A stretch of DNA of 64,000 nt. Origin: a virus. Lineage: Duplodnaviria; Caudoviricetes. The DNA is taken from IMG/VR virus record IMGVR_UViG_3300036783_000080, positions 64,001 to 128,000 of that record; one strand, written 5' to 3'. Below, one piece after another: positions 1-64,000 of this stretch. Below the pieces are notes generated by a model that saw only the letters and a program-made list of their open reading frames with translations, made no database searches and was not told the DNA's origin. Position 1 is the first letter of the stretch, and every line of letters begins with the position of its first letter. A program made the translations under genes and the position numbers.

Positions 1-48
1 TAATGGAAGTAGCTGCTTATGGTTCTCAAGCAAACGCACCATTTCTTC

Positions 49-492
49 TTATTGTTCATTGTTCTCCTCCTGTTCTGTAACGTATCCAACGTGTTGATAT
101 ACAGCCACCTTTAAGTTATCGCCGTTCTTCATCAAACTTCTTGCCACATTAGCGTTCCCAGGGTTGACATAAGCTCTATGCTGCTGCTTCTTACTTCGTT
201 GACTTAGAGCGGCTACAATTGGCTGCTCCTCTTCGTCATGTAATAGGAAGATTGTCTTGCGGTCATATCCATCGCCGCTCTCCAAACTCATTGACATTTC
301 AATTAGGTGATTTAGTTCTTTCTTCTTATCATTAGCAAGTTGTATTGTAGAATCCGTTTTCTCACGGAAGAACTCAATTCTGTAAATGTCATCCTTCAGT
401 ACTTGGATTCTTGCCTCAAGAGCTACCTTCAGAGCAGATACCTTCGCACCGTTCATACTTAATAGGGTGTTACTTATTACTTCACGTTTCAT
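49..492 (-). CDS. hypothetical protein
   Basis: 147-aa ORF with GAGGAGG RBS. Confidence 0.75.
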   Translation of the reverse strand: MKREVISNTLLSMNGAKVSALKVALEARIQVLKDDIYRIEFFREKTDSTIQLANDKKKELNHLIEMSMSLESGDGYDRKTIFLLHDEEEQPIVAALSQRSKKQQHRAYVNPGNANVARSLMKNGDNLKVAVYQHVGYVTEQEENNEQ

Positions 493-602
493 ATTGTTTC
501 CTCCTCAAGCGGTTATGCTTAATATAACGTACCAAGTGAAAACCGTCCTCCCCTCCATTCTCCATACCCATAAATTTATTTTCATGATATTGGAATTATC
601 TC

Positions 603-684
603 TTGACTATTGGAGTATACTTAATATATGATAGCTCTTGTAAGATATAAAAACCACTAGTCAAGTGGAAGAGGAGCGGATGAA
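603..684 (+). promoter_or_regulatory. early sigmaA-type promoter plus conserved leader
   Basis: TTGACT-18-TATGAT, then TTGTAAG, CACTAGTCAAGTGGAA and GAGGAGCG RBS. Confidence 0.8.
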
Positions 685-1272
685 ATGAGTAACACTAATA
701 GAAAATTTGACCAATTATCTTCAACGGAATTAAACGTAATTCACGCAAGTCTACACACAAGAATTGAGAAGTTAACTAAACGCAGTATGCAATACACTGA
801 TATGCTTGATGATTATAGAGAAGCTGGCGAAATCCTTTATACAGACGTAACACAAAAGTTAATTAAACAGGTCTCATTTGACCTTGAAGTTGCTTATCTT
901 CTATTAGGAGAAGTCAACCAAGAGATTGGAATAAAAGCAGAAGAGTTTATCAACGAAGTTCTTCCACCTATGCCAAAGGATTGGAACGATGACAGGTTCA
1001 AGTTAGCGGTTGACCCAAATTACAAATTCACTATTACAAACCTTTCAACAGGTGAAGTACGGGAATATGAAAACTCATATAAAGAGGAAGTTATCAAGAC
1101 AGGCAAGGAATTGCTTGACAGTAACTTGAAGACCTTGAAAGAGCTTTCTAACGAAGGTGTGGATGTACTTCCGTTCAAGGAAAGTATCAAGATAGAAGGA
1201 ACTTCTTCAACCGTTCTTCTCTTATCAAGTTATTGGTTACAAATAGTAGACGATTTAGAAGGAGAACAGTGA
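685..1272 (+). CDS. hypothetical early protein
   Basis: 195-aa ORF behind promoter and RBS. Confidence 0.8.
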   Translation: MSNTNRKFDQLSSTELNVIHASLHTRIEKLTKRSMQYTDMLDDYREAGEILYTDVTQKLIKQVSFDLEVAYLLLGEVNQEIGIKAEEFINEVLPPMPKDWNDDRFKLAVDPNYKFTITNLSTGEVREYENSYKEEVIKTGKELLDSNLKTLKELSNEGVDVLPFKESIKIEGTSSTVLLLSSYWLQIVDDLEGEQ

Positions 1273-1460
1273 TGAGTACACTCACACCTGAACAATTAGA
1301 TAAAGTCAAAGCAGCTTATAAGCTTTTCGATGAGTTAACCGATGACCTTGAAGCAGAACATCCTGGAAGGACTGACCACAAAGAACTATATGACATTTGG
1401 TCTTCTCTCTATGAGATTCTTGAAGAGCGGCTTGGAGAAAACTTTGGAGAGGAGCTATAA
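1272..1460 (+). CDS. hypothetical acidic protein
   Basis: AAGGAG RBS and TGATG overlap favour the start at 1272. Confidence 0.65.
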   Translation: MSTLTPEQLDKVKAAYKLFDELTDDLEAEHPGRTDHKELYDIWSSLYEILEERLGENFGEEL

Positions 1461-1554
1461 CATTGTTTACATCACCAGGAGAAATACTTATTTGTATTAT
1501 TATCTTTGCTCTATTTACATCATATGTAATCTCAGAATAAAGGAGCGATGACCT

Positions 1555-1902
1555 ATGTTCAAAAAGAAGAAAGTGAGGATTCCTGCTACATACGGGGAAT
1601 CCTTAGTACAAAACGTCCACAGGGATATTCACAGAGAGCTTATTATTGAGGACTATAAGTTCAAAGTTGAAGCTGATAAGATAATCTTTGTTATAATTCG
1701 AGAAAGCGATTTCAACAAGCGTAGGCTCACGAGAATTGTTCAGAGCGTTCTTGACAGGAAAATGTACAAACATCTCTTTGATTTGGATATATGGGAGCGT
1801 GACTATGGTTATTCGATACGTATATATGACGGTTACAACACGTACAAGCTAGTGAAAGATGATATCCTATTTATACAGGAGGAGATTGGCAAATGTCAAT
1901 AA
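1555..1902 (+). CDS. hypothetical protein
   Basis: 115-aa ORF, AAGGAGCG RBS. Confidence 0.75.
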   Translation: MFKKKKVRIPATYGESLVQNVHRDIHRELIIEDYKFKVEADKIIFVIIRESDFNKRRLTRIVQSVLDRKMYKHLFDLDIWERDYGYSIRIYDGYNTYKLVKDDILFIQEEIGKCQ

Positions 1903-2186
1903 AAGGCTCTACAACAGACACATATGAAAAACTGGTTATTAAAACGCCAGAAGGTTATTTGCGTGACGTGTGGGAAGAATGGGATTCAGATGAACAGAAC
2001 TTTGATTTCACAGACAACCCCAGATTTGCCTATACTTTCCACGATAAAGACGACGTGCCAAAGTATCTGGGTTGTTACCAGAACGTTAATATTAACAATA
2101 TGGAGGAAGCCGCTGAATATTTAAGAGGTGAAATCAAGAAAGTTGTTATTACGACAACGGTTGGATGGAAGGAAGAGGAGCTATAA
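1893..2186 (+). CDS. hypothetical protein
   Basis: 97-aa ORF, AGGAGG RBS. Confidence 0.75.
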   Translation: MSIKGSTTDTYEKLVIKTPEGYLRDVWEEWDSDEQNFDFTDNPRFAYTFHDKDDVPKYLGCYQNVNINNMEEAAEYLRGEIKKVVITTTVGWKEEEL

Positions 2187-2228
2187 ACAAGCTTCTCTGT
2201 TTTCTTTGAATTATTTTCAAAATAACAC

Positions 2229-2309
2229 TTGACGATTGGAGTACATTATTATATGATGTGTTTGTGAGATAGTTTTACACAGTAATCAAGTAGAAAAGGA
2301 GCGATTGGT
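2229..2309 (+). promoter_or_regulatory. early sigmaA-type promoter plus leader
   Basis: TTGACG-17-TATGAT, TGTGAGA-TAGT-TTTACA hairpin, AATCAAGTAGAAAAGGAGCG. Confidence 0.8.
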
Positions 2310-2621
2310 ATGAAGTACAAGTTAACTTTAGTTGAAACTTATGTGGAAGGCGTTCACATTGAAGAAATGGTGGACGACGGTAAGGCGGCTGGATACGTAA
2401 TTGTTAGTAAGAAAGGTGCCTTACTTATTGATAACGGTCAAGATTTCAGTAACGAAGCTGAAGAAGGTGAAGTTGAAGTTTGGTTTAAAGGTACGAAGGA
2501 ATATATGAGCTTTGAAAACTTCGTTACTCTTTTGGATAGCAGCGTTGAGCTTCCAGATGACGCTTTAATAGATTTATCTGGACAACACGATTACCTTATT
2601 ACAAAAGTCGAGAAAGCCTAA
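2310..2621 (+). CDS. hypothetical acidic protein
   Basis: 103-aa ORF, followed by a hairpin and T-run. Confidence 0.75.
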   Translation: MKYKLTLVETYVEGVHIEEMVDDGKAAGYVIVSKKGALLIDNGQDFSNEAEEGEVEVWFKGTKEYMSFENFVTLLDSSVELPDDALIDLSGQHDYLITKVEKA

Positions 2622-2683
2622 AATATGGGGGAAGGTTCTTCCTTCCCTTCCCTTTCTAATAAAACATTAAAGGAGCGGTTGAA

Positions 2684-3184
2684 ATGGAAAAGTTTGATAT
2701 TCGTAGTTATATTATGTTGAAGGATGGAAGCAGTATTGAAATAGGTGATTATCTAACGATTGAAGAGAAGGATGGAAGCAGCTATACAGGAACGTTAACA
2801 GGTTTCTCTCAATTCAGCTTAACTATACTCAAGGAAGGCGAGAACTTCTCATATACAGTAGTTTCAACTCAAATTGTGAGCGTCAAGAGAACTACGAAGC
2901 AACATAGTGTTGAAATAGTTGACAATCGTTTGTTTGTACAAGATGAGGAAGGTTGTCATGGGTTCTACAACAGTGGGAAGGTTATCAAAGTAACTACAAA
3001 GAGCGGCGGCGAACATATAGGAAGGTTGAGAGTGAACGAAAGATTGTGTGATGATGCAGTAACCCTCGGTGCGGTTGAACTCTTTACTTTGTACGATATC
3101 CCAGGAGAGGTTTGCGCTATTGAACTCAAAGATATTCAGAGCGTGAAATATTACTTTGGAGTAGGCGACAAGCCACTACAATAG
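2684..3184 (+). CDS. hypothetical protein, two Sm/SH3-like barrel repeats
   Basis: two copies of a V-x-V-x-x-K-x-G-x-x-[HY]-x-G-x-L type pattern. Confidence 0.5.
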   Translation: MEKFDIRSYIMLKDGSSIEIGDYLTIEEKDGSSYTGTLTGFSQFSLTILKEGENFSYTVVSTQIVSVKRTTKQHSVEIVDNRLFVQDEEGCHGFYNSGKVIKVTTKSGGEHIGRLRVNERLCDDAVTLGAVELFTLYDIPGEVCAIELKDIQSVKYYFGVGDKPLQ

Positions 3185-3196
3185 GAGGAGCTGAAT

Positions 3197-3601
3197 ATGT
3201 CTAAATTCAAACAAGGTGACAAGGTTAAATTCTTTAACACATACACACGTTATCACGTAGTAATAGCGAAGAAAGGCAGCAATGGTATCGTAGTCGAGTC
3301 AGAGGTTGTAGGACACGAGTATAAGAATGGGATTCCTATTGAAATGCGTAAAGTAAAGGTACAACTAACAAGCGGTGACGTTATAGAAGTACCTGAAGAT
3401 GATTACATCGAATTATGGAAGCAGATAAAGAAGCCTAAACTGGAGGAACTATCACCCAAGGAGCTTCTTGACAAGTTAGCTATATTACACGCTGACGAAA
3501 TTCATACAAGTATGAGAACAAAGAAATACCAAAAGGTAGTAAAGGATGTAGGGAAAGTTGAAGCGGAAATACTAAGAAGAATGGAAAGAGGAGCTGAATA
3601 A
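3197..3601 (+). CDS. hypothetical protein, KOW/SH3-like N-terminus
   Basis: FKQGDKVKF start, GGAGG RBS. Confidence 0.65.
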   Translation: MSKFKQGDKVKFFNTYTRYHVVIAKKGSNGIVVESEVVGHEYKNGIPIEMRKVKVQLTSGDVIEVPEDDYIELWKQIKKPKLEELSPKELLDKLAILHADEIHTSMRTKKYQKVVKDVGKVEAEILRRMERGAE

Positions 3602-3620
3602 TTCAGCTCTTTTCTTTTAT
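3588..3620 (+). terminator. intrinsic terminator
   Basis: GAGCTGAAT-A-ATTCAGCTC plus T-run. Confidence 0.8.
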
Positions 3621-3641
3621 TCAAAATTTGTTAAATAGTTC

Positions 3642-3670
3642 TTGACTATTGGGAAGTATTCCTTTAAACT
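3642..3670 (+). promoter_or_regulatory. early sigmaA-type promoter
   Basis: TTGACT-17-TAAACT followed by TGTAGGG/CCTTACA hairpin. Confidence 0.75.
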
Positions 3671-3724
3671 ATTAGTTGTAGGGTTATTCCTTACATAAAA
3701 TTGAATATAGAGGAGCGAATTGGA

Positions 3725-3991
3725 ATGAGTAAATTAAACGTGGACGGTATTGAACAACTAGTAGGAAAGGTTGTCTTACTAGACGAAGAGTTGGATTTTG
3801 GAAACGGTGTCCTTCCTAAAGGTACAAAATTAAAAGGCGGCGAGTATCAAGGTGATATCCTATTCGAACTTGTTGAAGAAAAGGATAAAGATTTGATGGA
3901 TAAGTTAATTGGAGAAAGAGAACTTTTAATCCAAATTGACCCGTTTGAAGAAGATAGCGAGTTTTACGCAAAAGTTGTACTAGCGGAATAA
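3725..3991 (+). CDS. hypothetical acidic protein
   Basis: GAGGAGCG RBS favours ATG 3725. Confidence 0.7.
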   Translation: MSKLNVDGIEQLVGKVVLLDEELDFGNGVLPKGTKLKGGEYQGDILFELVEEKDKDLMDKLIGERELLIQIDPFEEDSEFYAKVVLAE

Positions 3992-4089
3992 GAAGAATGG
4001 AGAGGAGCTGACAAGCTTCTCTTCTTTTTGTTTATATACAAGTAAATTACAATTATTCTAAAATATTCTAAATTTTACTAAACTTTTCC

Positions 4090-4118
4090 TTGACTCTAAA
4101 TATTCTTAATATTATACT
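4090..4118 (+). promoter_or_regulatory. sigmaA-type promoter
   Basis: TTGACT-17-TATACT. Confidence 0.8.
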
Positions 4119-4174
4119 ATTACTTGTGAGGTTCGTCCTTACCAATAAACAACATATATAGGAGGAATTTATTT

Positions 4175-6253
4175 ATGAAACCACAAGTAGTATTATACGG
4201 ATTAGACTTCAGACAAGTGAACACGATTGATGTTCAAAAGGTGGCTAACATCGGACAAGCGTATGAGTTAGTAGTCGCACCAAAGCTCAAAGGCACAGAG
4301 TTGGTAAATTGGATTGTAGATAACACTGAAAACCTAAAAGAAATTATTATTTCTATTGACGCATTAGGTTATGGTGATTTGATAGAATCAAGAAACTTCT
4401 ACCCTGTTGAGTATATTGACGAAATCCTTTACAGTACGTTTGAAGCAATAAGAGCGCATAGCGTTACCAAGAATGTTAAGATTACAGCATTTAATAGTAT
4501 CTTGCGTACTACACCTAACTTAACGAGTGCGACAAAAGTTGCTCAGGATTCTTATTTCCGTGAGTGGGACTCTTTAACAGATTTGTTAGACAACTTTTCG
4601 ATTGATAATAAAGATGCGACATTCTCACGAATAAAGGAATTAGAAAAAGAAATCAACCCAGAGTTGTTAGCAAACTTTAAGAAGACTCGTGAACGTAACT
4701 TACTAATTAACAAACGTATGCTCTCTTGGACGGATTTAAAGTACATTGACAGATTAATCTTCTTTGCTGACCAAGGTCAAAAGTTCGGTTGGAATAGACA
4801 GAATATGGAGATACTACAGAAGAAAGTTTCTCAGCTTCCTTCTACACTAGGTGGAAGAGTGTTCTTTGTAGGCGGTGAATATGGAGCTTCTGTTTTACTT
4901 GCTGGTGGACGTAATCAACGCTATTCTGGTGTTAATGTTAAGATGTATATTGATTATGGTTCTGAAGATGAGAAAACACAAGTAGATGCTTATGAGACAT
5001 TAGCACTACACGCCAACATAGTTGGAAACGCTGAAGCTGGTGAAATCGAAATCGTTGATAATCCAACAAACGCAGACTTTGTCCTTTACCACCATAACAA
5101 CGCTTCTAATACTGATGCTTTATTAAGTCGTATTAAAGCAAACGTTGATAAAGCTGTTGTAATTGTTCCTAGTGATTCGAAAGAGTTTATTAGCAGACTA
5201 CGTAAAGAGGTTAACATTAACCGTCTAGTTGCCTTCTCAGCTCTTGGGACTACAGGCTCAATGATTGGTACAGCTCTTGGTCAAGCGGTTTCTCGTATCG
5301 TAGCTTTAAAGACACCAAAGTCATTCGATAAAGATAATGCTTCTGTACAAGCCCATGTAGAGTTACTATTACAACGCTTCTACGAGAACATTTACCAAAC
5401 AACTAAACGTTATGTTTACAACCTTGCAAACGCTAAAGGCTATGACATCTTAAACCTTAGAGACTCTATTGATGAAGTTAATGCCCTAGTTGATAAAGCA
5501 GTAAGACCAAGAGCAATCTCATTCTATGCTGAACGCTTCCATGGACGTAATGTAAAGAATGCTACAACAATAGACTATAAGACTACTCAACACGATTTAA
5601 CAAGAGTCACACTTCCGTTCTATCGTACTACAGAAGCAGAGATTTCACCAAGAGTTGTTATGGACTCTCGTGTACCATTATATGGAGAATTTAATGACGT
5701 TCCATCAGGACACTGGGCATATCCGCATGTTATGAAGCTATTAAAACTTGACGTGGTAAGCGGCGGCGGTGATGGAAACTTCTATCCAGATGCTCCTATG
5801 ATTCGCTCTCATCTTGCTAAACTGATTTACAACCTATTCAAGTTCAATCTTGATTACGTTCCAAACCCAGGATTCAGTGATGTTCCATCGTCTCATCCGT
5901 TCTACAAAGAGATTGCTACATTGAAACACCTTGGAATCCTAAACGGAAATAGTGCGACAACGTTCAATCCAGATGGAAATGTTGACAGAGCATCTATTGC
6001 TATTATCATTAGTAAGCTATTTGGATTAGATTTAACAGCAGAAGGACGTACTGTATCAGAGTTCTTCGTTGATGCTGGTGTTGTATCTTGGGCTAAAGAC
6101 TCCATCAACCTGTTAGGTGAATATAGAATCGTTTCTATCCCATCCGATAAGAAGTTCAACCCATCAGTAATAGCATCCAGAGCAGTTGTTGCTACATTCC
6201 TTTCTAAAGCTTTAGAGCGTGTTGACATTCTAAACGCTGAAGGAACACTATAA
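4175..6253 (+). CDS. DUF4127-like domain with three C-terminal S-layer homology (SLH) repeats
   Basis: LDFRQVN and ISIDALGYGDLIESR resemble DUF4127; FNDVPSGHWAY, FSDVPSSHPFY and FVDAGVVSWAK repeats with F-x-P...R are SLH. Confidence 0.75.
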   Translation: MKPQVVLYGLDFRQVNTIDVQKVANIGQAYELVVAPKLKGTELVNWIVDNTENLKEIIISIDALGYGDLIESRNFYPVEYIDEILYSTFEAIRAHSVTKNVKITAFNSILRTTPNLTSATKVAQDSYFREWDSLTDLLDNFSIDNKDATFSRIKELEKEINPELLANFKKTRERNLLINKRMLSWTDLKYIDRLIFFADQGQKFGWNRQNMEILQKKVSQLPSTLGGRVFFVGGEYGASVLLAGGRNQRYSGVNVKMYIDYGSEDEKTQVDAYETLALHANIVGNAEAGEIEIVDNPTNADFVLYHHNNASNTDALLSRIKANVDKAVVIVPSDSKEFISRLRKEVNINRLVAFSALGTTGSMIGTALGQAVSRIVALKTPKSFDKDNASVQAHVELLLQRFYENIYQTTKRYVYNLANAKGYDILNLRDSIDEVNALVDKAVRPRAISFYAERFHGRNVKNATTIDYKTTQHDLTRVTLPFYRTTEAEISPRVVMDSRVPLYGEFNDVPSGHWAYPHVMKLLKLDVVSGGGDGNFYPDAPMIRSHLAKLIYNLFKFNLDYVPNPGFSDVPSSHPFYKEIATLKHLGILNGNSATTFNPDGNVDRASIAIIISKLFGLDLTAEGRTVSEFFVDAGVVSWAKDSINLLGEYRIVSIPSDKKFNPSVIASRAVVATFLSKALERVDILNAEGTL

Positions 6254-6259
6254 TAATTA

Positions 6260-6296
6260 GAGAAAGAGAGCCTGAAAAGGCTCTCTTTTCTTTATT
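6260..6296. terminator. bidirectional terminator
   Basis: AAAGAGAGCC-TGAAAA-GGCTCTCTTT between convergent genes. Confidence 0.85.
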
Positions 6297-8598
6297 GTTT
6301 TACCCAAGTTAACACTCCATCGTTGCCCATCTTCGCTTTCCAATAACTTCCATCGTCAGAACGCATTTGAATTCCTTTCGTTGCGTCCCCAAATATTAAG
6401 TCTCCAAACACCTTGTTATCGGATTCTGTATTCAAGAATGGCTTTGGATATCCGTCACCGATTGTACCAAATATACGGTTAACCCTTACGAGCGTATTGG
6501 CATTGTTAGTTCCCCATATAGTGAACTTTAGTTTGTATGTTGTAGTGGCTCTTGCTGCGATATGGAATGTGGAAGTCTTTAGGCTGGCTTGGTTTGTTAC
6601 AGATACATATGCGTTTGTAGGTGAGTTGATTACACGTTCAATCTTAATATTCGTTGGTGTTTCATCCCAACCAAACGCTACGCCTACAGATTCCATACTT
6701 GGAATGCCTGTTGTTCCAAAGTCTATCTCTATAACAATAGGAACGGCGGCTGTCGGATTAGTCCACCTACAGAATTGTTCTCTTCTTAATGAAAACATTC
6801 CCCATAGATTCCCAGCAGTCTTCACAGCACCCAAAGAAGTCACCTTATAGTGTTTATCTGCCAAATGTAAGATGTCATCTTGGTCTCCAGACATTGATTT
6901 ATCATTGGGAAGGATAGGTGTTATATTTACATTCGCAGCGGCAGTAGGAGAATAACTTGTGTAAGGCAAGTAAGCCTTTCCTCCATCCTTCGTGCTTGTC
7001 ATCATAACTCTTGATATCGTCACTTTCTTCGTTGTTTTGTTATATCCCCACATAGCAATACGTATCTTTGTACACTTATCTGACATGGAATATGGAGGTG
7101 ATACAGCGATAGCTTGAGATGTGTTACTCTTTGTCCAATGTACTTCAGTCCACTTCTTCGTGATGTCATCGTACATAGACATTGTATAGCCTTTCGGTTG
7201 TTCTCCCCATGGATTCATAACAGTCAAGAAAGCAGCGTAGAAACATGGGTCTGTAGAAAGGTCAATCTCTATTACAACAGGGTTCTCATACGTAGCGTTT
7301 GTCATATCGAATGTGACGCCACTCTCAGTATCGAATGAGAATATGTCAGAAAGTTGACCAGCTAGTATCTTGTGTGTAGATGTTTGAGCAACCGTGAATC
7401 CTCTTAAGTTACCATTAACCATCCAGTCATCTTGATTCCCAAGGAAGTTCGGAACATAAGGCAAAGAGATAGGCATGGCATTAATACGTTTATCAGCTAC
7501 ATAGTTGTTTGGACTAGGAAAGCCATTCATATATCCTTTATCAATCCATGACTCGGTCAGCTCCTGAGCCATAGCAGATTTAATCTCATTGAATTTCGCT
7601 GTAGCAGTAAACTCAAACGCCGCATTCTCTTCTTTCATCTTGTGTAAGTCCCAGAAGAATCCGTCAAAGCGATTCAAAGCAGACTCACAATAAATCATTC
7701 TCTTCGTGCCCACTTCTGCTTGTAGTTGTAATTGAGTAAAGATATTACCACCTACATCACGTGGGATAGCGTTGTCGCCTTCTAAATAGATTCCATACTC
7801 AAAGTTCATAATTGTTATCTCATGGAACATATTCGCATTCACCCAAGAAGGTCTGTTCATATCCTTGACAGATGGGTCAACCCTTAAATGGATTCCCTTT
7901 CCTATATTCGTCATTGTTATGTTATTACACTTAACGTTGTCTATATAGGAATCAAGCGTTTTCGCTTCCATAAAGATTCCTGTTCCTAACCATCCAGATG
8001 TCTTTTGAGCTCCCATAATGTTTATATTGTCCAGGGAATGGGATTGTTCGTAGAATTGAAACACGTCTACAGCATCGTAGTAAAACACCGCTTTCGACCA
8101 AGTAGGCATGTTTCTCAAGTCAACCGTTGCTCCATCAATAGCTGCTAAAGGTTTCATCTGGAATATGTTTACATTCGCAAGAGGTTTAACAATAGCATTA
8201 GGAGCAAAGACCATTCTCACTCCTTTAGGAACAACAATTGTTCTCGTTATACCATAGACTCCATCAGGGATGTAAACCACTTTTATTCTTGTTGTAGAGC
8301 TTGTGTAAAGTAATCTGTCAAACGCACTACTGTCATCTGTTCCGTTGGCTGAAGCAGAAAAGTCACGAATATTCAAACCTTTCTCACTCAAGCTTGTTGT
8401 TAACGCTCTCGGTGACGTGCCCAACTCTGTAATGTTACCGATGTTGATGGAAGCGTTAGAAACTTTCTCAATTAAGTCTGTTGGAACGTTCCCACCGCCG
8501 CTCGGCAGCTCTTTCTTCAGTAATTCGATGTCTATTTCTTTAGGAGTGATTATGAACTGTTTACCAAGACCAGGAATATATTTGCCTGCATTATCCAC
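6292..8598 (-). CDS. beta-helix (pectate-lyase-like) spike/fibre protein
   Basis: NIRDF..A.GTDDSSAF...VYIPDGVY motif, beta-helix coils, duplicated C-terminal domains; AAAGGGG RBS favours GTG 8598 over 8655. Confidence 0.7.
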   Translation of the reverse strand: MDNAGKYIPGLGKQFIITPKEIDIELLKKELPSGGGNVPTDLIEKVSNASINIGNITELGTSPRALTTSLSEKGLNIRDFSASANGTDDSSAFDRLLYTSSTTRIKVVYIPDGVYGITRTIVVPKGVRMVFAPNAIVKPLANVNIFQMKPLAAIDGATVDLRNMPTWSKAVFYYDAVDVFQFYEQSHSLDNINIMGAQKTSGWLGTGIFMEAKTLDSYIDNVKCNNITMTNIGKGIHLRVDPSVKDMNRPSWVNANMFHEITIMNFEYGIYLEGDNAIPRDVGGNIFTQLQLQAEVGTKRMIYCESALNRFDGFFWDLHKMKEENAAFEFTATAKFNEIKSAMAQELTESWIDKGYMNGFPSPNNYVADKRINAMPISLPYVPNFLGNQDDWMVNGNLRGFTVAQTSTHKILAGQLSDIFSFDTESGVTFDMTNATYENPVVIEIDLSTDPCFYAAFLTVMNPWGEQPKGYTMSMYDDITKKWTEVHWTKSNTSQAIAVSPPYSMSDKCTKIRIAMWGYNKTTKKVTISRVMMTSTKDGGKAYLPYTSYSPTAAANVNITPILPNDKSMSGDQDDILHLADKHYKVTSLGAVKTAGNLWGMFSLRREQFCRWTNPTAAVPIVIEIDFGTTGIPSMESVGVAFGWDETPTNIKIERVINSPTNAYVSVTNQASLKTSTFHIAARATTTYKLKFTIWGTNNANTLVRVNRIFGTIGDGYPKPFLNTESDNKVFGDLIFGDATKGIQMRSDDGSYWKAKMGNDGVLTWVKQ

Positions 8599-8693
8599 AT
8601 ATACCATCCCCTTTCTAATTACATAATAAAATATCGCAAATATGAGCGTTACCATATATGAGAAAATAATTTCAATTATTTCAGAATAAACAC

Positions 8694-8777
8694 TTGACTA
8701 CAAGTATAGACTATATTATGATTAACTTGTAAGATAGTTCTTACACACTAACCAAGTAGAAAAAGGAGCGGTTAAAT
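8694..8777 (+). promoter_or_regulatory. early sigmaA-type promoter plus leader
   Basis: TTGACT-17-TATGAT, TGTAAGA-TAGT-TCTTACA hairpin, CACTAACCAAGTAGAAAAAGGAGCG. Confidence 0.85.
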
Positions 8778-9122
8778 ATGAAAACAACGAAGGTAAATAT
8801 GATTGACACTTTAGCAGTAGCAACAACGGAAGGCAATTTGGTAATTGAAAGAGATGAAAAGCCAGGTCTTGAGCAGTACATTACGGTAAAGGCTGAAGGA
8901 ATTGAAGTTACATATTGGGAAGTAGAAAAGGTTGGTAGTAAGGATTTGAAACGTACATGGGCTACAATCAATGGTGTTAAGTTCCACACTGACCCATACA
9001 ATTGGTACTGGCAAAAAGGTGGAAGAGGCGGTTTCAAGAACAAGGAAATGATATTGGAAACCCTGAAAGTGGTTGATTCATTTATATACAATGAAGGTTA
9101 CTTCTTCGAAAAGAAATGGTAA
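8778..9122 (+). CDS. hypothetical early protein
   Basis: 114-aa ORF behind promoter cassette. Confidence 0.8.
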   Translation: MKTTKVNMIDTLAVATTEGNLVIERDEKPGLEQYITVKAEGIEVTYWEVEKVGSKDLKRTWATINGVKFHTDPYNWYWQKGGRGGFKNKEMILETLKVVDSFIYNEGYFFEKKW

Positions 9123-9248
9123 TAACGCAAGTTTGGCTTGTGATATTGGTTGAGGGAGCTTGCCAAAGCTCCTCTGACAACTAAATATCCATTAAAGAAC
9201 TAAAATGTCACTGAGAGGAAATCTCACACATATAGGAGGAAATGTATA

Positions 9249-9641
9249 ATGGCAAACGATTGGATGAAAGGTTTCAAAGTAACACTTATATTAGATGGAC
9301 AAACCGTATATCAAACAACGGTGCGTAGTAAGTCCAAACAAGCGGCTATTGTTAATGTGTTAACGAATAAGTACAAAGGCAAGTTTGACTCCATAGAAGC
9401 GAAGGAAGTTATTGACACGCAGAAGTACCTTAAGGAAGTAGCTAGTCAGGTTACCCAAGCGTTTGACCTTCTCAATATGGCTTCTATGACTATTGACTCG
9501 TTGGCCATTGAAGGAGCATTCACTACAGACCAAGCTAAACGTGTACAGTCTCTATTCCAACAGGATATCAACATACAGTATATCGCTTTGTTACGTAGCG
9601 AGCTTGTGGCGATTAGAAGAGAATTGGAGGAAAAGAAATGA
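9249..9641 (+). CDS. hypothetical protein
   Basis: 130-aa ORF, AGGAGG RBS. Confidence 0.75.
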   Translation: MANDWMKGFKVTLILDGQTVYQTTVRSKSKQAAIVNVLTNKYKGKFDSIEAKEVIDTQKYLKEVASQVTQAFDLLNMASMTIDSLAIEGAFTTDQAKRVQSLFQQDINIQYIALLRSELVAIRRELEEKK

Positions 9642-9976
9642 ATCATTATATGGAGAACGGCAAGGTTGTTATCTTTGAAAGTCAGTTGGACTATCATGAG
9701 GAAGAACCGGAATATGTACGCAAGAATCTAAATAAGCTATGTGATGGGAATTACGCTGTTGTAGAGGACGATGAAGAGGAAACAATCTATTACATTCCAG
9801 ATTTCCTTGATGTCCTAACAGGAGCAACGATTGTCCGCAATATGGAACGTACTAAGAAGTCAATGCACTATGCTATTGTATATGGAGATAATCCAGACTT
9901 TGATTGTTATGAAGGAACGCTTATTGCTGAGAATGATATGTATGTGTTAATTAACATCGATGATGAGGACTTTTAA
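9638..9976 (+). CDS. hypothetical acidic protein
   Basis: 112-aa ORF, ATGA overlap. Confidence 0.75.
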   Translation: MNHYMENGKVVIFESQLDYHEEEPEYVRKNLNKLCDGNYAVVEDDEEETIYYIPDFLDVLTGATIVRNMERTKKSMHYAIVYGDNPDFDCYEGTLIAENDMYVLINIDDEDF

Positions 9977-10235
9977 TATGTTACATTATACATCAGGAAC
10001 TTATTTCAGAGTCAACCCAGCCGCTAATGGAGATACATGGTTCTATGAATACGATTCTGTACGTGTTACGATTAAGACTATGGATGGAGAGGTTACACAT
10101 ACAGGCATCATTACACATCTAGCAGCAAACAGGATGATACTACAGATTAAGTTCACACATTCAATGAACATCTACTTCAAAGAGATAGTATCCATAACAA
10201 AGATTGAAGACCATAAGGAGCTGAATATGAGATGA
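9960..10235 (+). CDS. small Sm/SH3-like barrel protein
   Basis: paralog of 10232 and 10640 ORFs; start may be ATG 9978. Confidence 0.55.
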   Translation: MMRTFNMLHYTSGTYFRVNPAANGDTWFYEYDSVRVTIKTMDGEVTHTGIITHLAANRMILQIKFTHSMNIYFKEIVSITKIEDHKELNMR

Positions 10236-10450
10236 GAGTTGAAACAGGAAGGTATATGAAGGTGGATGACACCTTCTTCTATGTTGAAGAATATGTCAAG
10301 GTTGTAATGAAGAACGGCAACAGCCATATTGGAACTATTGTAGAACTAGCGGACACTTATATCACTTTGGACGTTAAAGGTGTAAGCAGAGGTGTGACAA
10401 TGTTCATTGAGCGTATAGAACGTATTGACCATATTAGGAAGGTGAAGTGA
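10232..10450 (+). CDS. small Sm/SH3-like barrel protein
   Basis: VKVVMKNGNSHIGTIVEL pattern. Confidence 0.6.
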   Translation: MRVETGRYMKVDDTFFYVEEYVKVVMKNGNSHIGTIVELADTYITLDVKGVSRGVTMFIERIERIDHIRKVK

Positions 10451-10638
10451 TGGATAGCTTATACAAACCAGTAGTGCCTAAATGGGTTGCTAGAATCCTT
10501 CAAAAGAAGAAGATTAAAGACCCATGCGCAACTATGGGACAAACGAAAGAATGGGATGAATGGAAACGAAGGTATTCAAGGAAGTACAAATATGCTATGT
10601 TGAATGGATGGATTGTAGAAGAGGAAGGAGACCAGTGA
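10447..10638 (+). CDS. hypothetical protein, DUF1642-like
   Basis: PVVPKWVA...AMLNGWIVE ends. Confidence 0.5.
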   Translation: MMDSLYKPVVPKWVARILQKKKIKDPCATMGQTKEWDEWKRRYSRKYKYAMLNGWIVEEEGDQ

Positions 10639-10639
10639 A

Positions 10640-10858
10640 ATGAGAGATGATATAACGGTTGGAAGGTTTCTATTGGTTGGTATTGGGAAGTTCTATGTGG
10701 ATGATAAAGTGAAGGTTGTAGATGTAATTGGTAGAAGTCATATTGGAAAGCTCTCACATATCTCTGATGAAAGCATACTCGTGACAGACGATGGATGGGG
10801 AATCTCTCTCAAGTATCGTAACATTAAACGAATAAACCATGTGAGGTTGGGAAGCTGA
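10640..10858 (+). CDS. small Sm/SH3-like barrel protein
   Basis: VKVVDVIGRSHIGKLSHI pattern. Confidence 0.6.
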   Translation: MRDDITVGRFLLVGIGKFYVDDKVKVVDVIGRSHIGKLSHISDESILVTDDGWGISLKYRNIKRINHVRLGS

Positions 10859-11109
10859 TGAAGAGGGTTTATACAGGAGCGGCGTTGGTACAATGGTTTC
10901 TTAGTGAAGACAGCGTATTGAGATTGTTGAAGCATAACAGTATAGGCGGCTACAGTGTCACTAATCTAACTGAGATAACTGACAGAAAGCTCTATACAGT
11001 AAGACACTATGACCATAGGTCTTGGGTTGTAGAGGAAGTGGAGTTAGTTACAACGGATTCTAAGGAAGAGTTGAACGATGAGTATGACGATGCGGACATA
11101 GAAGGCTGA
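10858..11109 (+). CDS. hypothetical protein
   Basis: 83-aa ORF, TGATG overlap, followed by terminator AAGGCTGA/TCAGCCTT. Confidence 0.7.
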   Translation: MKRVYTGAALVQWFLSEDSVLRLLKHNSIGGYSVTNLTEITDRKLYTVRHYDHRSWVVEEVELVTTDSKEELNDEYDDADIEG

Positions 11110-11155
11110 TATATTCAGCCTTTTTATTTTGTTTGAATTATTTCATAATAAACAC

Positions 11156-11228
11156 TTGACTATTGGAACATACTATTATATGATTGTTCTTGTAAGCCAC
11201 TAATCAAGTAGGAAAAGGAGCGATTGGG
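11156..11228 (+). promoter_or_regulatory. early sigmaA-type promoter plus leader
   Basis: TTGACT-17-TATGAT, TTGTAAG, CACTAATCAAGTAGGAAAAGGAGCG. Confidence 0.85.
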
Positions 11229-11624
11229 ATGGAGCTAACTGGACATTCAATCTATATGTATTTACGATTAACTGGAAATGGTCAGACTTATGGCTATGTA
11301 AACGGTGCTGAGTTTGATATGAATGGAATAGATAAGGACTTTGTTGAAGCAGTCGATATGTGTATGTATTATGCTACTGCTGGTGTTCTAAACGATAGCG
11401 ATTGTATGTGGAATAAATACAGACAACCTATCGCAGACGGAAACGTGCCAGACTTTGACGAGTTCGTGAAGGATGCGGGTTTGAGGATAACTACAACGAA
11501 TAACCTTATCAGAGAGCTGAGAGGATATACGGTGGATGAGGTTATGATGGAATACCTTCGCAAGACAGTCTTCCCAAAGGCTTGTAAGACAATTCAAGAG
11601 TTTGGTTCAAGAGCACACTACTAA
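11229..11624 (+). CDS. hypothetical early protein
   Basis: 131-aa ORF behind promoter cassette. Confidence 0.8.
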   Translation: MELTGHSIYMYLRLTGNGQTYGYVNGAEFDMNGIDKDFVEAVDMCMYYATAGVLNDSDCMWNKYRQPIADGNVPDFDEFVKDAGLRITTTNNLIRELRGYTVDEVMMEYLRKTVFPKACKTIQEFGSRAHY

Positions 11625-11640
11625 TAAGGAGCGATTAGAT

Positions 11641-11901
11641 ATGAAATTTGAAGTTGGTAAAACGTATGTTGCTGAAATGTTAATGGTAGAGCCTGAAGGT
11701 GGTATGAATCCCTTTACTGGAGAATATGGAGAACGCTTTGAGAAGTTGTCCATATTACAGCCAGGTGAAATAGATTTACAACATATGGAGCAAGGAGACT
11801 TACTGGTGAAGGTACATCGCACAGATGAAGTAATGTTCCTTGATTTGAATCAGTCAATCGAATATGGTGTTATAAAAGTATATGAGGAGGTAATCGCATA
11901 A
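11641..11901 (+). CDS. hypothetical protein
   Basis: AAGGAGCG RBS favours ATG 11641. Confidence 0.7.
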   Translation: MKFEVGKTYVAEMLMVEPEGGMNPFTGEYGERFEKLSILQPGEIDLQHMEQGDLLVKVHRTDEVMFLDLNQSIEYGVIKVYEEVIA

Positions 11902-12104
11902 TGGATAACTTAAACTATTCTTTACTACAATTCCCTGGTGGAGCTATTCTGATTCTAACATACGCTGATGGAGAGGAATATATGAGAACATCTGATATGT
12001 ATTCCATCCGTAACTTTGTAAGAGCTACTGGTGTTACTACTCCAATAGGAACGGTTACACATAAACAGAACTCAGATTGGTATAAATTAGATACAGCTTG
12101 CTAA
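11901..12104 (+). CDS. hypothetical protein
   Basis: GAGGAGG RBS, TAATG overlap. Confidence 0.7.
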   Translation: MDNLNYSLLQFPGGAILILTYADGEEYMRTSDMYSIRNFVRATGVTTPIGTVTHKQNSDWYKLDTAC

Positions 12105-12111
12105 TAAGCAT

Positions 12112-12150
12112 AAAAAGAGGAATGTGGATATACTCACATTCCTTTTCTTA
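12112..12150. terminator. bidirectional terminator at the strand switch
   Basis: AGGAATGTG-GATATACT-CACATTCCT flanked by A and T runs. Confidence 0.8.
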
Positions 12151-12185
12151 TTCTATACTTTTTACACCCTACACAGTATAACTAT

Positions 12186-12515
12186 TCATCGCATTGTATG
12201 TCCTTTCGGTATATCCTTGAGCTGTATGTCAATCTGTATATACTTAATCTCTCCTAATGGGCAAGTGATAGTCTGTTTGTCGGGAAGGTTGTCCCAATCT
12301 ATGTTCCTCATATTGTCAATGATTTCCTCTTGTATACGTATTTTCATAAGCTCTTCTGTGGTGAGCGGTTTAACATGTGGGCGTTCTTCCTCCACATAGG
12401 CATCTCCTCTTAATGTTATTTGTCCAGTCATAGCTTGTATAACAGACTCTGGTGTAATAGCATCCACTTTCTCCTTTAGCCGCTTCAAGTCCTCTTCACT
12501 CATACGTTCAACCAC
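12186..12515 (-). CDS. hypothetical protein
   Basis: 109-aa ORF, GAGGAGG RBS. Confidence 0.7.
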   Translation of the reverse strand: MVERMSEEDLKRLKEKVDAITPESVIQAMTGQITLRGDAYVEEERPHVKPLTTEELMKIRIQEEIIDNMRNIDWDNLPDKQTITCPLGEIKYIQIDIQLKDIPKGHTMR

Positions 12516-12748
12516 TTCAACAACCTCCTCATAATAGTAATAGGTCTAGTCACTAACCATATAACACCAGCCAAGCAGATTAACACTATCCACTTGGATT
12601 CCTCTTTCTTGCTTCCACTTCCACCGCTGAACAACATTACAGATAACCTCCCATAATAATGTATACGATTATCCCAACACTGATACTAATACTCAATATG
12701 TTCAATATAGCTAACAACAATCCATACCTATCCACATAGCATACCTCC

Positions 12749-12997
12749 TTATATGTCGATTATGATTAACAATCCGCCGCTATTATCAGCAGTATACTTA
12801 TCCTTCTCAGGAAACAATACAGCTTGTTCCAATATCTCATCAACGAACTCTTCTGTGACAGTATACATCTGATGAGTGTTCAGTCCCATCTTAATTAACC
12901 CTTCAGCCTTCTTCTTTGATATGATACTCACACCATGTTGTATATAGGTTGAATCACATACTTCGCTAAACAAGATTGTATTAGGCTTGTTGCTCAT
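12749..12997 (-). CDS. hypothetical protein
   Basis: 82-aa ORF, GAGGAGG RBS. Confidence 0.65.
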   Translation of the reverse strand: MSNKPNTILFSEVCDSTYIQHGVSIISKKKAEGLIKMGLNTHQMYTVTEEFVDEILEQAVLFPEKDKYTADNSGGLLIIIDI

Positions 12998-13745
12998 TTA
13001 CATCGTCCTCCTCTTCATCTTCCACCATAGCGTCATATACATCTACCATACCCATAGACTCGTAATAGTCACGTGTGGCAGCTTCCATCTTCGTTAATAC
13101 TTCCTCATGTTTCTCTTCAGGGATATATTCCAACAAGATAGCCAACATAGCATTCTCTCGTGCAGCTTCTCTCAATCGGATTTCCTCAAGCCCATACATA
13201 GTCAATCCGTTATGGTTGCCGCCTGTTATCTCATTCTTCAGCTTAATAGCCTTCAATGCCATATCTGGTGAGATGACTTCCATCATCTGTAATGTTCCAT
13301 ATCCCTTATCAATGATAGCATCAATGATTTCAAGGTCGCTCTTTACTCTCTTAACGCCCATGTGCTGTTGTTTGCGTTCCTCTGTATCTTCCTTTGGGTC
13401 ATTCTTCTTCTTAGTGCGTTTGTTTGTACTGTCTTTCTTATGTGTCTGATTCTCCTCTATAACCTTATCAGCGTATGAGTCATCCTTTGTCCCTCTATGG
13501 GCTTTGCCTTTCTTCGTTCTCTTATCGGCAATGGCTTCCATCTTCACACCCTTCATGATGGCTTCTTTTCTACGTTTTGCATAACTGTAGACGGTAGGGA
13601 CACTTACTTTTAGACCATTCTCATTTATCCACTTATGAACTTTGTTGGGAGAATCACCATCATCCAACATTTTATCCACAAACACTCTTTTGTTCCATTC
13701 AGCTAATTGTTCCAGCTTTGATTTCCCTTGTGTACGTTTAACCAT
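12981..13745 (-). CDS. helical DNA-binding protein, possibly terminase small subunit-like
   Basis: N-terminal HTH-like segment, basic linker, helical oligomer-like C-terminus; function is weak inference. Confidence 0.35.
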   Translation of the reverse strand: MVKRTQGKSKLEQLAEWNKRVFVDKMLDDGDSPNKVHKWINENGLKVSVPTVYSYAKRRKEAIMKGVKMEAIADKRTKKGKAHRGTKDDSYADKVIEENQTHKKDSTNKRTKKKNDPKEDTEERKQQHMGVKRVKSDLEIIDAIIDKGYGTLQMMEVISPDMALKAIKLKNEITGGNHNGLTMYGLEEIRLREAARENAMLAILLEYIPEEKHEEVLTKMEAATRDYYESMGMVDVYDAMVEDEEEDDVNEQQA

Positions 13746-14022
13746 ATCAAATCACCTTCCCATATCTGTATCCATCTGTTAAATAATATAGGATTTAAAG
13801 AATTAGACATTTAAACATACACATATTTTAAAGACTTTAAATCATAACATCCTGTACTATACAAGAAACACTGTAACCATAGAACCAGCTGTCCTTTTAA
13901 ACAGATACGTCCATAGTTACAGCGTTGTTTTAAACTATTATACATACGATATTTTACATCCACATACAAGACAGAGATTAGTTGTCTTTAATACATACAT
14001 ACGATTTTAAACATTTAAAGGT

Positions 14023-14217
14023 TTACTTCTTCTTAAGGTATATCTTATATAGTACAAGCATAATAAATATGTTAGCAGACGTTCTCGCTACATTGAAGCA
14101 GGCAATTGAATCAATAGCAGCATTCGGTTTCCCTAGTATCATAGCAATACAGCCACATATGAATGAGAATACAGTTATGAATATAGCTCCATTAAATATA
14201 TACTTCATTGAGTCCAT
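14023..14217 (-). CDS. small two-TM membrane protein
   Basis: two hydrophobic stretches, AAAGGTGG RBS. Confidence 0.6.
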   Translation of the reverse strand: MDSMKYIFNGAIFITVFSFICGCIAMILGKPNAAIDSIACFNVARTSANIFIMLVLYKIYLKKK

Positions 14218-14233
14218 CTTTGTTCACCACCTT

Positions 14234-14404
14234 TCATTCCCATCTCTTATATAACATAATACCTATAACAGTCAGACACCATACGATATCTAATAGCAGA
14301 TAGAATATACTTTCAACTATATGTCCAGATGTTAGGCTTGATACAGCTACAAGTAAGATTAATACCATAACAACTAACGCAGCCAAGCTCTCATTCTTCT
14401 TCAT
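14234..14404 (-). CDS. small two-TM membrane protein (56 aa, not in ORF track)
   Basis: translated by hand, MKKNESLAALVVMVLILLV... Confidence 0.6.
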   Translation of the reverse strand: MKKNESLAALVVMVLILLVAVSSLTSGHIVESIFYLLLDIVWCLTVIGIMLYKRWE

Positions 14405-14410
14405 ATTGTA

Positions 14411-14572
14411 TCACTTCTTCCTTTCTCTCAACGTAGCTACAATGTCAGTCATGATAAATGATATAACAAATAGCAATACAGTTATCGTGAACAGGTAGTC
14501 TCCTTGTCCTGCTTTATATACTGCAACAATCCATAGGAATGCTACAATAACCATTAATATATTATTCTTCAC
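14411..14572 (-). CDS. small two-TM membrane protein (53 aa, not in ORF track)
   Basis: AAAGGAG RBS, GTG start, MKNNILMVIVAFLWIV... Confidence 0.65.
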   Translation of the reverse strand: MKNNILMVIVAFLWIVAVYKAGQGDYLFTITVLLFVISFIMTDIVATLRERKK

Positions 14573-14585
14573 AGTTGTTCTCCTT

Positions 14586-14789
14586 TCATCGTGTATACTT
14601 AGCCATTAACACTTCATACGTTATAGCCAAAGCACTCACTACTCCTAATAAGATACCAGCACTAAACCATCCAATTGCTTTCGTTAGTTCTTCCATAGTG
14701 TCCCCTAATAGAAAGTATGTTCCTACTCCAAAGAACATACCGATGATGAATAGCACTACAACATATTTAGTCATCCCTACGTTTCTCAT
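14586..14789 (-). CDS. small two-TM membrane protein
   Basis: two hydrophobic helices. Confidence 0.65.
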   Translation of the reverse strand: MRNVGMTKYVVVLFIIGMFFGVGTYFLLGDTMEELTKAIGWFSAGILLGVVSALAITYEVLMAKYTR

Positions 14790-15004
14790 TATATATTCCA
14801 GCTTCCATACGCTTGTACATAGTCTTCAGTTGTCATTGTAAACGCAAATGCTAGTCTCTTCTTCATGTTAGGCTTTGCTGCTGTACCTATATTGAACTCT
14901 TGTCTGTTTAATCGAACTTTCTCCACTTTGTTCTTCATCTTTCTTCTGAACTGTACGTATTCTTTTCTTGTTTTGAATATCTTACATATCAATACTGCTT
15001 TCAT
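14789..15004 (-). CDS. hypothetical basic protein
   Basis: 71-aa ORF in operon. Confidence 0.65.
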   Translation of the reverse strand: MKAVLICKIFKTRKEYVQFRRKMKNKVEKVRLNRQEFNIGTAAKPNMKKRLAFAFTMTTEDYVQAYGSWNI

Positions 15005-15011
15005 TGGCTTC

Positions 15012-15449
15012 TCATCCTTCCTGATAGATTCTAAATAGATTGGCCATTGTCATGTGGTTATATTTGGCTAGGTCTGTTGCAACTGCGCAAACGTTCTTAA
15101 ATGCTGTACATCCTACAACTTCCTCCAGATACGTTGTTAGCTTGCTATAAGTGTATGGTTTATAATGCTCTTCATTTATCCATCCCTTTAGATGATTGTC
15201 ATTCACTACTACATATTCAGTAGGCTCTTCCATATTACTTCCTGAAGTCCATCTCCAACCACCTCTGTTCCATGCAGCTTTGCCCAATGAAAGTTTCGCA
15301 TCTTCTGATAGAACTATGAACGCTTCATCAGACACTTCATATACTTTATAGCCTTTGTATGAGAACTTATCTCCATACGTTAACTCAGCTTCAATCCCTA
15401 AACGTAGTAAATCATCTGATATGTCACCTTGTACTAATATTTCTTTCAT
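15012..15449 (-). CDS. hypothetical protein
   Basis: 145-aa ORF, ATGA overlap. Confidence 0.75.
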   Translation of the reverse strand: MKEILVQGDISDDLLRLGIEAELTYGDKFSYKGYKVYEVSDEAFIVLSEDAKLSLGKAAWNRGGWRWTSGSNMEEPTEYVVVNDNHLKGWINEEHYKPYTYSKLTTYLEEVVGCTAFKNVCAVATDLAKYNHMTMANLFRIYQEG

Positions 15450-15748
15450 CCTTCAATCTCCTTTCGTTCTACTAAGACATCATAGCGTTCTTTATACATA
15501 TCATTCCAATACTCTTGCAGATGAGTGATTACACGTACAACTCTATATAATCCTGCTACATTGTTAGGGTTGAATTCATCTTTATCCTTATTTACAAACG
15601 GATAATACATAATGCTACTTCCTTCTTGCGGTACAGTTGACATTTCAAAGTAGTCATTCTCATCTTTGTTTTCACGTAGCGGCTTGCCTGTTGCGATGTC
15701 GATTAACTTTAACATTACAATTCCCATATCAGTCCATATCCTTTCCAA
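15446..15748 (-). CDS. hypothetical protein
   Basis: ORF in operon; start uncertain. Confidence 0.65.
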   Translation of the reverse strand: MERIWTDMGIVMLKLIDIATGKPLRENKDENDYFEMSTVPQEGSSIMYYPFVNKDKDEFNPNNVAGLYRVVRVITHLQEYWNDMYKERYDVLVERKEIEG

Positions 15749-16193
15749 AGTTCTCTAAACATTTCCAGTTCGCACCTAACACTACACCCGTCGTATATTC
15801 ATTAAACTGACTTGTTAGTTCATTTATTGTTAATCCTGGGTTGACACGTGTTATTGCTTCTTTATACATTGCATACGCTCTACTTGCAGATATCTGTGTT
15901 GGTGCTCCTTGTTTCTGTACATCTGCATAGTTCATATTATATCTTTCAGAATATGTGCAAGCGGCAGTCTGTAATGTTCCTGCTGCTATAAGTGACCATA
16001 TTTCTTGTTTGTTGAATAGATAATAGTTTGTTTGTTTTAAATCAGGTTGTATAACGATAGATTCAGCCGCTTGTTTTGGTTCATCAGCCTTCAGTTTCTC
16101 CCAAGCTTTTGTAATGTCAACAATGACTTGCATATCATATCCTGTTTCGTTTTCAACTTGTTTCAGTAGGTCTAACGTTTTAATATGTTCCAT
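15729..16193 (-). CDS. hypothetical protein, paralog of 16427-16957
   Basis: YYLFNKQEIWSLIAAGT vs YFEFNRHEYWALIAAGT. Confidence 0.75.
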   Translation of the reverse strand: MEHIKTLDLLKQVENETGYDMQVIVDITKAWEKLKADEPKQAAESIVIQPDLKQTNYYLFNKQEIWSLIAAGTLQTAACTYSERYNMNYADVQKQGAPTQISASRAYAMYKEAITRVNPGLTINELTSQFNEYTTGVVLGANWKCLENFGKDMD

Positions 16194-16195
16194 GT

Positions 16196-16417
16196 TTACA
16201 GCTCCTTCGCTATTGTTATGTTACTAATATCTTTCAAGGCAAACAATCTGCTGTCTTTCTTCTCTTTATCGAAAGCTTTTAACAGCCATTGTTCTTCTGG
16301 GTGCCATTCCGTACTTCCCCAACAGACGTAACCGACAAGGACAGTCCTTCTTGATTCCTCTCCACGCCAGTTCTTATAATCGAATTGTACGACAGTTAAT
16401 GGCTTTAATGGTATCAT
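16196..16417 (-). CDS. stand-alone WYL domain protein
   Basis: FDYKNWRGEESRRTV...QWLLKAFD..K...RLFALKDI is the WYL pattern. Confidence 0.75.
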   Translation of the reverse strand: MIPLKPLTVVQFDYKNWRGEESRRTVLVGYVCWGSTEWHPEEQWLLKAFDKEKKDSRLFALKDISNITIAKEL

Positions 16418-16426
16418 ATTACCCTC

Positions 16427-16957
16427 CTACACTAATGACGACTCAATTAATACTACTGTGTTGTAACGTTCAAAGAAATCTTTTGTGAACTCCTCTGTGA
16501 AACCTTTATTCAATAGCTTTTCTGTCATTCTTGATTTGATATATTTGTCAAGAGCGTGCCGTGTTGAGACTGGTGATGCTTGTCCTTCTTTTCTGACTTC
16601 CTCAGCATCAGAGTTTGCAACATTCTCTGCATAGATTTCATACGCTTTATCAACTGTTCCTGCTGCGATTAATGCCCAATACTCGTGACGATTAAACTCG
16701 AAATACATCATACCAGCCCTTACACCAGCTTGATATGGATTAGGTTCTAGCTTTGGAACCTTGATTGGCGTTAAATCTGGGGCTGGCATTGAACACGCTT
16801 TCGCTCCCTTTAATCGCTCCCATTCTTTAACAACGCTTAACGTTTCACCAATATCTATTCCAGCCTTTTCTGAAACCTTTTCAACATCATCAATCATATC
16901 TACAACGTTCATCATGTTTCCTCCTGTACGTCTTATTTGTAAGGAGTACGTGTACAA
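16427..16957 (-). CDS. hypothetical protein, paralog of 15729-16193
   Basis: shared motifs; true start likely near 16915 (AGGAGG RBS). Confidence 0.7.
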   Translation of the reverse strand: MYTYSLQIRRTGGNMMNVVDMIDDVEKVSEKAGIDIGETLSVVKEWERLKGAKACSMPAPDLTPIKVPKLEPNPYQAGVRAGMMYFEFNRHEYWALIAAGTVDKAYEIYAENVANSDAEEVRKEGQASPVSTRHALDKYIKSRMTEKLLNKGFTEEFTKDFFERYNTVVLIESSLV

Positions 16958-16964
16958 CGCACTC

Positions 16965-17171
16965 CTATAAACACATAATCGTTATTGTAATAAGCTTGTT
17001 CTTTTTCTTCCCTTTTCGGTATACTTCGTACATGTTGAGGTGGTCATTCCATTGCTGTACCTTTCTGTATCCGCTTGTACGTAGTTCATGAACATACTTC
17101 TTATACTTCTTATATGCACTACCATCCCATGCGGCGTATTGAGCATCACCTTTAACGATATTAAGATGCAT
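16965..17171 (-). CDS. hypothetical basic protein
   Basis: 68-aa ORF in operon. Confidence 0.6.
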   Translation of the reverse strand: MHLNIVKGDAQYAAWDGSAYKKYKKYVHELRTSGYRKVQQWNDHLNMYEVYRKGKKKNKLITITIMCL

Positions 17172-17506
17172 TATTCATCTTGTCCTTCCACTTTGATGAA
17201 TAGATTCTTGAATGAATACATTGTACCATCCTTACAGTAGATGACCATTTCTTTCTTGGATTCATTAACACGTACAAAGTCCAATTCTTTACCATTAAGA
17301 ATGTTCTTTTCTTCCACTGACACTTCCTCCTCTACATCTACAAACTCGACAGTTTCATATTGTTTCGCTGTTTCAGTTGCTTCCTCTGTGCTGAACTTGT
17401 GTGCTTTACTTTTTAGAACTGTCCAAAGGTAGACATCATCTTGTACGTGACGTAAATAATAGATAATACCATCAACATTCTTCACACCATAGTATTGTTT
17501 GCTCAC
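17171..17506 (-). CDS. hypothetical protein
   Basis: AGGAGG RBS. Confidence 0.7.
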   Translation of the reverse strand: MSKQYYGVKNVDGIIYYLRHVQDDVYLWTVLKSKAHKFSTEEATETAKQYETVEFVDVEEEVSVEEKNILNGKELDFVRVNESKKEMVIYCKDGTMYSFKNLFIKVEGQDE

Positions 17507-17518
17507 TTCTCTTCCTCC

Positions 17519-17785
17519 TTAGTGAAAGTTCTTGTATCTATATTCAGTAACATCATTTGCTAGACTGAGCAATGTAATAACTGTAAGAGCTGACACGAGC
17601 ATATTTAGTAACAGGTATCCAAACGCTGACCAAAAACTATGATTCCAGAATGGGAATATGAGTGATATTATGATAGTTACTATTACATAGAAGAAAAGGA
17701 AGCAACCTAATGCGAAACATCCTAACTCATCATCCATTATTGTCTTCCTCCTCACGATGGTCTTCAGTGTCAATGTATGTTTCAT
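17519..17785 (-). CDS. small membrane protein
   Basis: two hydrophobic helices; start probably internal (GAGGAGG...ATG). Confidence 0.65.
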   Translation of the reverse strand: MKHTLTLKTIVRRKTIMDDELGCFALGCFLFFYVIVTIIISLIFPFWNHSFWSAFGYLLLNMLVSALTVITLLSLANDVTEYRYKNFH

Positions 17786-17850
17786 ATGGGTGTACAGTCA
17801 TCTCGACACCGTTGTCAAAGCAAATACATGTTCCACGTACTTCCGTAACT

Positions 17851-18165
17851 TTAGCTCCAATTATCTTTTTGATATCTTTCGAAAACTGATTCATTGTCAT
17901 TCACCTCCGCTGGTTCAAACGTTACATAAGGGACTTGACGTTCAAAGTGTCCTTGTTGGTCTTCCATAATGTATAAGGCTCTCTGTTTGTCCTTCGTCCA
18001 TATATAACCGCTTGGCATTGTTTCATCATAAGCTATGTAGAATTTCTCTTTGTTGAAAATGCTCGTCCCATAATATAACTGAGGTTTGATAAACTCTCCT
18101 CTGTTATTCATTGTCCTGTTCCTCATTCTCCTGTATCTTCTTCTGTGCGTACGCTCGTATTGCAA
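17851..18165 (-). CDS. hypothetical protein
   Basis: ORF; start probably internal at MNNRGEF. Confidence 0.6.
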   Translation of the reverse strand: MQYERTHRRRYRRMRNRTMNNRGEFIKPQLYYGTSIFNKEKFYIAYDETMPSGYIWTKDKQRALYIMEDQQGHFERQVPYVTFEPAEVNDNESVFERYQKDNWS

Positions 18166-18706
18166 GGTGTTTCTCTGAAGCTCTTAACAATCTAATATGT
18201 TCTGCAAACGATTCTTCTTGAGCTGATGTTTCCTCTTCACGTTTCTCTATCTCTTTGGCAATCTCTTCTTCCGTTGCTAATCCCTTTATTGATGCGACTC
18301 TTGCTGATATCTGGACTTTCTCGTTAATCTCTTTTATAAGTTCAAAGCTGTAATTGAGTTTGTCTATGACCATAACACGTCTTCCTGTTCTCGTTGTCTC
18401 TATTACAACAATGTCTCCAACTGTATATTCCTTTCCATTAACAGTGACGCAGTTCTTTTTCTTGTGTAGTTCTTCTTCTGATTCATACCCAATAATGAGA
18501 CACTTTGCAAAATCTAATGGTGACAACTGGTTTAATGCCTCCGCATCTTGATTGAATGTAGCCTTCATTCTGATTCCGTTTCCAGAGAAGTCTTTGCACG
18601 TACCAATTAAATCAAATTGCTTGTTCCACTCATCGTTTGGAATCCTATCTAACGCCGCTGCTATTTCTTTTGTAACCCTTACTTTCTTCAATGTGACTTC
18701 GCTCAT
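18104..18706 (-). CDS. hypothetical protein
   Basis: 200-aa ORF, GAGGAGG RBS. Confidence 0.75.
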   Translation of the reverse strand: MSEVTLKKVRVTKEIAAALDRIPNDEWNKQFDLIGTCKDFSGNGIRMKATFNQDAEALNQLSPLDFAKCLIIGYESEEELHKKKNCVTVNGKEYTVGDIVVIETTRTGRRVMVIDKLNYSFELIKEINEKVQISARVASIKGLATEEEIAKEIEKREEETSAQEESFAEHIRLLRASEKHLAIRAYAQKKIQENEEQDNE

Positions 18707-19104
18707 TGGTTCTCCTCCTCAGCTTCTATTCCAATTACTTCCCAGTTGCTTGAGAACATATCTGGGAATGATGGTGTCCAAGGAACACATTCATGTCGAT
18801 TCCTTAAGTATAGATAAGGTGAATTCATCTTACTGTTTTCATCAGGTACTTGTGCGAATACCATATGGTCAGTCATCCAGAATTTAAGACGCATTGCCAA
18901 CATTCCTGGTTGACGTTGAATCAAGTCCAACGCTTCCCCAAACTTTAGGTTTGTACGTCTAGTAGTCTTTTCGTGAAGACATTCCACATATGCTCTTGCC
19001 GCCGCTACCATTTCCGCTGTACTCGCATTACCTGAATTTTTGAAATGTTGTTCTACTCCCACTAAACCTCGCACCACACTAATCATATCATATCCATCTT
19101 TCAT
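18703..19104 (-). CDS. DUF2829 / Thoeris anti-defence Tad2-like protein
   Basis: FGEAL...MRL..W...KMNSPYLY...[15 protein letters not shown]. Confidence 0.7.
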
Positions 19105-19340
19105 TTCTGTTCCTCCTCTTGGTTCTCCTTTTGTTGTTCCTCTTCAAGAATCTCTGTACATAATCCAACGCATTCGTCACAGATGTAAACATCTGGTCCA
19201 GCTATTAACTTTTTAACTTGGTGTTGTGTCTTTCCACAGAAGTTACAAACGAGTGAATCAAACCTTCCCTGTATCTTTAACAGCTCATCATACTTTTGAG
19301 CTTTGTCAACAACTTCGTACAGTTCATTGTTAAGTCCCAT
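19101..19340 (-). CDS. stand-alone ClpX C4-type zinc finger protein
   Basis: [34 protein letters not shown] closely matches the ClpX N-terminal zinc-binding domain. Confidence 0.9.
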
Positions 19341-19753
19341 TATTTCTCTCCTCTCTGCTCTTTAATAGTTGTAATTGTTCGTAACAGGCTTGTATACGCA
19401 GATGGAAGTCCTGCTCTGTCGTCTAACAAGTGGTTATAGTAAAGCTTCTTCTCATCTGGAAATGGAATGAATGACGGTGTTTCGTTTATAGAGTCGAAAG
19501 GTATGTCATTCTCTGTCAGATAGTCTCTCACAGCTCCAAGCTCTGAATCCACCTTCGCTGTATATACCATTAAGTATGCTCCAAACTTCTTACACTCTCT
19601 CAATAGGTCAATCACCATTGGGTACTTATGACCTTCATTGTGATAATCATAGACAGTGTTGTCAAAGTCGTATGCTATTACGATTGAGCCATAGCTGTTC
19701 CATTCCGTTACTAATCTATTAACAACATTGCCTTCATTTAAGTAGAAATCCAT
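19340..19753 (-). CDS. HAD-superfamily phosphatase
   Basis: IAYDFDNTV motif [14 protein letters not shown]. Confidence 0.75.
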
Positions 19754-20290
19754 TTATATTTCCCTCTTGAAGTACACCATACCAGAATCAATCAACATAA
19801 ATTCCCAACCATCTTTGCCCTGTTCATTTAACTTCTCAATGTCAAGCTCTGACGCATACTGCTCTTCCAATTCTGAGAAGTTAACTTTCTTGTGTTCGAA
19901 CTTTCGGTTGATAACCGTTCCTCTTGCTCTACGTTTCTGTTCATTCCGTTGTCGAAAGTCTTCCATCAAATCCTTAATGTCTTGTAACCCAATTGGCATA
20001 GCTTCATTTGGAATCTGCGGTTGTCCTCTGAATATTCTCCCATAATTGACCATACGTGCGTTTCTTGCATGTTCTCTACAAAGGATTGCGTCCTCTTCGT
20101 TTAGTATTTCAATTTGGTCAGTAGAAACATCGTATTTGATTGTTTCTTCCGCTTTTGGGTTATGTCCAAGTTTCACTAAGATTGAACGCTCTGGTGCTAC
20201 CTTTTGGCTTTCTGCGTCCTGTAAAACCGTGTACACCGTATCTTCGTGAATATCTTTTCTGATTGCTAAATTATTTGGCTTGTTTGTCAT
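19754..20290 (-). CDS. hypothetical protein with C-terminal DUF4177-like segment
   Basis: LNEQGKDGWEF...YFKRE. Confidence 0.55.
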   Translation of the reverse strand: MTNKPNNLAIRKDIHEDTVYTVLQDAESQKVAPERSILVKLGHNPKAEETIKYDVSTDQIEILNEEDAILCREHARNARMVNYGRIFRGQPQIPNEAMPIGLQDIKDLMEDFRQRNEQKRRARGTVINRKFEHKKVNFSELEEQYASELDIEKLNEQGKDGWEFMLIDSGMVYFKREI

Positions 20291-20323
20291 AATAACTCTC
20301 TCCCTTTGCTATTTGATATCTCA

Positions 20324-20352
20324 ATCATACTAGTCTACTTTTCACTAGTCAA
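20324..20352 (-). promoter_or_regulatory. sigmaA-type early promoter
   Basis: TTGACT-17-TATGAT on - strand. Confidence 0.8.
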
Positions 20353-20398
20353 GTGTTATTTAATAAATAGTTTCAAAAAGAAAGAATATGAAACAATT

Positions 20399-20590
20399 TC
20401 ATATCCACTGAACTTTCGTAGTTTGATAGCCTGAAAGCGTATATTCACCTTTGTACTCCATAGTTTCTTTTGTTCCACATACACCGCAGAATACTCGCTT
20501 TGTCTTGTAGAACTTATCAATCATTGTAACATGCCCGCAACCGCTTTCACATTTATACGCATATAATGTCTTTGGAGGTTGGAAACTCAT
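20399..20590 (-). CDS. zinc-ribbon protein
   Basis: CESGC...CGVC. Confidence 0.6.
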   Translation of the reverse strand: MSFQPPKTLYAYKCESGCGHVTMIDKFYKTKRVFCGVCGTKETMEYKGEYTLSGYQTTKVQWI

Positions 20591-20820
20591 AATGACTTCT
20601 CTTGTATTTTAACCCAAGATGTCCAAAGATATCGTTTACATTTAGTACACTTCAATCCCGTACCACCTTGAGAATCCATATCGAATGTTTTCCAAGTACC
20701 GCCACAAGAACACTTCCCACCGTTGTACGCTGCTCTTTCTGCTTTGGCGACTCTGTGAGCCATGAATCCAACAACGCCGATGAAGATGACAGTCAAGTAA
20801 ATTACTATTTCATCAAACAC
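20587..20820 (-). CDS. membrane-anchored zinc-ribbon protein
   Basis: N-terminal TM, CSCG...CTKC. Confidence 0.6.
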   Translation of the reverse strand: MFDEIVIYLTVIFIGVVGFMAHRVAKAERAAYNGGKCSCGGTWKTFDMDSQGGTGLKCTKCKRYLWTSWVKIQEKSL

Positions 20821-21010
20821 CTTTCTTCACTTCCCCTACAAATCCACATACATATATCCCTGGCATATCAATATAATCAACGATGATTTTGTTTATTTCC
20901 TCTTGTGTTAACTCGTGGTCAACGTCTTTATAAACTGGAGCTGAACGCAAATCGTGGTCACGTATAATGAACTCATATCTTCGCATTTTCTTTCCTTTCA
21001 ATTTTAACAC
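20813..21010 (-). CDS. hypothetical protein
   Basis: ORF in operon. Confidence 0.55.
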   Translation of the reverse strand: MLKLKGKKMRRYEFIIRDHDLRSAPVYKDVDHELTQEEINKIIVDYIDMPGIYVCGFVGEVKKGV

Positions 21011-21012
21011 CT

Positions 21013-21225
21013 CTATTTGTTTGATTTAGTTGTTTCTGGTTCTTCGCACAGTTTAGCTCTTCCAACAACCTTCATAACTCGCATTGAGATGAATTCAACC
21101 CTGTCAATGCGAGTTATGCGATAATCTTTCCCGTCAAGCATTTTAATTGGGTCATTAACCATTACACCTACTGGTACAGAGAAGATTTCCGTGAACTTTC
21201 TAGTTTTTGTCATCCACGTCCACAC
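21013..21225 (-). CDS. hypothetical protein
   Basis: ORF in operon. Confidence 0.55.
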   Translation of the reverse strand: MWTWMTKTRKFTEIFSVPVGVMVNDPIKMLDGKDYRITRIDRVEFISMRVMKVVGRAKLCEEPETTKSNK

Positions 21226-21472
21226 CTCTCCAACGTAGAATTTGTTTCATTCCGTCAGGTATCTCAGTTTGTTTGAAATACGCTGTCACTTCATAAGAAC
21301 GCCCACAAGAACATATCACGTTATGACTATCAACAGGAAGCATTGGAATGTCATTCCCGCATTGACAGCCCACGATAACATGTAGTGTTGTAGATACTCT
21401 TGGCTTTCGCTTCCGCTCAGGTTTAGGTTTCTTCAGTTCCTCTTTGGATACTTGTTTGAATTTACGTTCCAT
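21200..21472 (-). CDS. zinc-ribbon protein
   Basis: CQCG...CSCG. Confidence 0.6.
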   Translation of the reverse strand: MERKFKQVSKEELKKPKPERKRKPRVSTTLHVIVGCQCGNDIPMLPVDSHNVICSCGRSYEVTAYFKQTEIPDGMKQILRWRGVDVDDKN

Positions 21473-21482
21473 TAATTACACC

Positions 21483-21866
21483 TCACTTAATGTACGGTAG
21501 CTCTGCCACTTTAGAAGGGTAGAAGATACCAACCCAATCAGATTTTGTAAAGTATTTGTACTCAGCTAAATCTTCATTGAACTCAACTTTTCTCTTCATC
21601 ACAATAGCTTTTTCTTCATCACTCGCATCTTTTGATTCGTCAACTAATTTTTGAACATAGTCACGTTCATTTATTTTAACATTCACAGAAGAATGTTCAA
21701 CGATTAGTCCAACGAATGATACAAGAATGACTGCCGCCATTACTAATCCCGCTATTATACCGACAATCGACAGAAGGTCGCTGTACAGATGCTCTCCCAA
21801 GTAATAGATTGCGAACGCTAGAATTAACAACATAACGAATAAGACAAGTAGTTTCATATTATTCAC
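21483..21866 (-). CDS. membrane protein
   Basis: two TM helices then soluble tail. Confidence 0.7.
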   Translation of the reverse strand: MNNMKLLVLFVMLLILAFAIYYLGEHLYSDLLSIVGIIAGLVMAAVILVSFVGLIVEHSSVNVKINERDYVQKLVDESKDASDEEKAIVMKRKVEFNEDLAEYKYFTKSDWVGIFYPSKVAELPYIK

Positions 21867-22476
21867 CTTCCTTTACAGCTTCAAATAACGTTTCAATCCA
21901 TTCAATCTTTCCTTGGTGACTTTCCAATCGTTCCTGAAGGCTTCGTTCATAATATGTTACTTCACGTTGCATGTATTTGATTCTTTCTTCTCTGAACTCT
22001 TCCCCTGTGGACTTCTTTAATGTTTTCAGTTGTTCTTCCCAATAGTCCATACCGCAATCAGAATTCATACTAAGTTTGAGTTGATTTATAGCAAAGTCTT
22101 TTAGATTCTGATGTTCATCCGTTGGTGGAGTCCAAGCTTCAACTTCCACTAACACTTTGTTGTAACGTTCCGATATAACCTTTTTGTCAGCTATTACTTT
22201 CTTCATGTGAAGGATAGAACCATTGTAAGATTCTTCAGCCATCTTCTGAGCTTCTTCTACGGTCATTGCTTCTGCCATTTTGAGCTGATGTTTCGCTTCT
22301 GCTAAGTTCTTTTCATAGAAAGAGTTATCTGGAGCAGATGGAAGTGTTAACTCTGCATCCATTCTCTCATCTCTTAAGTGTATAAACGCTCCAAAGTTTC
22401 TTGCACAAGCTAGAATGAATTGTTTCCCAGTGACTGGTTCTCCATCGTGAATACTCGCAGTGTATCCTGTAGGCAT
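21859..22476 (-). CDS. coiled-coil phage protein
   Basis: MPTGYTA...CARNFGA N-terminus, long helical region. Confidence 0.7.
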   Translation of the reverse strand: MPTGYTASIHDGEPVTGKQFILACARNFGAFIHLRDERMDAELTLPSAPDNSFYEKNLAEAKHQLKMAEAMTVEEAQKMAEESYNGSILHMKKVIADKKVISERYNKVLVEVEAWTPPTDEHQNLKDFAINQLKLSMNSDCGMDYWEEQLKTLKKSTGEEFREERIKYMQREVTYYERSLQERLESHQGKIEWIETLFEAVKEGE

Positions 22477-22477
22477 A

Positions 22478-23026
22478 TTAGTTATCCCCTTTCTTTCGTG
22501 GCTCGTGATACCAACATAGTGTCGTTGGTAATACTAATTTGTTCGACAACTCAAGGTCGTCACCAGCATCTGATGGAATGACTAAATTAAGTGGCGGAAT
22601 TTGTTCTGCGTGTTGGTCCATTATTAGACTTAAGAAGTCTGCATATGTAGTGTTTCCAATGTCTGTCACGTATAAGTCGTCATAATAGTTAACCTCTTCG
22701 CCTTTAATCCCTTGTTCATCAAATAATTCTCTGTCACCTTCACTCCATTCATTACGAAGGTATTCAGTTGCTTGCTCTAAGGATTCCGCCGCTACGACTG
22801 TTTGCCATTCATCGTTGAATTTGTATAGATTAACTCTGAACTCATTACCATCAATAAGGAAGATTGGACGAACTTGGACAAAATGATATCCAAGTCCTAC
22901 AAGCCCAATTGCTTTATCCAAAGCTATTACTTTTTCACGCTCCAAGAACTCACTACGCATAAGAGAATCTTGTTCAGTCTTTTGGCTACGCAAAGCAACT
23001 AATTGTGTTAACCGCATATTATTCAC
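22478..23026 (-). CDS. hypothetical protein
   Basis: 182-aa ORF in operon. Confidence 0.7.
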   Translation of the reverse strand: MNNMRLTQLVALRSQKTEQDSLMRSEFLEREKVIALDKAIGLVGLGYHFVQVRPIFLIDGNEFRVNLYKFNDEWQTVVAAESLEQATEYLRNEWSEGDRELFDEQGIKGEEVNYYDDLYVTDIGNTTYADFLSLIMDQHAEQIPPLNLVIPSDAGDDLELSNKLVLPTTLCWYHEPRKKGDN

Positions 23027-23771
23027 TCACTTTCAGATTTAATTTGTCAAGATATGTTTTCATATTCATAGATTTTCCAAAGTTCTTTTGTAACAGAAGA
23101 ACTTCTTTCACATCTCTCCAGATGTTATTATGTTTACTATATTGCGATTCATTGATTGGTTTTAATTCAATGTTACTCCAACTAACACTATCAACAACTG
23201 CTGGAATGTATTTTGGAGTTCCTGAGAATTTAGCTCGGAATAACACCAAATCTCCTTTTTGGATGTCATCTACTCCTCTTTTTTGGTCGTGATAATGACT
23301 GCGTTTTAGTTCAGCTACAATTTCTGATTCCGTGGCCAAACGAACTACATCACTGAACGGTACTCCTTGTAATAAGTGATGTCTTCCAGATGACATTTCG
23401 TATCCAGCCGCATTAATTGTAGCTGAGAATTGTCCAATACTTGGGTTGATTCCAGTAACTTTCTTCGCTCCTGTATGTCCTCTCACAATAACATATTGGT
23501 CAACTTCATATCGTGGTGTTTCGATTACTTCTACACGTGCACTTGGGTCATTTACAATACCATTCCAGTTTTTAAGAGGTTTCCATTCACCTAAATTGTC
23601 ATTGAACCATTCTACGATATCAAAAGGAGCTTGTACACCAAGTTTCACTTCGCCGCTACGTACACGAACACGTCTGAAGTTCGCTTCATTGTTATAATGA
23701 ATTACCAATTCTGCTCCTGTATTTCTAGCGTGGATTAACCATTCGATTGTTGATTTTGTATTTGTATTCAT
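23019..23771 (-). CDS. hypothetical protein
   Basis: 250-aa ORF, AGGAG RBS. Confidence 0.75.
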   Translation of the reverse strand: MNTNTKSTIEWLIHARNTGAELVIHYNNEANFRRVRVRSGEVKLGVQAPFDIVEWFNDNLGEWKPLKNWNGIVNDPSARVEVIETPRYEVDQYVIVRGHTGAKKVTGINPSIGQFSATINAAGYEMSSGRHHLLQGVPFSDVVRLATESEIVAELKRSHYHDQKRGVDDIQKGDLVLFRAKFSGTPKYIPAVVDSVSWSNIELKPINESQYSKHNNIWRDVKEVLLLQKNFGKSMNMKTYLDKLNLKVSE

Positions 23772-23772
23772 A

Positions 23773-24063
23773 TTATTCTCCTACTTTCTCCATAATAGTA
23801 TGATATTCAATAATAGATTCAATTTCTTTTACATAATACATTTTAGAACCAATCACCACTTTTGATAGTTCAATAGCTTTCTCAAGGTCTAAATGTCCAT
23901 ATTCCTTGAGTTGTGTTTCTAATAGATAAACTGGGTAAGATGGTGAGCCAGAAGGATGTACAAACAAGTTTCCCAGTTTAACTATGTAGAAATCTTTTTC
24001 TTTTCTTTTTGTTTCGTGTGATGTTGAAGTTCCTGCCAAAATATAATTTGGATTCTTCTCCAT
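23773..24063 (-). CDS. hypothetical protein
   Basis: GGAGG RBS. Confidence 0.65.
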   Translation of the reverse strand: MEKNPNYILAGTSTSHETKRKEKDFYIVKLGNLFVHPSGSPSYPVYLLETQLKEYGHLDLEKAIELSKVVIGSKMYYVKEIESIIEYHTIMEKVGE

Positions 24064-24103
24064 ACAGCTCGTCCTCCCTGAGAGGAGCTTGTGCCCCTCT
24101 GGA

Positions 24104-24187
24104 TTAGTTTTTAGCGTTGTAGATTAATTCTGATAATTCTGCGTAAGAATGAACGTGTTGTAAATCTTCTACAGTAACGTTTTTCAT
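24104..24187 (-). CDS. 27-aa peptide with its own promoter
   Basis: MKNVTVEDLQHVHSYAELSELIYNAKN, AAAGGAGC RBS, phage-sigma promoter upstream, hairpin downstream. Confidence 0.6.
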   Translation of the reverse strand: MKNVTVEDLQHVHSYAELSELIYNAKN

Positions 24188-24210
24188 TATCAACAGCTCC
24201 TTTCGCATTT

Positions 24211-24249
24211 TCTACATAATAAAAGGAGCGACTCATAAAAGTCCCTCCT
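24211..24249 (-). promoter_or_regulatory. phage-sigma (middle-type) promoter
   Basis: AGGAGG-19-TTTTATTAT. Confidence 0.65.
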
Positions 24250-24457
24250 GGTATCATTATCTGTTATTCACATATTTTTGTACTGAGCCAGAGAGCTTAA
24301 AAATGTAACAAAATAGAATCAAACTTCCAAGTGCTGATGCAATCATTTCGCATTCCCCTCCTGAGTTTGTTCTTTGGATATTTTATTATCATAGGTCATG
24401 TAAACTCCTCCTTCAGCATTATGTTTATCATTAATGTCTGATTTGGAGTTGTACCGA

Positions 24458-25243
24458 TTATATATTGATTAAATTTTCCCCTTCTGGGCAGTAATGAAGT
24501 GCGAACTCTTCAAACATCTCTCCAGCATCTCCAGGAAGCTCTACAAGATTTTCTTTCTCTTCGAAAAGGCATTTGAAAAAGTCCTGTAAAGATATTCCAG
24601 TGAAAAATGGAGTCGTGAAGTTTTCTTTACACTCATCATCATTCAACATGTGTAACACCATAGACTCAAATGTCCAGAAATGATAATGATGGATTATATT
24701 ATTGTCTGTAATGATTCTGTGATGTCCAATAGCTTGTATATCCATTTGGCCAGGATAAATGTCACAATAGAAGAAATCAAACTCTTCATTGTTAGCAGTT
24801 AGAACGTCCTGACAAACAATCGTCAGCTTTTCATGTTCGCCAAAGTTCTGATAATAGAAGTCAATAACATCTTGGTTGAGCTCATATACAACAATCTCTT
24901 CCACTTCTTCCTTCTCAAGAATCTTTTGAACATAATACCCCAAACCTAATCCTGCTACACCTACACGTCCGTGAGCGTAGAACGCGGGCAGGTAATGAGA
25001 TTCAATCTCCATTGGAGTAAGACTCATCCAAGTTTGTCCGTCAATTAGGAACACGGGGACGTTGTGCAAAGGTTCTGGCCAATCCTTGTACATATATCCA
25101 TCAAGCCGCCAGTCTATCTTTTCAACAACTCGCAGCTCTATGTTTTTGTACGTTCTGTTTTGAACCTTTTTACTGAACCAAGCAATCTCCTTCTCTTGAT
25201 ACTCACGTGAAAATGGGTTATCTGGTAATTTTGGATAGAACAT
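24458..25243 (-). CDS. class I SAM-dependent methyltransferase / spermidine-synthase-like fold
   Basis: VGVAGLGLGY, IVVYELNQDVI, VCQDV, FDFFYCDI. Confidence 0.7.
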   Translation of the reverse strand: MFYPKLPDNPFSREYQEKEIAWFSKKVQNRTYKNIELRVVEKIDWRLDGYMYKDWPEPLHNVPVFLIDGQTWMSLTPMEIESHYLPAFYAHGRVGVAGLGLGYYVQKILEKEEVEEIVVYELNQDVIDFYYQNFGEHEKLTIVCQDVLTANNEEFDFFYCDIYPGQMDIQAIGHHRIITDNNIIHHYHFWTFESMVLHMLNDDECKENFTTPFFTGISLQDFFKCLFEEKENLVELPGDAGEMFEEFALHYCPEGENLINI

Positions 25244-25677
25244 TATTTTTCCTCATCTTTCGGTTTGATGTAATCAATTATAGTTAGTTCAGAAGGCGAT
25301 AAGCTTCTGTTTGTTTGAGCTGTAACATATATGCGTAGGTCTTTGTATTCCTCCTCAAGCTTGAGAAGGTCGTTGAGTTCTTCAGGATTGAGTTTCTTCC
25401 CATCTATAAGGATGTAACTTGTAATCCCGTTTTTCCCTCCCTCTCGTACCGCTCCAAGAACCATCTTTTCCAGTCCTTTATAAGAGTTTATTACAACACG
25501 CAGCCCATCCAAGCTTCCTCCGTGCATTCCTTGAAGGCGTTTATATATCCCAAATAAAGATTCCTCTTCACCAATCGTAATGAATATATTGTTGTGTCCT
25601 TCTTTAGATAATTTAATAGCCAACTCCAACATATATCTTGTTTTACCTTGTCCAGCCGCTCCCATTACTAGTTTCAT
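25243..25677 (-). CDS. small RecA/DnaB-like P-loop NTPase
   Basis: GAAGQGKT Walker A, ILIDG, VTAQTNR. Confidence 0.6.
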   Translation of the reverse strand: MKLVMGAAGQGKTRYMLELAIKLSKEGHNNIFITIGEEESLFGIYKRLQGMHGGSLDGLRVVINSYKGLEKMVLGAVREGGKNGITSYILIDGKKLNPEELNDLLKLEEEYKDLRIYVTAQTNRSLSPSELTIIDYIKPKDEEK

Positions 25678-26021
25678 ACTTTGACACGCTCCTTTTTCTC
25701 CTCTTTTGTAACTCTCTCAACATGTGCATCTAATATGGCTTGTACTTCAGCTTTGTTATATCCACCAACAACGTGCTTCCCTCTCCATTCAGCCTTGTAA
25801 TAAGGTCGTCCATTAGGTATTTCACTCACATAGACATTCCCTTTTCCATAGCGTTTATGTTTCTTGAAGTGGTCGGCAGGAACTTTCCCTGCTTTGACCA
25901 TATCAAATGCTGCTTGGGCTTCCTCTCTAGTTGGGAAGACTCCAATTGATTGATATCTCCCTCCACCTAGATGGAGTTTTGCTTGATACTTTCCTGAGTA
26001 ATTCAAATAACCAACTGCCAT
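25674..26021 (-). CDS. AP2-like DNA-binding protein
   Basis: GKYQAKL...SIGVFPTREEAQAAFD plus a second degenerate copy. Confidence 0.6.
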   Translation of the reverse strand: MAVGYLNYSGKYQAKLHLGGGRYQSIGVFPTREEAQAAFDMVKAGKVPADHFKKHKRYGKGNVYVSEIPNGRPYYKAEWRGKHVVGGYNKAEVQAILDAHVERVTKEEKKERVKV

Positions 26022-26228
26022 TTATTTCTTCCTCTCCTCATATACACTTTGTATAATCGCTTCAAATTCTGACAAGGCAAAGAACTTCGCAGGAATATCA
26101 AAGTACATAACCATAATCTCAGTATCCATAACAGATATTCTTGTTACATAAGATTCAAACTTTGGGATGTAGTTCATATGCTTCAAAACAGGTGATTCAT
26201 AGTTGTCATATTGTTCCAGAACATTCAT
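26022..26228 (-). CDS. hypothetical protein
   Basis: GAGGAGG RBS, ATGA overlap. Confidence 0.6.
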   Translation of the reverse strand: MNVLEQYDNYESPVLKHMNYIPKFESYVTRISVMDTEIMVMYFDIPAKFFALSEFEAIIQSVYEERKK

Positions 26229-26893
26229 TTCTTGTCCTCCTCAGTTATCGCTTCCAATATAAGGTCGTCAACGAGCTTTCTCAAGCCTTCATAATCGTAG
26301 TCGTTAACTTTATATTCTTTTCTTCCTTTCAATCTGCAGTCGGCTACGTTAGTTGTTCCTTTTAATACGTCAGTAACAGGTCGAACTTCCCACAACCAAA
26401 CAATATCATCATATAGAGTATTTATATTTGACATGAATTTTATTCCATGATAGCTTACACCCATACGTTCTTTTTCAAAGCGTGTTCTGTTAAATTGCGT
26501 TAACATGTTCCACAGTCGAACAGCTCCTGGAGGGAATCCAAGTGAATAACCTAGCGTGTCGTGTCGATAATCGGTGATTGTTTCGCCATTAAACTCGTAC
26601 TTTACTAAACCATTATGTTCAAACCATTTCTTTGCATCTTCTCCTTGGAAGAATAAAGCTGAGTGTCTTTGTGGGAACTCGATGTATGGATATCCTGCTT
26701 CCTTTAATCTTTTAAAAGCTGGCGTTTCTGCGTTTTCAACTTCTCCTAAAAACGCCGCCGCTTTCTTATGAAGTCTCGCAGTGATAAGTACCGCTGGTTT
26801 GTATCCAAGAACGAAAGCCACCACATCTGCCGATTTATATTTATTCATTGTCTCCACAACGTTGTCTTCTTTAACAACTGCTAATTTATCCAT
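26225..26893 (-). CDS. hypothetical early protein
   Basis: GGGAGG RBS favours ATG 26893. Confidence 0.7.
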   Translation of the reverse strand: MDKLAVVKEDNVVETMNKYKSADVVAFVLGYKPAVLITARLHKKAAAFLGEVENAETPAFKRLKEAGYPYIEFPQRHSALFFQGEDAKKWFEHNGLVKYEFNGETITDYRHDTLGYSLGFPPGAVRLWNMLTQFNRTRFEKERMGVSYHGIKFMSNINTLYDDIVWLWEVRPVTDVLKGTTNVADCRLKGRKEYKVNDYDYEGLRKLVDDLILEAITEEDKK

Positions 26894-26910
26894 TCTTATT
26901 TCCTCCCTTT

Positions 26911-26975
26911 CCACTTGACTAGTGTACTAGCCATCTTACAACTATTATACTAAACTATTCTTTTCCAATAGTCAA
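26911..26975 (-). promoter_or_regulatory. early sigmaA-type promoter plus leader
   Basis: TTGACT-17-TAGTAT, TTGTAAG, CACTAGTCAAGTGGAAA. Confidence 0.75.
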
Positions 26976-27005
26976 GCGTTAATTATGAAAAAGAGGAACA
27001 AAGTT

Positions 27006-27302
27006 TTAAATTTGTTCCTCTTCCTCTCCTAAAACATTTAAAGCAAGGTTTCTCATTGTTTGTATAGCCACGATTGAACGGTTATCTCTTTGTATTCTGC
27101 TTGTATCAACTTGCGTTATATCTTTTAAAGTTTTACGTAGTCTTAAACATTCTTCAGCAAGAGATGCTATGTCAGCTACCTTTAACCAATCTGGAGCTTC
27201 ATCCCCGTAATGTTTAAAATAGTCATAGAGTTCTTGAAGCTCGTGCGTTGTAAATTTACTCATCTTCAGGAAGTCCGAACAGTTTAGATACATGAACGCC
27301 AT
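27006..27302 (-). CDS. hypothetical protein
   Basis: ORF in operon; start may be internal. Confidence 0.6.
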   Translation of the reverse strand: MAFMYLNCSDFLKMSKFTTHELQELYDYFKHYGDEAPDWLKVADIASLAEECLRLRKTLKDITQVDTSRIQRDNRSIVAIQTMRNLALNVLGEEEEQI

Positions 27303-27627
27303 TTTCTCTTAGATAATCAATACCATCCGTCACTCGGTACTCTTCATGATACATAACTGTTAACACTCCTTCTTCAACTAATCGCTTTGCGCAGTCTAAA
27401 CAAGGAGAATGAGAGACAATCACCATTTTTGGGTTATCGTAACTCATCTGTTCCAAAAGATTGATTTCTGCGTGAGTACATCCGCAAGCTCCTGGGACAT
27501 TTGAACATTCTTTATGATTATAGTTTCGAGCTTTACCAATCGTTCCGTCAACAGTAATACCGATGGCCACAACTTTCATACGTTTACATTTATTGTCCAT
27601 CCCATTCACCTTCTTCATCATCTTCAC
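27256..27627 (-). CDS. dCMP deaminase
   Basis: HAE and SPCLDC zinc motifs; start probably ATG 27600. Confidence 0.85.
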   Translation of the reverse strand: MKMMKKVNGMDNKCKRMKVVAIGITVDGTIGKARNYNHKECSNVPGACGCTHAEINLLEQMSYDNPKMVIVSHSPCLDCAKRLVEEGVLTVMYHEEYRVTDGIDYLRENGVHVSKLFGLPEDE

Positions 27628-28588
27628 GTGGAGTGTTCATTTGATTCTCGATATCTTCATCATTTTCGTTATCAAAAATCTTCTCTACAACCTGAACCAA
27701 CCAGTTTGAATCGAAATTGAATGTTGGGTCTTCTAAGCGTTTAGAATGTACCGTATCAATAAGAATGCTCATATATGTTAAGTCTACACCAGTGAGTTGG
27801 TCTTCTAACACTAATGGGTCATTCAGATTCAATTCACTCACTTGGAATATCATCTTCAACACTTGTCCTGCGTTGATTGTGTACCCTCTAGCGATGAACT
27901 TTCTCATACGAAGAATAGACGCAATCGGATATTTTGAACCTGAGTAACGAAGTTCTTTTGTCATTATAGATGTGAGAGTTTCAGCAGGAAGCGTTAACTT
28001 ACCAGTATTGAATAAACTTCCACCTGTCCAATAAGCTACGCCAGTTGGCTCCCAATACGCTTGACAGTGAATGTAATCAAAGTTCTTGTGAACTTCTTCT
28101 GGGCTGCCGTGGAATCGCATAATTAATTGAACACCATCTGATAACGTGATAGCGTTTGAAGATAGGAAAATAGGTCTGAAGTTCTTTTCGTCCTTTGGTT
28201 TCTTTGACTCATCTTTGGGTTGTAATCCTAGTCCTCTGCGGTTGATTTCGTCTTGTTCCATTCCTTCCGTATCTTCAGCGATACCTTTTGAACGAATCAT
28301 TACTTTGACACGTTTCTCTTCAAGAGATTTTAAATCCACACTAGCATGAGTGTCGTGATGTTTATTCCATCTATCTACATAATAACCAGCAACCGCTCTA
28401 CAAGTTTCAAAATCTTTAAAATAGATATCATAGTCATTCGGCTCTTCATTTCCTAATAGGGAAACAATAGCACCCCCAGAAATAAAACAATTCTTTTCAA
28501 CCAGTTCACTCACCTTTTTATCATCTATAGACTTTACCCAGTTTTTGTGAATACGTGCTAATCTTGATTTAATCTGTTTCGTTAACAT
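27590..28588 (-). CDS. nucleotidyltransferase-superfamily protein
   Basis: FISGGAIVSLL...NDYDIYF (GG and DxD), NFDYIHC, R..KFIARGY. Confidence 0.7.
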   Translation of the reverse strand: MLTKQIKSRLARIHKNWVKSIDDKKVSELVEKNCFISGGAIVSLLGNEEPNDYDIYFKDFETCRAVAGYYVDRWNKHHDTHASVDLKSLEEKRVKVMIRSKGIAEDTEGMEQDEINRRGLGLQPKDESKKPKDEKNFRPIFLSSNAITLSDGVQLIMRFHGSPEEVHKNFDYIHCQAYWEPTGVAYWTGGSLFNTGKLTLPAETLTSIMTKELRYSGSKYPIASILRMRKFIARGYTINAGQVLKMIFQVSELNLNDPLVLEDQLTGVDLTYMSILIDTVHSKRLEDPTFNFDSNWLVQVVEKIFDNENDEDIENQMNTPREDDEEGEWDGQ

Positions 28589-28610
28589 TCCAATTCCTCC
28601 TCTTTATCGA

Positions 28611-28651
28611 CTTACAAATAATAAAAGAAGGATTGGACAAAGTATTCTCCC
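28611..28651 (-). promoter_or_regulatory. phage-sigma (middle-type) promoter
   Basis: GGGAGA-19-TTTTATTAT-TTGTAAG. Confidence 0.7.
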
Positions 28652-28699
28652 ATACTCACTATTTGAAGACAAAAGAAAATCCCAACCGTCAAGTTGGGA

Positions 28700-29182
28700 T
28701 TACTTCATAACTCTATCTTTTTGAGTAGGTACTGCAGAGACTACATCATTGAATGTAATGTCGTATTTCTTTCCCTGAACCTTTACTTCAAACGTTGTAT
28801 TCTTGCTCAAAGAAAGGTCTTCAGAGATAATTCCAGCCATCCGAATACCGTTATTGTCGAACTGTACTGTCCATCCTTGTGGAATCTTACGAGCTTTTGT
28901 GATATCAATGATTTTGTTTTTTGGTCCAAATTCATCGTCTGGGTCATAGAACTTTCGGCACGCCGCTTCATTAGTTTCCGCAGGAACGATTGAACGAAGA
29001 GATTGTCCAGTCACCATTTTGTAACGAACTGCAAAGAATTTAAGTTCAAATGTAGGAAGGTCATTGTCTTGTTTTACTGTCGCCCAAGCTTCCTTAAGAT
29101 GTGACGCAGGAGTTCCGCCTTTCTCCTGAGACAATTTCTTAGCCAATTCACATGCCATACTTCTTAAGTTATCCTTTTTCAT
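28700..29182 (-). CDS. hypothetical protein
   Basis: AAAGGAG RBS; terminator at 28674-28701. Confidence 0.75.
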   Translation of the reverse strand: MKKDNLRSMACELAKKLSQEKGGTPASHLKEAWATVKQDNDLPTFELKFFAVRYKMVTGQSLRSIVPAETNEAACRKFYDPDDEFGPKNKIIDITKARKIPQGWTVQFDNNGIRMAGIISEDLSLSKNTTFEVKVQGKKYDITFNDVVSAVPTQKDRVMK

Positions 29183-29285
29183 GTTATAACTCTCCTTTTA
29201 ATTTGAATTTTAAGCTGTGAGACTGATTGACTATTTGAATTTAAATTCTCTGACAGCTAATTAATTGTTAACCGTTGCTAATGGT

Positions 29286-29624
29286 TTACAGTTTGTTTAG
29301 GTGTTTGATAAACTCTCGTATACAATCATATTTATTAATCTCACGTGTTTTTTCTATCGTTGTTACTATTTTATCCGCAATTGTCATTTTAATTCCTATT
29401 AAATCACTTTCTGGATAATCTTCTATTTTTATTTCATAAGGTTTTCCATTTAGCAAGATAGCGGCGTCACCTGGCGTCACATTGAACGCCATATCCGCAG
29501 TTTCAACTATGTTCTCTTGTTTCAAGCTTTCGTTACCATATTTTCTCATTTCATTATCACTCAAAATTAAAGTTGTAACATCTGACAACACCATATTTTC
29601 ATGTTTAACATTTTTAAATCTCAT
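29286..29624 (-). CDS. hypothetical protein
   Basis: AGGAGG RBS. Confidence 0.75.
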   Translation of the reverse strand: MRFKNVKHENMVLSDVTTLILSDNEMRKYGNESLKQENIVETADMAFNVTPGDAAILLNGKPYEIKIEDYPESDLIGIKMTIADKIVTTIEKTREINKYDCIREFIKHLNKL

Positions 29625-29635
29625 TTTAATTCCTC

Positions 29636-29854
29636 CTATTTTTCGAATGTAAATTTTCTTGTCGATAATCTATTTTGACCAAAACATTTAATGTCTGCAA
29701 CATTATATGCTTTCTTATATCCTCTTTTCTTTGCGTAACTACAAGCCAAGGTTGCTGTCGCTCCTCTATCTAGTTCGCTTGGGTCATCTGCCCCAACTAC
29801 TACAACAAACATTTTTCCAGAGCGGTAAGAGTCAACCACCTTCATAACATTCAC
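29636..29854 (-). CDS. hypothetical early protein
   Basis: ORF behind sigmaA promoter. Confidence 0.7.
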   Translation of the reverse strand: MNVMKVVDSYRSGKMFVVVVGADDPSELDRGATATLACSYAKKRGYKKAYNVADIKCFGQNRLSTRKFTFEK

Positions 29855-29895
29855 TTTCCCTTCTTGGTAATTGGTTTTTATTACCTTACAACTTC

Positions 29896-29924
29896 ATTAT
29901 AATATATCTTGTCCCTTATTTCAA
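29896..29924 (-). promoter_or_regulatory. sigmaA-type early promoter
   Basis: TTGAAA-17-TATAAT, TTGTAAG leader. Confidence 0.8.
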
Positions 29925-29950
29925 GCATTTATACCAAAAATTGTAACAAT

Positions 29951-32482
29951 TTATTTCTTTTTCTTATTGCCCACGCTCATTAACAAAAGCTCATCCTCAA
30001 GTATAGCTTCTTGTACTTCTTCTATCGGCTTTCCATACTTCGTTAAACATTCTTTGATATATTCAGAATTGTCATATACTTGTAACCCACGTTTGTATGG
30101 TAAATCGTTCATCTTAACTCGGATAACTGGTTGATTCTTCTTATCTGCCAATACTCCAACCATAGCTTCATGCATTTTAAGCTCCATACAGTCTTCTAAA
30201 CTGAAATCTGGTTCAATACGATGCAAGAACTTCTTCCATAACTTATCACTATTTTGTTTTAATACAACAAAGTTACAACCAGAAGATATCATTATGTCTC
30301 CTAAATCTTTAGGAATCTGTGCGAAGTCGTGGAATAAACTAAACACACATAATCCGAACTTTCGTGACTCTGGATAGATTTCTTCAAGCGTTGAAGCTAA
30401 TGATTTAGTAAGGAATTGATGTGGCTCGTTCATTACAAGATAGGATTGACAATACTTTCCTTGTCGCTTCATAGCTTGTTTTGCCAACCAAGTCTTAACT
30501 GTTAACCAATGAACCAAAGTTCTTATCCCTGTTGAAGTGAATATATCTTTCGGAACTTTACAAATAATAACCTTCCCATCATACAACCATTCGTCAAAGT
30601 TGATAGAGCCATCACCTTGTTGTCCAAAGATAACTTTTAATGCTGGGTCACCGACAAGTTTGTGTAAGCGATTCAGGATTGGGTCGGCAATCTGTTTCTT
30701 TCGTCCATCTCCAATCTCTTGATAGAGCTTCCAGAAAGCCGCTGTTGAGATGTCTTTTCTCTTTTCGCAGTCAGCTATTGTCTTTTCAAGGAACTCAGGA
30801 GATGTAAACATTAAGCCCATCTGAATAACTGTTCCATTTGGTAATGCTTTCGCCGCTTCTCTCAAATAACGTTCCGTTTGAACGCCAGCTTCATCCTCTG
30901 TTTCAAAGAACTTCACCAATTCAGAAGCGAACTTGTTTTGTGTAAATCGGTCTTCCGTTCTCATTGCCTCAACCCAATCTAAATACGGCACATACTCTTC
31001 ATTTCCGAAATCTAACACTACAAGCTTCTCTGGAGGTAATGTTTTGATAATCGCATCCGACATCCCTCTGTCAACTTCGTCAACTACGTCCAATATAACC
31101 GCCCCTTTACCCATCAGAGCGTTTTCAACTATAAAGTTAGCGGCGAACGTATCTTTTCCACTTCCCATAATACCAGAGCTTATAATTGGAAGCATAGCTT
31201 CATCAGGATTATCAGCAGGAAAGAACGTTTCAAACTCTTCTCCTTTATAGGAAGTTTTACCAAGGAAGACTCCAGTTGGTTTCAAGAACACATCAGGAAT
31301 CCCAACTTCAGACCTTTGTAGCACATCCATTTTATCTCCATAAATCTTCTGAAGCTTTGAAGTTGGAAGTTGCATAACCTTTCCCAGCTCTCTATCACAC
31401 ATTATCATATAATCTGTATCGGCTACAGATAGCGGCGTCACCTTATGTTCACTTATTTCTTTATGAGCCATTTTAAAGAAAGAGCTTGAAGGATTCTCAT
31501 ATATAGTCGTTCTTATGAGAGCGTTGTTGGAATCCTTCAAATCATCAAAAGCATTCGTCAAAGATTTCATATTCATCGTTCTTCTCACTTCATCTGTACT
31601 ATGACTTGCTACACGGATATTTGCTTTGAATACTGGAGCTGTCTGTTTATATCCAGTTTGTCTTGAAATCCCTCCCACTTCTCTTGTCTCTGCTGAAGCG
31701 TGGTTGACAACTATTTGTTGAGTTTTCTGTTTCTTGAACGCTATTGAATGAAGCTCTCTAAACATAAGAGACAATTTATGGAAAGCTATGTCACTCAATC
31801 CAAATAACGCTCCTATGACTCCATCTTTGGTGATTCTTAATCTTATTGGAGCTTTACCCTTCAATGTTTTCTTATGCCACTCTTCGCACTTGTAAGACCA
31901 GTAATTCATATCAGAGGGTTTAACCCTCATAGAGAACTTAAGTACGTCACCTTCTCGGATATCTTCAGAGCAAGCCAGTACATCTTGTACTGGTTGAGCT
32001 TGCTCCCCATAATCCGTTTTAATACTGAAGAAGTTATGTCTTTGTAAATTCATATCGGCTATGGTTGTATCATCATAAGGAATCGCTGTTTCAGAAACAT
32101 CAACCTCCTCAATTGGAGCTTTCGGAAATGATTGTGTAAGTTTTAATAGTACAAAATCAGCATTCTCTTCGTAGCAGACCACATAGAAGCTTATTTCATT
32201 TTCTTTCATCATTATCTCATACCATATATAGTCTGTGGACGGTTTGAATACCATTTTGTACCCTTTCTTTTCCTTCTTCATAAACGTATCAGCCACTAAA
32301 TTCTTCACGCCGCTCGTTACTTGTTGCATAACGTTCTTACTTTCTAGTTCAGCCACATCCTTGAAGAACTTATAGTTGGAGTGGTTTGTTATGGACTTAT
32401 CTGGAACAATTTTAAAGCAAACCAGATTCTGTTTCTGTACTTCAAAGAGTTGAGGAATACTTCTCCAATTAGTTGAACTCAT
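29951..32482 (-). CDS. VirD4/TraG/HerA-like P-loop ATPase
   Basis: GIMGSGKD Walker A, AVILD, PILNRL, YLVMNEPHQF Walker B, ESRKFGL. Confidence 0.75.
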   Translation of the reverse strand: MSSTNWRSIPQLFEVQKQNLVCFKIVPDKSITNHSNYKFFKDVAELESKNVMQQVTSGVKNLVADTFMKKEKKGYKMVFKPSTDYIWYEIMMKENEISFYVVCYEENADFVLLKLTQSFPKAPIEEVDVSETAIPYDDTTIADMNLQRHNFFSIKTDYGEQAQPVQDVLACSEDIREGDVLKFSMRVKPSDMNYWSYKCEEWHKKTLKGKAPIRLRITKDGVIGALFGLSDIAFHKLSLMFRELHSIAFKKQKTQQIVVNHASAETREVGGISRQTGYKQTAPVFKANIRVASHSTDEVRRTMNMKSLTNAFDDLKDSNNALIRTTIYENPSSSFFKMAHKEISEHKVTPLSVADTDYMIMCDRELGKVMQLPTSKLQKIYGDKMDVLQRSEVGIPDVFLKPTGVFLGKTSYKGEEFETFFPADNPDEAMLPIISSGIMGSGKDTFAANFIVENALMGKGAVILDVVDEVDRGMSDAIIKTLPPEKLVVLDFGNEEYVPYLDWVEAMRTEDRFTQNKFASELVKFFETEDEAGVQTERYLREAAKALPNGTVIQMGLMFTSPEFLEKTIADCEKRKDISTAAFWKLYQEIGDGRKKQIADPILNRLHKLVGDPALKVIFGQQGDGSINFDEWLYDGKVIICKVPKDIFTSTGIRTLVHWLTVKTWLAKQAMKRQGKYCQSYLVMNEPHQFLTKSLASTLEEIYPESRKFGLCVFSLFHDFAQIPKDLGDIMISSGCNFVVLKQNSDKLWKKFLHRIEPDFSLEDCMELKMHEAMVGVLADKKNQPVIRVKMNDLPYKRGLQVYDNSEYIKECLTKYGKPIEEVQEAILEDELLLMSVGNKKKK

Positions 32483-33020
32483 GACTAATCACCCGTATGA
32501 TAGCACCCAACGCCCAAGCCATCATTCCCCACACATAAGGTTTTCCGTTGCCCCAAGCCATCGTTAGTATGAAGCAGCAAAGACCTACTGTTGTCAACGC
32601 TAAAGGACTGACTTCAAGTGTCTTAATAAACAACCAGTGAAATCCGTCTAACATCGCTTGACCTACTGGAGCAAATATTGAGTTGATAACTCCTCCATCG
32701 TTTTCAGCTATGTCTTTTATGTTATGAACGTGCTCATTTAGAAACCCTTGCGGGATTGTTACGTGTGGTGCGGTTGGGTCTACAAGTATTTCTGTTCCAT
32801 CTGGAGCTGAAGTTGCTTCTGGTATCTTAAATTCATGTAATGGTGGCGGCTCTGGGTTTGGTTGTAGTATCTCTGAAGGAGATGGAAGTGTTGGAGATAC
32901 TGGTTGACTCCCGTGAAGGTTGAAGTTGAATGGGTTACTGTTTTGTACAGGCGGCTGTTCTCTTAATGGTGCCAAAGCAATTTTAATCGTATGGAATCCG
33001 CTTTTCATTTCAATCACCAT
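32469..33020 (-). CDS. proline-rich membrane protein
   Basis: Pro-rich N-terminus, two C-terminal TM helices. Confidence 0.7.
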   Translation of the reverse strand: MVIEMKSGFHTIKIALAPLREQPPVQNSNPFNFNLHGSQPVSPTLPSPSEILQPNPEPPPLHEFKIPEATSAPDGTEILVDPTAPHVTIPQGFLNEHVHNIKDIAENDGGVINSIFAPVGQAMLDGFHWLFIKTLEVSPLALTTVGLCCFILTMAWGNGKPYVWGMMAWALGAIIRVISHEFN

Positions 33021-33097
33021 CCTATTATTAGTCTAACGATACTAATGATAATTCCACCAACCATAAGAAATTCAGCAATAAGTTTTACCTTTTTCAT
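33014..33097 (-). CDS. 27-aa single-TM peptide (not in ORF track)
   Basis: MKKVKLIAEFLMVGGIIISIVRLIIGW, AAGGAG RBS, overlaps next start. Confidence 0.65.
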   Translation of the reverse strand: MKKVKLIAEFLMVGGIIISIVRLIIGW

Positions 33098-33108
33098 TTT
33101 ATCTCTCC

Positions 33109-33528
33109 TTATAGTTGATTTAAGAAACCAATCCAAGCATCTACTTTTCTTGTTGTAATGTAACCAAGAGATAACCAGAACAATCTTTCCATCCCAATCT
33201 TCCCGTTACCAGTCATAATTGCGATACCAGCAATCATACCAAAGATTTTCGCTATTGGGTCAAGAAGTTCCAACAATTTATTTATAAGATGTTCCCATCC
33301 AACTTCTGAAGATGCGGCAACAGTCGTTACTGCCGTTGTAGCGGCGTATACTGCTAATGGAGGTACGGGAGCGTGGAAGATAGCGATAGTTGAAACAACG
33401 CCAACCTTGAATGCTAACTTGTAAGCGTTTTTCTTTCTTTCAGCTTTCTTGATTTCCTTCTTATTCAAAACCACTTTCTCCCCACGACAGAATGATTTGA
33501 AGTCTAACACTTCTTTATGCTTTTTCAT
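33109..33528 (-). CDS. membrane protein, VirB2/TrbC-pilin-like topology
   Basis: basic N-terminus, signal-like helix ending AVYA, two short hydrophobic helices with IMTGNGK loop. Confidence 0.5.
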   Translation of the reverse strand: MKKHKEVLDFKSFCRGEKVVLNKKEIKKAERKKNAYKLAFKVGVVSTIAIFHAPVPPLAVYAATTAVTTVAASSEVGWEHLINKLLELLDPIAKIFGMIAGIAIMTGNGKIGMERLFWLSLGYITTRKVDAWIGFLNQL

Positions 33529-33626
33529 TTTTTCTTCCCTCCAAGTTTGCTCTTTAGTATTAGGTAAGTCCCAAAGCTGACTGAAGCAAATCCCGTCAGA
33601 TACACCGCAACTCCTACAATAGTCAT
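33525..33626 (-). CDS. 33-aa single-TM peptide (not in ORF track)
   Basis: MTIVGVAVYLTGFASVSFGTYLILKSKLGGKKK, GGAGG RBS, ATGA overlap. Confidence 0.65.
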   Translation of the reverse strand: MTIVGVAVYLTGFASVSFGTYLILKSKLGGKKK

Positions 33627-33714
33627 TTTATCCCTCCAGTAATCAGTTGCTTAATATAAGATACGTTGTGGGTGCGTCCTATATTCCGCTTTATTTTAAA
33701 ATTTATTTTTAGAC

Positions 33715-33838
33715 AAAAAGAAAGGATTCCCGTTGATTACAGGAATCCAAGTATATCCACCAAGTGAGGGCAAAGTATCTCTAAAGACACCCGCTTAAAA
33801 GCAAGTGTATTCGCACGCTCGTGAATTCAACCCCATCT
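33715..33838 (-). ncRNA. candidate small RNA
   Basis: TTGACT-16-AACAAT upstream, internal hairpin, terminator GGATTCCTG/CGGGAATCC plus T-run, no RBS-led ORF seen. Confidence 0.4.
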
Positions 33839-33876
33839 ATTGTTAAAGTTTTTTGCAGAAAGTCAAAATTCAGGTC

Positions 33877-33905
33877 GTATAACTTTTATGCGTCAGGGCA
33901 TAATA
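33877..33905 (+). promoter_or_regulatory. sporulation sigmaG/sigmaF-like promoter
   Basis: GTATA-17-CATAATA with GGG before the -10. Confidence 0.5.
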
Positions 33906-33936
33906 GAAGTAACCCACAGGAAAGGATGAGTGTTCT

Positions 33937-34011
33937 ATGGTAGCAGGAGTGGAGTACATTATCATAGGCTATGTCCTCATGGCCATTGGAGAGTTCATAA
34001 TTAAACTTTAA
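33937..34011 (+). CDS. 24-aa hydrophobic peptide (not in ORF track)
   Basis: MVAGVEYIIIGYVLMAIGEFIIKL, AAAGGA RBS, terminator at 34019-34050. Confidence 0.55.
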   Translation: MVAGVEYIIIGYVLMAIGEFIIKL

Positions 34012-34031
34012 ATAAAACAGGAGCAACTTCA

Positions 34032-34310
34032 TCAGTTGCTCCTTACTTTTTCTTTCGCCGCTATTTGATTTAAGAGAAGTTTTCCCCAACGATTTAAAAC
34101 GATTCTTTTTGCCACCGCATCGTTACTTACTATCTCAACCGCTTTAAGGAGAGAATACTTTTGTTTCAAGCCGCTCGCAAACTCTTCCTTCATGTTTACG
34201 TAATCTTTTGTTATTGTATCTAATCCTTGATTTATTAAGGAAGTTCTGTCTTTTGTATCCATAATGTATGTAGCACCAGTATTCTTATTCATAATTGTTA
34301 ACGTAAACAT
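34032..34310 (-). CDS. hypothetical early protein
   Basis: AAAGGAGCG RBS favours ATG 34310. Confidence 0.7.
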   Translation of the reverse strand: MFTLTIMNKNTGATYIMDTKDRTSLINQGLDTITKDYVNMKEEFASGLKQKYSLLKAVEIVSNDAVAKRIVLNRWGKLLLNQIAAKEKVRSN

Positions 34311-34393
34311 ATTAACCGCTCCTTTTTCCACTTGGTAATTGTTCTTTATTAACTTACAAGAACAATCATATTATAGCTTGTCCCAATAGTCAA
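34311..34393 (-). promoter_or_regulatory. early sigmaA-type promoter plus leader
   Basis: TTGACT-17-TATGAT, TTGTAAG, CCAAGTGGAAAAAGGAGCG. Confidence 0.85.
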
Positions 34394-34435
34394 GTGCTTA
34401 TCCGTAAAATTTTGAAAATAAAAAGAGAGCAATTT

Positions 34436-35086
34436 TCATCGCTCTCTTCTCGGTACTTCGAACTTGAACAATACATCGTCTTCTGTCTCAAGTTCTTTTA
34501 TATTCTCCAGTAAGATATCCATTTGTTTCAGATTCTCTTCAATCTCCAAGTTCTCCTCTTGAAGCTCCTGTTGTTGTCGTAGCTTCTTAACAAGAAAATG
34601 AAGCCTAGTGTGGATTGTACTAACGTTGACACCCTCTTCTTCCGCTAGTGAGTGAACGCTTCGTTTATCCCGTAGGATGGACAAGAACAGTTGTTTCTGT
34701 TTCTTTCCCATACTGAAATCATCGTCCCAGCTTAGTATGTTTATTAAATCTTCCAATTCATCCCGTTCTTCAAAACAATCTTTACCAAAAGTTATTTCAT
34801 CGTTGGTAAAGCCTTCAACAACCGTTTCATTCTTTCGCAGTTTAATCGTCTTTGTAATAAAATGATATGTCCTTAGTTCTAACATTCGCTTGATATAGAA
34901 AGGAAAATCAACACCCACTCGTTTATTATATTCAACCACCAGTTTGGCGAATATACTGTTGATTTCTGACATTAAGTCCTCTTTGTCCTCAAGCTTGCTA
35001 AACATTGGATGAAAACGTTTATATGTGGCTAGAATTAAGGGACGGTACTTTTTCATCAGTTCCACGATATCCTTCATAGTTACCAC
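34436..35086 (-). CDS. RNA polymerase sigma70-family factor
   Basis: KYRPLI...EDLMSE...EYNKRVGVDFPFY region 2; HTH SVHSLAEEEGVNVSTIH region 4. Confidence 0.8.
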   Translation of the reverse strand: MVTMKDIVELMKKYRPLILATYKRFHPMFSKLEDKEDLMSEINSIFAKLVVEYNKRVGVDFPFYIKRMLELRTYHFITKTIKLRKNETVVEGFTNDEITFGKDCFEERDELEDLINILSWDDDFSMGKKQKQLFLSILRDKRSVHSLAEEEGVNVSTIHTRLHFLVKKLRQQQELQEENLEIEENLKQMDILLENIKELETEDDVLFKFEVPRRER

Positions 35087-35400
35087 TCCAATAATTCGAT
35101 TGTGTCCATTCCACAGAGTACTGAAGCATAGTTTACTGAAAAGTAAAGATATCCTCTTTCACCCTCCAAATTGAACGTTTCCTTCTTTAATAATACGTGA
35201 TGTTCATACGTCTTTTCGATTAAAACAAGTTGCGGCTGTTTGATATTGGGATTTTGTTGAGTTTTCCAAATAGCTATCTGTCCCACTATTTGCTCAAATT
35301 GATTTCTGTACATACCATAAGTGACGTCAGCCTGTGTCTTTCCTTTTATGGAATAGACATCTTTGTATGACTGTTCTAGGATTTCTTTTAAATATCCCAT
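35080..35400 (-). CDS. hypothetical protein
   Basis: 106-aa ORF in operon. Confidence 0.65.
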   Translation of the reverse strand: MGYLKEILEQSYKDVYSIKGKTQADVTYGMYRNQFEQIVGQIAIWKTQQNPNIKQPQLVLIEKTYEHHVLLKKETFNLEGERGYLYFSVNYASVLCGMDTIELLEW

Positions 35401-35404
35401 ACTA

Positions 35405-36661
35405 TCACTTGTCTAATCTGAATCTTTTAAACTGAGGAAACCGCAGCGACTGCGTACCCTTCTGGTTGCTAGATTCTTCTTGAGCTTCTACCTCAATAAT
35501 TTTCCCAATGTATTCATTTGGATTTCTCCAAACATCATCACGCAGCTTATCTTTCATACCTGAAACATTTACAGTATTTCCTTTATATTCACATACAAAC
35601 GCCCCAAGAGTATTCGCATACTTCCCGTGCGGGTCACCTTGCTCCACACCAACAATCTCTAAATCAAAAGTATCAACAGGCTTGATTTTTAACCAAGAAC
35701 TTTGTTTACCTTGTTTATAGAAGCTGTCAGCATCTTTGACCATAATCCCTTCAAATCCGTTGTCAAGACAAACTTGATAGTATTCATCAATTTTAGGAGA
35801 ATCACCTGGAAGTACATCTGAGAATGCCACCAAACGAGTGTCTTTCTTGTCTTCTTGTTTCTCAAAGATTTCTTTGAGTTGAAGTTTACGCTCTTTTAGT
35901 GTAAGTTTTGACTGGTTATCCCAGAACTCTTGTTCGTCAGCAAGATAGTCAAAGAAATTACAGTAAGCTTCTTTGCCTTCCGCATTAGCAAACGTTGAGT
36001 TTTGCATCTCAGTAAAGTGATTGTTTTTCCCTGTTAATTCTGCGTCATATACGCCATCAGGGAACTTCGCCAGCTCTTTCTCCAAGGAAGCAAACCCAAC
36101 AATGATATGGCCATTTCTGGAGCGTATAGTGACAGTATCACCTTTGACGAAGATAACAGCACGATAGCCATCCAGTTTAGGCTCAATAATGACAAACTTG
36201 GCTCTCTTCTTGACCTTTTGCCAAGCTTTCGCTAACATACATTCAAACGTTGGAATTGTTCCAGGAATTATCTTGTTCACAGTCTTCGCTGAAACTCCAA
36301 CTTTCAAGTCTCTTCTGATAATGCGTCCGTACCAGAGTTGTTCTGGTACGCTTACACTATTCATAAAGTTGTTAACGATTCCAATTGCTTCACCGCCTGT
36401 AAATGTTCTGTTGTTTAATTCCATCAGAATGCGGTCTAGCTTGGCGAATGCTTCCTCATTAATAGTTTTACTTGGATCAGCAGTTACTTCACCATATTCC
36501 TTCAATCCAAAGGTGATAAAGTCATTGAATGTTAAGAAGAAAATTCTTCTAAGCGTTTCATTGTCTTTTCCCTTTTCTAAAATGGCCAACTTTTCATTCT
36601 TTTTCGTTGTACTTCCCAGCTCGTCAAGAAGTTTGAACGCTTGTTCTAACAAATGAAACAT
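35405..36661 (-). CDS. lig: ATP-dependent DNA ligase
   Basis: EPKLDGYR, EGIMVK, WLKIK, SLRFPQF motifs. Confidence 0.95.
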   Translation of the reverse strand: MFHLLEQAFKLLDELGSTTKKNEKLAILEKGKDNETLRRIFFLTFNDFITFGLKEYGEVTADPSKTINEEAFAKLDRILMELNNRTFTGGEAIGIVNNFMNSVSVPEQLWYGRIIRRDLKVGVSAKTVNKIIPGTIPTFECMLAKAWQKVKKRAKFVIIEPKLDGYRAVIFVKGDTVTIRSRNGHIIVGFASLEKELAKFPDGVYDAELTGKNNHFTEMQNSTFANAEGKEAYCNFFDYLADEQEFWDNQSKLTLKERKLQLKEIFEKQEDKKDTRLVAFSDVLPGDSPKIDEYYQVCLDNGFEGIMVKDADSFYKQGKQSSWLKIKPVDTFDLEIVGVEQGDPHGKYANTLGAFVCEYKGNTVNVSGMKDKLRDDVWRNPNEYIGKIIEVEAQEESSNQKGTQSLRFPQFKRFRLDK

Positions 36662-36666
36662 CCCCT

Positions 36667-37152
36667 TTAGCCCATTTTTACGATGATTTTGTCCAATCCT
36701 TCACGTTTGCGTTTCTCTTTACGTTTAACAGACATATACTCATTCACGAACTCCAATACTTGCGATTGGTGAAGGAAGAATAAGCGATGTGCCTTTTTCT
36801 CGTGTAAGAAGTTCTTAATTGACTGACTTGGTTTCCAGCCAACTACTTTACCTGTGAACCCGTGAGTGTCATACTGTTTCAATGTGTTCTCTAGTTCAGA
36901 GGTAATGTTAAGAAAATCACTGAATCGTAAAGCATCTTGACTCTTCAGTCCATTATGATTATACGCTGTAAACGTCCCTACATAAAATCCTGTTTTGCCT
37001 AATGGAGCCAAATGAATTACTACACCACCTGGGTATGCATCGTGATTATCATATTCTCGTAATTCCCAATGGAAACTTCTCATAGCGTTATCCACCGTCA
37101 TAGTGTTATCCATATACTTATCATGTTGTTCATTATTCATAATCTGTCCCAT
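36667..37152 (-). CDS. hypothetical protein
   Basis: 161-aa ORF. Confidence 0.7.
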   Translation of the reverse strand: MGQIMNNEQHDKYMDNTMTVDNAMRSFHWELREYDNHDAYPGGVVIHLAPLGKTGFYVGTFTAYNHNGLKSQDALRFSDFLNITSELENTLKQYDTHGFTGKVVGWKPSQSIKNFLHEKKAHRLFFLHQSQVLEFVNEYMSVKRKEKRKREGLDKIIVKMG

Positions 37153-37169
37153 ATCTCATATCCCCTTTA

Positions 37170-38132
37170 TTAGTTCAAATTTTTAAATGGTTTTGACCAA
37201 GTTTTCAGTTGTTTCAAAATACTTACCATCTGTTTTTCCATCAGAAACTCTTTTACTTTCTTCTCATCAAAGGATTCTTCTTTCTCAAGCTCCTCCAATA
37301 CATAAGGCTCAAGATGTTCCATCGGAATTCGTTCCATATTCATCAAAGCATCATTTCTGTCCAGAATCTCAATATTGTCAAATATCTTCGCAAATGATTT
37401 CTTTTGAATTAGGATTGGTTTTGCTCTCAGAATCCCTTCAATGCTTCCAAACTCTTTTAGAAGTTTCATAGCTCGTACTTCACCAATACCAGGAATCCCA
37501 GGAATCTCATCACTAGAATCACCAACAAGCTTTCGCATCTCCAAATACTGTTCTTTAGCAATCCCTTTCTCTTCCTCAAAGTTATCAGGAGTGTAAAGAG
37601 TTTCTTTGTATGGAGACCAAACAAAAACTCTATCGGACACAAGCTGAAGCATATCTTGGTCAGTCGATACTACTACACATTTTTCTTCTACACTTTTTGT
37701 AACTGTATAGATAAGGTCATCAGCTTCCCAATCGTAAATCTGTAAGGACTTAATACCAAAGTAAGGTAGCGTGTTCTGAAGCGTGTTCATTTGATTCTTG
37801 AATGCTTCATAATCCGCTTTTTCTTCTGGTGTTTTCTCCTCTTTGCGTTTGTGTCTCTTTTCCTTGTAACCTGAGTATATATTCTTTCGGAATACGCTTG
37901 AAGAGATATCCCAAGTGAAAACTACACGCTCAAACTTCTCTTCAATTCCTAGTTGTTCTGACAACGCATCATAGATGTGATTGTGATATCCATCTTCTGA
38001 AGGTTTGAGATAAGACTGAACCATTTGTAGTGAACCGTATATTGCGCCAGTCTTCTCTCCTTGCTTCGTCACCAAGTCTTGAGTCTGATTGGCACGAGCA
38101 GCAAGGTTGTTAGCGTCAATTACTAAAATCAT
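37170..38132 (-). CDS. 5'-3' exonuclease (PolI N-terminal/FEN family)
   Basis: VIDANN, EADD, STDQD, GDSSDEIPGIPGIG. Confidence 0.92.
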   Translation of the reverse strand: MILVIDANNLAARANQTQDLVTKQGEKTGAIYGSLQMVQSYLKPSEDGYHNHIYDALSEQLGIEEKFERVVFTWDISSSVFRKNIYSGYKEKRHKRKEEKTPEEKADYEAFKNQMNTLQNTLPYFGIKSLQIYDWEADDLIYTVTKSVEEKCVVVSTDQDMLQLVSDRVFVWSPYKETLYTPDNFEEEKGIAKEQYLEMRKLVGDSSDEIPGIPGIGEVRAMKLLKEFGSIEGILRAKPILIQKKSFAKIFDNIEILDRNDALMNMERIPMEHLEPYVLEELEKEESFDEKKVKEFLMEKQMVSILKQLKTWSKPFKNLN

Positions 38133-38152
38133 TTTATAACCTCCTCTTTCAT

Positions 38153-38193
38153 CTTACACATAATAAAACGAGTCCCACATAAAATTTTCTCCT
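38153..38193 (-). promoter_or_regulatory. phage-sigma (middle-type) promoter
   Basis: AGGAGA-19-TTTTATTAT-GTGTAAG. Confidence 0.75.
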
Positions 38194-38218
38194 ATTAACA
38201 TAGTATTTTCCCATAACC

Positions 38219-38500
38219 TTACATTGTTGTTGTATAGAAACCATAGATTGATAAGTATTCATACACATCGACTACAGAAGTGTAATTGAGAACGGATTCT
38301 CTCACATCGTCTTCTAAACGTTCACTCGTACAGATTAAGCAGTCTGTGCTATGGGAAGCGAACACTGAAATACAGTTGTCCTCTGTAACCCACTTCTGTA
38401 GGATTCCCAAAGCTTCTGGTGGGATTGTTTCATATCCTTTCTTCAAATATCCAAATCCATATTGTTCCTCAAAAACATCTTTAACAATAACCGCTCTCAT
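38219..38500 (-). CDS. hypothetical protein
   Basis: AAGGAG RBS. Confidence 0.65.
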   Translation of the reverse strand: MRAVIVKDVFEEQYGFGYLKKGYETIPPEALGILQKWVTEDNCISVFASHSTDCLICTSERLEDDVRESVLNYTSVVDVYEYLSIYGFYTTTM

Positions 38501-38549
38501 ATCAATTCTCCTTCCAAAATAAAAACGCCTGTTCTCACAGGCGTTCTCT

Positions 38550-38963
38550 TTATAGAGCTTCCCAAACCCAGTCTGAACTCAAATTATCGCTTGCAGATGG
38601 AACCCAAGGTGTAAATGTGTCACCCGTTTTAATGATTAAATACGGATTAAATTTACAGATTGTTCCTTCAGGTAGTCCTGTTGCTTCAGCAGTGTTCTTA
38701 TTGATTGCAATCCCATTCGGATATCCTTGTTGATAATAAACCGCCAACCCTTTTCCATTCCAACCATTTCGATAGATTTTACCACCTTGTGTTTCTAATA
38801 GATGTAAAACTTCATAGTATTTCAATCCTTCAGCTTTCTTGAAAGCATTGATTGTGATTGTTTCAGCTACCAGATTGACGTTTGTTCCCATTTCAAGCAT
38901 CGTATCGCCTACTTGACTTGTAACAGTAACTTTTGATTCAAAATTCTCTTTTTCGTTTTTCAT
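38550..38963 (-). CDS. DUF2829 / Tad2-like protein
   Basis: RNGWNGKG...PYLIIKT...PWVPSASDNLSSDW. Confidence 0.8.
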   Translation of the reverse strand: MKNEKENFESKVTVTSQVGDTMLEMGTNVNLVAETITINAFKKAEGLKYYEVLHLLETQGGKIYRNGWNGKGLAVYYQQGYPNGIAINKNTAEATGLPEGTICKFNPYLIIKTGDTFTPWVPSASDNLSSDWVWEAL

Positions 38964-38975
38964 TATAGATTCCTC

Positions 38976-40070
38976 CTACATTGCACTTAATGTGTCATAA
39001 TATTTCTTTGCTTCATCAGGATTCTCTTTCAAGAATACACGTGCATCCGCTTTACGATACTTTTTACCATCAATTTCATACCAACCTGATGAAGTTCCAA
39101 AGATTCCTTTTTCAAGTCCTTTATCAAGTAATGCACCCATTCCATCAATACCTCCATGAATTGGGTCGAACACGATGTTGAATTCAGCTTTCTTAAATGG
39201 AGGAGCAACTTTGTTTTTCTTCGCAGTCGTAATACATTTAATCCCAGCAACTTCGCTTCCTTCTTTGTACTGACCAATTTTAATAACTTCTAAACGTATA
39301 GAAGCATAGAACTTCAACGCACGTCCACCAGGAGTGCTTGTTTTCTCACCGAATGTAACGCCCACTTTGTCACGTACTTGGTTAATACACATGAAACAAA
39401 TCTTTTGAGTGTTGATTAATGGATTAATCTTTCTGAATCCCTGAGACATAATACGTCCGTGAACACCCACATTGTGGTCTCCATAGTCACCTTCAACTTC
39501 AACCCTTGCAGCAGTAGCGGCTACTGAATCCCAAACAATTAAAACTGGTCTATCTGGGTCTTTCTTACGAATTGTACCGATAATCTCCTCAATAAATTCA
39601 AACACATCCTCCATCGTTTCTGGCTGTGCATAAATCATCTTCTTGAGGTTAACGCCAATTGTCTTCGCACGGTTTCTATCAAGAGCGTGCTCAGTGTCTA
39701 AGAAGATAGCAATTCCACCCATCTTTTGTATCTCAGCAATAGCGTGTAATGCAACAGTTGTTTTACCGTTAGACTCTGGACCATATAATTCAACAACACG
39801 TCCTAGTGGCCATCCACGTCCACCACTTAACACGTCATCAATATCAGGGTGTCCAGAAGGAATCCAACCGTTAACTTGCGCATGCGTAGCATTTTCTAGT
39901 GTCATGGCAGCTCCAGAATCCTTCTTGTTCAAATCGACAATTATGCTACTAATTAGGTCATCATCTTCGTCATCTTCAGCATCTTGAAGCTTATCGGCGG
40001 CATTGGACTCTTTTTTGACTTTAGTAGTATCTTTCTTTGTGTCTTTAGTGATTGGTTTTCTTGTTACCAT
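38976..40070 (-). CDS. recA: RecA-family recombinase
   Basis: GRVVELYGPESNGKTT, DTEHALD, INQVR, TPGGRALKFYASIRL, KNKVAPPF. Confidence 0.95.
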   Translation of the reverse strand: MVTRKPITKDTKKDTTKVKKESNAADKLQDAEDDEDDDLISSIIVDLNKKDSGAAMTLENATHAQVNGWIPSGHPDIDDVLSGGRGWPLGRVVELYGPESNGKTTVALHAIAEIQKMGGIAIFLDTEHALDRNRAKTIGVNLKKMIYAQPETMEDVFEFIEEIIGTIRKKDPDRPVLIVWDSVAATAARVEVEGDYGDHNVGVHGRIMSQGFRKINPLINTQKICFMCINQVRDKVGVTFGEKTSTPGGRALKFYASIRLEVIKIGQYKEGSEVAGIKCITTAKKNKVAPPFKKAEFNIVFDPIHGGIDGMGALLDKGLEKGIFGTSSGWYEIDGKKYRKADARVFLKENPDEAKKYYDTLSAM

Positions 40071-40130
40071 GTTTACACTCCTTTGTTATTTAAGGCTAAA
40101 AGAGAGGGTGACAAGCGTCACCCAGTTATG

Positions 40131-41003
40131 TTACTTTTTATGTTTGTTTAAAATGTTAGCGATTTCGTTTTCAACGTCATCAAGTTCTTCACCTTCATCA
40201 TCGTCGTCATCGTCATCTTCGTCATCAATGTCGTCATCGTCATTTTCGATGTCATCATCGTCTTCTTCTTCAACTTTTTTTACTGGTTTTTTCTTTTCAT
40301 CTTTCTTTTTCTTTTTAGGCTTTTCTTCTTTCTCTTCCTCTTCTGACTCATCGCCTTCCATAATTTTAACGATTTCGTCATACTCTTTAGCCTTTGTTAA
40401 CGCTTCAATGTCGTGAAGCTGTTCATCTAAGTCATCAATATCATCAACAGGAGCTTCGTTTGGAAGGACTTGTACAGTATACTCTGTTTTACGTCCTTTA
40501 CCTTTACGAGTGATTGTGATATTACGTCCTTTCACAGCGTGAGTGACGTCACCGATATCAGGGTCACATACAGCAGTTAGGATTTCTTCAAACACTGTAA
40601 TACCTGAACCATAAATAAGCGGCTTTTTAAAGTTATCATCTTTCTTTGTAAGTGTTTCATCAAACACGTTGTAGTAATATTTAGCCACAGCACGAATATC
40701 TTTTGCCAATGCTTTGTCATCTTCATCTTTAGATTTTAATAGAGCTTCACGAAGTTCACATACAGGGCAATCATCGTGTCCAGCAGCTTTACGGCAAACA
40801 GTTTGTTTGTTCTTGTCTGGTCCAAGATTATAGTGAATTGCTGTTTCAGCAAAGTATTCTTCTCTTTCACCCTTTGGAGGTAATACACGAATTTTGTTTC
40901 GTCCATCTTTAGGAGACCACCAAGCAAAGTCTCCGCCTTGGTTTGCAGTTTTCTCTTGTGTTTCTTTTAATTTCTGACGTAATTTTTCAATATCTAATGC
41001 CAT
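40131..41003 (-). CDS. single-stranded DNA-binding protein, gp32-like
   Basis: IRVLPP, H...C...CPVC zinc site, GRNITI..KGKGRKTEY, very acidic tail. Confidence 0.8.
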   Translation of the reverse strand: MALDIEKLRQKLKETQEKTANQGGDFAWWSPKDGRNKIRVLPPKGEREEYFAETAIHYNLGPDKNKQTVCRKAAGHDDCPVCELREALLKSKDEDDKALAKDIRAVAKYYYNVFDETLTKKDDNFKKPLIYGSGITVFEEILTAVCDPDIGDVTHAVKGRNITITRKGKGRKTEYTVQVLPNEAPVDDIDDLDEQLHDIEALTKAKEYDEIVKIMEGDESEEEEKEEKPKKKKKDEKKKPVKKVEEEDDDDIENDDDDIDDEDDDDDDDEGEELDDVENEIANILNKHKK

Positions 41004-41156
41004 TATGAATCTTCCTCTCTGTTTTTAACTATTGCGACAAGTGGGCTTATGACGCAAACAACGACTCAGGGCACGTATTCTATATATCAAACGGGAGGAA
41101 GGACAAACAGTTCACATCCCTGAGCCTGTGTTTACGCCATAAGCTATTGTCAACAA

Positions 41157-41669
41157 TTATTTATTTTTCTGAATAACTTTTTTAGCCATTTCTTTCTTCA
41201 TTGTTAACTCAACATTATCATTCTCTTTTCTCACCATAGCTCCAAGACTTATTAGAGCTTCCATACGGTGGTCAAAGGCTTTCATAATTTTGTCAAGTAG
41301 CTTGAATTGCTTAGTTGCTTTAATATAACGGGATTGTTTCTTTTTATACTCCTTGTCACACTTTACTTTCCTTGTAACAAGTCCTTCCGTTATTTTGATT
41401 CCATCAAGGTCTAACTCTTCACGAGCACGAATGTCAGCATGAAACTCTTCTTGTTCCATTTCAGCCTTCGCATTCTCCATTTTCTCTCGTGCTACTTCTG
41501 TAAGTGTTCCCCACCAAGCATATTTCCCTGGTTGGTCAATGTATCCGCCATTGATATTAAATTTATCTATGATTAATTCATCTTTGGCGTTGAAATGATG
41601 TTCTTTATCCCCAACGAGCACCGTCACATCTATGTCAAGTGAGTCAAGCTCTATTTCTATGTTTGGCAT
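41157..41669 (-). CDS. UvsY-like recombination mediator
   Basis: coiled-coil, AFDHR...L.SLGA..R; next to SSB and RecA. Confidence 0.55.
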   Translation of the reverse strand: MPNIEIELDSLDIDVTVLVGDKEHHFNAKDELIIDKFNINGGYIDQPGKYAWWGTLTEVAREKMENAKAEMEQEEFHADIRAREELDLDGIKITEGLVTRKVKCDKEYKKKQSRYIKATKQFKLLDKIMKAFDHRMEALISLGAMVRKENDNVELTMKKEMAKKVIQKNK

Positions 41670-41693
41670 CCGTCACCAACTCCTCTCTTACAT

Positions 41694-41734
41694 CTTACAT
41701 ATAATAAAACGGGTGATGTGAAAAGTTTTCTCTT
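41694..41734 (-). promoter_or_regulatory. phage-sigma (middle-type) promoter
   Basis: AAGAGA-19-TTTTATTAT-ATGTAAG. Confidence 0.7.
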
Positions 41735-41748
41735 GGGGAACATAGATG

Positions 41749-41919
41749 TTAGACTAAACTCATTCTTTTTGAGTGTATAACCTCTTTAAACCCACGAGCA
41801 ACCCAGTATTTTCTATACTTTGGTGTACATTTCACTTCTATGTCGTGTTTCTCATGGTACATAACATAGGCTTCACGTTTCTCTTTTAATGAGTCCAGTG
41901 CTGTATATCTTCGTAGCAT
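41749..41919 (-). CDS. 56-aa basic protein (not in ORF track)
   Basis: AAGGAGG RBS, MLRRYTALDSLKEKR... Confidence 0.55.
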   Translation of the reverse strand: MLRRYTALDSLKEKREAYVMYHEKHDIEVKCTPKYRKYWVARGFKEVIHSKRMSLV

Positions 41920-41939
41920 CTACATTCCCCTCCTTCACA

Positions 41940-42564
41940 TTAACTTGCTTTTGCGTGGTCTTTCAAGTTCTTCTCGTGTTTCTTCTGCCATTTTTCGTCA
42001 ATGTAATCGAATACATTGTCATACTCATCTAAATCTTCCAATTTGTTTAATCCAACTAAATCTCCATAGTTACGTCCAATCTCAATATCCGCAACTAATG
42101 GAACATTAATCCAATCAAAGTGAGGATATTCCATAATTCCTTTTACAATCTCAATAACTTCCTTAAGTTCTGGAATGTAAACATCAAGCACAATACTATC
42201 GTGTACTGTAATAACAATCATTGACTTCATTCCAAGTTCTTTTAACTTCTTGTCAATCTTAATGAGCGATGTTACTGTAATATCTGAACCTGTAGATTGA
42301 ATAGGAGCATTTACAGCCTGTCTCATACAATCTCCAACGATACTACGTTTGTTTGAGTCAACACCAGGAAGCCTTCTATGACGTCCTGTAAGCGTTTCTA
42401 CATATTTATGCTTCTTAACAAATTTGGCTGTATCGTCAAGCCATTTCTTCACACCAGAGAACTCAGTGAAGTACGCATCAATGAACTCTCTCGCTTCTTC
42501 AACAGATACTTTCATATCTTGTGCTAGTGAATATTCACCTTTTCCGTAAATCAAGCCAAAATTT
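41940..42564 (-). CDS. polA: family A DNA polymerase, exon 2
   Basis: NFGLIYG (motif B), AVNAPIQST, TVHDSIV (motif C). Confidence 0.92.
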
Positions 42565-43514
42565 CAATATTTATATATTGTATAAGCATTTAACTTACAC
42601 ATTCTATATGTTTCCATATAGTTTAGACTATATCTTCACCGTAAGGTGCTGGGCACTCGTGGATGGATTATCGTTTTGCCTAACTCACCATCTAGTCGTT
42701 GAACCTTCTCCATACTTTAAAGGCTTTCAGGAGCTTGGATGCTGATTGTCCAATCATCTTGTTTTTCAAACATTCACGTTTACCGTTTCCAGTTACGTTG
42801 TAGTACAAGAAGCTCTAAGGAGTTTCCAGCAATTCACCCAGTTTATTTAAAAGGCTGCAAATTATATATTGGCTATTATTGTTCCATCTTCTCCTCTTAT
42901 TATGTGTTCGTTATGATGACAAGGTTTGCAAAGTATCTCAAGGTTGGAAAGCTCGTTGTTGTCTCGGTTTCTATCCTTGTGATGTACGTCTAAAGTATGC
43001 AAATCCCCATCTTTCCCGCAACGATTACATTTATGAGAAAAGTTTTCGAAAGCGAGCTTTCGATATTTAGAAATATTTTGACAAAGGTCACAACGTTTTT
43101 GATTGTTACCTGTTTTTGTAAAATGTTTCCCACAGGTTGGACATTTAATGAATGGCACTCTATATATTTTGTATGACTGGTCTCTTCTGTTATTCACTTT
43201 ATTTCGACACTCACTGCAATACTTCTGGTTGTAAGCTGAAGGGTTGAAGTCTCTTTTACATTCGTTACAAGAGACTACTTTGTCCAATAGTCTCCCCTTT
43301 TGACTTCTCCCTTTTTTCTTTCGTTCTTCTCTACACGTATTGCAGTATTTTTGAGTTCCAATCTTCGCTTTAAATGTCTTTTCACAGTTTTTACAAATTT
43401 TGTCGTATTTCGCCACATCAAAAGTTCTAATCATATTTGTTCTCTTCATCATTATCACCTCATAGTTAATATGAAAGTAATATAGAGAACAAAAGCCAAA
43501 GATTTATTTAGCTT
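42565..43514 (-). mobile_element. group I intron, 950 nt, with HNH ORF in the P1 loop
   Basis: P AATTGCTGGAAA, Q AATCAGCA, R GTTCAACGACTAGA, S AAGATATAGTCT; U.G-ended P1, terminal G; splicing restores KAVNFGLIYG. Confidence 0.92.
42862..43458 (-). CDS. intron-encoded HNH homing endonuclease
   Basis: multiple CxxC ribbons; DVHHKDRNRDNNELSNLEILCKPCHHNEH. Confidence 0.88.
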   Translation of the reverse strand: MIMMKRTNMIRTFDVAKYDKICKNCEKTFKAKIGTQKYCNTCREERKKKGRSQKGRLLDKVVSCNECKRDFNPSAYNQKYCSECRNKVNNRRDQSYKIYRVPFIKCPTCGKHFTKTGNNQKRCDLCQNISKYRKLAFENFSHKCNRCGKDGDLHTLDVHHKDRNRDNNELSNLEILCKPCHHNEHIIRGEDGTIIANI

Positions 43515-45538
43515 ACAGCCTTTGCTTTTGTACGGTCATCGTCTGTAACTTCTTCTATCGGTTTCTTCATAGAGATACTAGCAGCATATATGTGTAAATC
43601 ATGACCATCTCTGTACGCTTGAATTAATCGTTCATCACCAGAGAATATCGCAGCAATACGAAGTTCCAGCTGAGAGTAATCGGCTTGTAGGATGAGTCCT
43701 TCATCTCCATAGCGGCTTACGAACATCTTTTTAATTCCATACTGATATTCGAACGAGTACGGGTTGTTTGACTTCCTTGGGAAGTTCTGAGCATTCGGTG
43801 CTTCTGATGCTAAACGTCCTGTAACCGTACCATGTAACATAAAGGTTGGATGTACCAGTCCATCTTCCCCAATCCAAGTACGAGCTGGTTTGATATATGT
43901 TCCATAAACTTTATCCAATCTTCGCCACTCTGACAGCAAGCTCGCTATTGGATGTTTGTCCTTCAAGTACTCTAGTGTTTCTTTACCTGTAGACAAATCT
44001 GAAGTCTTTGGCTTGAACTTCTTATCTTTTCTCTGAAGCTCTTTCGCTTTGTCTGTCAAGAAAGGTGTTTCCAATCCTAACTTATCAAACAATAACTCTC
44101 TTAATTGAGCGGTTGAACCAAAGTTGAAATTGAAGTTCTTATATTTGTTGTACTTAAGTATCTCTTTGTCACGTTCATCTTTTGGTTTCTTCATCTCTTC
44201 TTGACGAATTTTGAACAGATTATGTTTCTCTCTTTCTATCTGTACAACCTCAGGGAACTCTCGCAGCTTCTCTTCGATTTTAGCCATACGAGCAGGGAAT
44301 GCCTCTTCATACTCTGCAAGTCGCTCAGGATTCAAGCGTATGCCGTTAGATTCAATGTTTCGTAACATATAAGAAGCTTCCAACATAATCTCTTTGAATA
44401 CAAAGTCCCAAGCTTCATTTTCTTCAAGGTGTTTCTTGAACGTCATATAAAGTCGGAACGTACAGTCAACATCGGCAGCGGCGTATTCTCTTAAGATTTC
44501 CCAAGGAATGTTGTCATAGTTATGTTGCATCGCTTCTGGAAGAGTTTTCTTGAACTCATCAAGGTCGTTATCGTAACCGCCCATATCAGTATGTTCCCAA
44601 GCTAAATCTTTAAGCCCGTGTCCACCACGTTCTTCTGAAACTGTAAGATAATGACATAACATTGGGTCGAATGCGAAGTTTGCTACATCAATGTTATATT
44701 TAGCAAGTAGCCACTTCATATCGAACTTACCATTATGTGCCATTTTCTTAATCCGTTTGTTTTCCAGTAGCCGCTTAATTAATCCTTTAACTTTATCAAG
44801 TACCATTCCTGGCCAAGTAAACTCTTGATGTTCAAGCGGAATCGTTACACCACGATGCGTTCCATCTGTTAGAGAGATACAGACAATTTTCTGATTCTTC
44901 AGAAATGGGTTTAAGCTCGTGGTCTCTAAGTCAAAACAGTTCCATTCGGCTTGTTCAAGTCTCTCAATCTCTTTTTCCACGTCTTCGTACGTTTCCAAAT
45001 AGTTATAATTGACTGACTTTCTTGTTAAAACATCTCGTCCTTTTTCAGCCAACTCTTTTAAGTTCTGAAGGTCTTTCGCAAAGTTCTTTGAGTGTTTCGG
45101 CTGAGTGAATAAGTTTTCTGGGTGAATGATTGGGAAAATGATATAATCATCTGTCTCAACCGCTTTCCCTCTGTACTTTGTAATCCCTGTCATACCATAA
45201 ATCTTTTTCAAAGATACATTCCCCAAAGGTACGATGATATCAGGCTTGATGACTTTTAGTTCTGCTTCAAATATTGGACCACATTCCTCAATTTCTTCTT
45301 TTACAGGAGGTCTGTCATCATCCAAAGCATACTTCACATATCCTGTGAAGTAACATTCCTCTTTGGGGTCAATTCCTAACTGTTTAAGAGCTGCCTTAAT
45401 GAGCTTCCCAGCTCTACCTGTCATATACTTCCCTTTGGCATATTCCTCTTCAGTAGGAGCATCAGCAACAAACATTATCCTAGCAGATTTCTTCCCTGTA
45501 CCAAATAACGGTTCATCTTTTAGTTCATCAATGGACAT
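43515..45538 (-). CDS. polA: family A DNA polymerase, exon 1 (UDG-like N-domain, 3'-5' exonuclease, polymerase)
   Basis: SPO1-type UDG-like N-terminus, FDLET, AHNGKFD, YAAAD, TGRL, ADYSQLELR. Confidence 0.93.
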
Positions 45539-45560
45539 TCAATCAAATCTCCTTTCTTTA

Positions 45561-45600
45561 CTCTACATAATAAAACGGAAGACTGCATAAAGATACTCCT
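45561..45600 (-). promoter_or_regulatory. phage-sigma (middle-type) promoter
   Basis: AGGAGT-19-TTTTATTAT. Confidence 0.7.
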
Positions 45601-45659
45601 GGAAAACAAGAAAAAGGCACAGAGCTTAGTGTGCCCTGTGCCTTTTATGAACCAATAAA

Positions 45660-45992
45660 CTATTCAGCTTTCTTTTTCTTTTTCTTGTCAAGGAAGTCTT
45701 GTACATTTAATTCTTCCACAGCTTTATCTAAGTGTGAACCAGATTTAATTTTAACAGCCATTTTAGGAGCAATTTCAAGCTCTTCATTTGTTTGAGGATT
45801 GAATCCTTTGCGTCCAGAGCGTGCTACTGGTTCAGCAGTGATTAATCCTGCAATTTGTACTTTTTCTCCAGCTTCTAAGCCAGCAGCGATTGATTTACCC
45901 ACTAATGATACTGCGATGTTTGCTAATGCCTTTGTCATTTTTCCACTTTCATCTAATTCCACCATTTTGTCTAATAAGTCTGCACGATTCAT
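45660..45992 (-). CDS. HU/IHF-family DNA-binding protein (TF1-like)
   Basis: MNRADL, GEKVQIAG, RKGFNPQTNEELEI; GGAGG RBS favours ATG 45992. Confidence 0.88.
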   Translation of the reverse strand: MNRADLLDKMVELDESGKMTKALANIAVSLVGKSIAAGLEAGEKVQIAGLITAEPVARSGRKGFNPQTNEELEIAPKMAVKIKSGSHLDKAVEELNVQDFLDKKKKKKAE

Positions 45993-46047
45993 ATTAAAAA
46001 CCTCCAATAATTTGTTTTAGTTTAGTTTATATCTATATGAAAGCCAG

Positions 46048-46482
46048 TTAGCTGGCTGTGTTCCCTTGTAGCCATTTTACAAAGTCTGCTGGATTGTTTC
46101 GTAGGATATATGTTACCCAAAGCATTCCATAGTTGGCTTCATCGCCGACAGTGTCAACTTTACTTTCACCAACTTCATCGTCTTTGCTATGAAGTGTCAT
46201 ATTTTCCAGTCTGTCAAACTTACGTGCCATATTAAAGAAGATATCTTGTTCACCACGTTTACACCAAGAACGTCCATAAGAGCCTTCTTTGCTGTATTGT
46301 AGATGAGATAAGGACACGAATGCTAAAGTCATCAATGCGTTGTCCTCTCTGAGTTCTCCTTTGTTACCAGCGATAGTTTGATGTACAAGAGCCGCTTGTT
46401 GAAGTAATCTATCAACATTGCTGTCCTCTTGAACTGGAACATACTTTTTATACAATTCATATACTTCTTCGCTATTGACCAC
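46048..46482 (-). CDS. nucleotide-modification-associated all-alpha NTP-pyrophosphatase-like protein (Nmad1/DUF1599-like)
   Basis: K...YG.SW.KRG...RKFDRL...ES..DT..D..NY. Confidence 0.7.
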   Translation of the reverse strand: MVNSEEVYELYKKYVPVQEDSNVDRLLQQAALVHQTIAGNKGELREDNALMTLAFVSLSHLQYSKEGSYGRSWCKRGEQDIFFNMARKFDRLENMTLHSKDDEVGESKVDTVGDEANYGMLWVTYILRNNPADFVKWLQGNTAS

Positions 46483-46514
46483 TGGTCTTTCATCTCCTTC
46501 ATATTATATTCTGA

Positions 46515-47024
46515 TTATAGCTGAATCATTCTCTTTGCAAAAGTCTTTTGAAGAACTTTTTGTATATCTTTCCAATCAACTGTGGACATGTACAGGTTTC
46601 TGTCGTCAATATAAATGTCCGCTCCAACTTTTCGTGCCACCTTTGGGTGGTACTTTTTCTTGACTTCAGGTAACTGGTCATTAACTGCTGCGAATAAATC
46701 TAACATATTGTGTTGTTTCAGAAACTTCATCGCTTCATAAAGGCTCTCCGCTGTACGACAAGTCCATAAAACCAACACAACATCCTTTCTATTCGCTAAC
46801 CAAGTTAACACCTCTTTACAGTGAGGACGAAGAGTCATCTGGTGACTCATCGCCTTCTCCTCTGTAATTGTTCCGTCAAAATCAACCGCTATAACAAATT
46901 TATCTGGTAAAAATTCCAACCGCTCCACTCTCCTTTTGTTTTTACACTCGCTTCCCTTCAATATAACGGATTTTATCAGCAGAATAATGAACATATAGCT
47001 CTTTAAACGTTGAAGAATCTGCAT
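46515..47024 (-). CDS. HAD-superfamily phosphatase
   Basis: IAVDFDGTI, LWTCR, RKVGADIYIDDRN; true start probably near 46919. Confidence 0.8.
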   Translation of the reverse strand: MQILQRLKSYMFIILLIKSVILKGSECKNKRRVERLEFLPDKFVIAVDFDGTITEEKAMSHQMTLRPHCKEVLTWLANRKDVVLVLWTCRTAESLYEAMKFLKQHNMLDLFAAVNDQLPEVKKKYHPKVARKVGADIYIDDRNLYMSTVDWKDIQKVLQKTFAKRMIQL

Positions 47025-48105
47025 AGAACTTATGAAGGAAGAACAAGCAAGATAACTTCCACTGACAATCTTTCATTTCTGATAACACTTGAATCATTAA
47101 GCCAAACTGTTTTAACTTATGAGCACGATACGCAATCATAGAGAAAACATTTGTACGGAAATACTCGTCAGGAATTGCTGTTGCAAAAGCCATAATCTGT
47201 TCTTGTACTTCAATTTGCTCGAAAGCAGCATCATTATGAAGTGTTTCAACAAATCCTTGATTAAATAGTACATCCAAGAAAGCAGTTGTTTCTTGTAATG
47301 TGGATTTAATTCTTGGCTCGTTTTCAAACGTGAAATGTTTTACTTCTGGAGCTTCAAGTTCATCCCCTGTTAACCCGTATGCCTTTTTGATTTTGTCTGA
47401 CTCTTTATATCCATAATCCTTTAAATAGATATGTAATGAGTCAGTAACTTGGTTATATGTTCCCACTTCAATTCCTAACCAAGAAGCAACCATTTCTTGA
47501 AGCGTAGCAAACTGACATAAGTTCGCTCCAAATGTTCCGTAATGTAAGTCATTACTTCTGTTATAGACTGTTAACTGAAGTTTGTTTTTACGGATTTTAA
47601 AACAAAGAGTCATATTACAAGGGAAGTCTTTACCCTCATAACTTGAGTTGTCAAACATCGGATTCCAAATTTGAGCAACCGCTTGTCGTGTATCCCAGTC
47701 TTTAAGTAGTTTCTCATACACATCTACCAGTTGGTCAATAGGATTGATAATTTGGCCAGTCAAGTCGTTCTTATTCCAAAAGCGTAGTCGTTCCCCATAA
47801 GGAGCGTTAAAGTACACGCCATCATCAGAGAACTCGCCCATATTCTGGTTGTACTTAAGTAAGAACTCAACGTCAGAACGTCCCGCAGAAATCCAAAGAG
47901 CTTCTGCTTGTTGGAAGAATGGGTTGATACGTCTATCCTCCAAGAAAGTAACACGGTTCAGAGGGTTTGTGAACTCAACAATTACGGGACGTAATTCTTT
48001 GATGTCTTTTCCTCTTGGAGCAACAATGTCTCCTTCGTTTTCTAATGCAACGAACGCATCCATATAAAGCTGTGATGAATTGTCATTTGTAAAGATTTTA
48101 CCCAT
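46942..48105 (-). CDS. dUMP hydroxymethylase (thymidylate synthase family)
   Basis: DTRQAV, DFPC, RSND, G..AN (Asn = dUMP specificity), SLHIY; sits in an hmU-type cluster. Confidence 0.85.
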   Translation of the reverse strand: MGKIFTNDNSSQLYMDAFVALENEGDIVAPRGKDIKELRPVIVEFTNPLNRVTFLEDRRINPFFQQAEALWISAGRSDVEFLLKYNQNMGEFSDDGVYFNAPYGERLRFWNKNDLTGQIINPIDQLVDVYEKLLKDWDTRQAVAQIWNPMFDNSSYEGKDFPCNMTLCFKIRKNKLQLTVYNRSNDLHYGTFGANLCQFATLQEMVASWLGIEVGTYNQVTDSLHIYLKDYGYKESDKIKKAYGLTGDELEAPEVKHFTFENEPRIKSTLQETTAFLDVLFNQGFVETLHNDAAFEQIEVQEQIMAFATAIPDEYFRTNVFSMIAYRAHKLKQFGLMIQVLSEMKDCQWKLSCLFFLHKFYADSSTFKELYVHYSADKIRYIEGKRV

Positions 48106-48131
48106 AGTTTGAAAAACTCCTTTCAGTATCT

Positions 48132-48172
48132 CTTACACCTTAATAAAACGGATAAGTGAAAAAGTTTCTCCT
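48132..48172 (-). promoter_or_regulatory. phage-sigma (middle-type) promoter
   Basis: AGGAGA-18-TTTTATTAA-GGTGTAAG. Confidence 0.7.
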
Positions 48173-48255
48173 GAATACATAAATTATGTGGAAAACCTTA
48201 ACTTCATAAAAGATTCCCACAGTAAACCCTATGTTATAAACTAGGAGGTGATACC

Positions 48256-48594
48256 ATGGGTGCGGGTAAATACATTCCAGGTTTAGGAAAGATTTTCAAA
48301 ATCGGTAAAGATGAGATTGAACCATCTGCGTTAGCAGGCAGTGGCGATACTTCTGCTTTGGAAGCAAGAATCAAGCAACTTGAAACTGATTTAGCTACTG
48401 TTAAAAGTACAGCTAACAGTGCCAACTCCACTGCTACTACTGCCAAATCAACTGCAGATACTGCTAAATCTACTGCTGACACTGCGAAGTCTACAGCTGA
48501 TAGCGCAACAACGAACATCAACGGTTACAAAACATCCAACGACGCTAAAGTCACTGGCATTGACAACCGTGTTAAAGCATTGGAAGCAAAATAA
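48256..48594 (+). CDS. alanine-zipper coiled-coil fibre-like protein
   Basis: TAKSTAD heptad repeats, AGGAGGT RBS, N-terminus shared with the 6292-8598 protein. Confidence 0.7.
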   Translation: MGAGKYIPGLGKIFKIGKDEIEPSALAGSGDTSALEARIKQLETDLATVKSTANSANSTATTAKSTADTAKSTADTAKSTADSATTNINGYKTSNDAKVTGIDNRVKALEAK

Positions 48595-48597
48595 TGA

Positions 48598-48630
48598 GAA
48601 AAGGAAGCTCATAGGCTTCCTTTTCTTTAT
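48598..48630. terminator. bidirectional terminator
   Basis: GAAAAGGAAGC-TCATAG-GCTTCCTTTTC. Confidence 0.85.
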
Positions 48631-49341
48631 TTACATAAATTCTTCACCAAATCCCCCATTCTTACGCTTCTGCTGGATATTCTCAATAATTCTTACAGTT
48701 GTGTTAAAACGTTCAGCAATGACCACCTGAGTGAGCTTTCCTTCCATTAGTAATAAAACAACTTCATAGCGTTCTTTGTAACTTAATGTTTTGTTTCCTT
48801 TCGGAACAAATGGAATATATTTCTCATCCATGTCTGGGTCAATATGACTCCAAGTTCTTCCATTCTTTATACTTCTGATAGTTCCTTCATCATGACCAAG
48901 TTCCCTCGCCACATCTGCTGCTGTTTTATCTGGTTGTGAATGGAAAATTCTTTTTATGTGAAGAGCTTGCTCAACAGTTAATGTGGGAGCGTTTACTGTC
49001 TTATGTCTCTTTCTTCTTTTCATATCATCCATATTATCTTGGTGCGTTCCCAGTTCTAAATGTTCTGGATTGATACAAAGACTGTTATCACACTTATGTC
49101 TGACAACCACACCATTTGGTATTGCTTCCCCGTGAGTAATAAACCACACATAGTGCGTGACTGTTAGTCCCTTTCCTTTGTTTCCTCTGGCTTGTGGATA
49201 ATTACTTCTGCAAACTCTGGGATAACCACTCACCGATATCTTATGACTCACGCACTCCCAACAATCTTTATTCTTAATATATTCTATCGGTTTACATATT
49301 TTCTTAACATCGTTCGGCTCTTGTAATGTATATGTTTTCAT
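48631..49341 (-). CDS. free-standing HNH homing endonuclease with C-terminal HTHs
   Basis: CWE, VVRHKCDNSLCINPEHLELGTHQDNMDD. Confidence 0.88.
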   Translation of the reverse strand: MKTYTLQEPNDVKKICKPIEYIKNKDCWECVSHKISVSGYPRVCRSNYPQARGNKGKGLTVTHYVWFITHGEAIPNGVVVRHKCDNSLCINPEHLELGTHQDNMDDMKRRKRHKTVNAPTLTVEQALHIKRIFHSQPDKTAADVARELGHDEGTIRSIKNGRTWSHIDPDMDEKYIPFVPKGNKTLSYKERYEVVLLLMEGKLTQVVIAERFNTTVRIIENIQQKRKNGGFGEEFM

Positions 49342-49381
49342 TAAAAATCCCTCCTGGGTAATATAAGGAGGGATTTCAAAA

Positions 49382-50473
49382 TTATACTCTTGGTTTCAAG
49401 TTGTCAACATCTGGAGTTCTTAGTTTCATCTTTTTCTTTGGACGTTTTCCTTTTGCAAAGTCATATCCTCTTTCTGTACAGTAAGAGTTGAAATACTTCT
49501 GACTTTCGCAGAACCATCCTTCAAAACAACGTAAATCCAGTTCAGCATCTTCGTTTTGATATTTGTATTCAAGTCCTAACTTCTCAAACATAGCGTTGGC
49601 AACACTTGCTGTAAAGAATACAAGTTCAGTATAAGACATATTACCTTTGTTCTCAAACACATAGTCAACACCCTTTTTGCAACCTGGCCCGCAATTCGTC
49701 CAATAATCCGCTGTCCAGTTAACAAAAGGAATATCAGTCATTTCTTCAACCATAGCTAAATCCAAGCACACTTCATAAGAGTTAAACATTCCAACAGCAG
49801 GAACTCGTGTCAGATAGTTGACTACTGATTCCATGTTATTCTTTTTATTGAATACAAAGTCAGCAATCTCATCTAAGTTGTCAATTACATATTGTAACAG
49901 ACAAATAGCATTCTCTGTTTTGTCGCCGCTCTTTTCTTTATCTGGATTGGCTGATTTTAAATCGTTTACAAAGTAAGCGTCAGTGAAGATTGTTTTTCCT
50001 TGACGTTTACGTTCTCTCAGGTTGGCTTTTGCTCGTTCCCAATCAGATGAGAATGTTTCTGGGTGAATGTATCCGATTATATCCCATGTTTCAGGTCGTA
50101 CAAACAAGCGATAGATGAAAGTGTTTAACAGAAGATACTTTCTTGACTCATCTGTATCCTTTAAGTTTGGAAGAACGTTATCAATGTAATGTAACGTTAC
50201 ACGGTCAAGCTTTCTGTCAACATTAGTGAAATGATATGTTCCCATGATTGGGTCTGTTGTCCAAGGCTTTGGCTCCTGCTCCATAACACGTTTGTACCAG
50301 ATATTTTGACGTTCAACCATATTTCTGAAGTACATTTCAAAGAAAGTTACTCCTGTTTCTGGGTCAACACGCAACTTTACATCATCATTAGGTGTATTAA
50401 TGTATTGTTCTTCCCAGTAAGGTTTATTTTCACGATTTAACGAACGCAAGAAAGCTCCATCAGTTTGTTTCAT
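49382..50473 (-). CDS. 5-hydroxymethyluracil DNA kinase (aGPT-PPlase clade 1)
   Basis: ERQNIW.KR, PWTTDPIM..YHFTNVDR.LDR, G.F.SYEV..DL, GPG.KKG, E...CE..KY. Confidence 0.85.
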   Translation of the reverse strand: MKQTDGAFLRSLNRENKPYWEEQYINTPNDDVKLRVDPETGVTFFEMYFRNMVERQNIWYKRVMEQEPKPWTTDPIMGTYHFTNVDRKLDRVTLHYIDNVLPNLKDTDESRKYLLLNTFIYRLFVRPETWDIIGYIHPETFSSDWERAKANLRERKRQGKTIFTDAYFVNDLKSANPDKEKSGDKTENAICLLQYVIDNLDEIADFVFNKKNNMESVVNYLTRVPAVGMFNSYEVCLDLAMVEEMTDIPFVNWTADYWTNCGPGCKKGVDYVFENKGNMSYTELVFFTASVANAMFEKLGLEYKYQNEDAELDLRCFEGWFCESQKYFNSYCTERGYDFAKGKRPKKKMKLRTPDVDNLKPRV

Positions 50474-50485
50474 TTCAATTCCTCC

Positions 50486-50755
50486 TTATAATTTGTTTAC
50501 ATAGTATGTCTTTACAATATGACAAATAGTTACTTCTTCTGAGTACATACCGCCAGTCTCAATAGACTCGGCTTTGTAAGTGGTTCCAAGGTCTACAATT
50601 TCATATCGAACGTTGTCAATTGTTATTCTTTCCCCAACCATATGTCTCATATCCGTTAGCGATTTAGATGTAAACGACATCACATCTTTATCTTCGCACA
50701 TGAATATAATAGTATGTTTTACATTCTCAATTGGTTGTATCTTCAATTCTGTCAC
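50486..50755 (-). CDS. hypothetical protein
   Basis: 89-aa ORF within modification cluster. Confidence 0.6.
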   Translation of the reverse strand: MTELKIQPIENVKHTIIFMCEDKDVMSFTSKSLTDMRHMVGERITIDNVRYEIVDLGTTYKAESIETGGMYSEEVTICHIVKTYYVNKL

Positions 50756-50756
50756 C

Positions 50757-51461
50757 TCATCTCGAAAATTCTTTTACATAGTTTAAGAATTGTTTTAAAG
50801 TGTCCTGCTTCTTGATAGAACTATTATCAACGACTATACTGTTTAATCCTTCATTTGCGAACTTCTCAGCGTTACGTTGTACAGTTCTCCACTTTCCTTC
50901 AATCTGTTCAACTTTGATTTTATGGAAAGTATCAGGAGAACGTCCTTTAATACGTTCTAAACAAACTTCAAAAGGTGGTAAAAGGTTGTATATGAGAATG
51001 TCTCTATGTGGGCTTTGTCTCTCTTCCAGCTCTTTAAATAGATTTAAGTATGTTGAGTAAATCGTTGAAGAAATTACACCCTCCATAAGTATGCTGAAAG
51101 GAGTCTCCCATAATGATTCAAGCGTTTGTAGTGTCTCCTCATTCCCTTTAAATCCATCCAAGCCGCCTGTCTTCGTTCTGTAACGTCCCATTGCTACAAA
51201 TCCGAATGAAGGGAAAACAGTTGCTCTATCTTTTCCATCAATCGTGAATATAAATGCTCCTCTGTCTTCTGCTAACATAGATAGTGGAACTGTAGATTTT
51301 CCTGAACCATTACATCCTCTAATATTAACAAGCATTAGTCCTTTGCGGTACTTTATTCTGCCGCCGCAGTTTTGTTTCAATGTTTCTATGAACTCTGATA
51401 CTTCAATTCGTTTTAGTTTGATAGAACTTCGTTCCATTTTATCACCTCTAGTATCAATCAT
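50757..51461 (-). CDS. P-loop nucleotide kinase of thymine-hypermodification clusters
   Basis: NIRGCNGSGKST, G.Y...TGGLD, LMEG, CLERIKGR. Confidence 0.75.
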   Translation of the reverse strand: MIDTRGDKMERSSIKLKRIEVSEFIETLKQNCGGRIKYRKGLMLVNIRGCNGSGKSTVPLSMLAEDRGAFIFTIDGKDRATVFPSFGFVAMGRYRTKTGGLDGFKGNEETLQTLESLWETPFSILMEGVISSTIYSTYLNLFKELEERQSPHRDILIYNLLPPFEVCLERIKGRSPDTFHKIKVEQIEGKWRTVQRNAEKFANEGLNSIVVDNSSIKKQDTLKQFLNYVKEFSR

Positions 51462-51482
51462 AGTTTCACCTCCAACGAGTTA

Positions 51483-51520
51483 GTACATAATAAAACGTTG
51501 GAGGTGAAAAGTTTTCTCCT
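51483..51520 (-). promoter_or_regulatory. phage-sigma (middle-type) promoter overlapping a 14-bp inverted repeat
   Basis: AGGAGA-19-TTTTATTAT. Confidence 0.7.
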
Positions 51521-54137
51521 ATTCTTCAGTAGGTTGAAGTCCACTATAATGAGCCTTGTCTAACACGTTGAGCTTTGCTTTACTACCTACAAGGAAGCCT
51601 TCAATGGTTTGTAAGAATGCTTGTTTGTAGTCTGGTTTAACAACCCACATATCGTCAACTTTTTCATAATACGTCATAACCTTCTCAAATAGCTCTTCAT
51701 CTTTGAGTTGGTCTTCAAGCTCTGAAATCTCTTCTGGAGTGAATGACGCAAAGCTGACTTCAATCATTGGAGTCCAATTCTTCAGTTTGTCTACAACTGA
51801 AACGACATCCTGTCTTGATACAATCCCAGGAATAATAGGTGAGATTGCTAGAATTGTATAAACGCCAGCATTGAAGCACTTAATAAAGCTCTCAATGATT
51901 TGGTCTGGTGTATGAGCCTTCTTCGTTGGATAGACTGACTTCCATTTGTTGTTATCCATAGTGTTCAGATGAACTCTGACTTCACTCTGTGGATGTTGAG
52001 CTAATGCTTCCACAGCCCAATCGGGGACAACTCTTCTTGTTTCAACAGAAATTGGAATGTCATGTTTTACGCAAAACTCAAAGATTGGTTGAGTTGCTTG
52101 ATGACGTTCCTCACGATAATGGAAAGGTTCAATTGGGAAGTAACACTCATCGTAACGTTGTCCAGCATCAAGATTCTGCTTCAGAAGTTCGCCATAATGT
52201 TTGTTCACACGTTTACTTCCATACGGTGCTGCAACAAAGATTCCTGAGCTTCTTTCCGTTTTAATTGGTTGTCGCACTTCCTCTTCCTCCTGTTCAGGTT
52301 CTTCCTGCTTCTGTGGTTCTGGTTGTTTCTCTTCTGGCTCTTCAAATTCTTCCTCTACTCTTTTGGCTTCATCTATTTCAGCCATAAGCTCAGCATACGT
52401 TTTTCCCTGCGGAGGTTTCACAGTTATTGCTTCTTTATCTTCTTTTTCAGGTTTGGGTTTATGAACAATGTTATCTAATATCTCGTTAACATCATCATCT
52501 CCATCCTCTTCTTCATCGTCGTCATCATCGCCATTCCCAGCCATCTGCTCCATTAAACTTGCGATAAAGTTGTCTGGCTCTTCTGACTGTTCTGCTTTCT
52601 TCTCTGGCTGTTTCTTCTCTTCTTTGACTTCTTCTTCAGGAGCTTCTTCAACCACGTCCTCCTCTTCAACGTCACAAGGCTCTGGTTGAGGCTCTGGCTT
52701 TGGTTCTTCCTTAACCTCTCCTTTTGGCATATTTACAGGAGCTGACTTTGGTGGGAGAACTAAGTCATTGTATTCAGAAATCAATAGGATTTCTTTGTCA
52801 AGTTTCCCTAAAATGCTTTCAAACTCAGATTTATTCGCTCTTTGAACTCCATTTAATGAAGCTACAAGAACAAGTTGTTGAAGTTCTTCTGGAAGAATAT
52901 CCAAGTATTCTCTGTAGTCCATGTCAGTCGTTCCAGAACGTAGGATATAATTGACAACCCATTCTACACATTGCACACGGAAGATTCCATCAATGTCAAG
53001 AATCGCTTGTTTAATAGTATAGTTATCCACATACTCCAATGCACGTTTCGTAGGTCTAGAAACAATACCTTTCTCAAGCATCGTTCCAAGGACTCTGTGA
53101 GCAATTGTCATATCTGCTACTTTCATAGCTTTTACCCATTCTTTGTAGTATTGAGATTGTAACATCTCTATCTTCTTGTCACCTTGTTCAAAATCACCAT
53201 AACGGAAGTCTTGTTCAGCAAGCTCCTTCAGTAACCACTCACGCTCAAAGTCTTCCTTCGTTTTGAAGACTGGGAACTCTCTTTCTTCGTAATAATGTTT
53301 AATCCATTTGTGGTTCTCCCAATATGCATAACGGGCTGCCCATCTCTCTTTATCCCGTCCAAAGTTCTTCTGCCACAGACGGTTGATTGTGAAAGTCATT
53401 AAGCCGCTACCCTTTTTCATGTGTCCGCCAATCCATTTAGAAGGTTCAGCAAATCGGAATAAATCATCATAGATATGTCCATCCCATACTAGTGAACGAG
53501 AATAAACATTGTTTGTGATACCTTTGGATGAGTAATTGAAATGCCAAGTTAATGGGCAAGGAATCCGTTGATGTTGAGAATCGCTCCAACGTTTCATTTC
53601 CATAAGTTCTTTCTGGATGTATCTGCGTCTTGTATATTCTAACAAGTCACGCTCATAATGCCAGAATGTAACAATCCCTTTGTCATTCCCTTTATCTTGT
53701 AGCAGAAGGTCTTTTACAGCGTGTAACTGACCACGTCCTCCAACACGTTGCATATTCTGATATGAAGTGTTAGGAAAGATTTCATCACGCTCCATCATAA
53801 TATCAAGCTGTGTTCTATCGTGTTCAGGTCGCCCAGTTTCAAGTCGGTAGTCCCAATCAGTCGTTCCGTGCCCTTTTACACGTGACATACGTCTTTGGTC
53901 ATATCGAACATCTAAGCCACAACCGATACCCAGTTCACCTTCTACAACATCAGAGTTAACACGAAGATACCAAAATAATGGGTCTGTATTGTGAGGCATA
54001 AACGTAACATAGTTGTCTTGCGTGTTATTTACTTGAAGGAAAACATTTCGCATATCGTAATTATTGTCAATCATTGCCTTCAAGGTTTTCATATAAGCAT
54101 CCCAACAGTTTTCTGCTTCAATAACGTTAAAAGCCAC
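51519..54137 (-). CDS. divergent thymidylate-synthase-like domain, acidic linker and degenerate radical-SAM (SplB-like) domain fusion
   Basis: aligns by eye with 46942-48105 (IPC...VYSRS); C-terminal EPF..E...T, ISVETR, AGV...AISPIIPGI without CxxxCxxC. Confidence 0.65.
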   Translation of the reverse strand: MAFNVIEAENCWDAYMKTLKAMIDNNYDMRNVFLQVNNTQDNYVTFMPHNTDPLFWYLRVNSDVVEGELGIGCGLDVRYDQRRMSRVKGHGTTDWDYRLETGRPEHDRTQLDIMMERDEIFPNTSYQNMQRVGGRGQLHAVKDLLLQDKGNDKGIVTFWHYERDLLEYTRRRYIQKELMEMKRWSDSQHQRIPCPLTWHFNYSSKGITNNVYSRSLVWDGHIYDDLFRFAEPSKWIGGHMKKGSGLMTFTINRLWQKNFGRDKERWAARYAYWENHKWIKHYYEEREFPVFKTKEDFEREWLLKELAEQDFRYGDFEQGDKKIEMLQSQYYKEWVKAMKVADMTIAHRVLGTMLEKGIVSRPTKRALEYVDNYTIKQAILDIDGIFRVQCVEWVVNYILRSGTTDMDYREYLDILPEELQQLVLVASLNGVQRANKSEFESILGKLDKEILLISEYNDLVLPPKSAPVNMPKGEVKEEPKPEPQPEPCDVEEEDVVEEAPEEEVKEEKKQPEKKAEQSEEPDNFIASLMEQMAGNGDDDDDEEEDGDDDVNEILDNIVHKPKPEKEDKEAITVKPPQGKTYAELMAEIDEAKRVEEEFEEPEEKQPEPQKQEEPEQEEEEVRQPIKTERSSGIFVAAPYGSKRVNKHYGELLKQNLDAGQRYDECYFPIEPFHYREERHQATQPIFEFCVKHDIPISVETRRVVPDWAVEALAQHPQSEVRVHLNTMDNNKWKSVYPTKKAHTPDQIIESFIKCFNAGVYTILAISPIIPGIVSRQDVVSVVDKLKNWTPMIEVSFASFTPEEISELEDQLKDEELFEKVMTYYEKVDDMWVVKPDYKQAFLQTIEGFLVGSKAKLNVLDKAHYSGLQPTEE

Positions 54138-54155
54138 TATTCAATCACTCCTGTT

Positions 54156-54623
54156 TTATTGATATGTTTTCTTTAAAGCCATAATAAGTCGCATTTTGTG
54201 AATGGCTGGACTTTCATAATGCTTACAAGTTCCGCCACGAGCTTCCAATAGGTCTTTAAGCTCTTCAACACTCATACCTTTAGTGTTTGGCATTCCTTCA
54301 GGGATTTCCTGCTGTTTCTTCTCTTTTTTCGGCTTCTCTTGTTTCTCTTCAACAGGAGCGGCTTCCACTTCTTTCTCTTCTGGTTCTTGCGGCTGAGTAG
54401 GGAATGGAACTTTTGGTTTGTTCGCTTCCGCATTCTTCAATGCCTGTTCCGTTTCAGGGTTGAGTTTCTTCATATCGTTGAACACGCTGTTCGATTTTGT
54501 CTTGGCTGCGCATTCCTGTTGTAAGTCGCACATCTTACATTCTTTCACCGTTGGTTCAAAAGCCTTTCCAAAACAAGGTGAACTTTCCATCTGGTTTAAT
54601 AAATCTGGGTCTGTAAATGCCAT
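54156..54623 (-). CDS. Cys4 metal-binding protein with C-terminal HeH-like module
   Basis: CFG...ECKMC....EC; MSVEELKDLL...MRLIMALKK. Confidence 0.55.
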   Translation of the reverse strand: MAFTDPDLLNQMESSPCFGKAFEPTVKECKMCDLQQECAAKTKSNSVFNDMKKLNPETEQALKNAEANKPKVPFPTQPQEPEEKEVEAAPVEEKQEKPKKEKKQQEIPEGMPNTKGMSVEELKDLLEARGGTCKHYESPAIHKMRLIMALKKTYQ

Positions 54624-55366
54624 TACGCAATAACCTCTCTTTCCTTGTTTATAACAAGTTCTGTAATAAACTTTATCTCTTTAATTGCATTGTCGAATTG
54701 TTTAGATGTAATACCAAGAGAGTCACGAATATGTTTGTATTTAACTTCAGCTTTACGTGGCAAGTTTACCTTTTTGCCTTGGTCACGTAAACATATTTTT
54801 CTTGCTCTATCTGCCCAAGAGTGCCACAATGTTTTAGGTGATGGATTAATAATCTCACATAAAACAGCGATAGCTATGTCTGAATCAAGATTGTCTCGAA
54901 TTTCTGCTGTCATTCGGTCATAACCTGATTCCACTTCATATGTAGGTGCTTCCCCAGTTGTTAAAAGAGCGGTTTCAAGGTCGTTTTCTCTTCTTGGCTT
55001 CGCCGCATCTTTAATCGCACGATACAGCGAAGTAGTAAATAACATTTTGAATTCTTCAATAGGAAGATGGTTATACTTGTCGTAAATGTCATACAGTTTA
55101 ATAATGCCAATTTGATACAAGTCTTCAACACTCAGAGATTGGTCAATGTAATTGGCTCTATCCAGATAGACTTCTTTCGCTGCGTGTTTTACCAAATTAA
55201 CGAACTTCGCATAAACAAAATCCCACTCCAACTTTGGTCTGTCCCCATGTTTGTTTTTCATAATGATGGGGATTCTCAGAATTTTCCCACTTTCATCCAC
55301 TGTTGGTTTCTTTTTATCTCTGTTAATGATGATTGGGATTCTCATAATAGTTCCGCTCTTGTGCAT
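54623..55366 (-). CDS. divergent sigma-factor-like protein
   Basis: VEDLYQIGIIKLYDIYDKY...F...FTTSL region 2; C-terminal HTH KHIRDSLGITSKQF. Confidence 0.6.
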   Translation of the reverse strand: MHKSGTIMRIPIIINRDKKKPTVDESGKILRIPIIMKNKHGDRPKLEWDFVYAKFVNLVKHAAKEVYLDRANYIDQSLSVEDLYQIGIIKLYDIYDKYNHLPIEEFKMLFTTSLYRAIKDAAKPRRENDLETALLTTGEAPTYEVESGYDRMTAEIRDNLDSDIAIAVLCEIINPSPKTLWHSWADRARKICLRDQGKKVNLPRKAEVKYKHIRDSLGITSKQFDNAIKEIKFITELVINKEREVIA

Positions 55367-55401
55367 TTCAGCCTTCCCCCATATTCAGTTTTCAAATTGT
55401 A

Positions 55402-55656
55402 TTACATCAAATCTTGTGCTTTTGTCAGAAACTCGTTTACAAGTTGTACTTCTTCAGAATCAAGGTGGAATCCTTTACCCTCTTTCCAAGGTTCTTCTGT
55501 GGACTTTCTCCACCATTTCTGAAGAGACACTTTCTTTTCCCCTTCTCTTTCAATTAACAATACACGTACCGACTGTGTTCCAGATTCTTTTTCCAAACTC
55601 CCAAGCTCTTTTACCACTTTTGTCTCTTTGTTATTGAAGATTAAATTCTCAACCAT
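55402..55656 (-). CDS. PC4/YdbC-family ssDNA-binding protein
   Basis: VSLQKWW......W..GKGF.L..EE. Confidence 0.7.
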   Translation of the reverse strand: MVENLIFNNKETKVVKELGSLEKESGTQSVRVLLIEREGEKKVSLQKWWRKSTEEPWKEGKGFHLDSEEVQLVNEFLTKAQDLM

Positions 55657-55659
55657 TTT

Positions 55660-55869
55660 CTATTCCTCCTCAATTTGGTATTCTATATTTAAAGAATCCA
55701 ATCTGTATTCACGTTTAAGCTGCTTCACCATCTTATTGAATACAGAAAACGGAATATCAGACAAATCCGATTCTAACAACCCTGTCGCCTTATCAATTCT
55801 GATGTAACCTTCTGGTGATTTAAGTTCAAGTGTCGCTTCATTGTTTTCAACTTCAAACTTGTCTTTCAC
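55660..55869 (-). CDS. hypothetical protein
   Basis: AAAGGGGAG RBS. Confidence 0.6.
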   Translation of the reverse strand: MKDKFEVENNEATLELKSPEGYIRIDKATGLLESDLSDIPFSVFNKMVKQLKREYRLDSLNIEYQIEEE

Positions 55870-55907
55870 TGAAACATACTCCCCTTTCAGTTAAAAACTA
55901 CTTGGGA

Positions 55908-56468
55908 TTATTTCCCAAGTAGTGGTAATATTACATCGTGTTTCGCTTTCAAGGATTCATACTTTTCTTTCCACATAAGAGCTTCTTGACGGAATTGTTC
56001 TTTTTCTGTGGCCAACTTTTCAGTTCTTGCGTACCCAGATTCAACGATAGATAACAAGTCAACACTCATCGTTGTAGTAGCTATTTGTTCAACTTTTGGT
56101 ACAATCTTCTTCACAGGCTTTTCTTTAGGAAGGGAAGCTTCAAGTTGAAGCTCCTCCTCTTTCCCAGCTTGTCCTACCTTTAAAGAGTATTGTGTGTCTT
56201 TATTCTTTTTCAACCAAGTTTCAGGAGATGCAGAATCAAGCGGCGTTCTCCCAAGGAAGTCCCCAAGGATTCCTCTTTTGTCAAGCTGAGTCATAGTTGA
56301 AAAGCGTGCTTGGATGGCTGAACTTGAAATGACTTTAAACTTCGTTGAAAGTTCTTCGCCCATCATTTGATACATAACGCCCATTTCCAAACCATCTTTC
56401 TTCGCTTCTGCAAGCGTTTCCCAGATATAGTTGTCTTGCTCAACTGTGTACTTCCCTACGTTAGCCAT
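55908..56468 (-). CDS. Myb/RsfA-like regulator with C-terminal coiled coil
   Basis: YTVEQD..I.ET......G.......GEEL......SAI..RF weakly resembles RsfA. Confidence 0.35.
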   Translation of the reverse strand: MANVGKYTVEQDNYIWETLAEAKKDGLEMGVMYQMMGEELSTKFKVISSSAIQARFSTMTQLDKRGILGDFLGRTPLDSASPETWLKKNKDTQYSLKVGQAGKEEELQLEASLPKEKPVKKIVPKVEQIATTTMSVDLLSIVESGYARTEKLATEKEQFRQEALMWKEKYESLKAKHDVILPLLGK

Positions 56469-56689
56469 TATTTGTTACCTCCCTTTTTCTTCTTCGTTTT
56501 AGGAACATATTTGTAAACCTTTTCCTGTTCGTAAACGTGAATATTTTCTTCAGGGATTCCAATAAATAACAGTGTGCGAACTAAGTTGTCTTTACCTGTT
56601 TCAGATTTCTTTATATCAGATAAAGTAGTACCAGTTTTAGAGCTTTTCCACATTACTAGGTATATTGTATTTTCGTTGTGCCAAGACAT
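56468..56689 (-). CDS. hypothetical protein
   Basis: GGAG RBS; middle-type promoter variant AGGAGA-19-TTCTGTTA at 56739-56771. Confidence 0.65.
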   Translation of the reverse strand: MSWHNENTIYLVMWKSSKTGTTLSDIKKSETGKDNLVRTLLFIGIPEENIHVYEQEKVYKYVPKTKKKKGGNK

Positions 56690-56778
56690 ATTCGTTTCTC
56701 CTCCATAACCAAATCTTTATATTTTTCCAGAACTTTACTAACAGAACGTTTACCTTGTAAAACTTTCTCCTGAGCTCA

Positions 56779-57510
56779 TTAGTTCTGAGCTACAGGAGAT
56801 TGGATACCAGCTTTCTTCAGAGCGTCAATAACCCACATACGGTTAATCTTTTCATCAGCAGTGACAGTCCAAGTTAAATTGTTTTGTAAAGCTAACGCTT
56901 CCAAATCTTTATATGGAATATTTCTCCAAGAAGACTTTTCAATCTTTGGTCGTTTTTGACCTGGGAAATATTTTTCTCTCATCGCCATTGATGCTCTCAT
57001 ACGGTTGATACCCTTATGACTGTGCTCGTTCCAAGTTACGCCTAAAGACTGAGCTAGTTCAATTACTTCTTCACCAGACATCCCTTTCATAACTTCGATG
57101 AACTCTTCCATATCAGAGAAATCAAATTCACCAGCTACTTCTTCAGCTTCTTCCTCAGAAGACTCTTCTTTCTCTTCAGTTTCAGAAGGCTCTTCAACTT
57201 CCTCTTCTTCTGATTCAGGAGCTTCTTCAACTTCTTGCTCCTCTTCCTCTTCAGAAGTTTCTGGTTCAACAACCGCTTCTTTAACTTCAGCCGCTGGTGT
57301 TTCAACTTTCTCTTCCGCTTTTACTTCAACTTCAGCTTGTACTTCGTTTCCTTCTTTAAGAAGTTCTTGGAACTCAGCTTCAGTCATTTCTTTAAGACCT
57401 AATTTTTCAAAGTCTTTACGGAAGACACGACTTTTACCTACATGTGCAGCAACCTTTAACATACTTGAGAAAGCTTTCTTTTCTTCTACTAATACAAAAA
57501 CGTTTTTCAT
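56779..57510 (-). CDS. Glu-rich protein with two C-terminal HeH-like repeats
   Basis: acidic centre; two ...W......INRM...A[ML][RK] repeats. Confidence 0.7.
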   Translation of the reverse strand: MKNVFVLVEEKKAFSSMLKVAAHVGKSRVFRKDFEKLGLKEMTEAEFQELLKEGNEVQAEVEVKAEEKVETPAAEVKEAVVEPETSEEEEEQEVEEAPESEEEEVEEPSETEEKEESSEEEAEEVAGEFDFSDMEEFIEVMKGMSGEEVIELAQSLGVTWNEHSHKGINRMRASMAMREKYFPGQKRPKIEKSSWRNIPYKDLEALALQNNLTWTVTADEKINRMWVIDALKKAGIQSPVAQN

Positions 57511-57704
57511 TTTAACCGCTCCTTTTTCTACTTGGTTAGTGTTTTTGAGGCTTATTACTATCTTTCCTTAAGCTCAACTTTATTATACTTTAATTCAAAA
57601 ACGTTTACAAGCTTTATTTTTGAAAGGTTTTCAGTTGGCTGTTGGGACTTATGTAACTCATCCTCTACAATTCATATCATACTACCAGTACGAAAATGAG
57701 TCAA
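57511..57704 (-). promoter_or_regulatory. tandem sigmaA-type promoters plus conserved leader
   Basis: TTGACT-17-TATGAT (57676-57704), TTGTAA-17-TATAAT (57582-57610), CACTAACCAAGTAGAAAAAGGAGCG. Confidence 0.8.
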
Positions 57705-57774
57705 GCCTATTTTTGAAACTTTTTCCAATAATCAAAAAGAAAAGAGACCATTTCTGGTCTCTGTGTTGTTACTA

Positions 57775-58758
57775 TCATACTTCTGGAACATCATCAAAAT
57801 TAAAATCTTTATCAGTTATTTCCGTTACGTTAGTAGTTTTCACATAACTATCTCCCTTTACAGAGAAGAAATCATGATTTGTACTACTTATATCAAGTCC
57901 AGCTAGGACAATTGGATTCACATCTTCTTCTCCAAACGCTGGGTCTTTTCCTAGATTCATAAGAGCTTTATTCCCGTTGTAGCGTGTAAATTTCTTTACA
58001 TCTTCAACTAAACCAATCTCAGAATAAATCTCTTCTATATATTTGACTTCAATTTCATATAGCTCGTCAAATAAAGTCGCCGCTTCTCTATCCGCTCGAA
58101 TCATTTCGTCAGTAGAGAATGTATCATAGATGTTTTGAGCTAACAGTCCAACGAACACTCCATGAATACTTTCATCACGGATAATCAAACGGATAATTTC
58201 ACCGCTTGCTTTTAGTTTACCTTGTCCTGATAAGAATAATGGATAATAGAATCCAGAATAGAATAAGAAGGATTCAAGATAAACACTGGCAGTCATAGCC
58301 ATATAAAGTTCATACGGGCTTACATCAGGTTTCAATAACTTTCTATAATAAGAAGTAACCAAATTGGCTTTCTTCGTTAATAGAGGATGTTTATCAACCC
58401 ATTCGAAAATTTCTTCAATCTCTTTTTCTGAAGCTAACGTTGTGAAGATATGTGAATAACTCTTCGCATGAACTTCTTCCATAGCTCCCATAAACATCAG
58501 AACAGATTTTGCTTGAAGAGCAGCTAAATGAACTGCTATCAGTGGCATACCTTCGCCACCTTGTTTTGTATCAAGTAATGTTAAGCCGCCTAATACTTTC
58601 TTATATGTTTCTTGTTCAGCAGGAGATAACTCATTCCAAGTGTTTTTATCTGCTGATACAGCAATTTCTTCTTCCGTCCAGAATTGTTCAATGTTTTGTT
58701 TCCAGAACATTAAACTGAATTCATCTTCCTTTGTGTTCCAGTTAACAGCTTTTGCCAT
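57775..58758 (-). CDS. nrdF: class Ib ribonucleotide reductase beta subunit
   Basis: KAVNWN, GLTLLDT, EEVHAKSYS, ESFLFYSGF, RDESIHG. Confidence 0.95.
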   Translation of the reverse strand: MAKAVNWNTKEDEFSLMFWKQNIEQFWTEEEIAVSADKNTWNELSPAEQETYKKVLGGLTLLDTKQGGEGMPLIAVHLAALQAKSVLMFMGAMEEVHAKSYSHIFTTLASEKEIEEIFEWVDKHPLLTKKANLVTSYYRKLLKPDVSPYELYMAMTASVYLESFLFYSGFYYPLFLSGQGKLKASGEIIRLIIRDESIHGVFVGLLAQNIYDTFSTDEMIRADREAATLFDELYEIEVKYIEEIYSEIGLVEDVKKFTRYNGNKALMNLGKDPAFGEEDVNPIVLAGLDISSTNHDFFSVKGDSYVKTTNVTEITDKDFNFDDVPEV

Positions 58759-58775
58759 CTTTTATCCCTCCCAGA

Positions 58776-60860
58776 TTATACCGCACAAGAAATACATTCT
58801 TCAACGCTCAGTTTGTTTGTACGTGTGTAATAAAGGCTCTTAAGACCTTTATCATGTGCATAGATGTAATAACGAGCTAAATCACTAGTTGATACGTCAG
58901 AGTTAACGAATAGTGTACAACTAATACCTTGGTCAATATGCTGCTGAATCGTAGCTACTAACTGGATAAGCTTAAATTTGTCAATGTTATAAGCTGTTTT
59001 GTAGTACCAGTAAGTGTCTTTCGATAAGTACGGCATAGGGAAATATGCTTCACTGTTTGCGTAGCTTCTACGCTCAACTAGTTGTGTGATAGGCATTACA
59101 GAAGCTGTCGCATTTTGTACATATGAAATTGAACCTGTAGGTGCGATTGCTAAACGATATGCGTTATATAATCCGTGTTTCTGAACCAATGACATAAGAT
59201 TCTTCCAATCTTCTTCCGTTGGAATGTCAATTCCTTCAAACAAAGATTTAACCTTGTCTGTTTTTGGTTTGAAATCTTGAGTGATATACTTTTCAAAGTA
59301 CGTTCCATCAGCATAGTCACTCTGTTCAAATCCTTTGAACGCTCCTTTTTCCTTCGCTAGTAAGTTACTGTAAGCAATAGAATAGAAGTTAATCATCATA
59401 AAGAATGTATTAACAAAGTCCTTCGCTTCTTTAGATTCATAAGAAATGTAGTTCTTCGCTAAATATCCGTGTAAGTTTAATGCTCCCAATCCTACTGAAT
59501 GTAACTCGTCATTCGCTTTCTTAACGCCAGGAGCATTCGCAACGCTTGTTAAGTCAGATACAGCAGTAACAGCTTCCATACCAGCATAAACTGCTTCTTT
59601 AATACGTCTGCTTTCCATAACGTTAACAATGTTTAATGAACCAAGATTACAACTGATATCACGTTTGATAATATCTTCTGTACCATAGTCATTAATGATT
59701 GAAGCTTCCTGTAATTGGAAGATTTCAGTACATAAGTTTGACATTTTAACTTGTCCAAGATTCTTTAACGGATGTTGTTTGTTTGCATTCGATTTAAACA
59801 TGAAATAAGGGTAGCCAGAACTTAACTGAAGGAATGCAATTTTATTTAACATCTCACGAGCGTCAAGAGGTCGTTTCTGAACATCTGGGTCAGCGACAAG
59901 CTCATCATACTTCACGTCAATGTCCATATCATCTAAATGTACTCCATACTTTTTGAATACAGAACGCGGTTTGAACACATAATATGGTTTGTTGTCTTTA
60001 GCTAGTTCAAAGAACTTACTTGGAGCAATTACACCAATAGATAACGATTGAATACGAGTCTTTTCATCTGCGTTAATTTTCTTTGTTTCAAGGAACTCAA
60101 CAATGTCCCAATGGAATAGATTCAGATACGCCGCACCAGCACCTTTACGTTGTCCAAGTTGGTTTACATAGCTGAAACAATCTTCAAGAAGTTTCATAAC
60201 AGGTAACACACCACTTGCAGCATTCTCAATACCTTTGATTGGTTCTCTTCGTGCACGTAGTTTGGAAAGGTTTAATGCTACACCGCCGCCGATTTTAGAT
60301 AGTTGTCCAGCAGTTGACCAGTTGTAGTTGATACTGTTCAAACTATCTTCCATTTCAAGAAGGAAACAAGATACCATCTCACCACGTCTGCTTCTTCCCG
60401 CATTTAGGAATGTGGGTGTCGCAGGCTGATAGTTCTGAATCATCATCTCTGTAACTATCTCTTTCGCTTTTTCAATATTGCCTCTCCCAAGATATAAGGC
60501 TGTTGCAGTTGCTCTGTCTTCGTAATGTTCAAGATATTGTCTCTTGTCGTTTGTTTTCATCGCATAATCTGTAAAGAACTTTGAAATGGCCATAAAGCTT
60601 TGGAACTCAAAATTGAAGCTCTTCGCATACTCAAATAGCTCCAACACTGCTTCCTTTCCATACTGTTCGAAAAAGTCAACATAGTAATCGTTTTCAATCA
60701 ACCAAGTCAGCTTTTGTTCTAGCGTGTCGAATTCTTTTGTCTCCTGTGCGATTTTCTCCTTGAAGTCTTCTACTGCCTTTTTGTCATAATCCAACGCAGT
60801 GAAGTCCAGAGTGTCTTTAAACTCATTGAACATTTTCGTGTTATTTTCTAGATATCTCAT
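58776..60860 (-). CDS. nrdE: class Ib ribonucleotide reductase alpha subunit
   Basis: QPATPTFLNAG, SCFLL, SNLCTEI, APTGSIS, KSLYY, C-terminal CISC. Confidence 0.95.
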   Translation of the reverse strand: MRYLENNTKMFNEFKDTLDFTALDYDKKAVEDFKEKIAQETKEFDTLEQKLTWLIENDYYVDFFEQYGKEAVLELFEYAKSFNFEFQSFMAISKFFTDYAMKTNDKRQYLEHYEDRATATALYLGRGNIEKAKEIVTEMMIQNYQPATPTFLNAGRSRRGEMVSCFLLEMEDSLNSINYNWSTAGQLSKIGGGVALNLSKLRARREPIKGIENAASGVLPVMKLLEDCFSYVNQLGQRKGAGAAYLNLFHWDIVEFLETKKINADEKTRIQSLSIGVIAPSKFFELAKDNKPYYVFKPRSVFKKYGVHLDDMDIDVKYDELVADPDVQKRPLDAREMLNKIAFLQLSSGYPYFMFKSNANKQHPLKNLGQVKMSNLCTEIFQLQEASIINDYGTEDIIKRDISCNLGSLNIVNVMESRRIKEAVYAGMEAVTAVSDLTSVANAPGVKKANDELHSVGLGALNLHGYLAKNYISYESKEAKDFVNTFFMMINFYSIAYSNLLAKEKGAFKGFEQSDYADGTYFEKYITQDFKPKTDKVKSLFEGIDIPTEEDWKNLMSLVQKHGLYNAYRLAIAPTGSISYVQNATASVMPITQLVERRSYANSEAYFPMPYLSKDTYWYYKTAYNIDKFKLIQLVATIQQHIDQGISCTLFVNSDVSTSDLARYYIYAHDKGLKSLYYTRTNKLSVEECISCAV

Positions 60861-61288
60861 AACAACTCAACCCTTTCCATAAAAGTCTGTCTGTCTTTTG
60901 TTGTCCCAGAAAGCTCAAATTTATGAATCATTGGAACACGATGCTCTTTAGTGGAGCAAATATCAGAAATCGTGTCAGCGGCTCTTCCAAATAGTCTTCC
61001 CCAGTTACGATTCCCAGATGAAGCTACACCCAAAAGCAACTCACGATGTTCATTCTTTGATAAAAAATTAGATACTTCTTCTGGAACTTGTCCCATTTTG
61101 GTTGTGTAAGTTACAAGAATATACGGTTTATCAATGTATTCAATCGTAGTCAAATCAACAGCTTCCAACTGTTTATCTGGATACTCTCTAAGCAACTTGT
61201 TCATAAACCGTTTTACATTTCCTGTCTTACTACTAAACAAAATTAGCACAACCATCATTCCCTTTCCATCAGAGTTTCCGTAATACAT
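60857..61288 (-). CDS. nrdI: RNR flavodoxin NrdI
   Basis: SSKTGNVKRF, SGNRNWG, KFELSGT; start probably near 61258. Confidence 0.92.
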   Translation of the reverse strand: MYYGNSDGKGMMVVLILFSSKTGNVKRFMNKLLREYPDKQLEAVDLTTIEYIDKPYILVTYTTKMGQVPEEVSNFLSKNEHRELLLGVASSGNRNWGRLFGRAADTISDICSTKEHRVPMIHKFELSGTTKDRQTFMERVELL

Positions 61289-61378
61289 AATATACTTTTT
61301 CCGAATGATTCTTTATATCTCCGTATTCAATAATAAGGTGTGCAGGAAACAGTATCATCCCACACACCTTATCACCTT

Positions 61379-61963
61379 TTAAGCAATATTGTCAAGAATC
61401 GTTTGTTTCGGAACATTTAATAATTCATCAAAGAATCCCACAACAACACGGTGTAAAACATTGTCGATTGTGAAAGATGTTATGAAATAATTTTTCTCCA
61501 GAGTTGGAAACTTCTTCCATAAAGAATATTCCATCATGTAAAACTCTGGTGAACGATTTTTGGAGAATATGAGTAATGGATGTTTTGTAACATCATTCAA
61601 ACGTTCTCTATCAGTAACTGCTTGCAGCCACCAACTTGTAACTTCTCCTGTCCCTTTAATTAACTGCTCAAAGTTCCATCCCTCTCGTTTCTTACATTCG
61701 ATTGTGAATGGAAAGTCAGAGCCTTCAGGAGCTACGATATCACCAACCACTCGGTTATCTTCACCCCATCGTAAGCCACCAGAAGCTGGCACCCTGTGAA
61801 ACTCTTCACCCCACCAAGCAGTTAGCTCCTTTGCGACTTTACGTTCAAAGGATGAGCCTTTTGCTCGACTATTCTTGCGTTTCTTTGGCTTCTCCTGATT
61901 CTGTTCCTTCTTCGTCATTTGAATCACCCTTTGCTTGAGCTTGTCTTGAAGCGATTTCAGCAA
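61379..61963 (-). CDS. Holliday junction resolvase (Hjc-like PD-(D/E)xK)
   Basis: SRAKGSSFERKVA, SGG, GDI, IECK; start probably MTKKEQ. Confidence 0.8.
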   Translation of the reverse strand: MLKSLQDKLKQRVIQMTKKEQNQEKPKKRKNSRAKGSSFERKVAKELTAWWGEEFHRVPASGGLRWGEDNRVVGDIVAPEGSDFPFTIECKKREGWNFEQLIKGTGEVTSWWLQAVTDRERLNDVTKHPLLIFSKNRSPEFYMMEYSLWKKFPTLEKNYFITSFTIDNVLHRVVVGFFDELLNVPKQTILDNIA

Positions 61964-62345
61964 ACTTCTGCTGATACTCTTCTTCAGTGAAAATTCCTTT
62001 GTCTACTAAAATTTCCACTAAAGCCATGTTTGCTATTATATTCGTGCTAACTGGCTCACGTAAGGCTTCAAATACTTGTTCAGAAGATTGGCGTGATAAT
62101 GTTTCCACTAAGCCTTTTGCTTCTTTACGAGTTACCATACCATTCCAGAACTTCTCTTCTTTCGCACGTTGCTTCTCAGCTTGTTTCTGTTTCAACTTCT
62201 CCTCTTTACGAGTTTTCTTTTCATCTACAACTTCCGCTTCAAGCGTTGGTGGATGCTCAGCTAAATTCTCCACATGTTTCTGCATGTCTGACACCATTTC
62301 TTCTGTTAATTGTCCATTATTTGTTTTCATTGATTGTTCCTCCAA
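61869..62345 (-). CDS. hypothetical protein
   Basis: helical ORF, GGAGG RBS near 62330. Confidence 0.7.
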   Translation of the reverse strand: MEEQSMKTNNGQLTEEMVSDMQKHVENLAEHPPTLEAEVVDEKKTRKEEKLKQKQAEKQRAKEEKFWNGMVTRKEAKGLVETLSRQSSEQVFEALREPVSTNIIANMALVEILVDKGIFTEEEYQQKFAEIASRQAQAKGDSNDEEGTESGEAKETQE

Positions 62346-62616
62346 TTAATGTGAATTCTCTTCCTAAATCTTCATTGTTATGTCCGTAACTTACACCCAA
62401 GATTCTAATTCCAGGAGAATGTTTATGAACACAATCTTCACTGCGGTATGTGCGTTTGTAATACAGAAGTTTACCTTCCATATTTTCGATTGGATTGATA
62501 ATAAGCTCTGGTTTGTTCCAACCTTCCATTTCAATAGCAACGCATACAAATGTCGCTCCTGCTTCTCTAGCACGATTGAATGTATCTTCTACAACTTGCA
62601 TATTAAATTCTCCCAT
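62317..62616 (-). CDS. hypothetical phage protein
   Basis: GGAGGAGG RBS. Confidence 0.7.
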   Translation of the reverse strand: MGEFNMQVVEDTFNRAREAGATFVCVAIEMEGWNKPELIINPIENMEGKLLYYKRTYRSEDCVHKHSPGIRILGVSYGHNNEDLGREFTLIGGTINENK

Positions 62617-63206
62617 TATTCAATTCCTCCTCCAGTTGAGTTGAATCCGTCAAACATACGGTCTGTCTTTCCAGCAGCTTCCATAAATTCATCAAGAGAC
62701 TGATGTTTCTTTGTGCTAACTTTCGTGTAACGTTTAATGATAAGTTGAGCAATTTGCTGTCCGTTTTTAATAACAACAGGCTCTGTATTCAAGTTAATCA
62801 ACGCAAGACGAATGTTTCCACGGAATGGACTGTCAATTGTTCGGCATAATAAGTCCAGTTTTGCTTTAGAAGTGCCGCTGCGTGTATCAACCATAGCATA
62901 GTGTCCGTTAGGAATTGCGATGTGAAGTCCAGTTTTAACTGTTAACGCTTCACCTGGTTGTAATGTATATGAACCATCTTCAGACCATTCTCCATCATTT
63001 AAACGAGCATCAAAGATTGGTACATTCAGTCCAGCATCTCCATCCTTACTATATTCAAGAGCAAAGTCCTCAAGCTCACAGAAGTAAGGCATATTTGGGT
63101 TTCCAGTAATTTGCTGTTGTAAGTGAGTAATTTCTGTTTGTAAATCTCCTACCGTTTTTTGAACATAGTCTTTAATTTCTGGTGTTAACATATTATCTCT
63201 CCTCAA
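62616..63206 (-). CDS. dut: trimeric dUTPase
   Basis: DAGL, RSG, TIDSPFRGNI, IAQLI, R...GFNSTG. Confidence 0.9.
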   Translation of the reverse strand: MRRDNMLTPEIKDYVQKTVGDLQTEITHLQQQITGNPNMPYFCELEDFALEYSKDGDAGLNVPIFDARLNDGEWSEDGSYTLQPGEALTVKTGLHIAIPNGHYAMVDTRSGTSKAKLDLLCRTIDSPFRGNIRLALINLNTEPVVIKNGQQIAQLIIKRYTKVSTKKHQSLDEFMEAAGKTDRMFDGFNSTGGGIE

Positions 63207-64000
63207 TCAAATAGTTTATATTTTAATGCAGTGAATTTATCAAATTTCTCTGCATCTCTTAACGCTTGTGCACATCCCTTTCTTCCGACTTCGTTTGGGT
63301 CGCCGCCTTTTAAGTTACAAAGGTAAGTAGGAATGTGTTTACTCAGTAACAGTCCCATCTTTATTGCGTCTTCCAAAGCATCTGGGTCAAGCATTATATA
63401 AGCCGCTTCCAAATCTGCTTTGATAAGTTGCATAAGTTGTTTCACTGCTAATGTCTTTCCAAACAAGCCAACTCCAAAGTCTCCCACAGTCGATGCATCA
63501 AAGATACCTTCTGTTAGGACAACAACTCCGTGTTTCTTTGCGTTATTTAAATTGAATATAACGTCTGACTTGTTAATAGTGTTTACGCCGCTTGGAGGGT
63601 TGATTGACTTTGGTTTGAGCTTCTTGCTTATCGCTCTAGCATTCCAGTAAACTGGGTTGTTAGTGTCATCAAACGCTTGCATTATGAGTCGATTTCGCAA
63701 GAATGTAGTTTTATCTTCAGAAAGTTTTATTTCACCTTCTGGACAAAATCCTACACCGTGAAGCTCAATCTGTTTATCTGTCAATCTTCGCTTCCTAGCG
63801 TATTTATAAAATTTATCAGCCATTACTGACTGGGTGTTATGAAGTAGTTTAAAATCTTTAGGTAAAGGAATTGGACGTTTTTCAACTTCGTAGTCCTCCA
63901 GATAAATCTGGTCGAACACTTCATCATACACGTTTTCTGGTAATGGTCTGAAGTCCTGATAGAAGTTAACAACATCAAGAGCTTCATTCCACGTTATCTT
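63203..64000 (-). CDS. DNA primase (TOPRIM), 5'-truncated by the window edge
   Basis: VVLTEGIFDA, MLDPDA, DPNE; frame stays open to 64000. Confidence 0.85.
   Translation of the reverse strand, partial: KITWNEALDVVNFYQDFRPLPENVYDEVFDQIYLEDYEVEKRPIPLPKDFKLLHNTQSVMADKFYKYARKRRLTDKQIELHGVGFCPEGEIKLSEDKTTFLRNRLIMQAFDDTNNPVYWNARAISKKLKPKSINPPSGVNTINKSDVIFNLNNAKKHGVVVLTEGIFDASTVGDFGVGLFGKTLAVKQLMQLIKADLEAAYIMLDPDALEDAIKMGLLLSKHIPTYLCNLKGGDPNEVGRKGCAQALRDAEKFDKFTALKYKLFD

Follow-up and report, generated by a model that had tools for sequence, protein, structure and literature searches.

The window, that is, the whole stretch of 64,000 nucleotides that was analysed, belongs to the genome of a lytic SP-10/Nachito-like Spounavirinae phage of Bacillus and was found to contain five tightly packed ORFs, all on the minus strand and all located where the first-pass annotation had placed them (Table 1). 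The gene junctions, in operon order, were found to be a 4-nt overlap, an 11-nt gap, a 7-nt overlap and a 14-nt overlap. The five-gene layout described earlier was therefore recovered, and its three overlapping junctions out of four hold only with the 183-aa start of the Pro-rich protein; with the second ATG at 33008 (179 aa), which is the start chosen in the Nachito annotation, two of the four junctions overlap. Shine-Dalgarno sequences were found upstream of the 33-, 139- and 27-aa ORFs, and the 27-aa ORF has an alternative TTG start further upstream, at 33136, which gives 40 aa.

Table 1. Genes and sequence features of the cassette and its upstream region (positions in the window)
Feature	Position	Strand	Remarks
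ATPase gene	29951..32482	-	843 aa; phrog_5156, E 5e-210
Pro-rich membrane protein gene	32469..33020	-	183 aa; 179 aa if ATG 33008
27-aa single-TM peptide gene	33014..33097	-	ATG start; Shine-Dalgarno AAGGAGAG
VirB2/TrbC-pilin-like protein gene	33109..33528	-	139 aa; phrog_5422
33-aa single-TM peptide gene	33525..33626	-	first gene of the operon; Shine-Dalgarno GGAGGG
Promoter-like motif	33649..33687	-	GGAATA-N16-CGTATCT-TATATTAAGC; 22 nt 5′ of the first start codon
Terminator-like hairpin	33724..33748	-	10-bp stem followed by a T-run
24-aa TM peptide, divergent	33937..34011	+	MVAGVEYIIIGYVLMAIGEFIIKL; followed by a bidirectional terminator (34019-34043)

The 843-aa ATPase was found to contain an N-domain (about residues 1-392) followed by a C-domain (about 395-803), and the AF2 model had a pLDDT of 90 for the whole protein and of 88 for the N-domain folded separately. 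The C-domain matched VirB4 (4ag5) with a Z-score of 27.8 (rmsd 3.6, 339 residues aligned), and close Z-scores were found for HerA (25.8), DndH-C (25.7) and TrwB (24). The N-domain matched TrwK/VirB4 (7o42_A) with a Z-score of 15.2 over 251 aligned residues, followed by 9.4 for the next chain, and in a Foldseek comparison of the N-domain, a check proposed in the first pass, the best 11 matches were all TrwK (E 7e-5 to 6e-3) and were the only significant ones. On these models the ATPase is VirB4-like in both domains and not VirD4-like. No TM segment was found in it, the maximum Kyte-Doolittle value of a 19-mer being 1.39; an assignment to VirD4 or the type IV coupling proteins was rejected on account of the missing N-terminal TM anchor and the alpha/beta, VirB4-like N-domain. 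The earlier label of a VirD4/HerA-like protein is corrected to VirB4-like, the C-domain being a P-loop domain of the FtsK-HerA type.

The ATPase is VirB4-like by fold, yet it is no member by sequence model. No Pfam or NCBIfam model, CagE_TrbE_VirB and AAA_10 included, matched the ATPase with an E-value of 0.1 or better, ten of its relatives likewise had no match at 0.01 or better, and in the profile search against the PDB the HerA-like proteins ranked above VirB4 by sequence. DnaC, the sole phmmer match in the PDB, was rejected as a chance match. The Walker A motif was found to be G437-IMGSG-K443-D444, followed by N685-E686 in the Walker B motif, which confirms the atypical GSGKD and NE reported in the first pass. 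The catalytic residues K443 and E686 were found to be invariant among 80 relatives, of which 64 contained GK[TS] together with DE and 16 contained GKD together with NE, mixed pairs being found in none. The perfect coupling of the GKD/NE swap suggests an intact active site.

The 139-aa protein was found to contain a basic N-end and a signal-like TM segment (42-60) ending in VYA/A, followed by two hydrophobic helices, the first covered by the hydrophobic window 86-106 and the second recognised in the sequence itself as LFWLSLGYITT (about 116-126), which are joined by the loop TGNGKIGMER. The final 60 residues were found to be nearly invariant in the alignment of relatives. This is the layout of a VirB2/TrbC pilin, with a long leader, a predicted cleavage site and a helix-loop-helix. 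The Pfam model TrbC/VirB2 (PF04956) matched the protein below threshold (E 0.078) and also matched 22 of its 29 relatives, all below the curated cut-off (best E 3.7e-5); SPP1 gp31.1, with which the 139-aa protein is collinear, gave an E of 0.1. The Atlas neighbours were TrbC and T4SS_pilin clusters with scores below 0.9, and solved pilins gave no sequence match to the pilin profile. The name pilin-like, as given in the first pass, is thus supported by the layout and by sub-threshold matches, and VirB2/TrbC-pilin-like is used here in that sense.

The 183-aa protein was found to contain a Pro-rich N-half followed by a conserved hydrophobic hairpin at the C-terminus. The C-end aligned with the 117-aa protein of SP-10, the 99-aa protein of LysYB1 and SPP1 gp31.2, whose gene occupies the same position. 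It was also found to be 32% identical (E 2e-21) to a 294-aa protein of YungSlug, the two having a common membrane anchor; the YungSlug protein contains a Peptidase_M23 domain (E 1.5e-25), a peptidoglycan peptidase. Judged by these alignments, the 183-aa protein is placed in a family of C-terminally anchored membrane proteins of which one member contains an M23 peptidase, whereas in the 183-aa protein itself the enzyme domain was lost or was never present and the Pro-rich linker and the anchor are left. The fusion of an M23 domain and an anchor in YungSlug is comparable to the cell-wall hydrolases of Gram-positive T4SSs (PrgK, CwlT and TraG of pIP501), and PrgK also has a LytM/M23 domain. The homologue search with the 183-aa protein gave only the Nachito copy and a 179-aa record that is 100% identical. 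No family was found for it in Pfam or among the named Atlas clusters, and no VirB3 signature was found in it. When the ATPase N-domain and residues 95-183 of this protein were submitted to a complex prediction, the score was 0.00, which is uninformative either way.

At the position of the first gene, TM peptides of 32 aa and 35 aa were found in SP-10 and LysYB1, respectively, and a homologous peptide of 31 aa was found in YungSlug. At the position of the 27-aa ORF, SP-10 and LysYB1 were found to contain TM peptides of 30 aa and of about 22-43 aa. Because these counterparts were kept by SP-10 and LysYB1 although their ATPases are only about 60% identical to that of the window, the 33- and 27-aa ORFs are read as real genes and not as products of chance. 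Nachito, SP-10, LysYB1 and YungSlug were each found to encode a homologue of the divergent 24-aa peptide at the corresponding place, again on the opposite strand, so that the module may comprise this peptide as its sixth member.

Relatives of the ATPase were found in 109 phage records by tblastn, among them SPP1 gene 32 (E 2e-84), SPO1 gp27.4 (4e-32) and 0305phi8-36 ORF201 (6e-15). The search for the same operon in other Bacillus phages, which the first pass had proposed, was thus successful in SPP1, SPO1, 0305phi8-36, SP-10, LysYB1 and YungSlug, and a common gene order was found in SPP1, SP-10, LysYB1, YungSlug and two metagenomic contigs. By homology and gene order the locus is a copy of a putative translocation module already noted as SPP1 gp31.1/gp31.2/gp32, SPO1 gp27.4 and 0305phi8-36 orf201. 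Cassettes of this kind were already known; the conserved divergent mini-gene and the VirB4-type N-domain are new details. In SPP1 the three core genes follow one another as they do here and encode a pilin-like TM protein, a protein with two TM segments and an ATPase of about 840 aa that has none; its gp32 is 26.5% identical to the window ATPase and likewise contains GKD and NE. SPP1 differs in being a siphovirus, in having no annotated tiny TM peptides, in its short 2-TM protein (105 aa), which is without the Pro-rich half of the 183-aa protein, and in that genes 31.1-32 are assigned to PE5, an early unit (Godinho et al. 2018, PMC6316719). The SPP1 module is dispensable for plaque growth in the laboratory (PMC6316719), and deletion of the 0305phi8-36 operon gave no laboratory growth defect (Pathria et al. 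2012, PMC3357382).

SPO1 and 0305phi8-36 were found to contain the homologous ATPase with small TM proteins just upstream, and their operons also include MobC-type relaxase-like and ParM/MreB-like genes, which are absent from this phage, as is the VirB6-like gene of 0305phi8-36. Their operons were named the DNA translocation operon and the ATPase was called a coupling protein (PMC3357382), a label which is corrected here to a VirB4 fold. In tblastn searches of the whole 150,650-bp genome at E up to 1, no homologue was found of the relaxase-like SPO1 gp27.3, in keeping with the earlier observation that no relaxase is adjacent, and none of the SPO1 ParM, gp27.9. A metagenomic siphovirus contig was found to contain a ParM-like gene upstream of the cassette. 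The VirB2-VirB3-VirB4 core of R388 (TrwL/TrwM/TrwK) is similar to the cassette in its two-domain VirB4 fold, in the pilin-like partner with a leader and two hydrophobic helices and in the small TM protein gene that immediately precedes the ATPase gene and overlaps it. The cassette differs from it in having no VirB6, VirB8, VirB10, VirD4 or relaxase and no sequence-model membership, and in being carried by a lytic phage whose host is Gram-positive.

The module is probably a minimal T4SS-like machine which builds a pilin filament or a conduit. The soluble ATPase would assemble as a hexamer on the inner side of the membrane, where the small TM proteins would retain it; the 183-aa protein, which is translationally coupled, would act as a VirB3-like adaptor. 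Pilin-like subunits would be extracted from the bilayer at the expense of ATP, followed by their assembly into an envelope-crossing filament or conduit, and local cell-wall cleavage would assist the assembly in some lineages. Because the ATPase is VirB4-like and not a coupling protein, pilin extraction and filament assembly are favoured over direct DNA pumping, and the link to an M23 wall hydrolase indicates an envelope-crossing structure. A complete channel could not be built from these genes alone, because VirB6-, VirB8- and VirD4-like genes are absent and only the VirB2-like gene and the small TM proteins are adjacent to the ATPase gene. If a lytic phage does build its own secretion-type filament, phage and host, or neighbouring cells, would interact in a new way. 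More than 100 genomes of Bacillus phages contain the VirB2/VirB4-type module, among them those of SPP1, SPO1 and SP-10, which are genetically tractable, and it ranks among the larger conserved modules of putative function in these phages.

The absence of a growth defect bears on two other functions. The pilin and peptide subunits with the ATPase could protect the infected cell by blocking or ejecting superinfecting phage DNA or by disturbing the competence or conjugation machines of the host. A module that is non-essential in single-phage laboratory growth is what a competition function predicts, and the early unit in SPP1 and the moron-like spread through unrelated Bacillus phages in a mosaic context are consistent with it; known exclusion proteins nevertheless make do with less than a two-domain ATPase of 843 aa and the wall hydrolase of one lineage, and protection is considered unlikely. 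The archaeal Ced system, a very small gene set with the VirB2-like pilin CedA1 and the VirB4/HerA-like ATPase CedB, can move DNA, so that a Ced-like importer or exporter, which brings genome entry to completion or transfers DNA from one cell to its neighbour, was also considered. The ATPase lies beside MobC-type relaxase-like and ParM-like genes in SPO1 and 0305phi8-36, and the ParM-like gene of the metagenomic siphovirus contig points the same way, but this phage contains neither relaxase nor ParM. Ced moreover has the polytopic channel protein CedA, whereas this phage has no VirB6/CedA-like polytopic channel protein, and the 0305phi8-36 deletion without growth defect (PMC3357382) also argues against such a transporter, which is rated as rather improbable.

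The promoter region bears on when the filament or conduit would be made. The GAATA-16-CGTATCTTA element noted in the first pass was found at 33686-33657 on the minus strand. A single twin of the motif was found in the genome (G000 39513-39476), none being expected by chance; GGAATA-N23-TATATTAAGC recurs 5′ of the YungSlug cassette, and GGAATA was also found upstream in SP-10 and LysYB1. The twin site lies just downstream of the SigB/F/G-family sigma gene (SP10 g120 homologue). The two hairpins (33724-33748 and 34019-34043) would insulate the cassette from an early sigmaA promoter at 34393-34365, and no sigmaA-like site was found between the nearer hairpin and the first start codon. The gp28-type middle promoter (AGGAGA-N17-CGTTTTATTA), of which the genome contains many copies, was rejected because the AGGAC box is 3-4 nt too close and the -10 contains four extra bases. 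The sigmaA and middle types are hence absent, in line with the first pass, which found neither of the phage's two promoter motifs. The SPO1 late consensus CGTTAGA-N18-GATATT did not fit, and from the few structural-gene upstream regions no late consensus of the phage itself could be defined. Three sigma factors were found to be encoded by the phage (one gp28-like, one gp34-like and next door, and one of the SigB/F/G family). Two terminators would keep early sigmaA transcription out of the operon, which would use its own conserved motif, which is neither of the sigmaA nor of the middle type and is most likely read by a phage-encoded sigma. The dedicated conserved motif and the three phage sigmas offer a direct route to the timing of module use.

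The -10 sites of sigmaE/K contain a near-invariant CATA. The variant GAATATA-N14-CGTATCTT was found to match the sigmaE -35 consensus in full and four of the five best-conserved -10 positions, whereas its -10 is CGTA, with G for A also in the twin site, and at relaxed sigmaE/K stringency the genome was found to contain 11 equally good sites, where chance would give 6.2. The motif is therefore weak as a sigmaE/K site, in keeping with the loose likeness to sigmaE/sigmaK noted earlier. With the missing sigmaA and middle-type promoters, the full -35 and partial -10 matches speak for an operon that is switched on by a sporulation sigma of the host (E, K, F or G) and that would move or tether phage DNA into the forespore (virospore entrapment). 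VirB4-type ATPases, unlike SpoIIIE/FtsK, are not known to pump DNA, and the three sigma factors of the phage can account for a promoter of a non-sigmaA type without any sporulation sigma of the host. Lytic Bacillus phages do become entrapped in spores, and the Par-like genes adjacent to SPO1 gp27.4 were speculatively linked to this (PMC12991052), but the homologous SPP1 genes lie in an early unit in vegetative cells (PMC6316719). The earlier proposal of an operon switched on in sporulating hosts is not upheld, given the CGTA, the excess of sites, the phage sigmas and the SPP1 early unit, and is held to be very improbable. Of the stripped-down translocase proposed with it, the membrane-associated T4SS/FtsK-HerA-type machine with a pilin-like protein and an ATPase and without a relaxase is retained, and the sporulation role is not.

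A small regulon of the phage SigB/F/G-family sigma, formed by the cassette and the operon at the twin site (G000 39476-39513) and serving a spore-linked or cell-to-cell step, is regarded as a long shot. If true, a sporulation-like sigma of the phage itself would switch on a VirB2/VirB4 filament or conduit, for example for genome entrapment or transfer. In the insulated spacer of 300 nt, the Rfam and tRNA scans gave nothing, and its fold was found to be marginally stable (z -1.96).

The cassette lies in a phage genome of 150,650 bp, and its region was found to share 90.7% DNA identity with Bacillus phage Nachito (Herelleviridae, Spounavirinae). Around it lie genes for DNA ligase, for a sigma factor (accompanied by a small accessory gene), for recombination and for nucleotide metabolism; almost all of them run on the minus strand. 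The five minus-strand ORFs (33, 139, 27, 183 and 843 aa) were recovered precisely where the first-pass annotation had placed them, with good ribosome-binding sites for the first three. Three of the junctions were confirmed as overlaps, of 4 nt (first), 7 nt (third) and 14 nt (fourth), and the second as an 11-nt gap; the 7-nt overlap holds only with the first ATG of the 183-aa ORF, whereas the Nachito annotation starts at the second ATG. The related phages SP-10 and LysYB1, whose ATPases are just ~60% identical to that of the cassette, were found to contain transmembrane (TM) peptides of similar size at both tiny-ORF positions, and a counterpart of the 33-aa ORF is annotated in phage YungSlug. 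The 33-aa and 27-aa ORFs, doubtful on their own, are taken as genes because of these positional counterparts. A divergent gene was found to encode a hydrophobic peptide of 24 aa, with homologues of 21-26 aa in Nachito, SP-10, LysYB1 and YungSlug sharing the pattern E-x-[IV]-[IV]-I-G-x-x-L-M-x-[IV]-G. Since position and orientation are kept in all four, it is regarded as a genuine conserved mini-gene.

The 843-aa ATPase was found to match no Pfam or NCBIfam model, and PHROG 5156 (unknown function) matched it with E 5e-210. Among 1.8 billion representative proteins searched, 1502 relatives were found. The profile of 80 ATPase sequences matched PDB entries of HerA-like proteins (TdpA, DptH, HerA), followed by DotL, TrwB and VirB4, and because of these matches the P-loop domain can be placed in the FtsK-HerA superfamily. 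The AlphaFold model of the whole ATPase was confident (pLDDT 90), with R388 TrwK/VirB4 as the top Foldseek match across the full length. By VIA-align, the best match to the C-domain (395-803) was the C-domain of Thermoanaerobacter VirB4 (Z 27.8), followed by HerA (Z 25.8), DndH-C (25.7) and TrwB (24), a gap too small to decide by itself. The N-domain, folded by itself (pLDDT 88), gave significant Foldseek matches to TrwK/VirB4 chains only, and exhaustive alignment against 48,161 chains placed TrwK at Z 15.2, followed by the next chain at 9.4 and the others at ≤7.4. No TM segment was found in the ATPase. Because the N-domain match decides where the C-domain gap does not, the modelled ATPase is VirB4-like in both domains and, against the VirD4/HerA-like reading of the first-pass annotation, it is not a HerA and not a coupling protein of VirD4 type. 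The term VirB4-like is used here without family membership by curated sequence models, which the protein does not match.

Among the 80 full-length relatives aligned, the residues K279, E365, K443 and E686 were found to be invariant. The Walker A motif ended in GK[TS] in 64 relatives and in GKD in 16, and Walker B contained DE in 64 of the 80 and NE in 16. GKD and NE always occurred together (mixed cases, 0/80), and the pair was also found in SPP1 gp32 and in the SP-10 ATPase. The motifs, earlier called atypical, do contain GKD and NE, but the pair is a trait of a lineage and not peculiar to this phage. The swap would represent a moved magnesium-binding carboxylate and not a decayed site.

The 139-aa protein was found to contain a basic N-end and a signal-like TM segment ending VYA/A, followed by a mature part of ~75 residues with TGNGKIGMER between two hydrophobic helices. 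Its final 60 residues were near-invariant across 29 relatives, which were 45-66% identical overall. Pfam TrbC/VirB2 was matched sub-threshold by 22 of the 29 (best E 3.7e-5) and likewise by the collinear SPP1 gp31.1, and one JGI relative carries the name VirB2 pilin. Its Atlas language-model neighbours fell in TrbC, T4SS_pilin, DUF3852 and DUF4134 clusters, which serve as leads only, and no solved pilin matched by sequence.

The 183-aa protein was found to be 75% identical to its Nachito copy, compared with 97% for the ATPase, indicating fast evolution, and its C-terminal hydrophobic hairpin was common to the counterparts in SP-10, LysYB1 and SPP1 (gp31.2). The 294-residue protein encoded at this gene position in YungSlug was found to contain a Peptidase_M23 domain (E 1.5e-25) fused to a linker and membrane anchor with 32% identity to the 183-aa protein (E 2e-21). 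In Gram-positives, the peptidoglycan hydrolases PrgK and CwlT are tied to wall-crossing apparatus, and the module-linked hydrolase of YungSlug fits an apparatus crossing the Gram-positive wall. A joint model is considered moderately probable, in which the ATPase would form a ring on the cytoplasmic membrane face, the small TM proteins would anchor it at the membrane, pilin-like subunits would be extracted by the ATPase and built into a filament or conduit, and the 183-aa protein family would supply the wall link. Folds, motifs, synteny and conservation were observed; assembly, transport direction and cargo are inferred. Among three rival roles, exclusion of competing DNA was ranked first, followed by Ced-like DNA import or export.

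The cassette is a real, well-conserved operon already noted in the literature. A total of 109 phage records were found to contain an ATPase homologue, and nearly all of these belong to phages of Bacillus and relatives. The 'DNA translocation operon' of 0305phi8-36 contains orf200 (relaxase-like), orf201 (ATPase), VirB6-like and MreB-like genes, and its deletion left growth without defect; its SPO1 relative contains gp27.3, gp27.4 and gp27.9 (Pathria et al. 2012, PMC3357382). SPP1 gp32, which is non-essential, and the TM proteins gp31.1 and gp31.2 were proposed as a trans-membrane translocon, the genes being assigned to early unit PE5 (Godinho et al. 2018, PMC6316719). In contrast to SPO1, the present phage carries the bare core, no homologue of gp27.3 or gp27.9 being found in its whole genome. 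In one metagenomic siphovirus contig the same core was found to be preceded by a ParM-like gene, and another contig contained 119-aa, 105-aa and 850-aa genes only. What this analysis adds is the N-domain of VirB4 type, the coupling of the two Walker changes, the fusion to M23 in YungSlug, the conservation of the tiny peptides, the divergent one among them, and a conserved dedicated promoter motif.

Two clear promoter classes were found in the genome, an extended sigmaA type (CACTTGACTATTGG...TATATGAT) and a gp28-type middle class (AGGAGA-N17-CGTTTTATTA). Two terminator-like hairpins lie between the early promoter with its 99-aa gene and the cassette, and the promoter-like motif reported earlier is present just past the second. 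The motif GGAATA-N16/17-CGTATC-N-T-N-TATTAA was found exactly twice in the genome against none expected, each copy ~30 nt before a start codon and with flanks unrelated to those of the other; because of this count the motif is not a chance occurrence. GGAATA-N23-TATATTAAGC was found upstream of the YungSlug cassette with identical spacing in dissimilar surrounding DNA, and GGAATA is also retained upstream in SP-10 and LysYB1. The first-pass annotation had read the motif as a sporulation-sigma-like promoter, but it makes a poor candidate sigmaE or sigmaK site because both copies contain CGTA where such sites contain CATA, and because equally relaxed sigmaE/K-like sites numbered 11 in the genome against 6.2 expected by chance. 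Forespore entrapment, proposed with that unsupported reading, was ranked third among the rival roles. The phage was found to encode three sigma genes; SP10 g120, the counterpart of sigma 1, is not essential (PMC9429907). The motif twin precedes two ORFs, of 86 aa and 315 aa, by 23-32 nt and is located ~2.5 kb downstream of the sigma 1 gene on the same strand.

Coordinates of the features (window positions unless stated; G000, whole phage genome; L011, stretch of it outside the window; L014, YungSlug record)
Feature	Position	Strand	Remarks
Early promoters, long core	603-632, 2229-2257, 11156-11184, 34365-34393, others
Strong early promoter	34393-34365		drives 99-aa gene upstream of cassette
Terminator-like hairpins	34043-34019, 33748-33724
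ORF-poor stretch	33715-33870	-	between two terminators
24-aa peptide gene	33937-34011	+	opposite strand, directly past bidirectional terminator of sigma operon
Motif twin, GGAATA-N17-CGTATCATTTATTAAA	G000 39476-39513 (L011 3477-3514)	-	outside window
Sigma 1	G000 41967-42731 (L011 5968-6732)	-	SigB/F/G-family, E 2e-22; counterpart of SP10 g120 'sporulation-like' sigma
Sigma 2	54623-55366	-	SPO1 gp28 homologue
Sigma 3	34436-35086	-	gp34-like, adjoins cassette; corresponds to SP-10 late sigma g200
Accessory gene of sigma 3	35080-35400		pair = SP-10 g199/g200
YungSlug 294-residue protein	L014 2021-2905		between pilin-like and ATPase genes
SigmaA promoter	29896-29924	-	immediately past ATPase stop codon

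The early promoters were found to have in common a conserved core of unusual length, CACTTGACTATTGG-N-...-TATATGAT, after which TTGTAAG and a conserved leader that ends in AAGGAGCGGTTG often follow. The ORF-poor stretch, which could be a small RNA, contained a strong terminal hairpin as well as a weak TTGACT-16-AACAAT site; it had no Rfam match, and its fold was barely more stable than those of shuffled sequences (z -1.96). The near-consensus sigmaA promoter TTGAAA-17-TATAAT opens a separate unit of 72-aa and 112-aa ORFs, and the stretch between it and the ATPase gene showed no terminator.

Follow-up and report, generated by a model that had tools for sequence, protein, structure and literature searches.

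Which modification does the virion DNA of this phage carry, and which of the clustered gene products would install it? The window, a stretch of 64,000 nucleotides, is part of the complete 150.6-kb genome of a Nachito-like Bacillus phage of the Spounavirinae. The initial annotation described a cluster for thymine hypermodification through 5-hydroxymethyluracil (hmU), whereby the phage replicates with hmdUTP and modifies hmU after replication. All cluster genes are present as minus-strand ORFs at the coordinates given below, apart from the plus-strand ORF at 48256-48594.

A locus colinear with that of SP10

The synteny with SP10-like phages which had been suggested as a check is indeed found: the locus is colinear with SP10 gp184-gp190 (55-75% identity), the common order being gp27-like protein, gp185, kinase, Pplase1, opposite-strand small ORF, dUMP hydroxymethylase, gp189, HU and UDG-PolA (43-75% identity). 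Both phages lack an ADDT and share the same cluster-less barrel. Compared to SP10, the present cluster has, in addition, a HAD phosphatase and an HNH endonuclease. Every pathway gene is under purifying selection (dN/dS 0.04-0.13 in comparison with Nachito). In SP10, gp186, as well as its kinase domain alone, phosphorylates 5-hmdU in DNA in vitro, and the virion DNA contains N-alpha-gluT but no hmU (PMC8989533); hypermodification in this phage is at the polymer level according to Witmer (1981), as cited in PMC8989533. Taken together, the colinearity, the in vitro activity of the SP10 kinase and the purifying selection provide good support for a phage that replicates with hmdUTP and then modifies the hmU within its DNA. 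Judging by sequence, the gene set is SP10's kit, with which DNA would be built with hydroxymethyluracil that is then converted to thymine and to amino-acid-decorated thymine. We consider it likely that the locus encodes a system of the SP10 type for hypermodifying thymidine via hmU, operating by the mechanism proposed below, with a thymidylate synthase (TS)-like domain as the candidate transferase.

The backbone is that of SPO1 and SP8, including the gp28 sigma factor, gp27, gp29 dUMP hydroxymethylase, TF1-like protein, UDG-PolA with an intron, dCMP deaminase and dUTPase. In this SPO1-like backbone, the module is an insertion that separates the transcription genes gp27/gp28 from the replication genes gp29-gp31. 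SPO1 has no such module between gp27 and gp29, and searches over the SPO1 stretch that begins upstream of gp28 and ends where gp29 starts turned up neither kinase, Pplase1 nor TS-like homologues.

Genes with a proposed role in hmdUMP supply or replication, and a gp189 homologue

27259-27603, minus strand: dCMP deaminase, supplying dUMP (Pfam dCMP_cyt_deam_1, 35.7 bits)
45660-45992, minus strand: HU/TF1-like DNA-binding protein, SP10 gp190 homologue (Pfam Bac_DNA_binding, 64.9 bits)
46048-46482, minus strand: 144-aa protein of the SP10 gp189 family (56% identity with SP10 gp189)
46515-46919, minus strand: HAD-type phosphatase, 134 aa (DxDGT motif; NCBIfam BT0820 HAD, NF046079)
46942-48105, minus strand: dUMP hydroxymethylase, SPO1 gp29/SP10 gp188 orthologue (Pfam Thymidylat_synt, 72 bits)
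62619-63191, minus strand: dUTPase (Pfam dUTPase, 59.5 bits)

The previous assignments of five of these genes are upheld by the matches listed. The dCMP deaminase (58% identical to SPO1 gp21.8) and the dUTPase (91% identical to that of Nachito), encoded elsewhere in the window, both exceed the Pfam cut-offs. The HU/TF1-like protein, which probably starts at the ATG at 45992, is 96% identical to a 110-aa Nachito protein. The dUMP hydroxymethylase matches phrog_5131 (2.8e-117) and displays 55-65% identity with its SP10 and SPO1 counterparts (65% over part of SPO1 gp29). The phosphatase, with the true start at ~46919, matches NF046079 with an E value of 3e-21, which falls below the cut-off of that model, and is a probable dNMP/dTMP nucleotidase; the equivalent slot is occupied by an HD YfbR-like nucleotidase in L011, L015 and the P0026 contig.

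For the sixth gene, the earlier designation as an Nmad1-like pyrophosphatase calls for caution. The gene is kept just downstream of the TS gene in L011, L015, L020 and L022, and follows the phosphatase where the latter is present. Its product scores 0.93 to DUF1599 clusters in the Atlas comparison and matches a Pfam-annotated DUF1599 neighbour in BLASTP (E 1e-3); it has no Pfam match, and the Pfam DUF1599 model matches nothing in the genome. Thus, it is possibly Nmad1/DUF1599-like, which we regard as a lead only; nothing speaks for the pyrophosphatase activity.

One kinase, split from a helical partner

49382-50473, minus strand: aGPT-Pplase clade 1/HMUDK_hel helical protein, 363 aa (Pfam PF18723, 172.9 bits)
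50757-51461, minus strand: 5-HMUDK P-loop kinase, 234 aa (Pfam PF18748 HMUDK_HMUD1, 73.9 bits; Walker A GCNGSGKS)

Previously, the first of these genes was named as the 5-hmU DNA kinase and the second as a further P-loop kinase. Both Pfam scores are far above the cut-offs and redistribute these roles. The 363-aa protein consists of the HMUDK_hel domain, lacks a Walker A motif and is not a kinase. The second protein is a P-loop kinase as stated, yet not an additional one: it is itself the 5-HMUDK, the sole copy in the genome. The kinase is 64% identical to residues 6-221 (the N-terminal half) of SP10 gp186, and the helical protein is 67% identical to residues 274-632 (the C-terminal half). The cluster thus holds one kinase rather than two, the two proteins representing SP10 gp186 split into separate genes with an 89-aa ORF in between. 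In phage M6, the clade-1 Pplase (gp55) is dispensable for adduct formation, whereas the clade-2 ADDT is required (PMC8989533).

A thymidylate synthase fold joined to a cluster-less barrel

51519-54137, minus strand: gp185-like protein, 872 aa, whole (fold and profile searches)
53328-54137, minus strand: N-terminal TS-fold domain, residues 1 to ~270 (Cys194 nucleophile)
52758-53327, minus strand: helical extension, residues ~271-460 (invariant KELAEQD block and others; helical in the AF2 model)
52278-52757, minus strand: acidic low-complexity linker, residues ~461-620 (from sequence; length varies among relatives)
51519-52277, minus strand: C-terminal radical-SAM-derived barrel without the CxxxCxxC loop (BLASTP to M6 gp53, E 1e-14)

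The reported fusion of TS and radical SAM (rSAM) domains stands for the TS part. The N-terminal domain has no Pfam match; it aligns with dUMP hydroxymethylases in hhalign (Prob 95.8%, E 7.9e-9) and with MilA and TS in Foldseek (E 8e-8), with VIA Z scores of 21.2 to MilA and 12-13 to ThyA. Residues R191, C194, R214 and D225 are invariant; the cysteine occupies the position of TS Cys146 and is followed, 20 residues downstream, by an Arg-Ser pair, as in TS. The domain is, therefore, a true thymidylate synthase fold with a catalytic Cys. The equivalent of TS Asn177 is the invariant Asp225. TS relatives specific for cytosine have aspartate in this position, and MilA, to which the structure is most similar, is a CMP hydroxymethylase; therefore, the substrate pocket may not be uracil-like.

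The rSAM part stands only as a derived barrel. The AF2 model (pLDDT 89.4) has spore photoproduct lyase (SPL), of the SPL/'DNA repair photolyase' radical SAM enzymes, as the top Foldseek match (E 1.5e-6, TM ~0.6), reflecting a partial TIM-barrel fold; unlike in SPL, the CxxxCxxC loop is deleted (~23 residues in the alignment), and the motif is missing in all 20 members of the barrel family (20/20). Given this deletion, the barrel cannot perform canonical [4Fe-4S]/SAM radical chemistry. The loss is shared with SP10, itself a hypermodifying phage. In SPO1, a non-hypermodifying phage, gp27.1 aligns with the barrel (Prob 69%) and may be a diverged form of it, in which case the barrel would be less closely tied to hypermodification.

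A candidate for the transfer step

The systems of M6, PaMx11, ViI and PhiW-14 combine 5-HMUDK with ADDT, with or without rSAM, PLP and FAD tailoring enzymes. The present phage shares with them homologues of 5-HMUDK, HMUDK_hel (Pplase1) and dUMP hydroxymethylase, and the 872-aa protein has, in its C-terminal domain, a homologue of the M6 rSAM isomerase gp53, albeit without the Fe-S loop. By contrast, it carries no PLP, FAD or acetyltransferase genes, and has a TS-fold Cys enzyme instead of ADDT (PF18724); the complete genome yielded no ADDT or ADDT-like domain.

Neighbouring genes could be read in eight contexts of distant relatives of the TS-like domain (19-35% identity). A 5-HMUDK stands one or two genes away in six of them, a seventh has an unassigned 221-aa ORF at the kinase position, and none of the eight contains an ADDT; no kinase lies within 6 kb of the relative P0024. 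The syntenic protein of Lysinibacillus phage LysYB1 combines the same cluster-less barrel with an ADDT-like N-terminal domain, which replaces the TS-like one. The Pfam ADDT match of this domain (E 8.8e-5) is below the cut-off, 6 of the 22 members of its family match ADDT, and an hhalign comparison with the single M6 gp51 sequence gave a negative result; the family also occurs fused to 5-HMUDK. The TS fold with its invariant Cys, the proximity of TS-like relatives to the kinase, the lack of ADDT, the swap in LysYB1 and the dispensability of the clade-1 Pplase in M6 lead us to propose that the TS-fold domain, the leading candidate for this step, is the group transferase, an assignment that could fall either way. 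TS chemistry suits hydride delivery, yielding T, as naturally as capture of an amino acid.

Alternative readings

The product might be a different hypermodified thymidine, with another amino acid or an amine, or with further tailoring, which we consider a serious, if minority, possibility. The virion chemistry is predicted from genes, and an adduct other than glutamate could be formed. The enzymes are merely 65-75% identical to those of SP10, with gp185 conserved at 74% in the N-terminal and 47% in the C-terminal domain, and the host belongs to another Bacillus group; among related ADDT-type systems, the ligand varies between glycine, serine, putrescine and diaminopropane (PMC8989533, PMC13458397). 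However, no tailoring enzyme (PLP, FAD, acetyltransferase or intact rSAM) is encoded in or beside the cluster, and the remaining gene content matches that of SP10.

Alternatively, the roles could be reversed, such that the TS-fold domain reduces the methylene derived from 5-PmdU to T on the polymer, drawing the hydride from folate or a nicotinamide cofactor, and aGPT-Pplase1 is the glutamyl transferase. The classical TS cycle closes by hydride transfer onto the exocyclic methylene, SP10 turns non-hypermodified hmU into T, leaving virions without hmU, and Pplase1 shares its helix-hairpin-helix superfamily with the proven ADDT transferases (PMC8989533); moreover, SP10 has Pplase1 and the kinase in one fusion protein, and the original name of Pplase1, aGPT-Pplase1, implies glutamyl transfer. 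Nevertheless, M6, ViI and PhiW-14 also make T from hmU, so that T formation is more simply assigned to the kinase and Pplase1, present in all of them. M6-like records match the barrel only, the TS-like domain being matched in just six Bacillus phages (tblastn, phage collection), and the domain in its place in LysYB1 is ADDT-like rather than a reductase. We therefore regard such a reversal as unlikely.

That the 872-aa protein instead acts on free nucleotides before replication, yielding a second modified dNMP, appears very improbable. To our knowledge, every solved or characterised TS relative uses a mononucleotide (CMP for MilA, the closest fold match), and Arg214/Ser215 correspond to the TS phosphate-binding pair. 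The protein resembles the TS superfamily (ThyA, dCMP/CMP hydroxymethylases, MilA) in the fold, the Arg-Ser pair and the nucleophilic Cys in a Pro-Cys motif but differs in a large disordered insert (residues 68-136), the ~190-aa helical extension, the Asp at the Asn177 position and the fused barrel, whose homologues M6 gp53 and SPL act on DNA. Together with the tight linkage to a DNA kinase and the polymer-level hypermodification cited for SP10, this suggests that, unlike the TS superfamily, it probably acts on DNA. Finally, inactive relics in a phage with plain hmU DNA like SPO1 are scarcely credible: the lost cofactor loop and the split gp186 fusion would fit, but all genes are intact under purifying selection (dN/dS 0.04-0.10), hypermodifying SP10 shows the same loop loss, and the SP10 kinase domain is active alone (PMC8989533).

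Proposed pathway

Returning to the SP10-type system, orthology to SPO1 and SP10 suggests that dCMP deaminase and dUTPase would provide dUMP, from which the TS homologue, dUMP hydroxymethylase, would make hmdUMP, while the HAD phosphatase probably clears competing dTMP or other dNMPs; hmdUTP would be polymerised by the UDG-fused PolA, and the hmU DNA coated by the TF1-like protein. The 234-aa kinase would then convert 5-hmdU in DNA to 5-PmdU, an activity known for the SP10 kinase domain. Once the phosphate is displaced, some sites would carry canonical T and others an amino-acid adduct, most likely N-alpha-glutamylthymidine, the SP10 adduct. If the TS-fold domain is the transferase, Cys194 would add to C6 of 5-PmdU, the phosphate would leave, and the amino acid would capture the exocyclic methylene. 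Such chemistry was proposed for SP10 by Witmer (1981) and is used by ADDT enzymes in other phages. The SPL-like barrel may bind DNA or the flipped base, with no radical chemistry, and aGPT-Pplase1, common to all hypermodifying phages, would serve a common step, possibly T formation.

Other genes of the cluster

48256-48594, plus strand: 112-aa coiled-coil ORF, SP10 gp187 homologue (Pfam Alanine_zipper, 34 bits)
48631-49341, minus strand: free-standing HNH + HTH homing endonuclease (Pfam HNH_3, 44 bits; HTH_28)
50486-50755, minus strand: 89-aa ORF, lineage-specific accessory cassette (Nachito match, 52% aa identity)
54156-54623, minus strand: Cys4 and SAP/HeH-like protein, orthologue of the SPO1 late-gene regulator gp27 (tblastn)

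The Cys4 protein and the 89-aa ORF, both floated earlier as pathway members, would be bystanders. The former aligns with SPO1 gp27 (37% identity, 97% coverage, E 3e-12), is matched in 35 Herelleviridae records, including SPO1, SP8, SP82G, CampHawk and CP-51, and adjoins a gp28-like sigma gene (54623-55366); thus, it is also present in plain-hmU phages. The literature counts SPO1 among the non-hypermodified phages and gives the DNA of SP8 as fully 5-hmdU-substituted (PMC8989533, PMC13458397). The 89-aa ORF, which probably starts at TTG 50746, giving 86 aa, is a real gene, with its own GAGGTGA ribosome-binding site and a dN/dS of 0.20 (dS 1.83 versus 0.3-0.45 in flanking genes, in comparison with Nachito). 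It is lineage-restricted, occurring besides this phage solely in Nachito; it is missing from SP10 and three metagenomic relatives (L020, L021, L022) with the same pathway genes, and its slot in relatives is empty or holds unrelated genes.

Two cluster genes had been overlooked, namely, the gp187-like ORF (tblastn identity of 66% with Nachito and 33% with SP10 gp187; dN/dS 0.23) and the homing endonuclease. The latter is outside the pathway, and an unrelated 215-aa ORF occupies its position in Nachito.

Implications

What is new here is the occurrence of TS-like relatives beside the 5-hmdU DNA kinase, a genome devoid of ADDT and the swapping in of an ADDT-like domain in a Lysinibacillus phage. 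The mechanism proposed for this known type of system is testable.

Gene content of the cluster and colinearity with SP10

The virus record holding the window is complete (150,650 bp, of which the window comprises bases 64001-128000), and among named phages it is most closely related to Bacillus phage Nachito (Herelleviridae, Spounavirinae), at 93% nucleotide identity across 86% of the cluster. The genes listed at the cluster by the initial annotation are present, as are the dUMP hydroxymethylase and the dUMP-supply genes that it invoked, but some of its labels were wrong and are corrected below. All of the genes initially listed for the cluster lie on the minus strand; a single further ORF inside it lies on the plus strand.

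Genes of the cluster, from the 54623 end to the 45660 end, followed by dUMP-supply genes elsewhere in the window
54156-54623, minus, Cys4 protein, 155 aa
51519-54137, minus, 872-aa protein (SP10 gp185-like)
minus, 234-aa P-loop protein, 5-hmdU DNA kinase (Pfam HMUDK_HMUD1, PF18748; 73.9 bits, cut-off 27)
50486-50755, minus, 89-aa ORF
minus, 363-aa protein, Pplase1 (Pfam HMUDK_hel; 172.9 bits, cut-off 25)
48631-49341, minus, free-standing HNH_3 + HTH_28 homing endonuclease, between the Pplase1 and thymidylate synthase (TS) genes
48256-48594, plus, 112-aa ORF, the sole plus-strand gene in the cluster
minus, thymidylate synthase homologue (phrog_5131, 2.8e-117)
minus, HAD phosphatase
minus, 144-aa protein
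minus, HU-family protein
27259-27603, dCMP deaminase, above the Pfam cut-off
62619-63191, dUTPase, above the Pfam cut-off

The cluster is colinear with SP10 gp184-gp190. SP10 gp186 is a 637-aa fusion, in which the 234-aa kinase corresponds to residues 6-221 (64% identity) and the 363-aa protein to residues 274-632 (67% identity); the two halves have been termed 5-HMUDK (gp186N) and aG/PT-PPlase clade 1 (gp186C) (PMC5889632). The lysine-rich linker of gp186 (~50 residues) has no counterpart in the window. Immediately upstream of the kinase is a gp185 homologue, with 65% tblastn identity across 81% of the query and 74% in the N-domain. The Walker A motif is present in the 234-aa protein and absent from the 363-aa protein, so that the cluster encodes a single kinase rather than the two (a 5-hmU DNA kinase and a P-loop kinase) proposed earlier. 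Given that 5-hmdU in DNA is phosphorylated by SP10 gp186 and also by its kinase domain alone (PMC8989533), the split gene is compatible with function. The SP10 virion DNA contains N-alpha-glutamylthymidine and no hmU (PMC8989533). All pathway genes show dN/dS values of 0.04-0.13 relative to Nachito, and the module is missing from the gp27-gp29 interval of SPO1. Based on this colinearity, the SP10 kinase and virion data, the dN/dS values and the lack of the module in SPO1, we accept the original reading of replication with hmU followed by hmU modification, and conclude with high confidence that this phage carries an SP10-type thymidine hypermodification cluster, by which its virion DNA is predicted to contain hypermodified thymidine and no hmU. 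Genes for the SP10-type kinase, Pplase1, gp185 and dUMP hydroxymethylase are all present. The kinase and Pplase1 are already labelled in the Nachito GenBank record.

Accessory and neighbouring genes

The HAD phosphatase label is upheld by an intact DxDxT motif I and downstream motifs (VDFDGT, LWTCRT and K...DD), with NF046079 matched at E 3e-21, below the equivalog cut-off. In several relatives, an HD YfbR-like deoxynucleotidase takes its place; the motifs and this exchange fit the known dTMPase of hmU phages. The gene for the 144-aa protein keeps its position shortly downstream of the TS gene across relatives, following a phosphatase gene in those that have one. It gave no HMM match to PF07659 and nothing useful in Pfam at E up to 10; an Atlas search linked it to DUF1599 clusters (0.93) and BLASTP against a small database to a DUF1599 protein (E 1e-3). 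The protein may thus be a divergent member of the Nmad1/DUF1599 group, but nothing supports the pyrophosphatase activity ascribed to it.

Two further proteins had been put forward as uncharacterized pathway members, and neither assignment survives comparison with related phages. The Cys4 protein is homologous to SPO1 gp27 (37% identity over 97% of the length, E 3e-12), annotated as "regulation and/or late gene expression", and homologues are found in 35 Herelleviridae records, including SPO1, SP8, SP82G, CampHawk and CP-51. Its gene adjoins a gp28-like sigma gene, as in SPO1, and its C-terminus is weakly SAP/HeH-like, with otherwise nothing useful in Pfam at E up to 10. The match to gp27 and the synteny with gp28 place this protein in the transcription backbone.

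For the 89-aa ORF, the only homologue is in Nachito (52% identity), Pfam at E up to 10 yielded nothing useful and an Atlas search no functional lead. Its dN/dS of 0.20 indicates a real gene, and its dS of 1.83 exceeds the values of the flanking genes four- to sixfold, which implies cassette exchange by recombination. A ribosome-binding site of its own precedes the ORF, for which the TTG at 50746 is the probable start codon. The possibility that it corresponds to the inter-domain linker of gp186 was rejected, given the lack of similarity and the separate ribosome-binding site. Between the kinase and Pplase1, this slot is occupied by the linker in SP10, an unrelated 89-aa ORF in Lysinibacillus phage LysYB1 and three unrelated ORFs in phage YungSlug; in two metagenomic relatives it is a gap of ~80-130 bp, and in another it holds a second kinase copy, with two tandem 5-HMUDK genes between the gp185-like gene and Pplase1 (L022:1666-3705). 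One YungSlug ORF (L004:13056-13586, 176 aa) carries a Tad2-like (anti-Thoeris) domain (Pfam, 51.9 bits), suggesting that the slot collects anti-defence cargo. Its Nachito-only homologue and the differing gene content of this slot among relatives mark the 89-aa ORF as an accessory gene.

At the position of the HNH_3 + HTH_28 gene, Nachito has an unrelated 215-aa ORF. The 112-aa plus-strand ORF, a homologue of SP10 gp187, encodes an alanine-zipper-like coiled coil with TAKSTAD repeats, the N-terminal part of which is also kept in YungSlug and LysYB1. The gene for a UDG-fused family A DNA polymerase (41943-45538) is split by ~950 bp (42564-43510) containing an HNH ORF (42862-43458), whereas its 882-aa Nachito counterpart is unbroken; the interruption probably represents a group I intron, as in SPO1 gene 31. 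The gene at 24461-25243, labelled "methyltransferase" in Nachito, weakly matches the Maf glycosyltransferase N-terminal domain in Pfam (E 1.3e-4).

A TS-like domain fused to a cluster-less barrel

The 872-aa protein had been described as a fusion of TS and radical SAM domains. The TS fold and the fold and homology of the barrel hold, but the Fe-S cluster motif is missing. The N-domain has no Pfam hit, Thymidylat_synt included, and at E up to 10 neither it nor the helical part of the protein yielded anything useful. Phmmer with the 872-aa protein found no match among PDB sequences, and a profile search of the same sequences retrieved thymidylate synthases only, weakly (E >= 0.25). Profile-profile comparison (hhalign) with dUMP hydroxymethylases, by contrast, gave Prob 95.8% and E 7.9e-9 over 214 columns, with RIPC194PLTWHF aligned to the Pro-Cys motif of TS and YSR214S215 to the YxRS motif. 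Cys194, Arg214 and Ser215, equivalent to C146 and Arg166/Ser167 of the E. coli enzyme, are invariant or nearly so and retain the 20-residue spacing found in TS. The AF2 model of the N-domain (pLDDT 69.5, pTM 0.73; residues 68-136 and 159-193 poorly modelled, with Cys194 at the edge of the latter) best matches the CMP hydroxymethylase MilA (Foldseek E 8e-8; VIA Z 21.2, rmsd 3.8 Å over 280 residues), compared to Z 12-13 for thymidylate synthases. Nine residues (D63, G74, D94, W95, D164, R191, C194, R214 and D225) are invariant in 14 family members with identities down to 19%. Invariant Asp225, 11 residues after Arg214, takes the position of the uracil-recognizing Asn177 of TS; Asp at this position is typical of cytosine-specific TS relatives.

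The C-domain is homologous to the radical SAM isomerase gp53 of Pseudomonas phage M6 (BLASTP E 1e-14), but the alignment begins just past the CxxxCxxC motif of gp53, with the cluster loop of ~23 residues cleanly deleted. None of 20 family members has CxxxCxxC or another close three-Cys pattern in the barrel domain. The AF2 model (pLDDT 89.4) best matches spore photoproduct lyase (Foldseek E 1.5e-6, TM ~0.6), the radical SAM Pfam score is 21 bits against a cut-off of 29.5 and a search for near-length homologues with the C-domain found no match. Judging from the sequences, the loop deletion and the lack of a three-Cys pattern mark this domain as a radical-SAM-derived barrel predicted to be unable to bind a canonical [4Fe-4S] cluster. 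The barrel of SP10 gp185 is likewise cluster-less, although listed as "Radical SAM" (PMC5889632). SPO1 gp27.1 (L003:9504-10361), encoded directly after gp27, aligns with the barrel family (hhalign Prob 69%, E 4e-5, 166 columns) and may be a relic of this domain in a phage without hypermodification.

Relatives of the TS-like domain and a domain swap in LysYB1

The TS-like family is rare, with 13 proteins in a set of 5.8 billion sequences, 15 representatives in an exhaustive search and only four IMG/VR loci recovered with the A1 alignment. We examined the gene contexts of eight distant relatives. A 5-HMUDK gene lies one or two genes downstream in six of these, and an unassigned 221-aa ORF holds this position in a seventh; the genes that follow are often in the window order, namely, Pplase1, TS, HAD or HD nucleotidase, the 144-aa family and UDG-PolA. 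ADDT, the amino acid:DNA transferase (PF18724), is absent from all eight contexts (metagenomic contigs, precomputed Pfam lists within 6-8 kb), and no ADDT or ADDT-like domain is found in the complete 150,650-bp genome; the A4 profile matches the barrel and the kinase in this genome but not the N-domain. One relative, P0024, has no kinase nearby; its neighbours include two intact radical SAM genes, Dam and an N6/N4 methyltransferase, so the locus may represent a different base-modification system. In another, the TS-like and barrel parts are encoded by two adjacent genes. Relative P0019 (L011:8001-10568) has an extra N-terminal P-loop (AAA_18-like) domain and is flanked by genes for a DUF2284 metal-binding protein and an HD nucleotidase; Pplase1 was not detected among its neighbours.

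LysYB1 encodes a syntenic 639-aa protein (L006:6858-8777) with the same barrel (43% identity). Comparison with the TS-like family using hhalign was negative, indicating that the N-domains of the LysYB1 and window proteins are unrelated. The LysYB1 N-domain hits Pfam ADDT with E 8.8e-5, short of the cut-off. Its family (P0038-P0072) is much larger than the TS-like one, and 6 of 22 members match ADDT independently; against the single M6 gp51 sequence, hhalign gave Prob 0.5 and pairwise BLASTP was negative, so that the ADDT-like assignment derives solely from sub-threshold Pfam matches. Members of this unannotated family occur alone, fused to the barrel or fused to 5-HMUDK (~530 aa), and share an invariant Cys in a KxCSFRNLFK motif. 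We read this as a probable non-homologous displacement, in which two predicted Cys-dependent catalytic modules take the same place in one architecture.

Candidate roles of the TS-like domain and Pplase1

In the characterized pathway, the kinase produces 5-PmdU, and ADDT displaces the phosphate via a C6-thiol/exocyclic-methylene route (PMC8989533). The literature covered by our search, which leaves out Iyer et al. 2013 (NAR 41:7635), assigns no role to gp185 and names no glutamate transferase and no thymine-regenerating enzyme. An ADDT-like step on DNA could be performed by the TS-fold domain, a reading for and against which we see the case as evenly balanced, whereas Pplase1 would act in a step that all such phages share, perhaps the formation of T, and the barrel would bind DNA or the base. 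The main rival explanation reverses the roles of the TS-fold domain and Pplase1, the two proteins to which the locus and comparative data narrow the candidates for the unassigned steps; M6 forms its adduct without its clade-1 Pplase, gp55 (PMC8989533). Under the assignment of the transfer step to the TS-fold domain, we tentatively propose, as a possibility somewhat short of an even chance, that the gp185 N-domain family would be the first TS-superfamily enzyme to act on DNA rather than on a mononucleotide, with its Cys opening 5-PmdU in the polymer for attachment of an amino acid. It would thus be a non-homologous replacement of ADDT, with the barrel co-opted to bind DNA or the base without a cofactor.

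SP10 is a classical hypermodified phage, and the DNA kinase is its only enzyme with a demonstrated activity. Beyond the two candidates for the unassigned steps, the analysis provides residue-level predictions for Cys194, Arg214, Asp225 and the role of the barrel. In a 2026 description of the Nachito-like sister phage JC307, the TS homologue was read as serving dTMP synthesis, with no mention of hypermodification (PMC13118943), and this published reading of Nachito-like phages is corrected here. One such phage infects B. anthracis and has been suggested as an aid in diagnosing the pathogen (PMC13118943). If the DNA of these phages is hypermodified, restriction mapping, nanopore sequencing and evasion of host defence would all be affected.

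Follow-up and report, generated by a model that had tools for sequence, protein, structure and literature searches.

A divergent thymidylate synthase-fold protein fused to a radical-SAM barrel without its iron-sulfur loop: a candidate thymidine hypermodification enzyme of SP10-like phages

Introduction

Thymidine hypermodification is known for phages M6, ViI, PaMx11, and phiW-14, while the founding system, Bacillus phage SP10, has remained without a glutamate-attaching enzyme and without an ADDT gene. In SP10, gp186 phosphorylates 5-hmdU in DNA, and this kinase works alone in vitro (PMC8989533). In ADDT enzymes, a cysteine thiolate adds at C6 of 5-PmdU to give an exocyclic methylene, to which an amine is then added (PMC8989533; PMC11472151). 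The same chemistry, resembling that of thymidylate synthase (TS), was proposed for SP10 by Witmer in 1981, as cited in PMC8989533. With borohydride, M6 gp51 yields thymidine from the same exocyclic-methylene intermediate. In SP10-type phages, all leftover hmU in DNA is converted to T by an unidentified enzyme (PMC8989533). Only thymine replacement has been reported for SP10 DNA (PMC8989533; Lee 2018), and no aGPT-Pplase2 was found in SP10 (Lee 2018). The SP10 gene product gp185 was labelled only 'Radical SAM', with no function assigned (PMC5889632, 2018, Table 3). In the papers on gp185 that were read, a TS fold, a missing cluster loop, and a link to ADDT are not mentioned, and full-text searches turned up no paper tying a TS-like domain to hypermodification; a mention, including one of TS resemblance, in Iyer et al. 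2013 or in Witmer 1979 and 1985 is not excluded.

Gene Locus and Orthologs

The window analyzed is a 64,000-nucleotide stretch (positions 64,001 to 128,000) of the viral record IMGVR_UViG_3300036783_000080 (Caudoviricetes). Coordinates refer to this window, and all features named below lie on the minus strand. The gene at 51519..54137, present as the earlier note on this DNA had described, encodes an 872-aa protein (P0001); it has a GTG start and an AGGAG ribosome-binding site. The tblastn identities to P0001 were 95.6% for Nachito, 64.9% for SP-10, 65.4% for SBSphiC, and 50.5% for YungSlug. SP10 gp185 (BAK52997) shares 65% identity with P0001 in two aligned segments that flank a variable linker and together cover 81% of the length. 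The gene order around 51519-54137 is that of SP10, where gp185 likewise precedes the kinase. By similarity and conserved synteny with the same neighbors, P0001 belongs to the gp185 orthologous group and is the ortholog of SP10 gp185.

Directly downstream lies the gene for the 5-hmdU DNA kinase (50757..51461, 234 aa, P-loop domain; Pfam PF18748, E 1.7e-20), which is 64% identical to gp186 residues 6-221. It is followed by a 363-aa helical protein of the HMUDK_hel/aGPT-Pplase1 type (49382..50473; PF18723, E 1.3e-50), 67% identical to gp186 residues 274-632. The kinase role had previously been given to 49382-50473; the Pfam matches place it in 50757-51461 instead. The two proteins are fused in SP10 (gp186), whereas they are encoded by two separate genes in the present genome. 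A canonical dUMP hydroxymethylase of the TS family (46942..48105; PF00303, E 5.4e-20; phrog_5131, E 2.8e-117) is the source of hmU.

N-Terminal Thymidylate Synthase-Fold Domain

The N-terminal domain of P0001 (aa 1-293; 53259..54137) has a real but very divergent TS fold. In a profile-profile comparison with default hhalign settings, an alignment of 21 N-domains (A7) matched one that combines TS, among them E. coli ThyA, with dUMP hydroxymethylases (A6) at a probability of 97.6% and an E-value of 2.8e-12 over 184 columns. The AF2 model of aa 1-460 reached a pLDDT of 86.6 and a pTM of 0.88; the AF2 models were built on alignments of only 24 sequences. The best Foldseek match of the model was MilA (E 5.7e-10), a CMP enzyme, followed by dozens of TS entries; MilA and more than 30 TS entries matched at a probability of 1.0. 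In VIA-align, MilA aligned over 304 residues (model residues 6-412) with a Z score of 27.4, and TS entries scored 15-16.5; T4 dCMP hydroxymethylase was also among the structural matches of the domain. With VIA-align Z scores of 27.4, 17.5, and 16.5 and the Foldseek matches, the criterion for the TS alpha/beta fold (ThyA superfamily, PF00303) is met, and the TS-paralog claim made from the letters alone is confirmed as to fold.

Simpler sequence searches would not have revealed this relationship. Pfam and PHROGs gave no N-terminal match to P0001 and no TS, and neither phmmer nor a profile hmmsearch of the N-domain against PDB sequences found a TS. BLASTP against the dUMP hydroxymethylase 46942-48105 was marginal (E 0.015), and three remote relatives scored 17.5-21.8 bits with PF00303, under the cut-off of 24.3. 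A broadened HMM retrieved genuine TS ORFs only. The negative results of Pfam, PHROGs, phmmer, and hmmsearch are attributed to divergence and not to absence of the fold.

Active-Site Residues

The TS equivalents of the residues below were assigned by hhalign. Cys194, the predicted nucleophile (53556..53558, motif HQRIPCP; codon position verified by translation), corresponds to Cys146 of E. coli TS, and Arg214 (53496..53498, motif YSRS) to Arg166; the next residue, Ser215, corresponds to Ser167 and is conserved within the SP10-like clade. The Cys194-Arg214 spacing of 20 residues equals that of E. coli 146/166, and the Pro-Cys motif is present. Neither Cys194 nor Arg214 varies among 24 relatives, down to 19% shared identity, and Asp63, Trp95, and Asp164 of the N-domain are equally invariant. 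At the Asn177 position of TS, which contacts O4/N3 of the pyrimidine, P0001 has Asp225 (53463..53465), kept in at least 90% of the 24 sequences, with Asn only in P0028. Asp at this position classically denotes TS-fold members specific for cytosine (Asp179 of T4 dCMP hydroxymethylase).

Few of the dUMP ligands remain. Members of the SP10-like clade lack the loop that carries Arg21, Arg126/127 are replaced by Asp152-Lys153, Asn177 is replaced by Asp225, and His207/Tyr209 are absent; no member of the family (24 sequences) has a His-x-Tyr on the strand equivalent to SLHIY. The dUMP-ligand criterion (Arg21, Arg126'/Arg127', Asn177, His207/Tyr209) is therefore not met. RSND has become RSLV in P0001, and the SP10-like clade retains neither an Asp169 equivalent nor the folate contacts at the C-terminus. 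In the remote clade, residues resembling Arg21 and Arg126 persist, as does an RSxD motif.

Most of these features had been read by eye in the earlier note. The retention of the catalytic Cys and the RS pair, the change of RSND to RSLV, and the Asp at the specificity position are borne out by hhalign; the loss of the 3'-OH contacts holds as well, and most of the dUMP phosphate ligands are also gone. Conservation of the Cys across homologs, which the note had named as a check on its hypothesis, was observed. The motif pairs drawn with 46942-48105 are all present, and all except the last, SLHIY and RLWQK, are in register in the A7/A6 alignment; the pairing of these two is supported by nothing more than a low-confidence extension of that alignment.

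Helical Domain, Linker, and C-Terminal Barrel

The earlier description placed a long Glu/Pro/Lys linker ahead of the barrel. The linker exists, but a conserved all-helical domain (aa 294-455; 52773..53258), seen as a conserved block in alignment A3 and as helices in the AF2 model, separates it from the TS fold. In VIA-align, the first part of this domain superposes on the helices that extend MilA at its C-terminus, and past this overlap only generic helical-repeat matches were obtained (Z 4-6.5). A profile of the helical domain found nothing among PDB sequences, and the domain showed no resemblance to the extension that dUMP hydroxymethylases carry at their C-terminus. The linker itself (aa 456-617; 52287..52772) is acidic by composition (pI 4.1) and occurs only in P0001 and P0004 among 13 aligned homologs. 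The net charge per domain singled out no DNA-binding surface in P0001.

The C-terminal region (aa 618-872 and the stop codon; 51519..52286) is a radical-SAM/SPL-type barrel without the iron-sulfur loop. It matched M6 gp53 in hhalign (98.1%, E 7e-14, 199 columns) and phrog_9252 'DNA repair photolyase' (E 1.8e-11), and homology to the gp53/SPL-like radical-SAM branch is thereby established; with Pfam Radical_SAM (PF04055) it scored 18.4 bits, below the gathering cut-off of 29.5. In alignment A10, which includes P0074 (CPMDCSFC) and M6 gp53 (CTVGCAFC), a loop of about 20 residues carrying CxxxCxxC is deleted straight after the conserved Pro-Tyr. The deletion site is PYGSKR (aa 638-643; 52209..52226), where true radical-SAM relatives have PY-GY-CxxxCxxC. 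Neither P0001 nor SP10 gp185 nor any of the 21 fused relatives checked has the motif. P0074 and M6-type barrels do have it, and all 24 of the latter that were listed with a motif carry C[TAP]VGCxxC. The SplB-like barrel lacking CxxxCxxC that had been recognized from the translation is thus confirmed by both the gp53 match and the loop deletion. Since the loop is deleted, no [4Fe-4S]/SAM radical chemistry is expected of this barrel. It would descend from gp53/SPL-type radical-SAM enzymes acting on DNA bases and would be unable to bind [4Fe-4S]; its role is inferred to be most likely that of a holder of DNA or of the modified base rather than of a radical catalyst. A non-catalytic barrel fits an end product that keeps its N-C bond and requires no isomerization.

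Genomic Linkage and Domain Replacement

The TS-like gene stands immediately upstream of a P-loop DNA-base kinase gene, or one gene away from it, in 11 of the 11 informative loci, which belong to very different phages. Co-occurrence with the kinase was another check that the earlier note had proposed, and the ADDT criterion of linkage to a 5-hmdU DNA kinase is met by the present locus and 10 more. No ADDT (PF18724) or A8 domain was found in the entire 150,650-base genome, so that the absence of aGPT-PPlase2 first noticed in the window extends to the whole phage. The ADDT profile matched none of the 12 TS-like loci, and the TS-like module and ADDT did not occur together in any of 80 kinase-anchored loci. 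The TS-like module is found without any ADDT/A8 domain in the present genome and in SP10, whereas LysYB2 and M6 show the reverse. P0001 itself matched neither PF18724 nor A8; its N-domain being a TS fold, it is not an ADDT member, although it may work like one.

A domain swap is seen in Lysinibacillus phage vB_LfM_LysYB2. Its protein M5_0031 (WAB25209), whose family makes up alignment A8, is syntenic with P0001, being encoded upstream of the same series of kinase, small ORF, and HMUDK_hel. Its N-domain has the ADDT fold (VIA-align Z 15.3 to PaMx11 gp46, next match 10.1; Pfam ADDT, E 3e-5) with an invariant Cys250, and is followed by an acidic linker and a cluster-less barrel at 43% identity to that of P0001. 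No similarity of this N-domain to the TS-like profile was detectable, and the two N-modules were therefore treated as non-homologous. Comparisons of A8 with single M6 gp51 or HMUDK_hel sequences in hhalign were uninformative, and the relation to ADDT is shown by structure. From the swap, the TS-fold module is likely a functional replacement of ADDT. This argument rests on the uncharacterized A8 clade, which lies below the Pfam threshold and whose activity is assumed. In addition, only 16 TS-like clusters were present among 1.84 billion representatives, so that co-occurrence could be counted in few cases, some of them phylogenetically linked; further searches for related loci gave few extra TS-like loci elsewhere.

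The A8 sequences form an abundant ADDT-fold clade that is missed at present Pfam thresholds.

Proposed Function and Alternative Explanations

On balance, and with only slight preference over doubt, P0001 is considered to be a DNA-level enzyme that acts after the kinase has phosphorylated hmU in new phage DNA, likely forming alpha-glutamylthymine. The TS-fold domain would bind a flipped-out 5-phosphomethyl-dU, and Cys194 would attack C6 in the manner of Cys146 in TS. The phosphate would leave with formation of an exocyclic C5 methylene, the alpha-amine of a free amino acid would add to it, and release of the cysteine would leave alpha-glutamylthymine in DNA. Glutamate is inferred solely by analogy with SP10, and the base content of the present phage is not known. 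The module would be a non-homologous replacement of the helix-hairpin-helix ADDT (aGPT-Pplase2) of M6, ViI, PaMx11, and phiW-14. The folds, conserved residues, loop deletion, and gene contexts are observed; the DNA substrate and the chemistry are inferred, as is the contribution of the barrel. That the retained Cys acts on phosphorylated hmU inside DNA, as the second step of the pathway, had already been suggested; the suggestion now has comparative support from the kinase adjacency (11/11), the exclusion of ADDT, the LysYB2 swap, and the radical-SAM pairing in contig L008, and in the absence of activity data it is still an inference. No biochemical data exist for gp185 or its relatives, Asp225 and MilA as the best structural match point to a cytosine-type substrate, and hydride transfer, giving thymine, could take the place of amine addition as the last step of this chemistry.

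This last outcome is the main rival, although it is rated as unlikely: a reductase would use the same Cys-C6 adduct and methylene to turn the remaining hmU into T, and one enzyme may do both jobs, partitioned by sequence context. In its native second half-reaction, the TS fold reduces an exocyclic methylene by hydride transfer from tetrahydrofolate, and the RSxD motif kept in the remote clade includes the Asp that contacts folate in TS. The borohydride result with M6 gp51 and the still unidentified T-forming enzyme of SP10-type phages (PMC8989533) also speak for it. However, M6, ViI, and phiW-14 make T from hmU without a TS-like module, so the common T-forming activity should lie elsewhere. 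The reductase would moreover leave SP10-like genomes without any candidate glutamate transferase. The gene also fills the ADDT slot by LysYB2 synteny, and the Asp169 equivalent and folate contacts are missing from the SP10-like clade itself. More doubtful is a non-catalytic subunit, whose degenerate TS fold and degenerate barrel would do no more than bind DNA containing hmU or phospho-hmU and would direct, regulate, or protect phosphorylation by the kinase. In its favor, hallmark ligands of cofactor or substrate are gone from both enzyme-derived domains, the gene and that of the kinase are closely linked, and the relative P0018 has an N-terminal P-loop-like domain; yet the invariance of Cys194, the adjacent Arg, Asp63, Trp95, and Asp164 is a pattern typical of an active site, and the SP10 kinase needs no partner in vitro (PMC8989533).

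Least probable of all, and held to be a slim chance, is a second pyrimidine hydroxymethylase-like enzyme acting on free dCMP, CMP, or another mononucleotide. Asp225 and the matches to MilA and T4 dCMP hydroxymethylase favor it, and to our knowledge all characterized TS-fold members act on mononucleotides. It is opposed by the absence of three of the four phosphate-binding arginines and of the 3'-OH ligands in the SP10-like clade, by fusion to a domain related to enzymes that modify bases in DNA, by the strict linkage to a DNA-base kinase and exclusion by ADDT, and by the report of thymine replacement alone in SP10 DNA. A cytosine substrate and a dead scaffold, the alternatives named at the outset, are weakened by these data and not excluded.

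Significance and Comparison with Known Systems

The kinase adjacency, the lack of ADDT co-occurrence, and the LysYB2 domain swap are new here and provide a testable candidate for the SP10 step, for which a specific nucleophile (Cys194) and a few related proteins can be named. In evolutionary terms, a branch of the TS fold would have moved from free nucleotides to DNA, and the SP10 glutamylthymine (perhaps also thymine) enzyme, with the Cys mechanism of Witmer 1981, would have arisen independently of the helix-hairpin-helix transferases, which it replaces; the case for and against this scenario is evenly balanced. If it is true, the same covalent chemistry evolved convergently on two unrelated folds, the TS fold extends to DNA substrates and the ThyA superfamily gains its first member that acts on polynucleotides, a radical-SAM barrel has been reused without its cluster, and a second scaffold exists for enzymatic installation of amines on DNA.

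SP10 gp185, like P0001, has three domains and a linker, lacks CxxxCxxC, and keeps HQRIPCP...YSRS. With MilA (PDB 5jnh), T4 dCMP hydroxymethylase (6l18), and the dUMP hydroxymethylase 46942-48105, the N-domain shares the fold, the Cys nucleophile, the Arg-Ser pair, and a glutamine-rich helix, and with the two cytosine enzymes also the Asp at position 177. It differs from these TS-fold pyrimidine hydroxymethylases in its low identity (about 12%, under the Pfam threshold), in the new invariant Asp63, Trp95, and Asp164, and in the loss of most phosphate arginines and 3'-OH ligands. Unlike them, it shares a polypeptide with a helical domain and a barrel and is tied genomically to a DNA kinase, and its predicted substrate is a base in DNA rather than a nucleotide.

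The barrel of P0001 and M6 gp53, the N-alpha-glycinylthymine isomerase, are homologous over about 200 residues, and both come from thymidine hypermodification clusters; gp53 is free-standing, whereas the P0001 barrel is fused, and the CxxxCxxC loop is deleted in P0001 only. In contig L008, a genuine radical-SAM gene (CPMDCSFC; 34.6 bits, cut-off 29.5) comes after the TS-like gene, a pair that parallels M6 gp51 (ADDT) and gp53 (radical SAM). LysYB2 M5_0031 shares with P0001 the locus, the acidic linker, and the cluster-less barrel, and differs in having an ADDT-fold instead of a TS-fold N-module. The ADDT enzymes (M6 gp51, ViI gp247, and PaMx11 gp46/PUGT, PDB 8z2m) are helix-hairpin-helix and glycosylase-like, whereas P0001 has the unrelated alpha/beta TS fold, no sequence similarity to them, and an activity that is inferred. 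What P0001 and ADDT have in common is the same predicted step and chemistry, the same partner (5-HMUDK), and, as LysYB2 shows, the same slot before the barrel.

Modification Cluster of the Window Phage

The source virus record of the window is complete (150,650 bases). The phage falls in the SP10 group of the Herelleviridae, and the nearest phage is Bacillus phage Nachito, with 93.5% nucleotide identity across the P0001 gene. According to the ORF list, Pfam, and PHROGs, the modification cluster occupies the 45.6-54.1 kb region of the minus strand. In addition to a family A DNA polymerase, it encodes on this strand a dUMP hydroxymethylase (46942-48105; Pfam TS, E 5.4e-20), a stand-alone HNH endonuclease carrying an HTH domain (48631-49341; Pfam HNH_3, E 1.4e-11), an HMUDK_hel protein (49382-50473), an 89-aa product (50486-50755), a P-loop 5-hmdU DNA kinase (50757-51461), and the 872-aa P0001 (51519-54137), an ortholog of SP10 gp185 (65% identity, equal gene position).

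The kinase and HMUDK_hel are fused in SP10 gp186, whereas the window phage has two genes separated by the 89-aa ORF; a small ORF is likewise present between them in Lysinibacillus phage LysYB2. A separate GGAGG ribosome-binding site precedes the 89-aa ORF, for which neither the fetched loci nor Pfam yielded a homologue. The HNH gene separates HMUDK_hel from the dUMP hydroxymethylase gene, while SP10 has only a small ORF on the opposite strand at this site; the HNH gene appears to be a homing endonuclease inserted into the modification cluster.

The UDG-exonuclease-PolA gene (43508-45538, minus strand) breaks off partway through the polymerase domain, covering only positions 8-213 of the 381 in Pfam DNA_pol_A, and is therefore split. 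A UDG-like domain fused to PolA also occurs in several other hmU-type contigs (L005, L010, and the contig of the relative P0028). A HAD-like phosphatase ORF (46515-47024, minus strand; weak Pfam HAD matches, phrog_1238) is listed as sharing 83 bases with the 3' end of the dUMP hydroxymethylase gene and therefore probably begins farther downstream. The phosphatase may be part of the modification pathway, since a HAD/PNKP-like ORF is situated between the kinase and HMUDK_hel in contig L004.

Thymidylate Synthase Fold of the N-Terminal Domain

The P0001 N-domain (aa 1-293) gave nothing significant by Pfam, PDB sequence profiles, or BLASTP. Four lines of evidence establish that it has the TS fold. 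Three remote relatives showed sub-threshold Pfam TS matches in the catalytic region. The N-domain profile (21 sequences) matched a TS/dUMP-hydroxymethylase profile including E. coli ThyA with a probability of 97.6% (E 2.8e-12), and the corresponding HMM selected only genuine TS ORFs across all fetched loci. The AF2 model of aa 1-460 (pLDDT 86.6, pTM 0.88) retrieved MilA and dozens of thymidylate synthases in Foldseek; VIA-align gave Z 27.4 for MilA (rmsd 3.2, 304 residues), 15-16.5 for TS, and 13.5 for T4 dCMP hydroxymethylase. An ESM Atlas look-up agreed with this assignment.

The residue roles in TS are established from the E. coli and L. casei enzymes and T4 dCMP hydroxymethylase. In the profile alignment, Cys194 corresponds to TS Cys146, Arg214/Ser215 to Arg166/Ser167, and Asp225 to Asn177. 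Asp63, Gly74, Trp95, Asp164, Cys194, and Arg214 are invariant in 24 sequences with identity down to 19%, and at least 90% of them share Asp225. In the SP10-like clade, the loop of Arg21, a TS dUMP ligand, is deleted, the Arg126/127 positions read Asp-Lys, the RSxD motif reads RSLV, and the dUMP-binding His-x-Tyr motif is absent; the remote clade keeps more of the TS dUMP ligands. The family is rare and the alignments are shallow.

Cluster-Less Radical-SAM Barrel and Family Architecture

The C-terminal domain (aa 618-872) is homologous to M6 gp53 (profile alignment 98.1%, E 7e-14), a radical-SAM glycinyl-thymine isomerase (PMC8989533). The match spans gp53 residues 152-361, C-terminal to its CTVGCAFC motif. 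CxxxCxxC was not found in any of the 21 fused relatives or in SP10 gp185, and alignment with two genuine radical-SAM relatives revealed a deletion of about 20 motif-bearing residues directly after a conserved Pro-Tyr. Given the gp53 homology and the loss of this loop, the barrel derives from radical-SAM enzymes yet is unable to bind the cluster canonically. That it serves as a DNA- or modified-base-binding domain is a guess. The TS paralogy, the retained catalytic Cys and RS, the change of RSND to RSLV with Asp at the Asn177 position, and the SplB-like barrel devoid of CxxxCxxC had all been proposed in the earlier note and were borne out.

Of the M6-type barrels, the 24 with a listed motif all have C[TAP]VGCxxC. 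In two free-standing 480-aa barrels from classical-ADDT loci (L059:871-2310 and L060:6888-8327), the extracted ORF shows no CxxxCxxC, while all other M6-type barrels carry CTVGCAFC; a variant motif is possible, as is a second loss that occurred independently.

Thirteen close homologues align in three conserved blocks (aa 1-293, 294-455, and 618-872), and only P0001 and its relative P0004 among them have the long acidic linker. When the N-domain profile was run with HMMER exhaustively against 1.84 billion cluster representatives, it retrieved just 16 proteins, 11 of which are remote relatives of 404-855 aa. One relative, P0018 (within L003:8001-12753), begins with a P-loop-like domain (GAGCSGKS; weak match to AAA_18, E 0.003) that precedes the TS-like and helical modules, and it has an acidic tail; in its cluster, a DUF2284 metal-binding protein adjoins the 5-hmdU DNA kinase.

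Kinase Linkage and Mutual Exclusion with ADDT

The TS-like gene immediately precedes a P-loop kinase gene in the window phage, SP10, L014, L015, L004, L005, L009, L010, L018, and L016 (where the kinase is of the Ploopntkinase3 type) and is one gene away from the kinase in L003 and the P0021 contig. In locus L008, which is not long enough for the linkage to be assessed, the gene directly after the TS-like P0019 encodes a genuine radical-SAM enzyme, P0074, of the gp53 family (both within L008:719-3030). P0074 carries CPMDCSFC and scores 34.6 bits in Pfam, where the cut-off is 29.5. This arrangement probably represents the ancestor of the fusion, with the two genes still separate, and suggests that the L008 phage has a further, isomerised modification.

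No ADDT (PF18724) domain, nor one of the sub-threshold ADDT-fold family A8, was found in the 12 TS-like loci or in the complete genomes of the window phage and SP10, with M6 and LysYB2 detected as positive controls. Lee et al. likewise found no aGPT-Pplase2 in SP10 (PMC5889632). Among 80 kinase-anchored IMG/VR loci, 23 had ADDT, 34 an A8 domain, the commonest partner, and one (SP10) the TS-like module; none combined two of the three. The co-occurrence with the kinase suggested as a check was seen in every judgeable locus, and the reported lack of aGPT-Pplase2 in the window extends to the complete genome; the assignment of the kinase to 49382-50473, the HMUDK_hel gene, had to be corrected to 50757-51461.

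In LysYB2, of the same subfamily, the syntenic M5_0031 (WAB25209) precedes the same kinase, small ORF, and HMUDK_hel series. Over its last 250 residues, M5_0031 shares 43% identity with the P0001 barrel and likewise has no cluster loop. The N-terminal 350 residues have no detectable similarity to the TS-like module and gave sub-threshold ADDT matches; their model (pLDDT 85.7) best matched the crystal structure of PaMx11 gp46 (PUGT; Foldseek probability 0.99; VIA-align Z 15.3 versus 10.1 for the next match). Cys250 is invariant in the M5_0031 family, and Cys247 of PUGT attacks C6 (PMC11472151). Two unrelated cysteine-bearing modules thus hold one position before the same barrel. The A8 family (P0031-P0073; L011:5858-7777), large and below the PF18724 threshold, has its invariant Cys in K-x-C-S-F-R-N-L-F-K and occurs free-standing (~355 aa) or as a fusion with either the kinase (~530 aa) or the cluster-less barrel. 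This clade is uncharacterised, which limits the inference drawn from it.

Proposed Function of P0001

A 5-PmdU transferase best fits the evidence: Cys and Arg are retained while ligands for mononucleotides are lost, the gene is linked to the kinase and mutually exclusive with ADDT, and the N-terminal module is swapped in LysYB2. Built on a TS fold, P0001 would act at the DNA level, and analogy with SP10 points to glutamate as the donor; this inferred activity is favoured only slightly. The broader inference, that P0001 relies on Cys catalysis to process 5-PmdU in DNA, is considered likely.

Reduction of an hmU-derived intermediate to thymine is unlikely but deserves consideration. A non-catalytic partner of the kinase would share the gene linkage and has to be weighed with the invariance of Cys194 and Arg214; it seems improbable. 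A cytosine-type mononucleotide enzyme, suggested by Asp225 and the MilA match, has to be reconciled with the lost dUMP ligands and appears the least credible of these.

The TS resemblance of gp185 is not mentioned in the accessible literature, and an earlier mention (Iyer et al. 2013 or the original SP10 papers) is not excluded. An exocyclic methylene is the central intermediate of TS. It also arises in the ADDT reaction on 5-PmdU, where Cys adds at C6, the phosphate is lost, and an amine or hydroxyl then adds to the methylene (PMC8989533). TS-like chemistry was proposed for SP10 by Witmer in 1981, as far as can be judged from its citation in PMC8989533, and the transferase proposed here for P0001 would place such chemistry on a TS fold.
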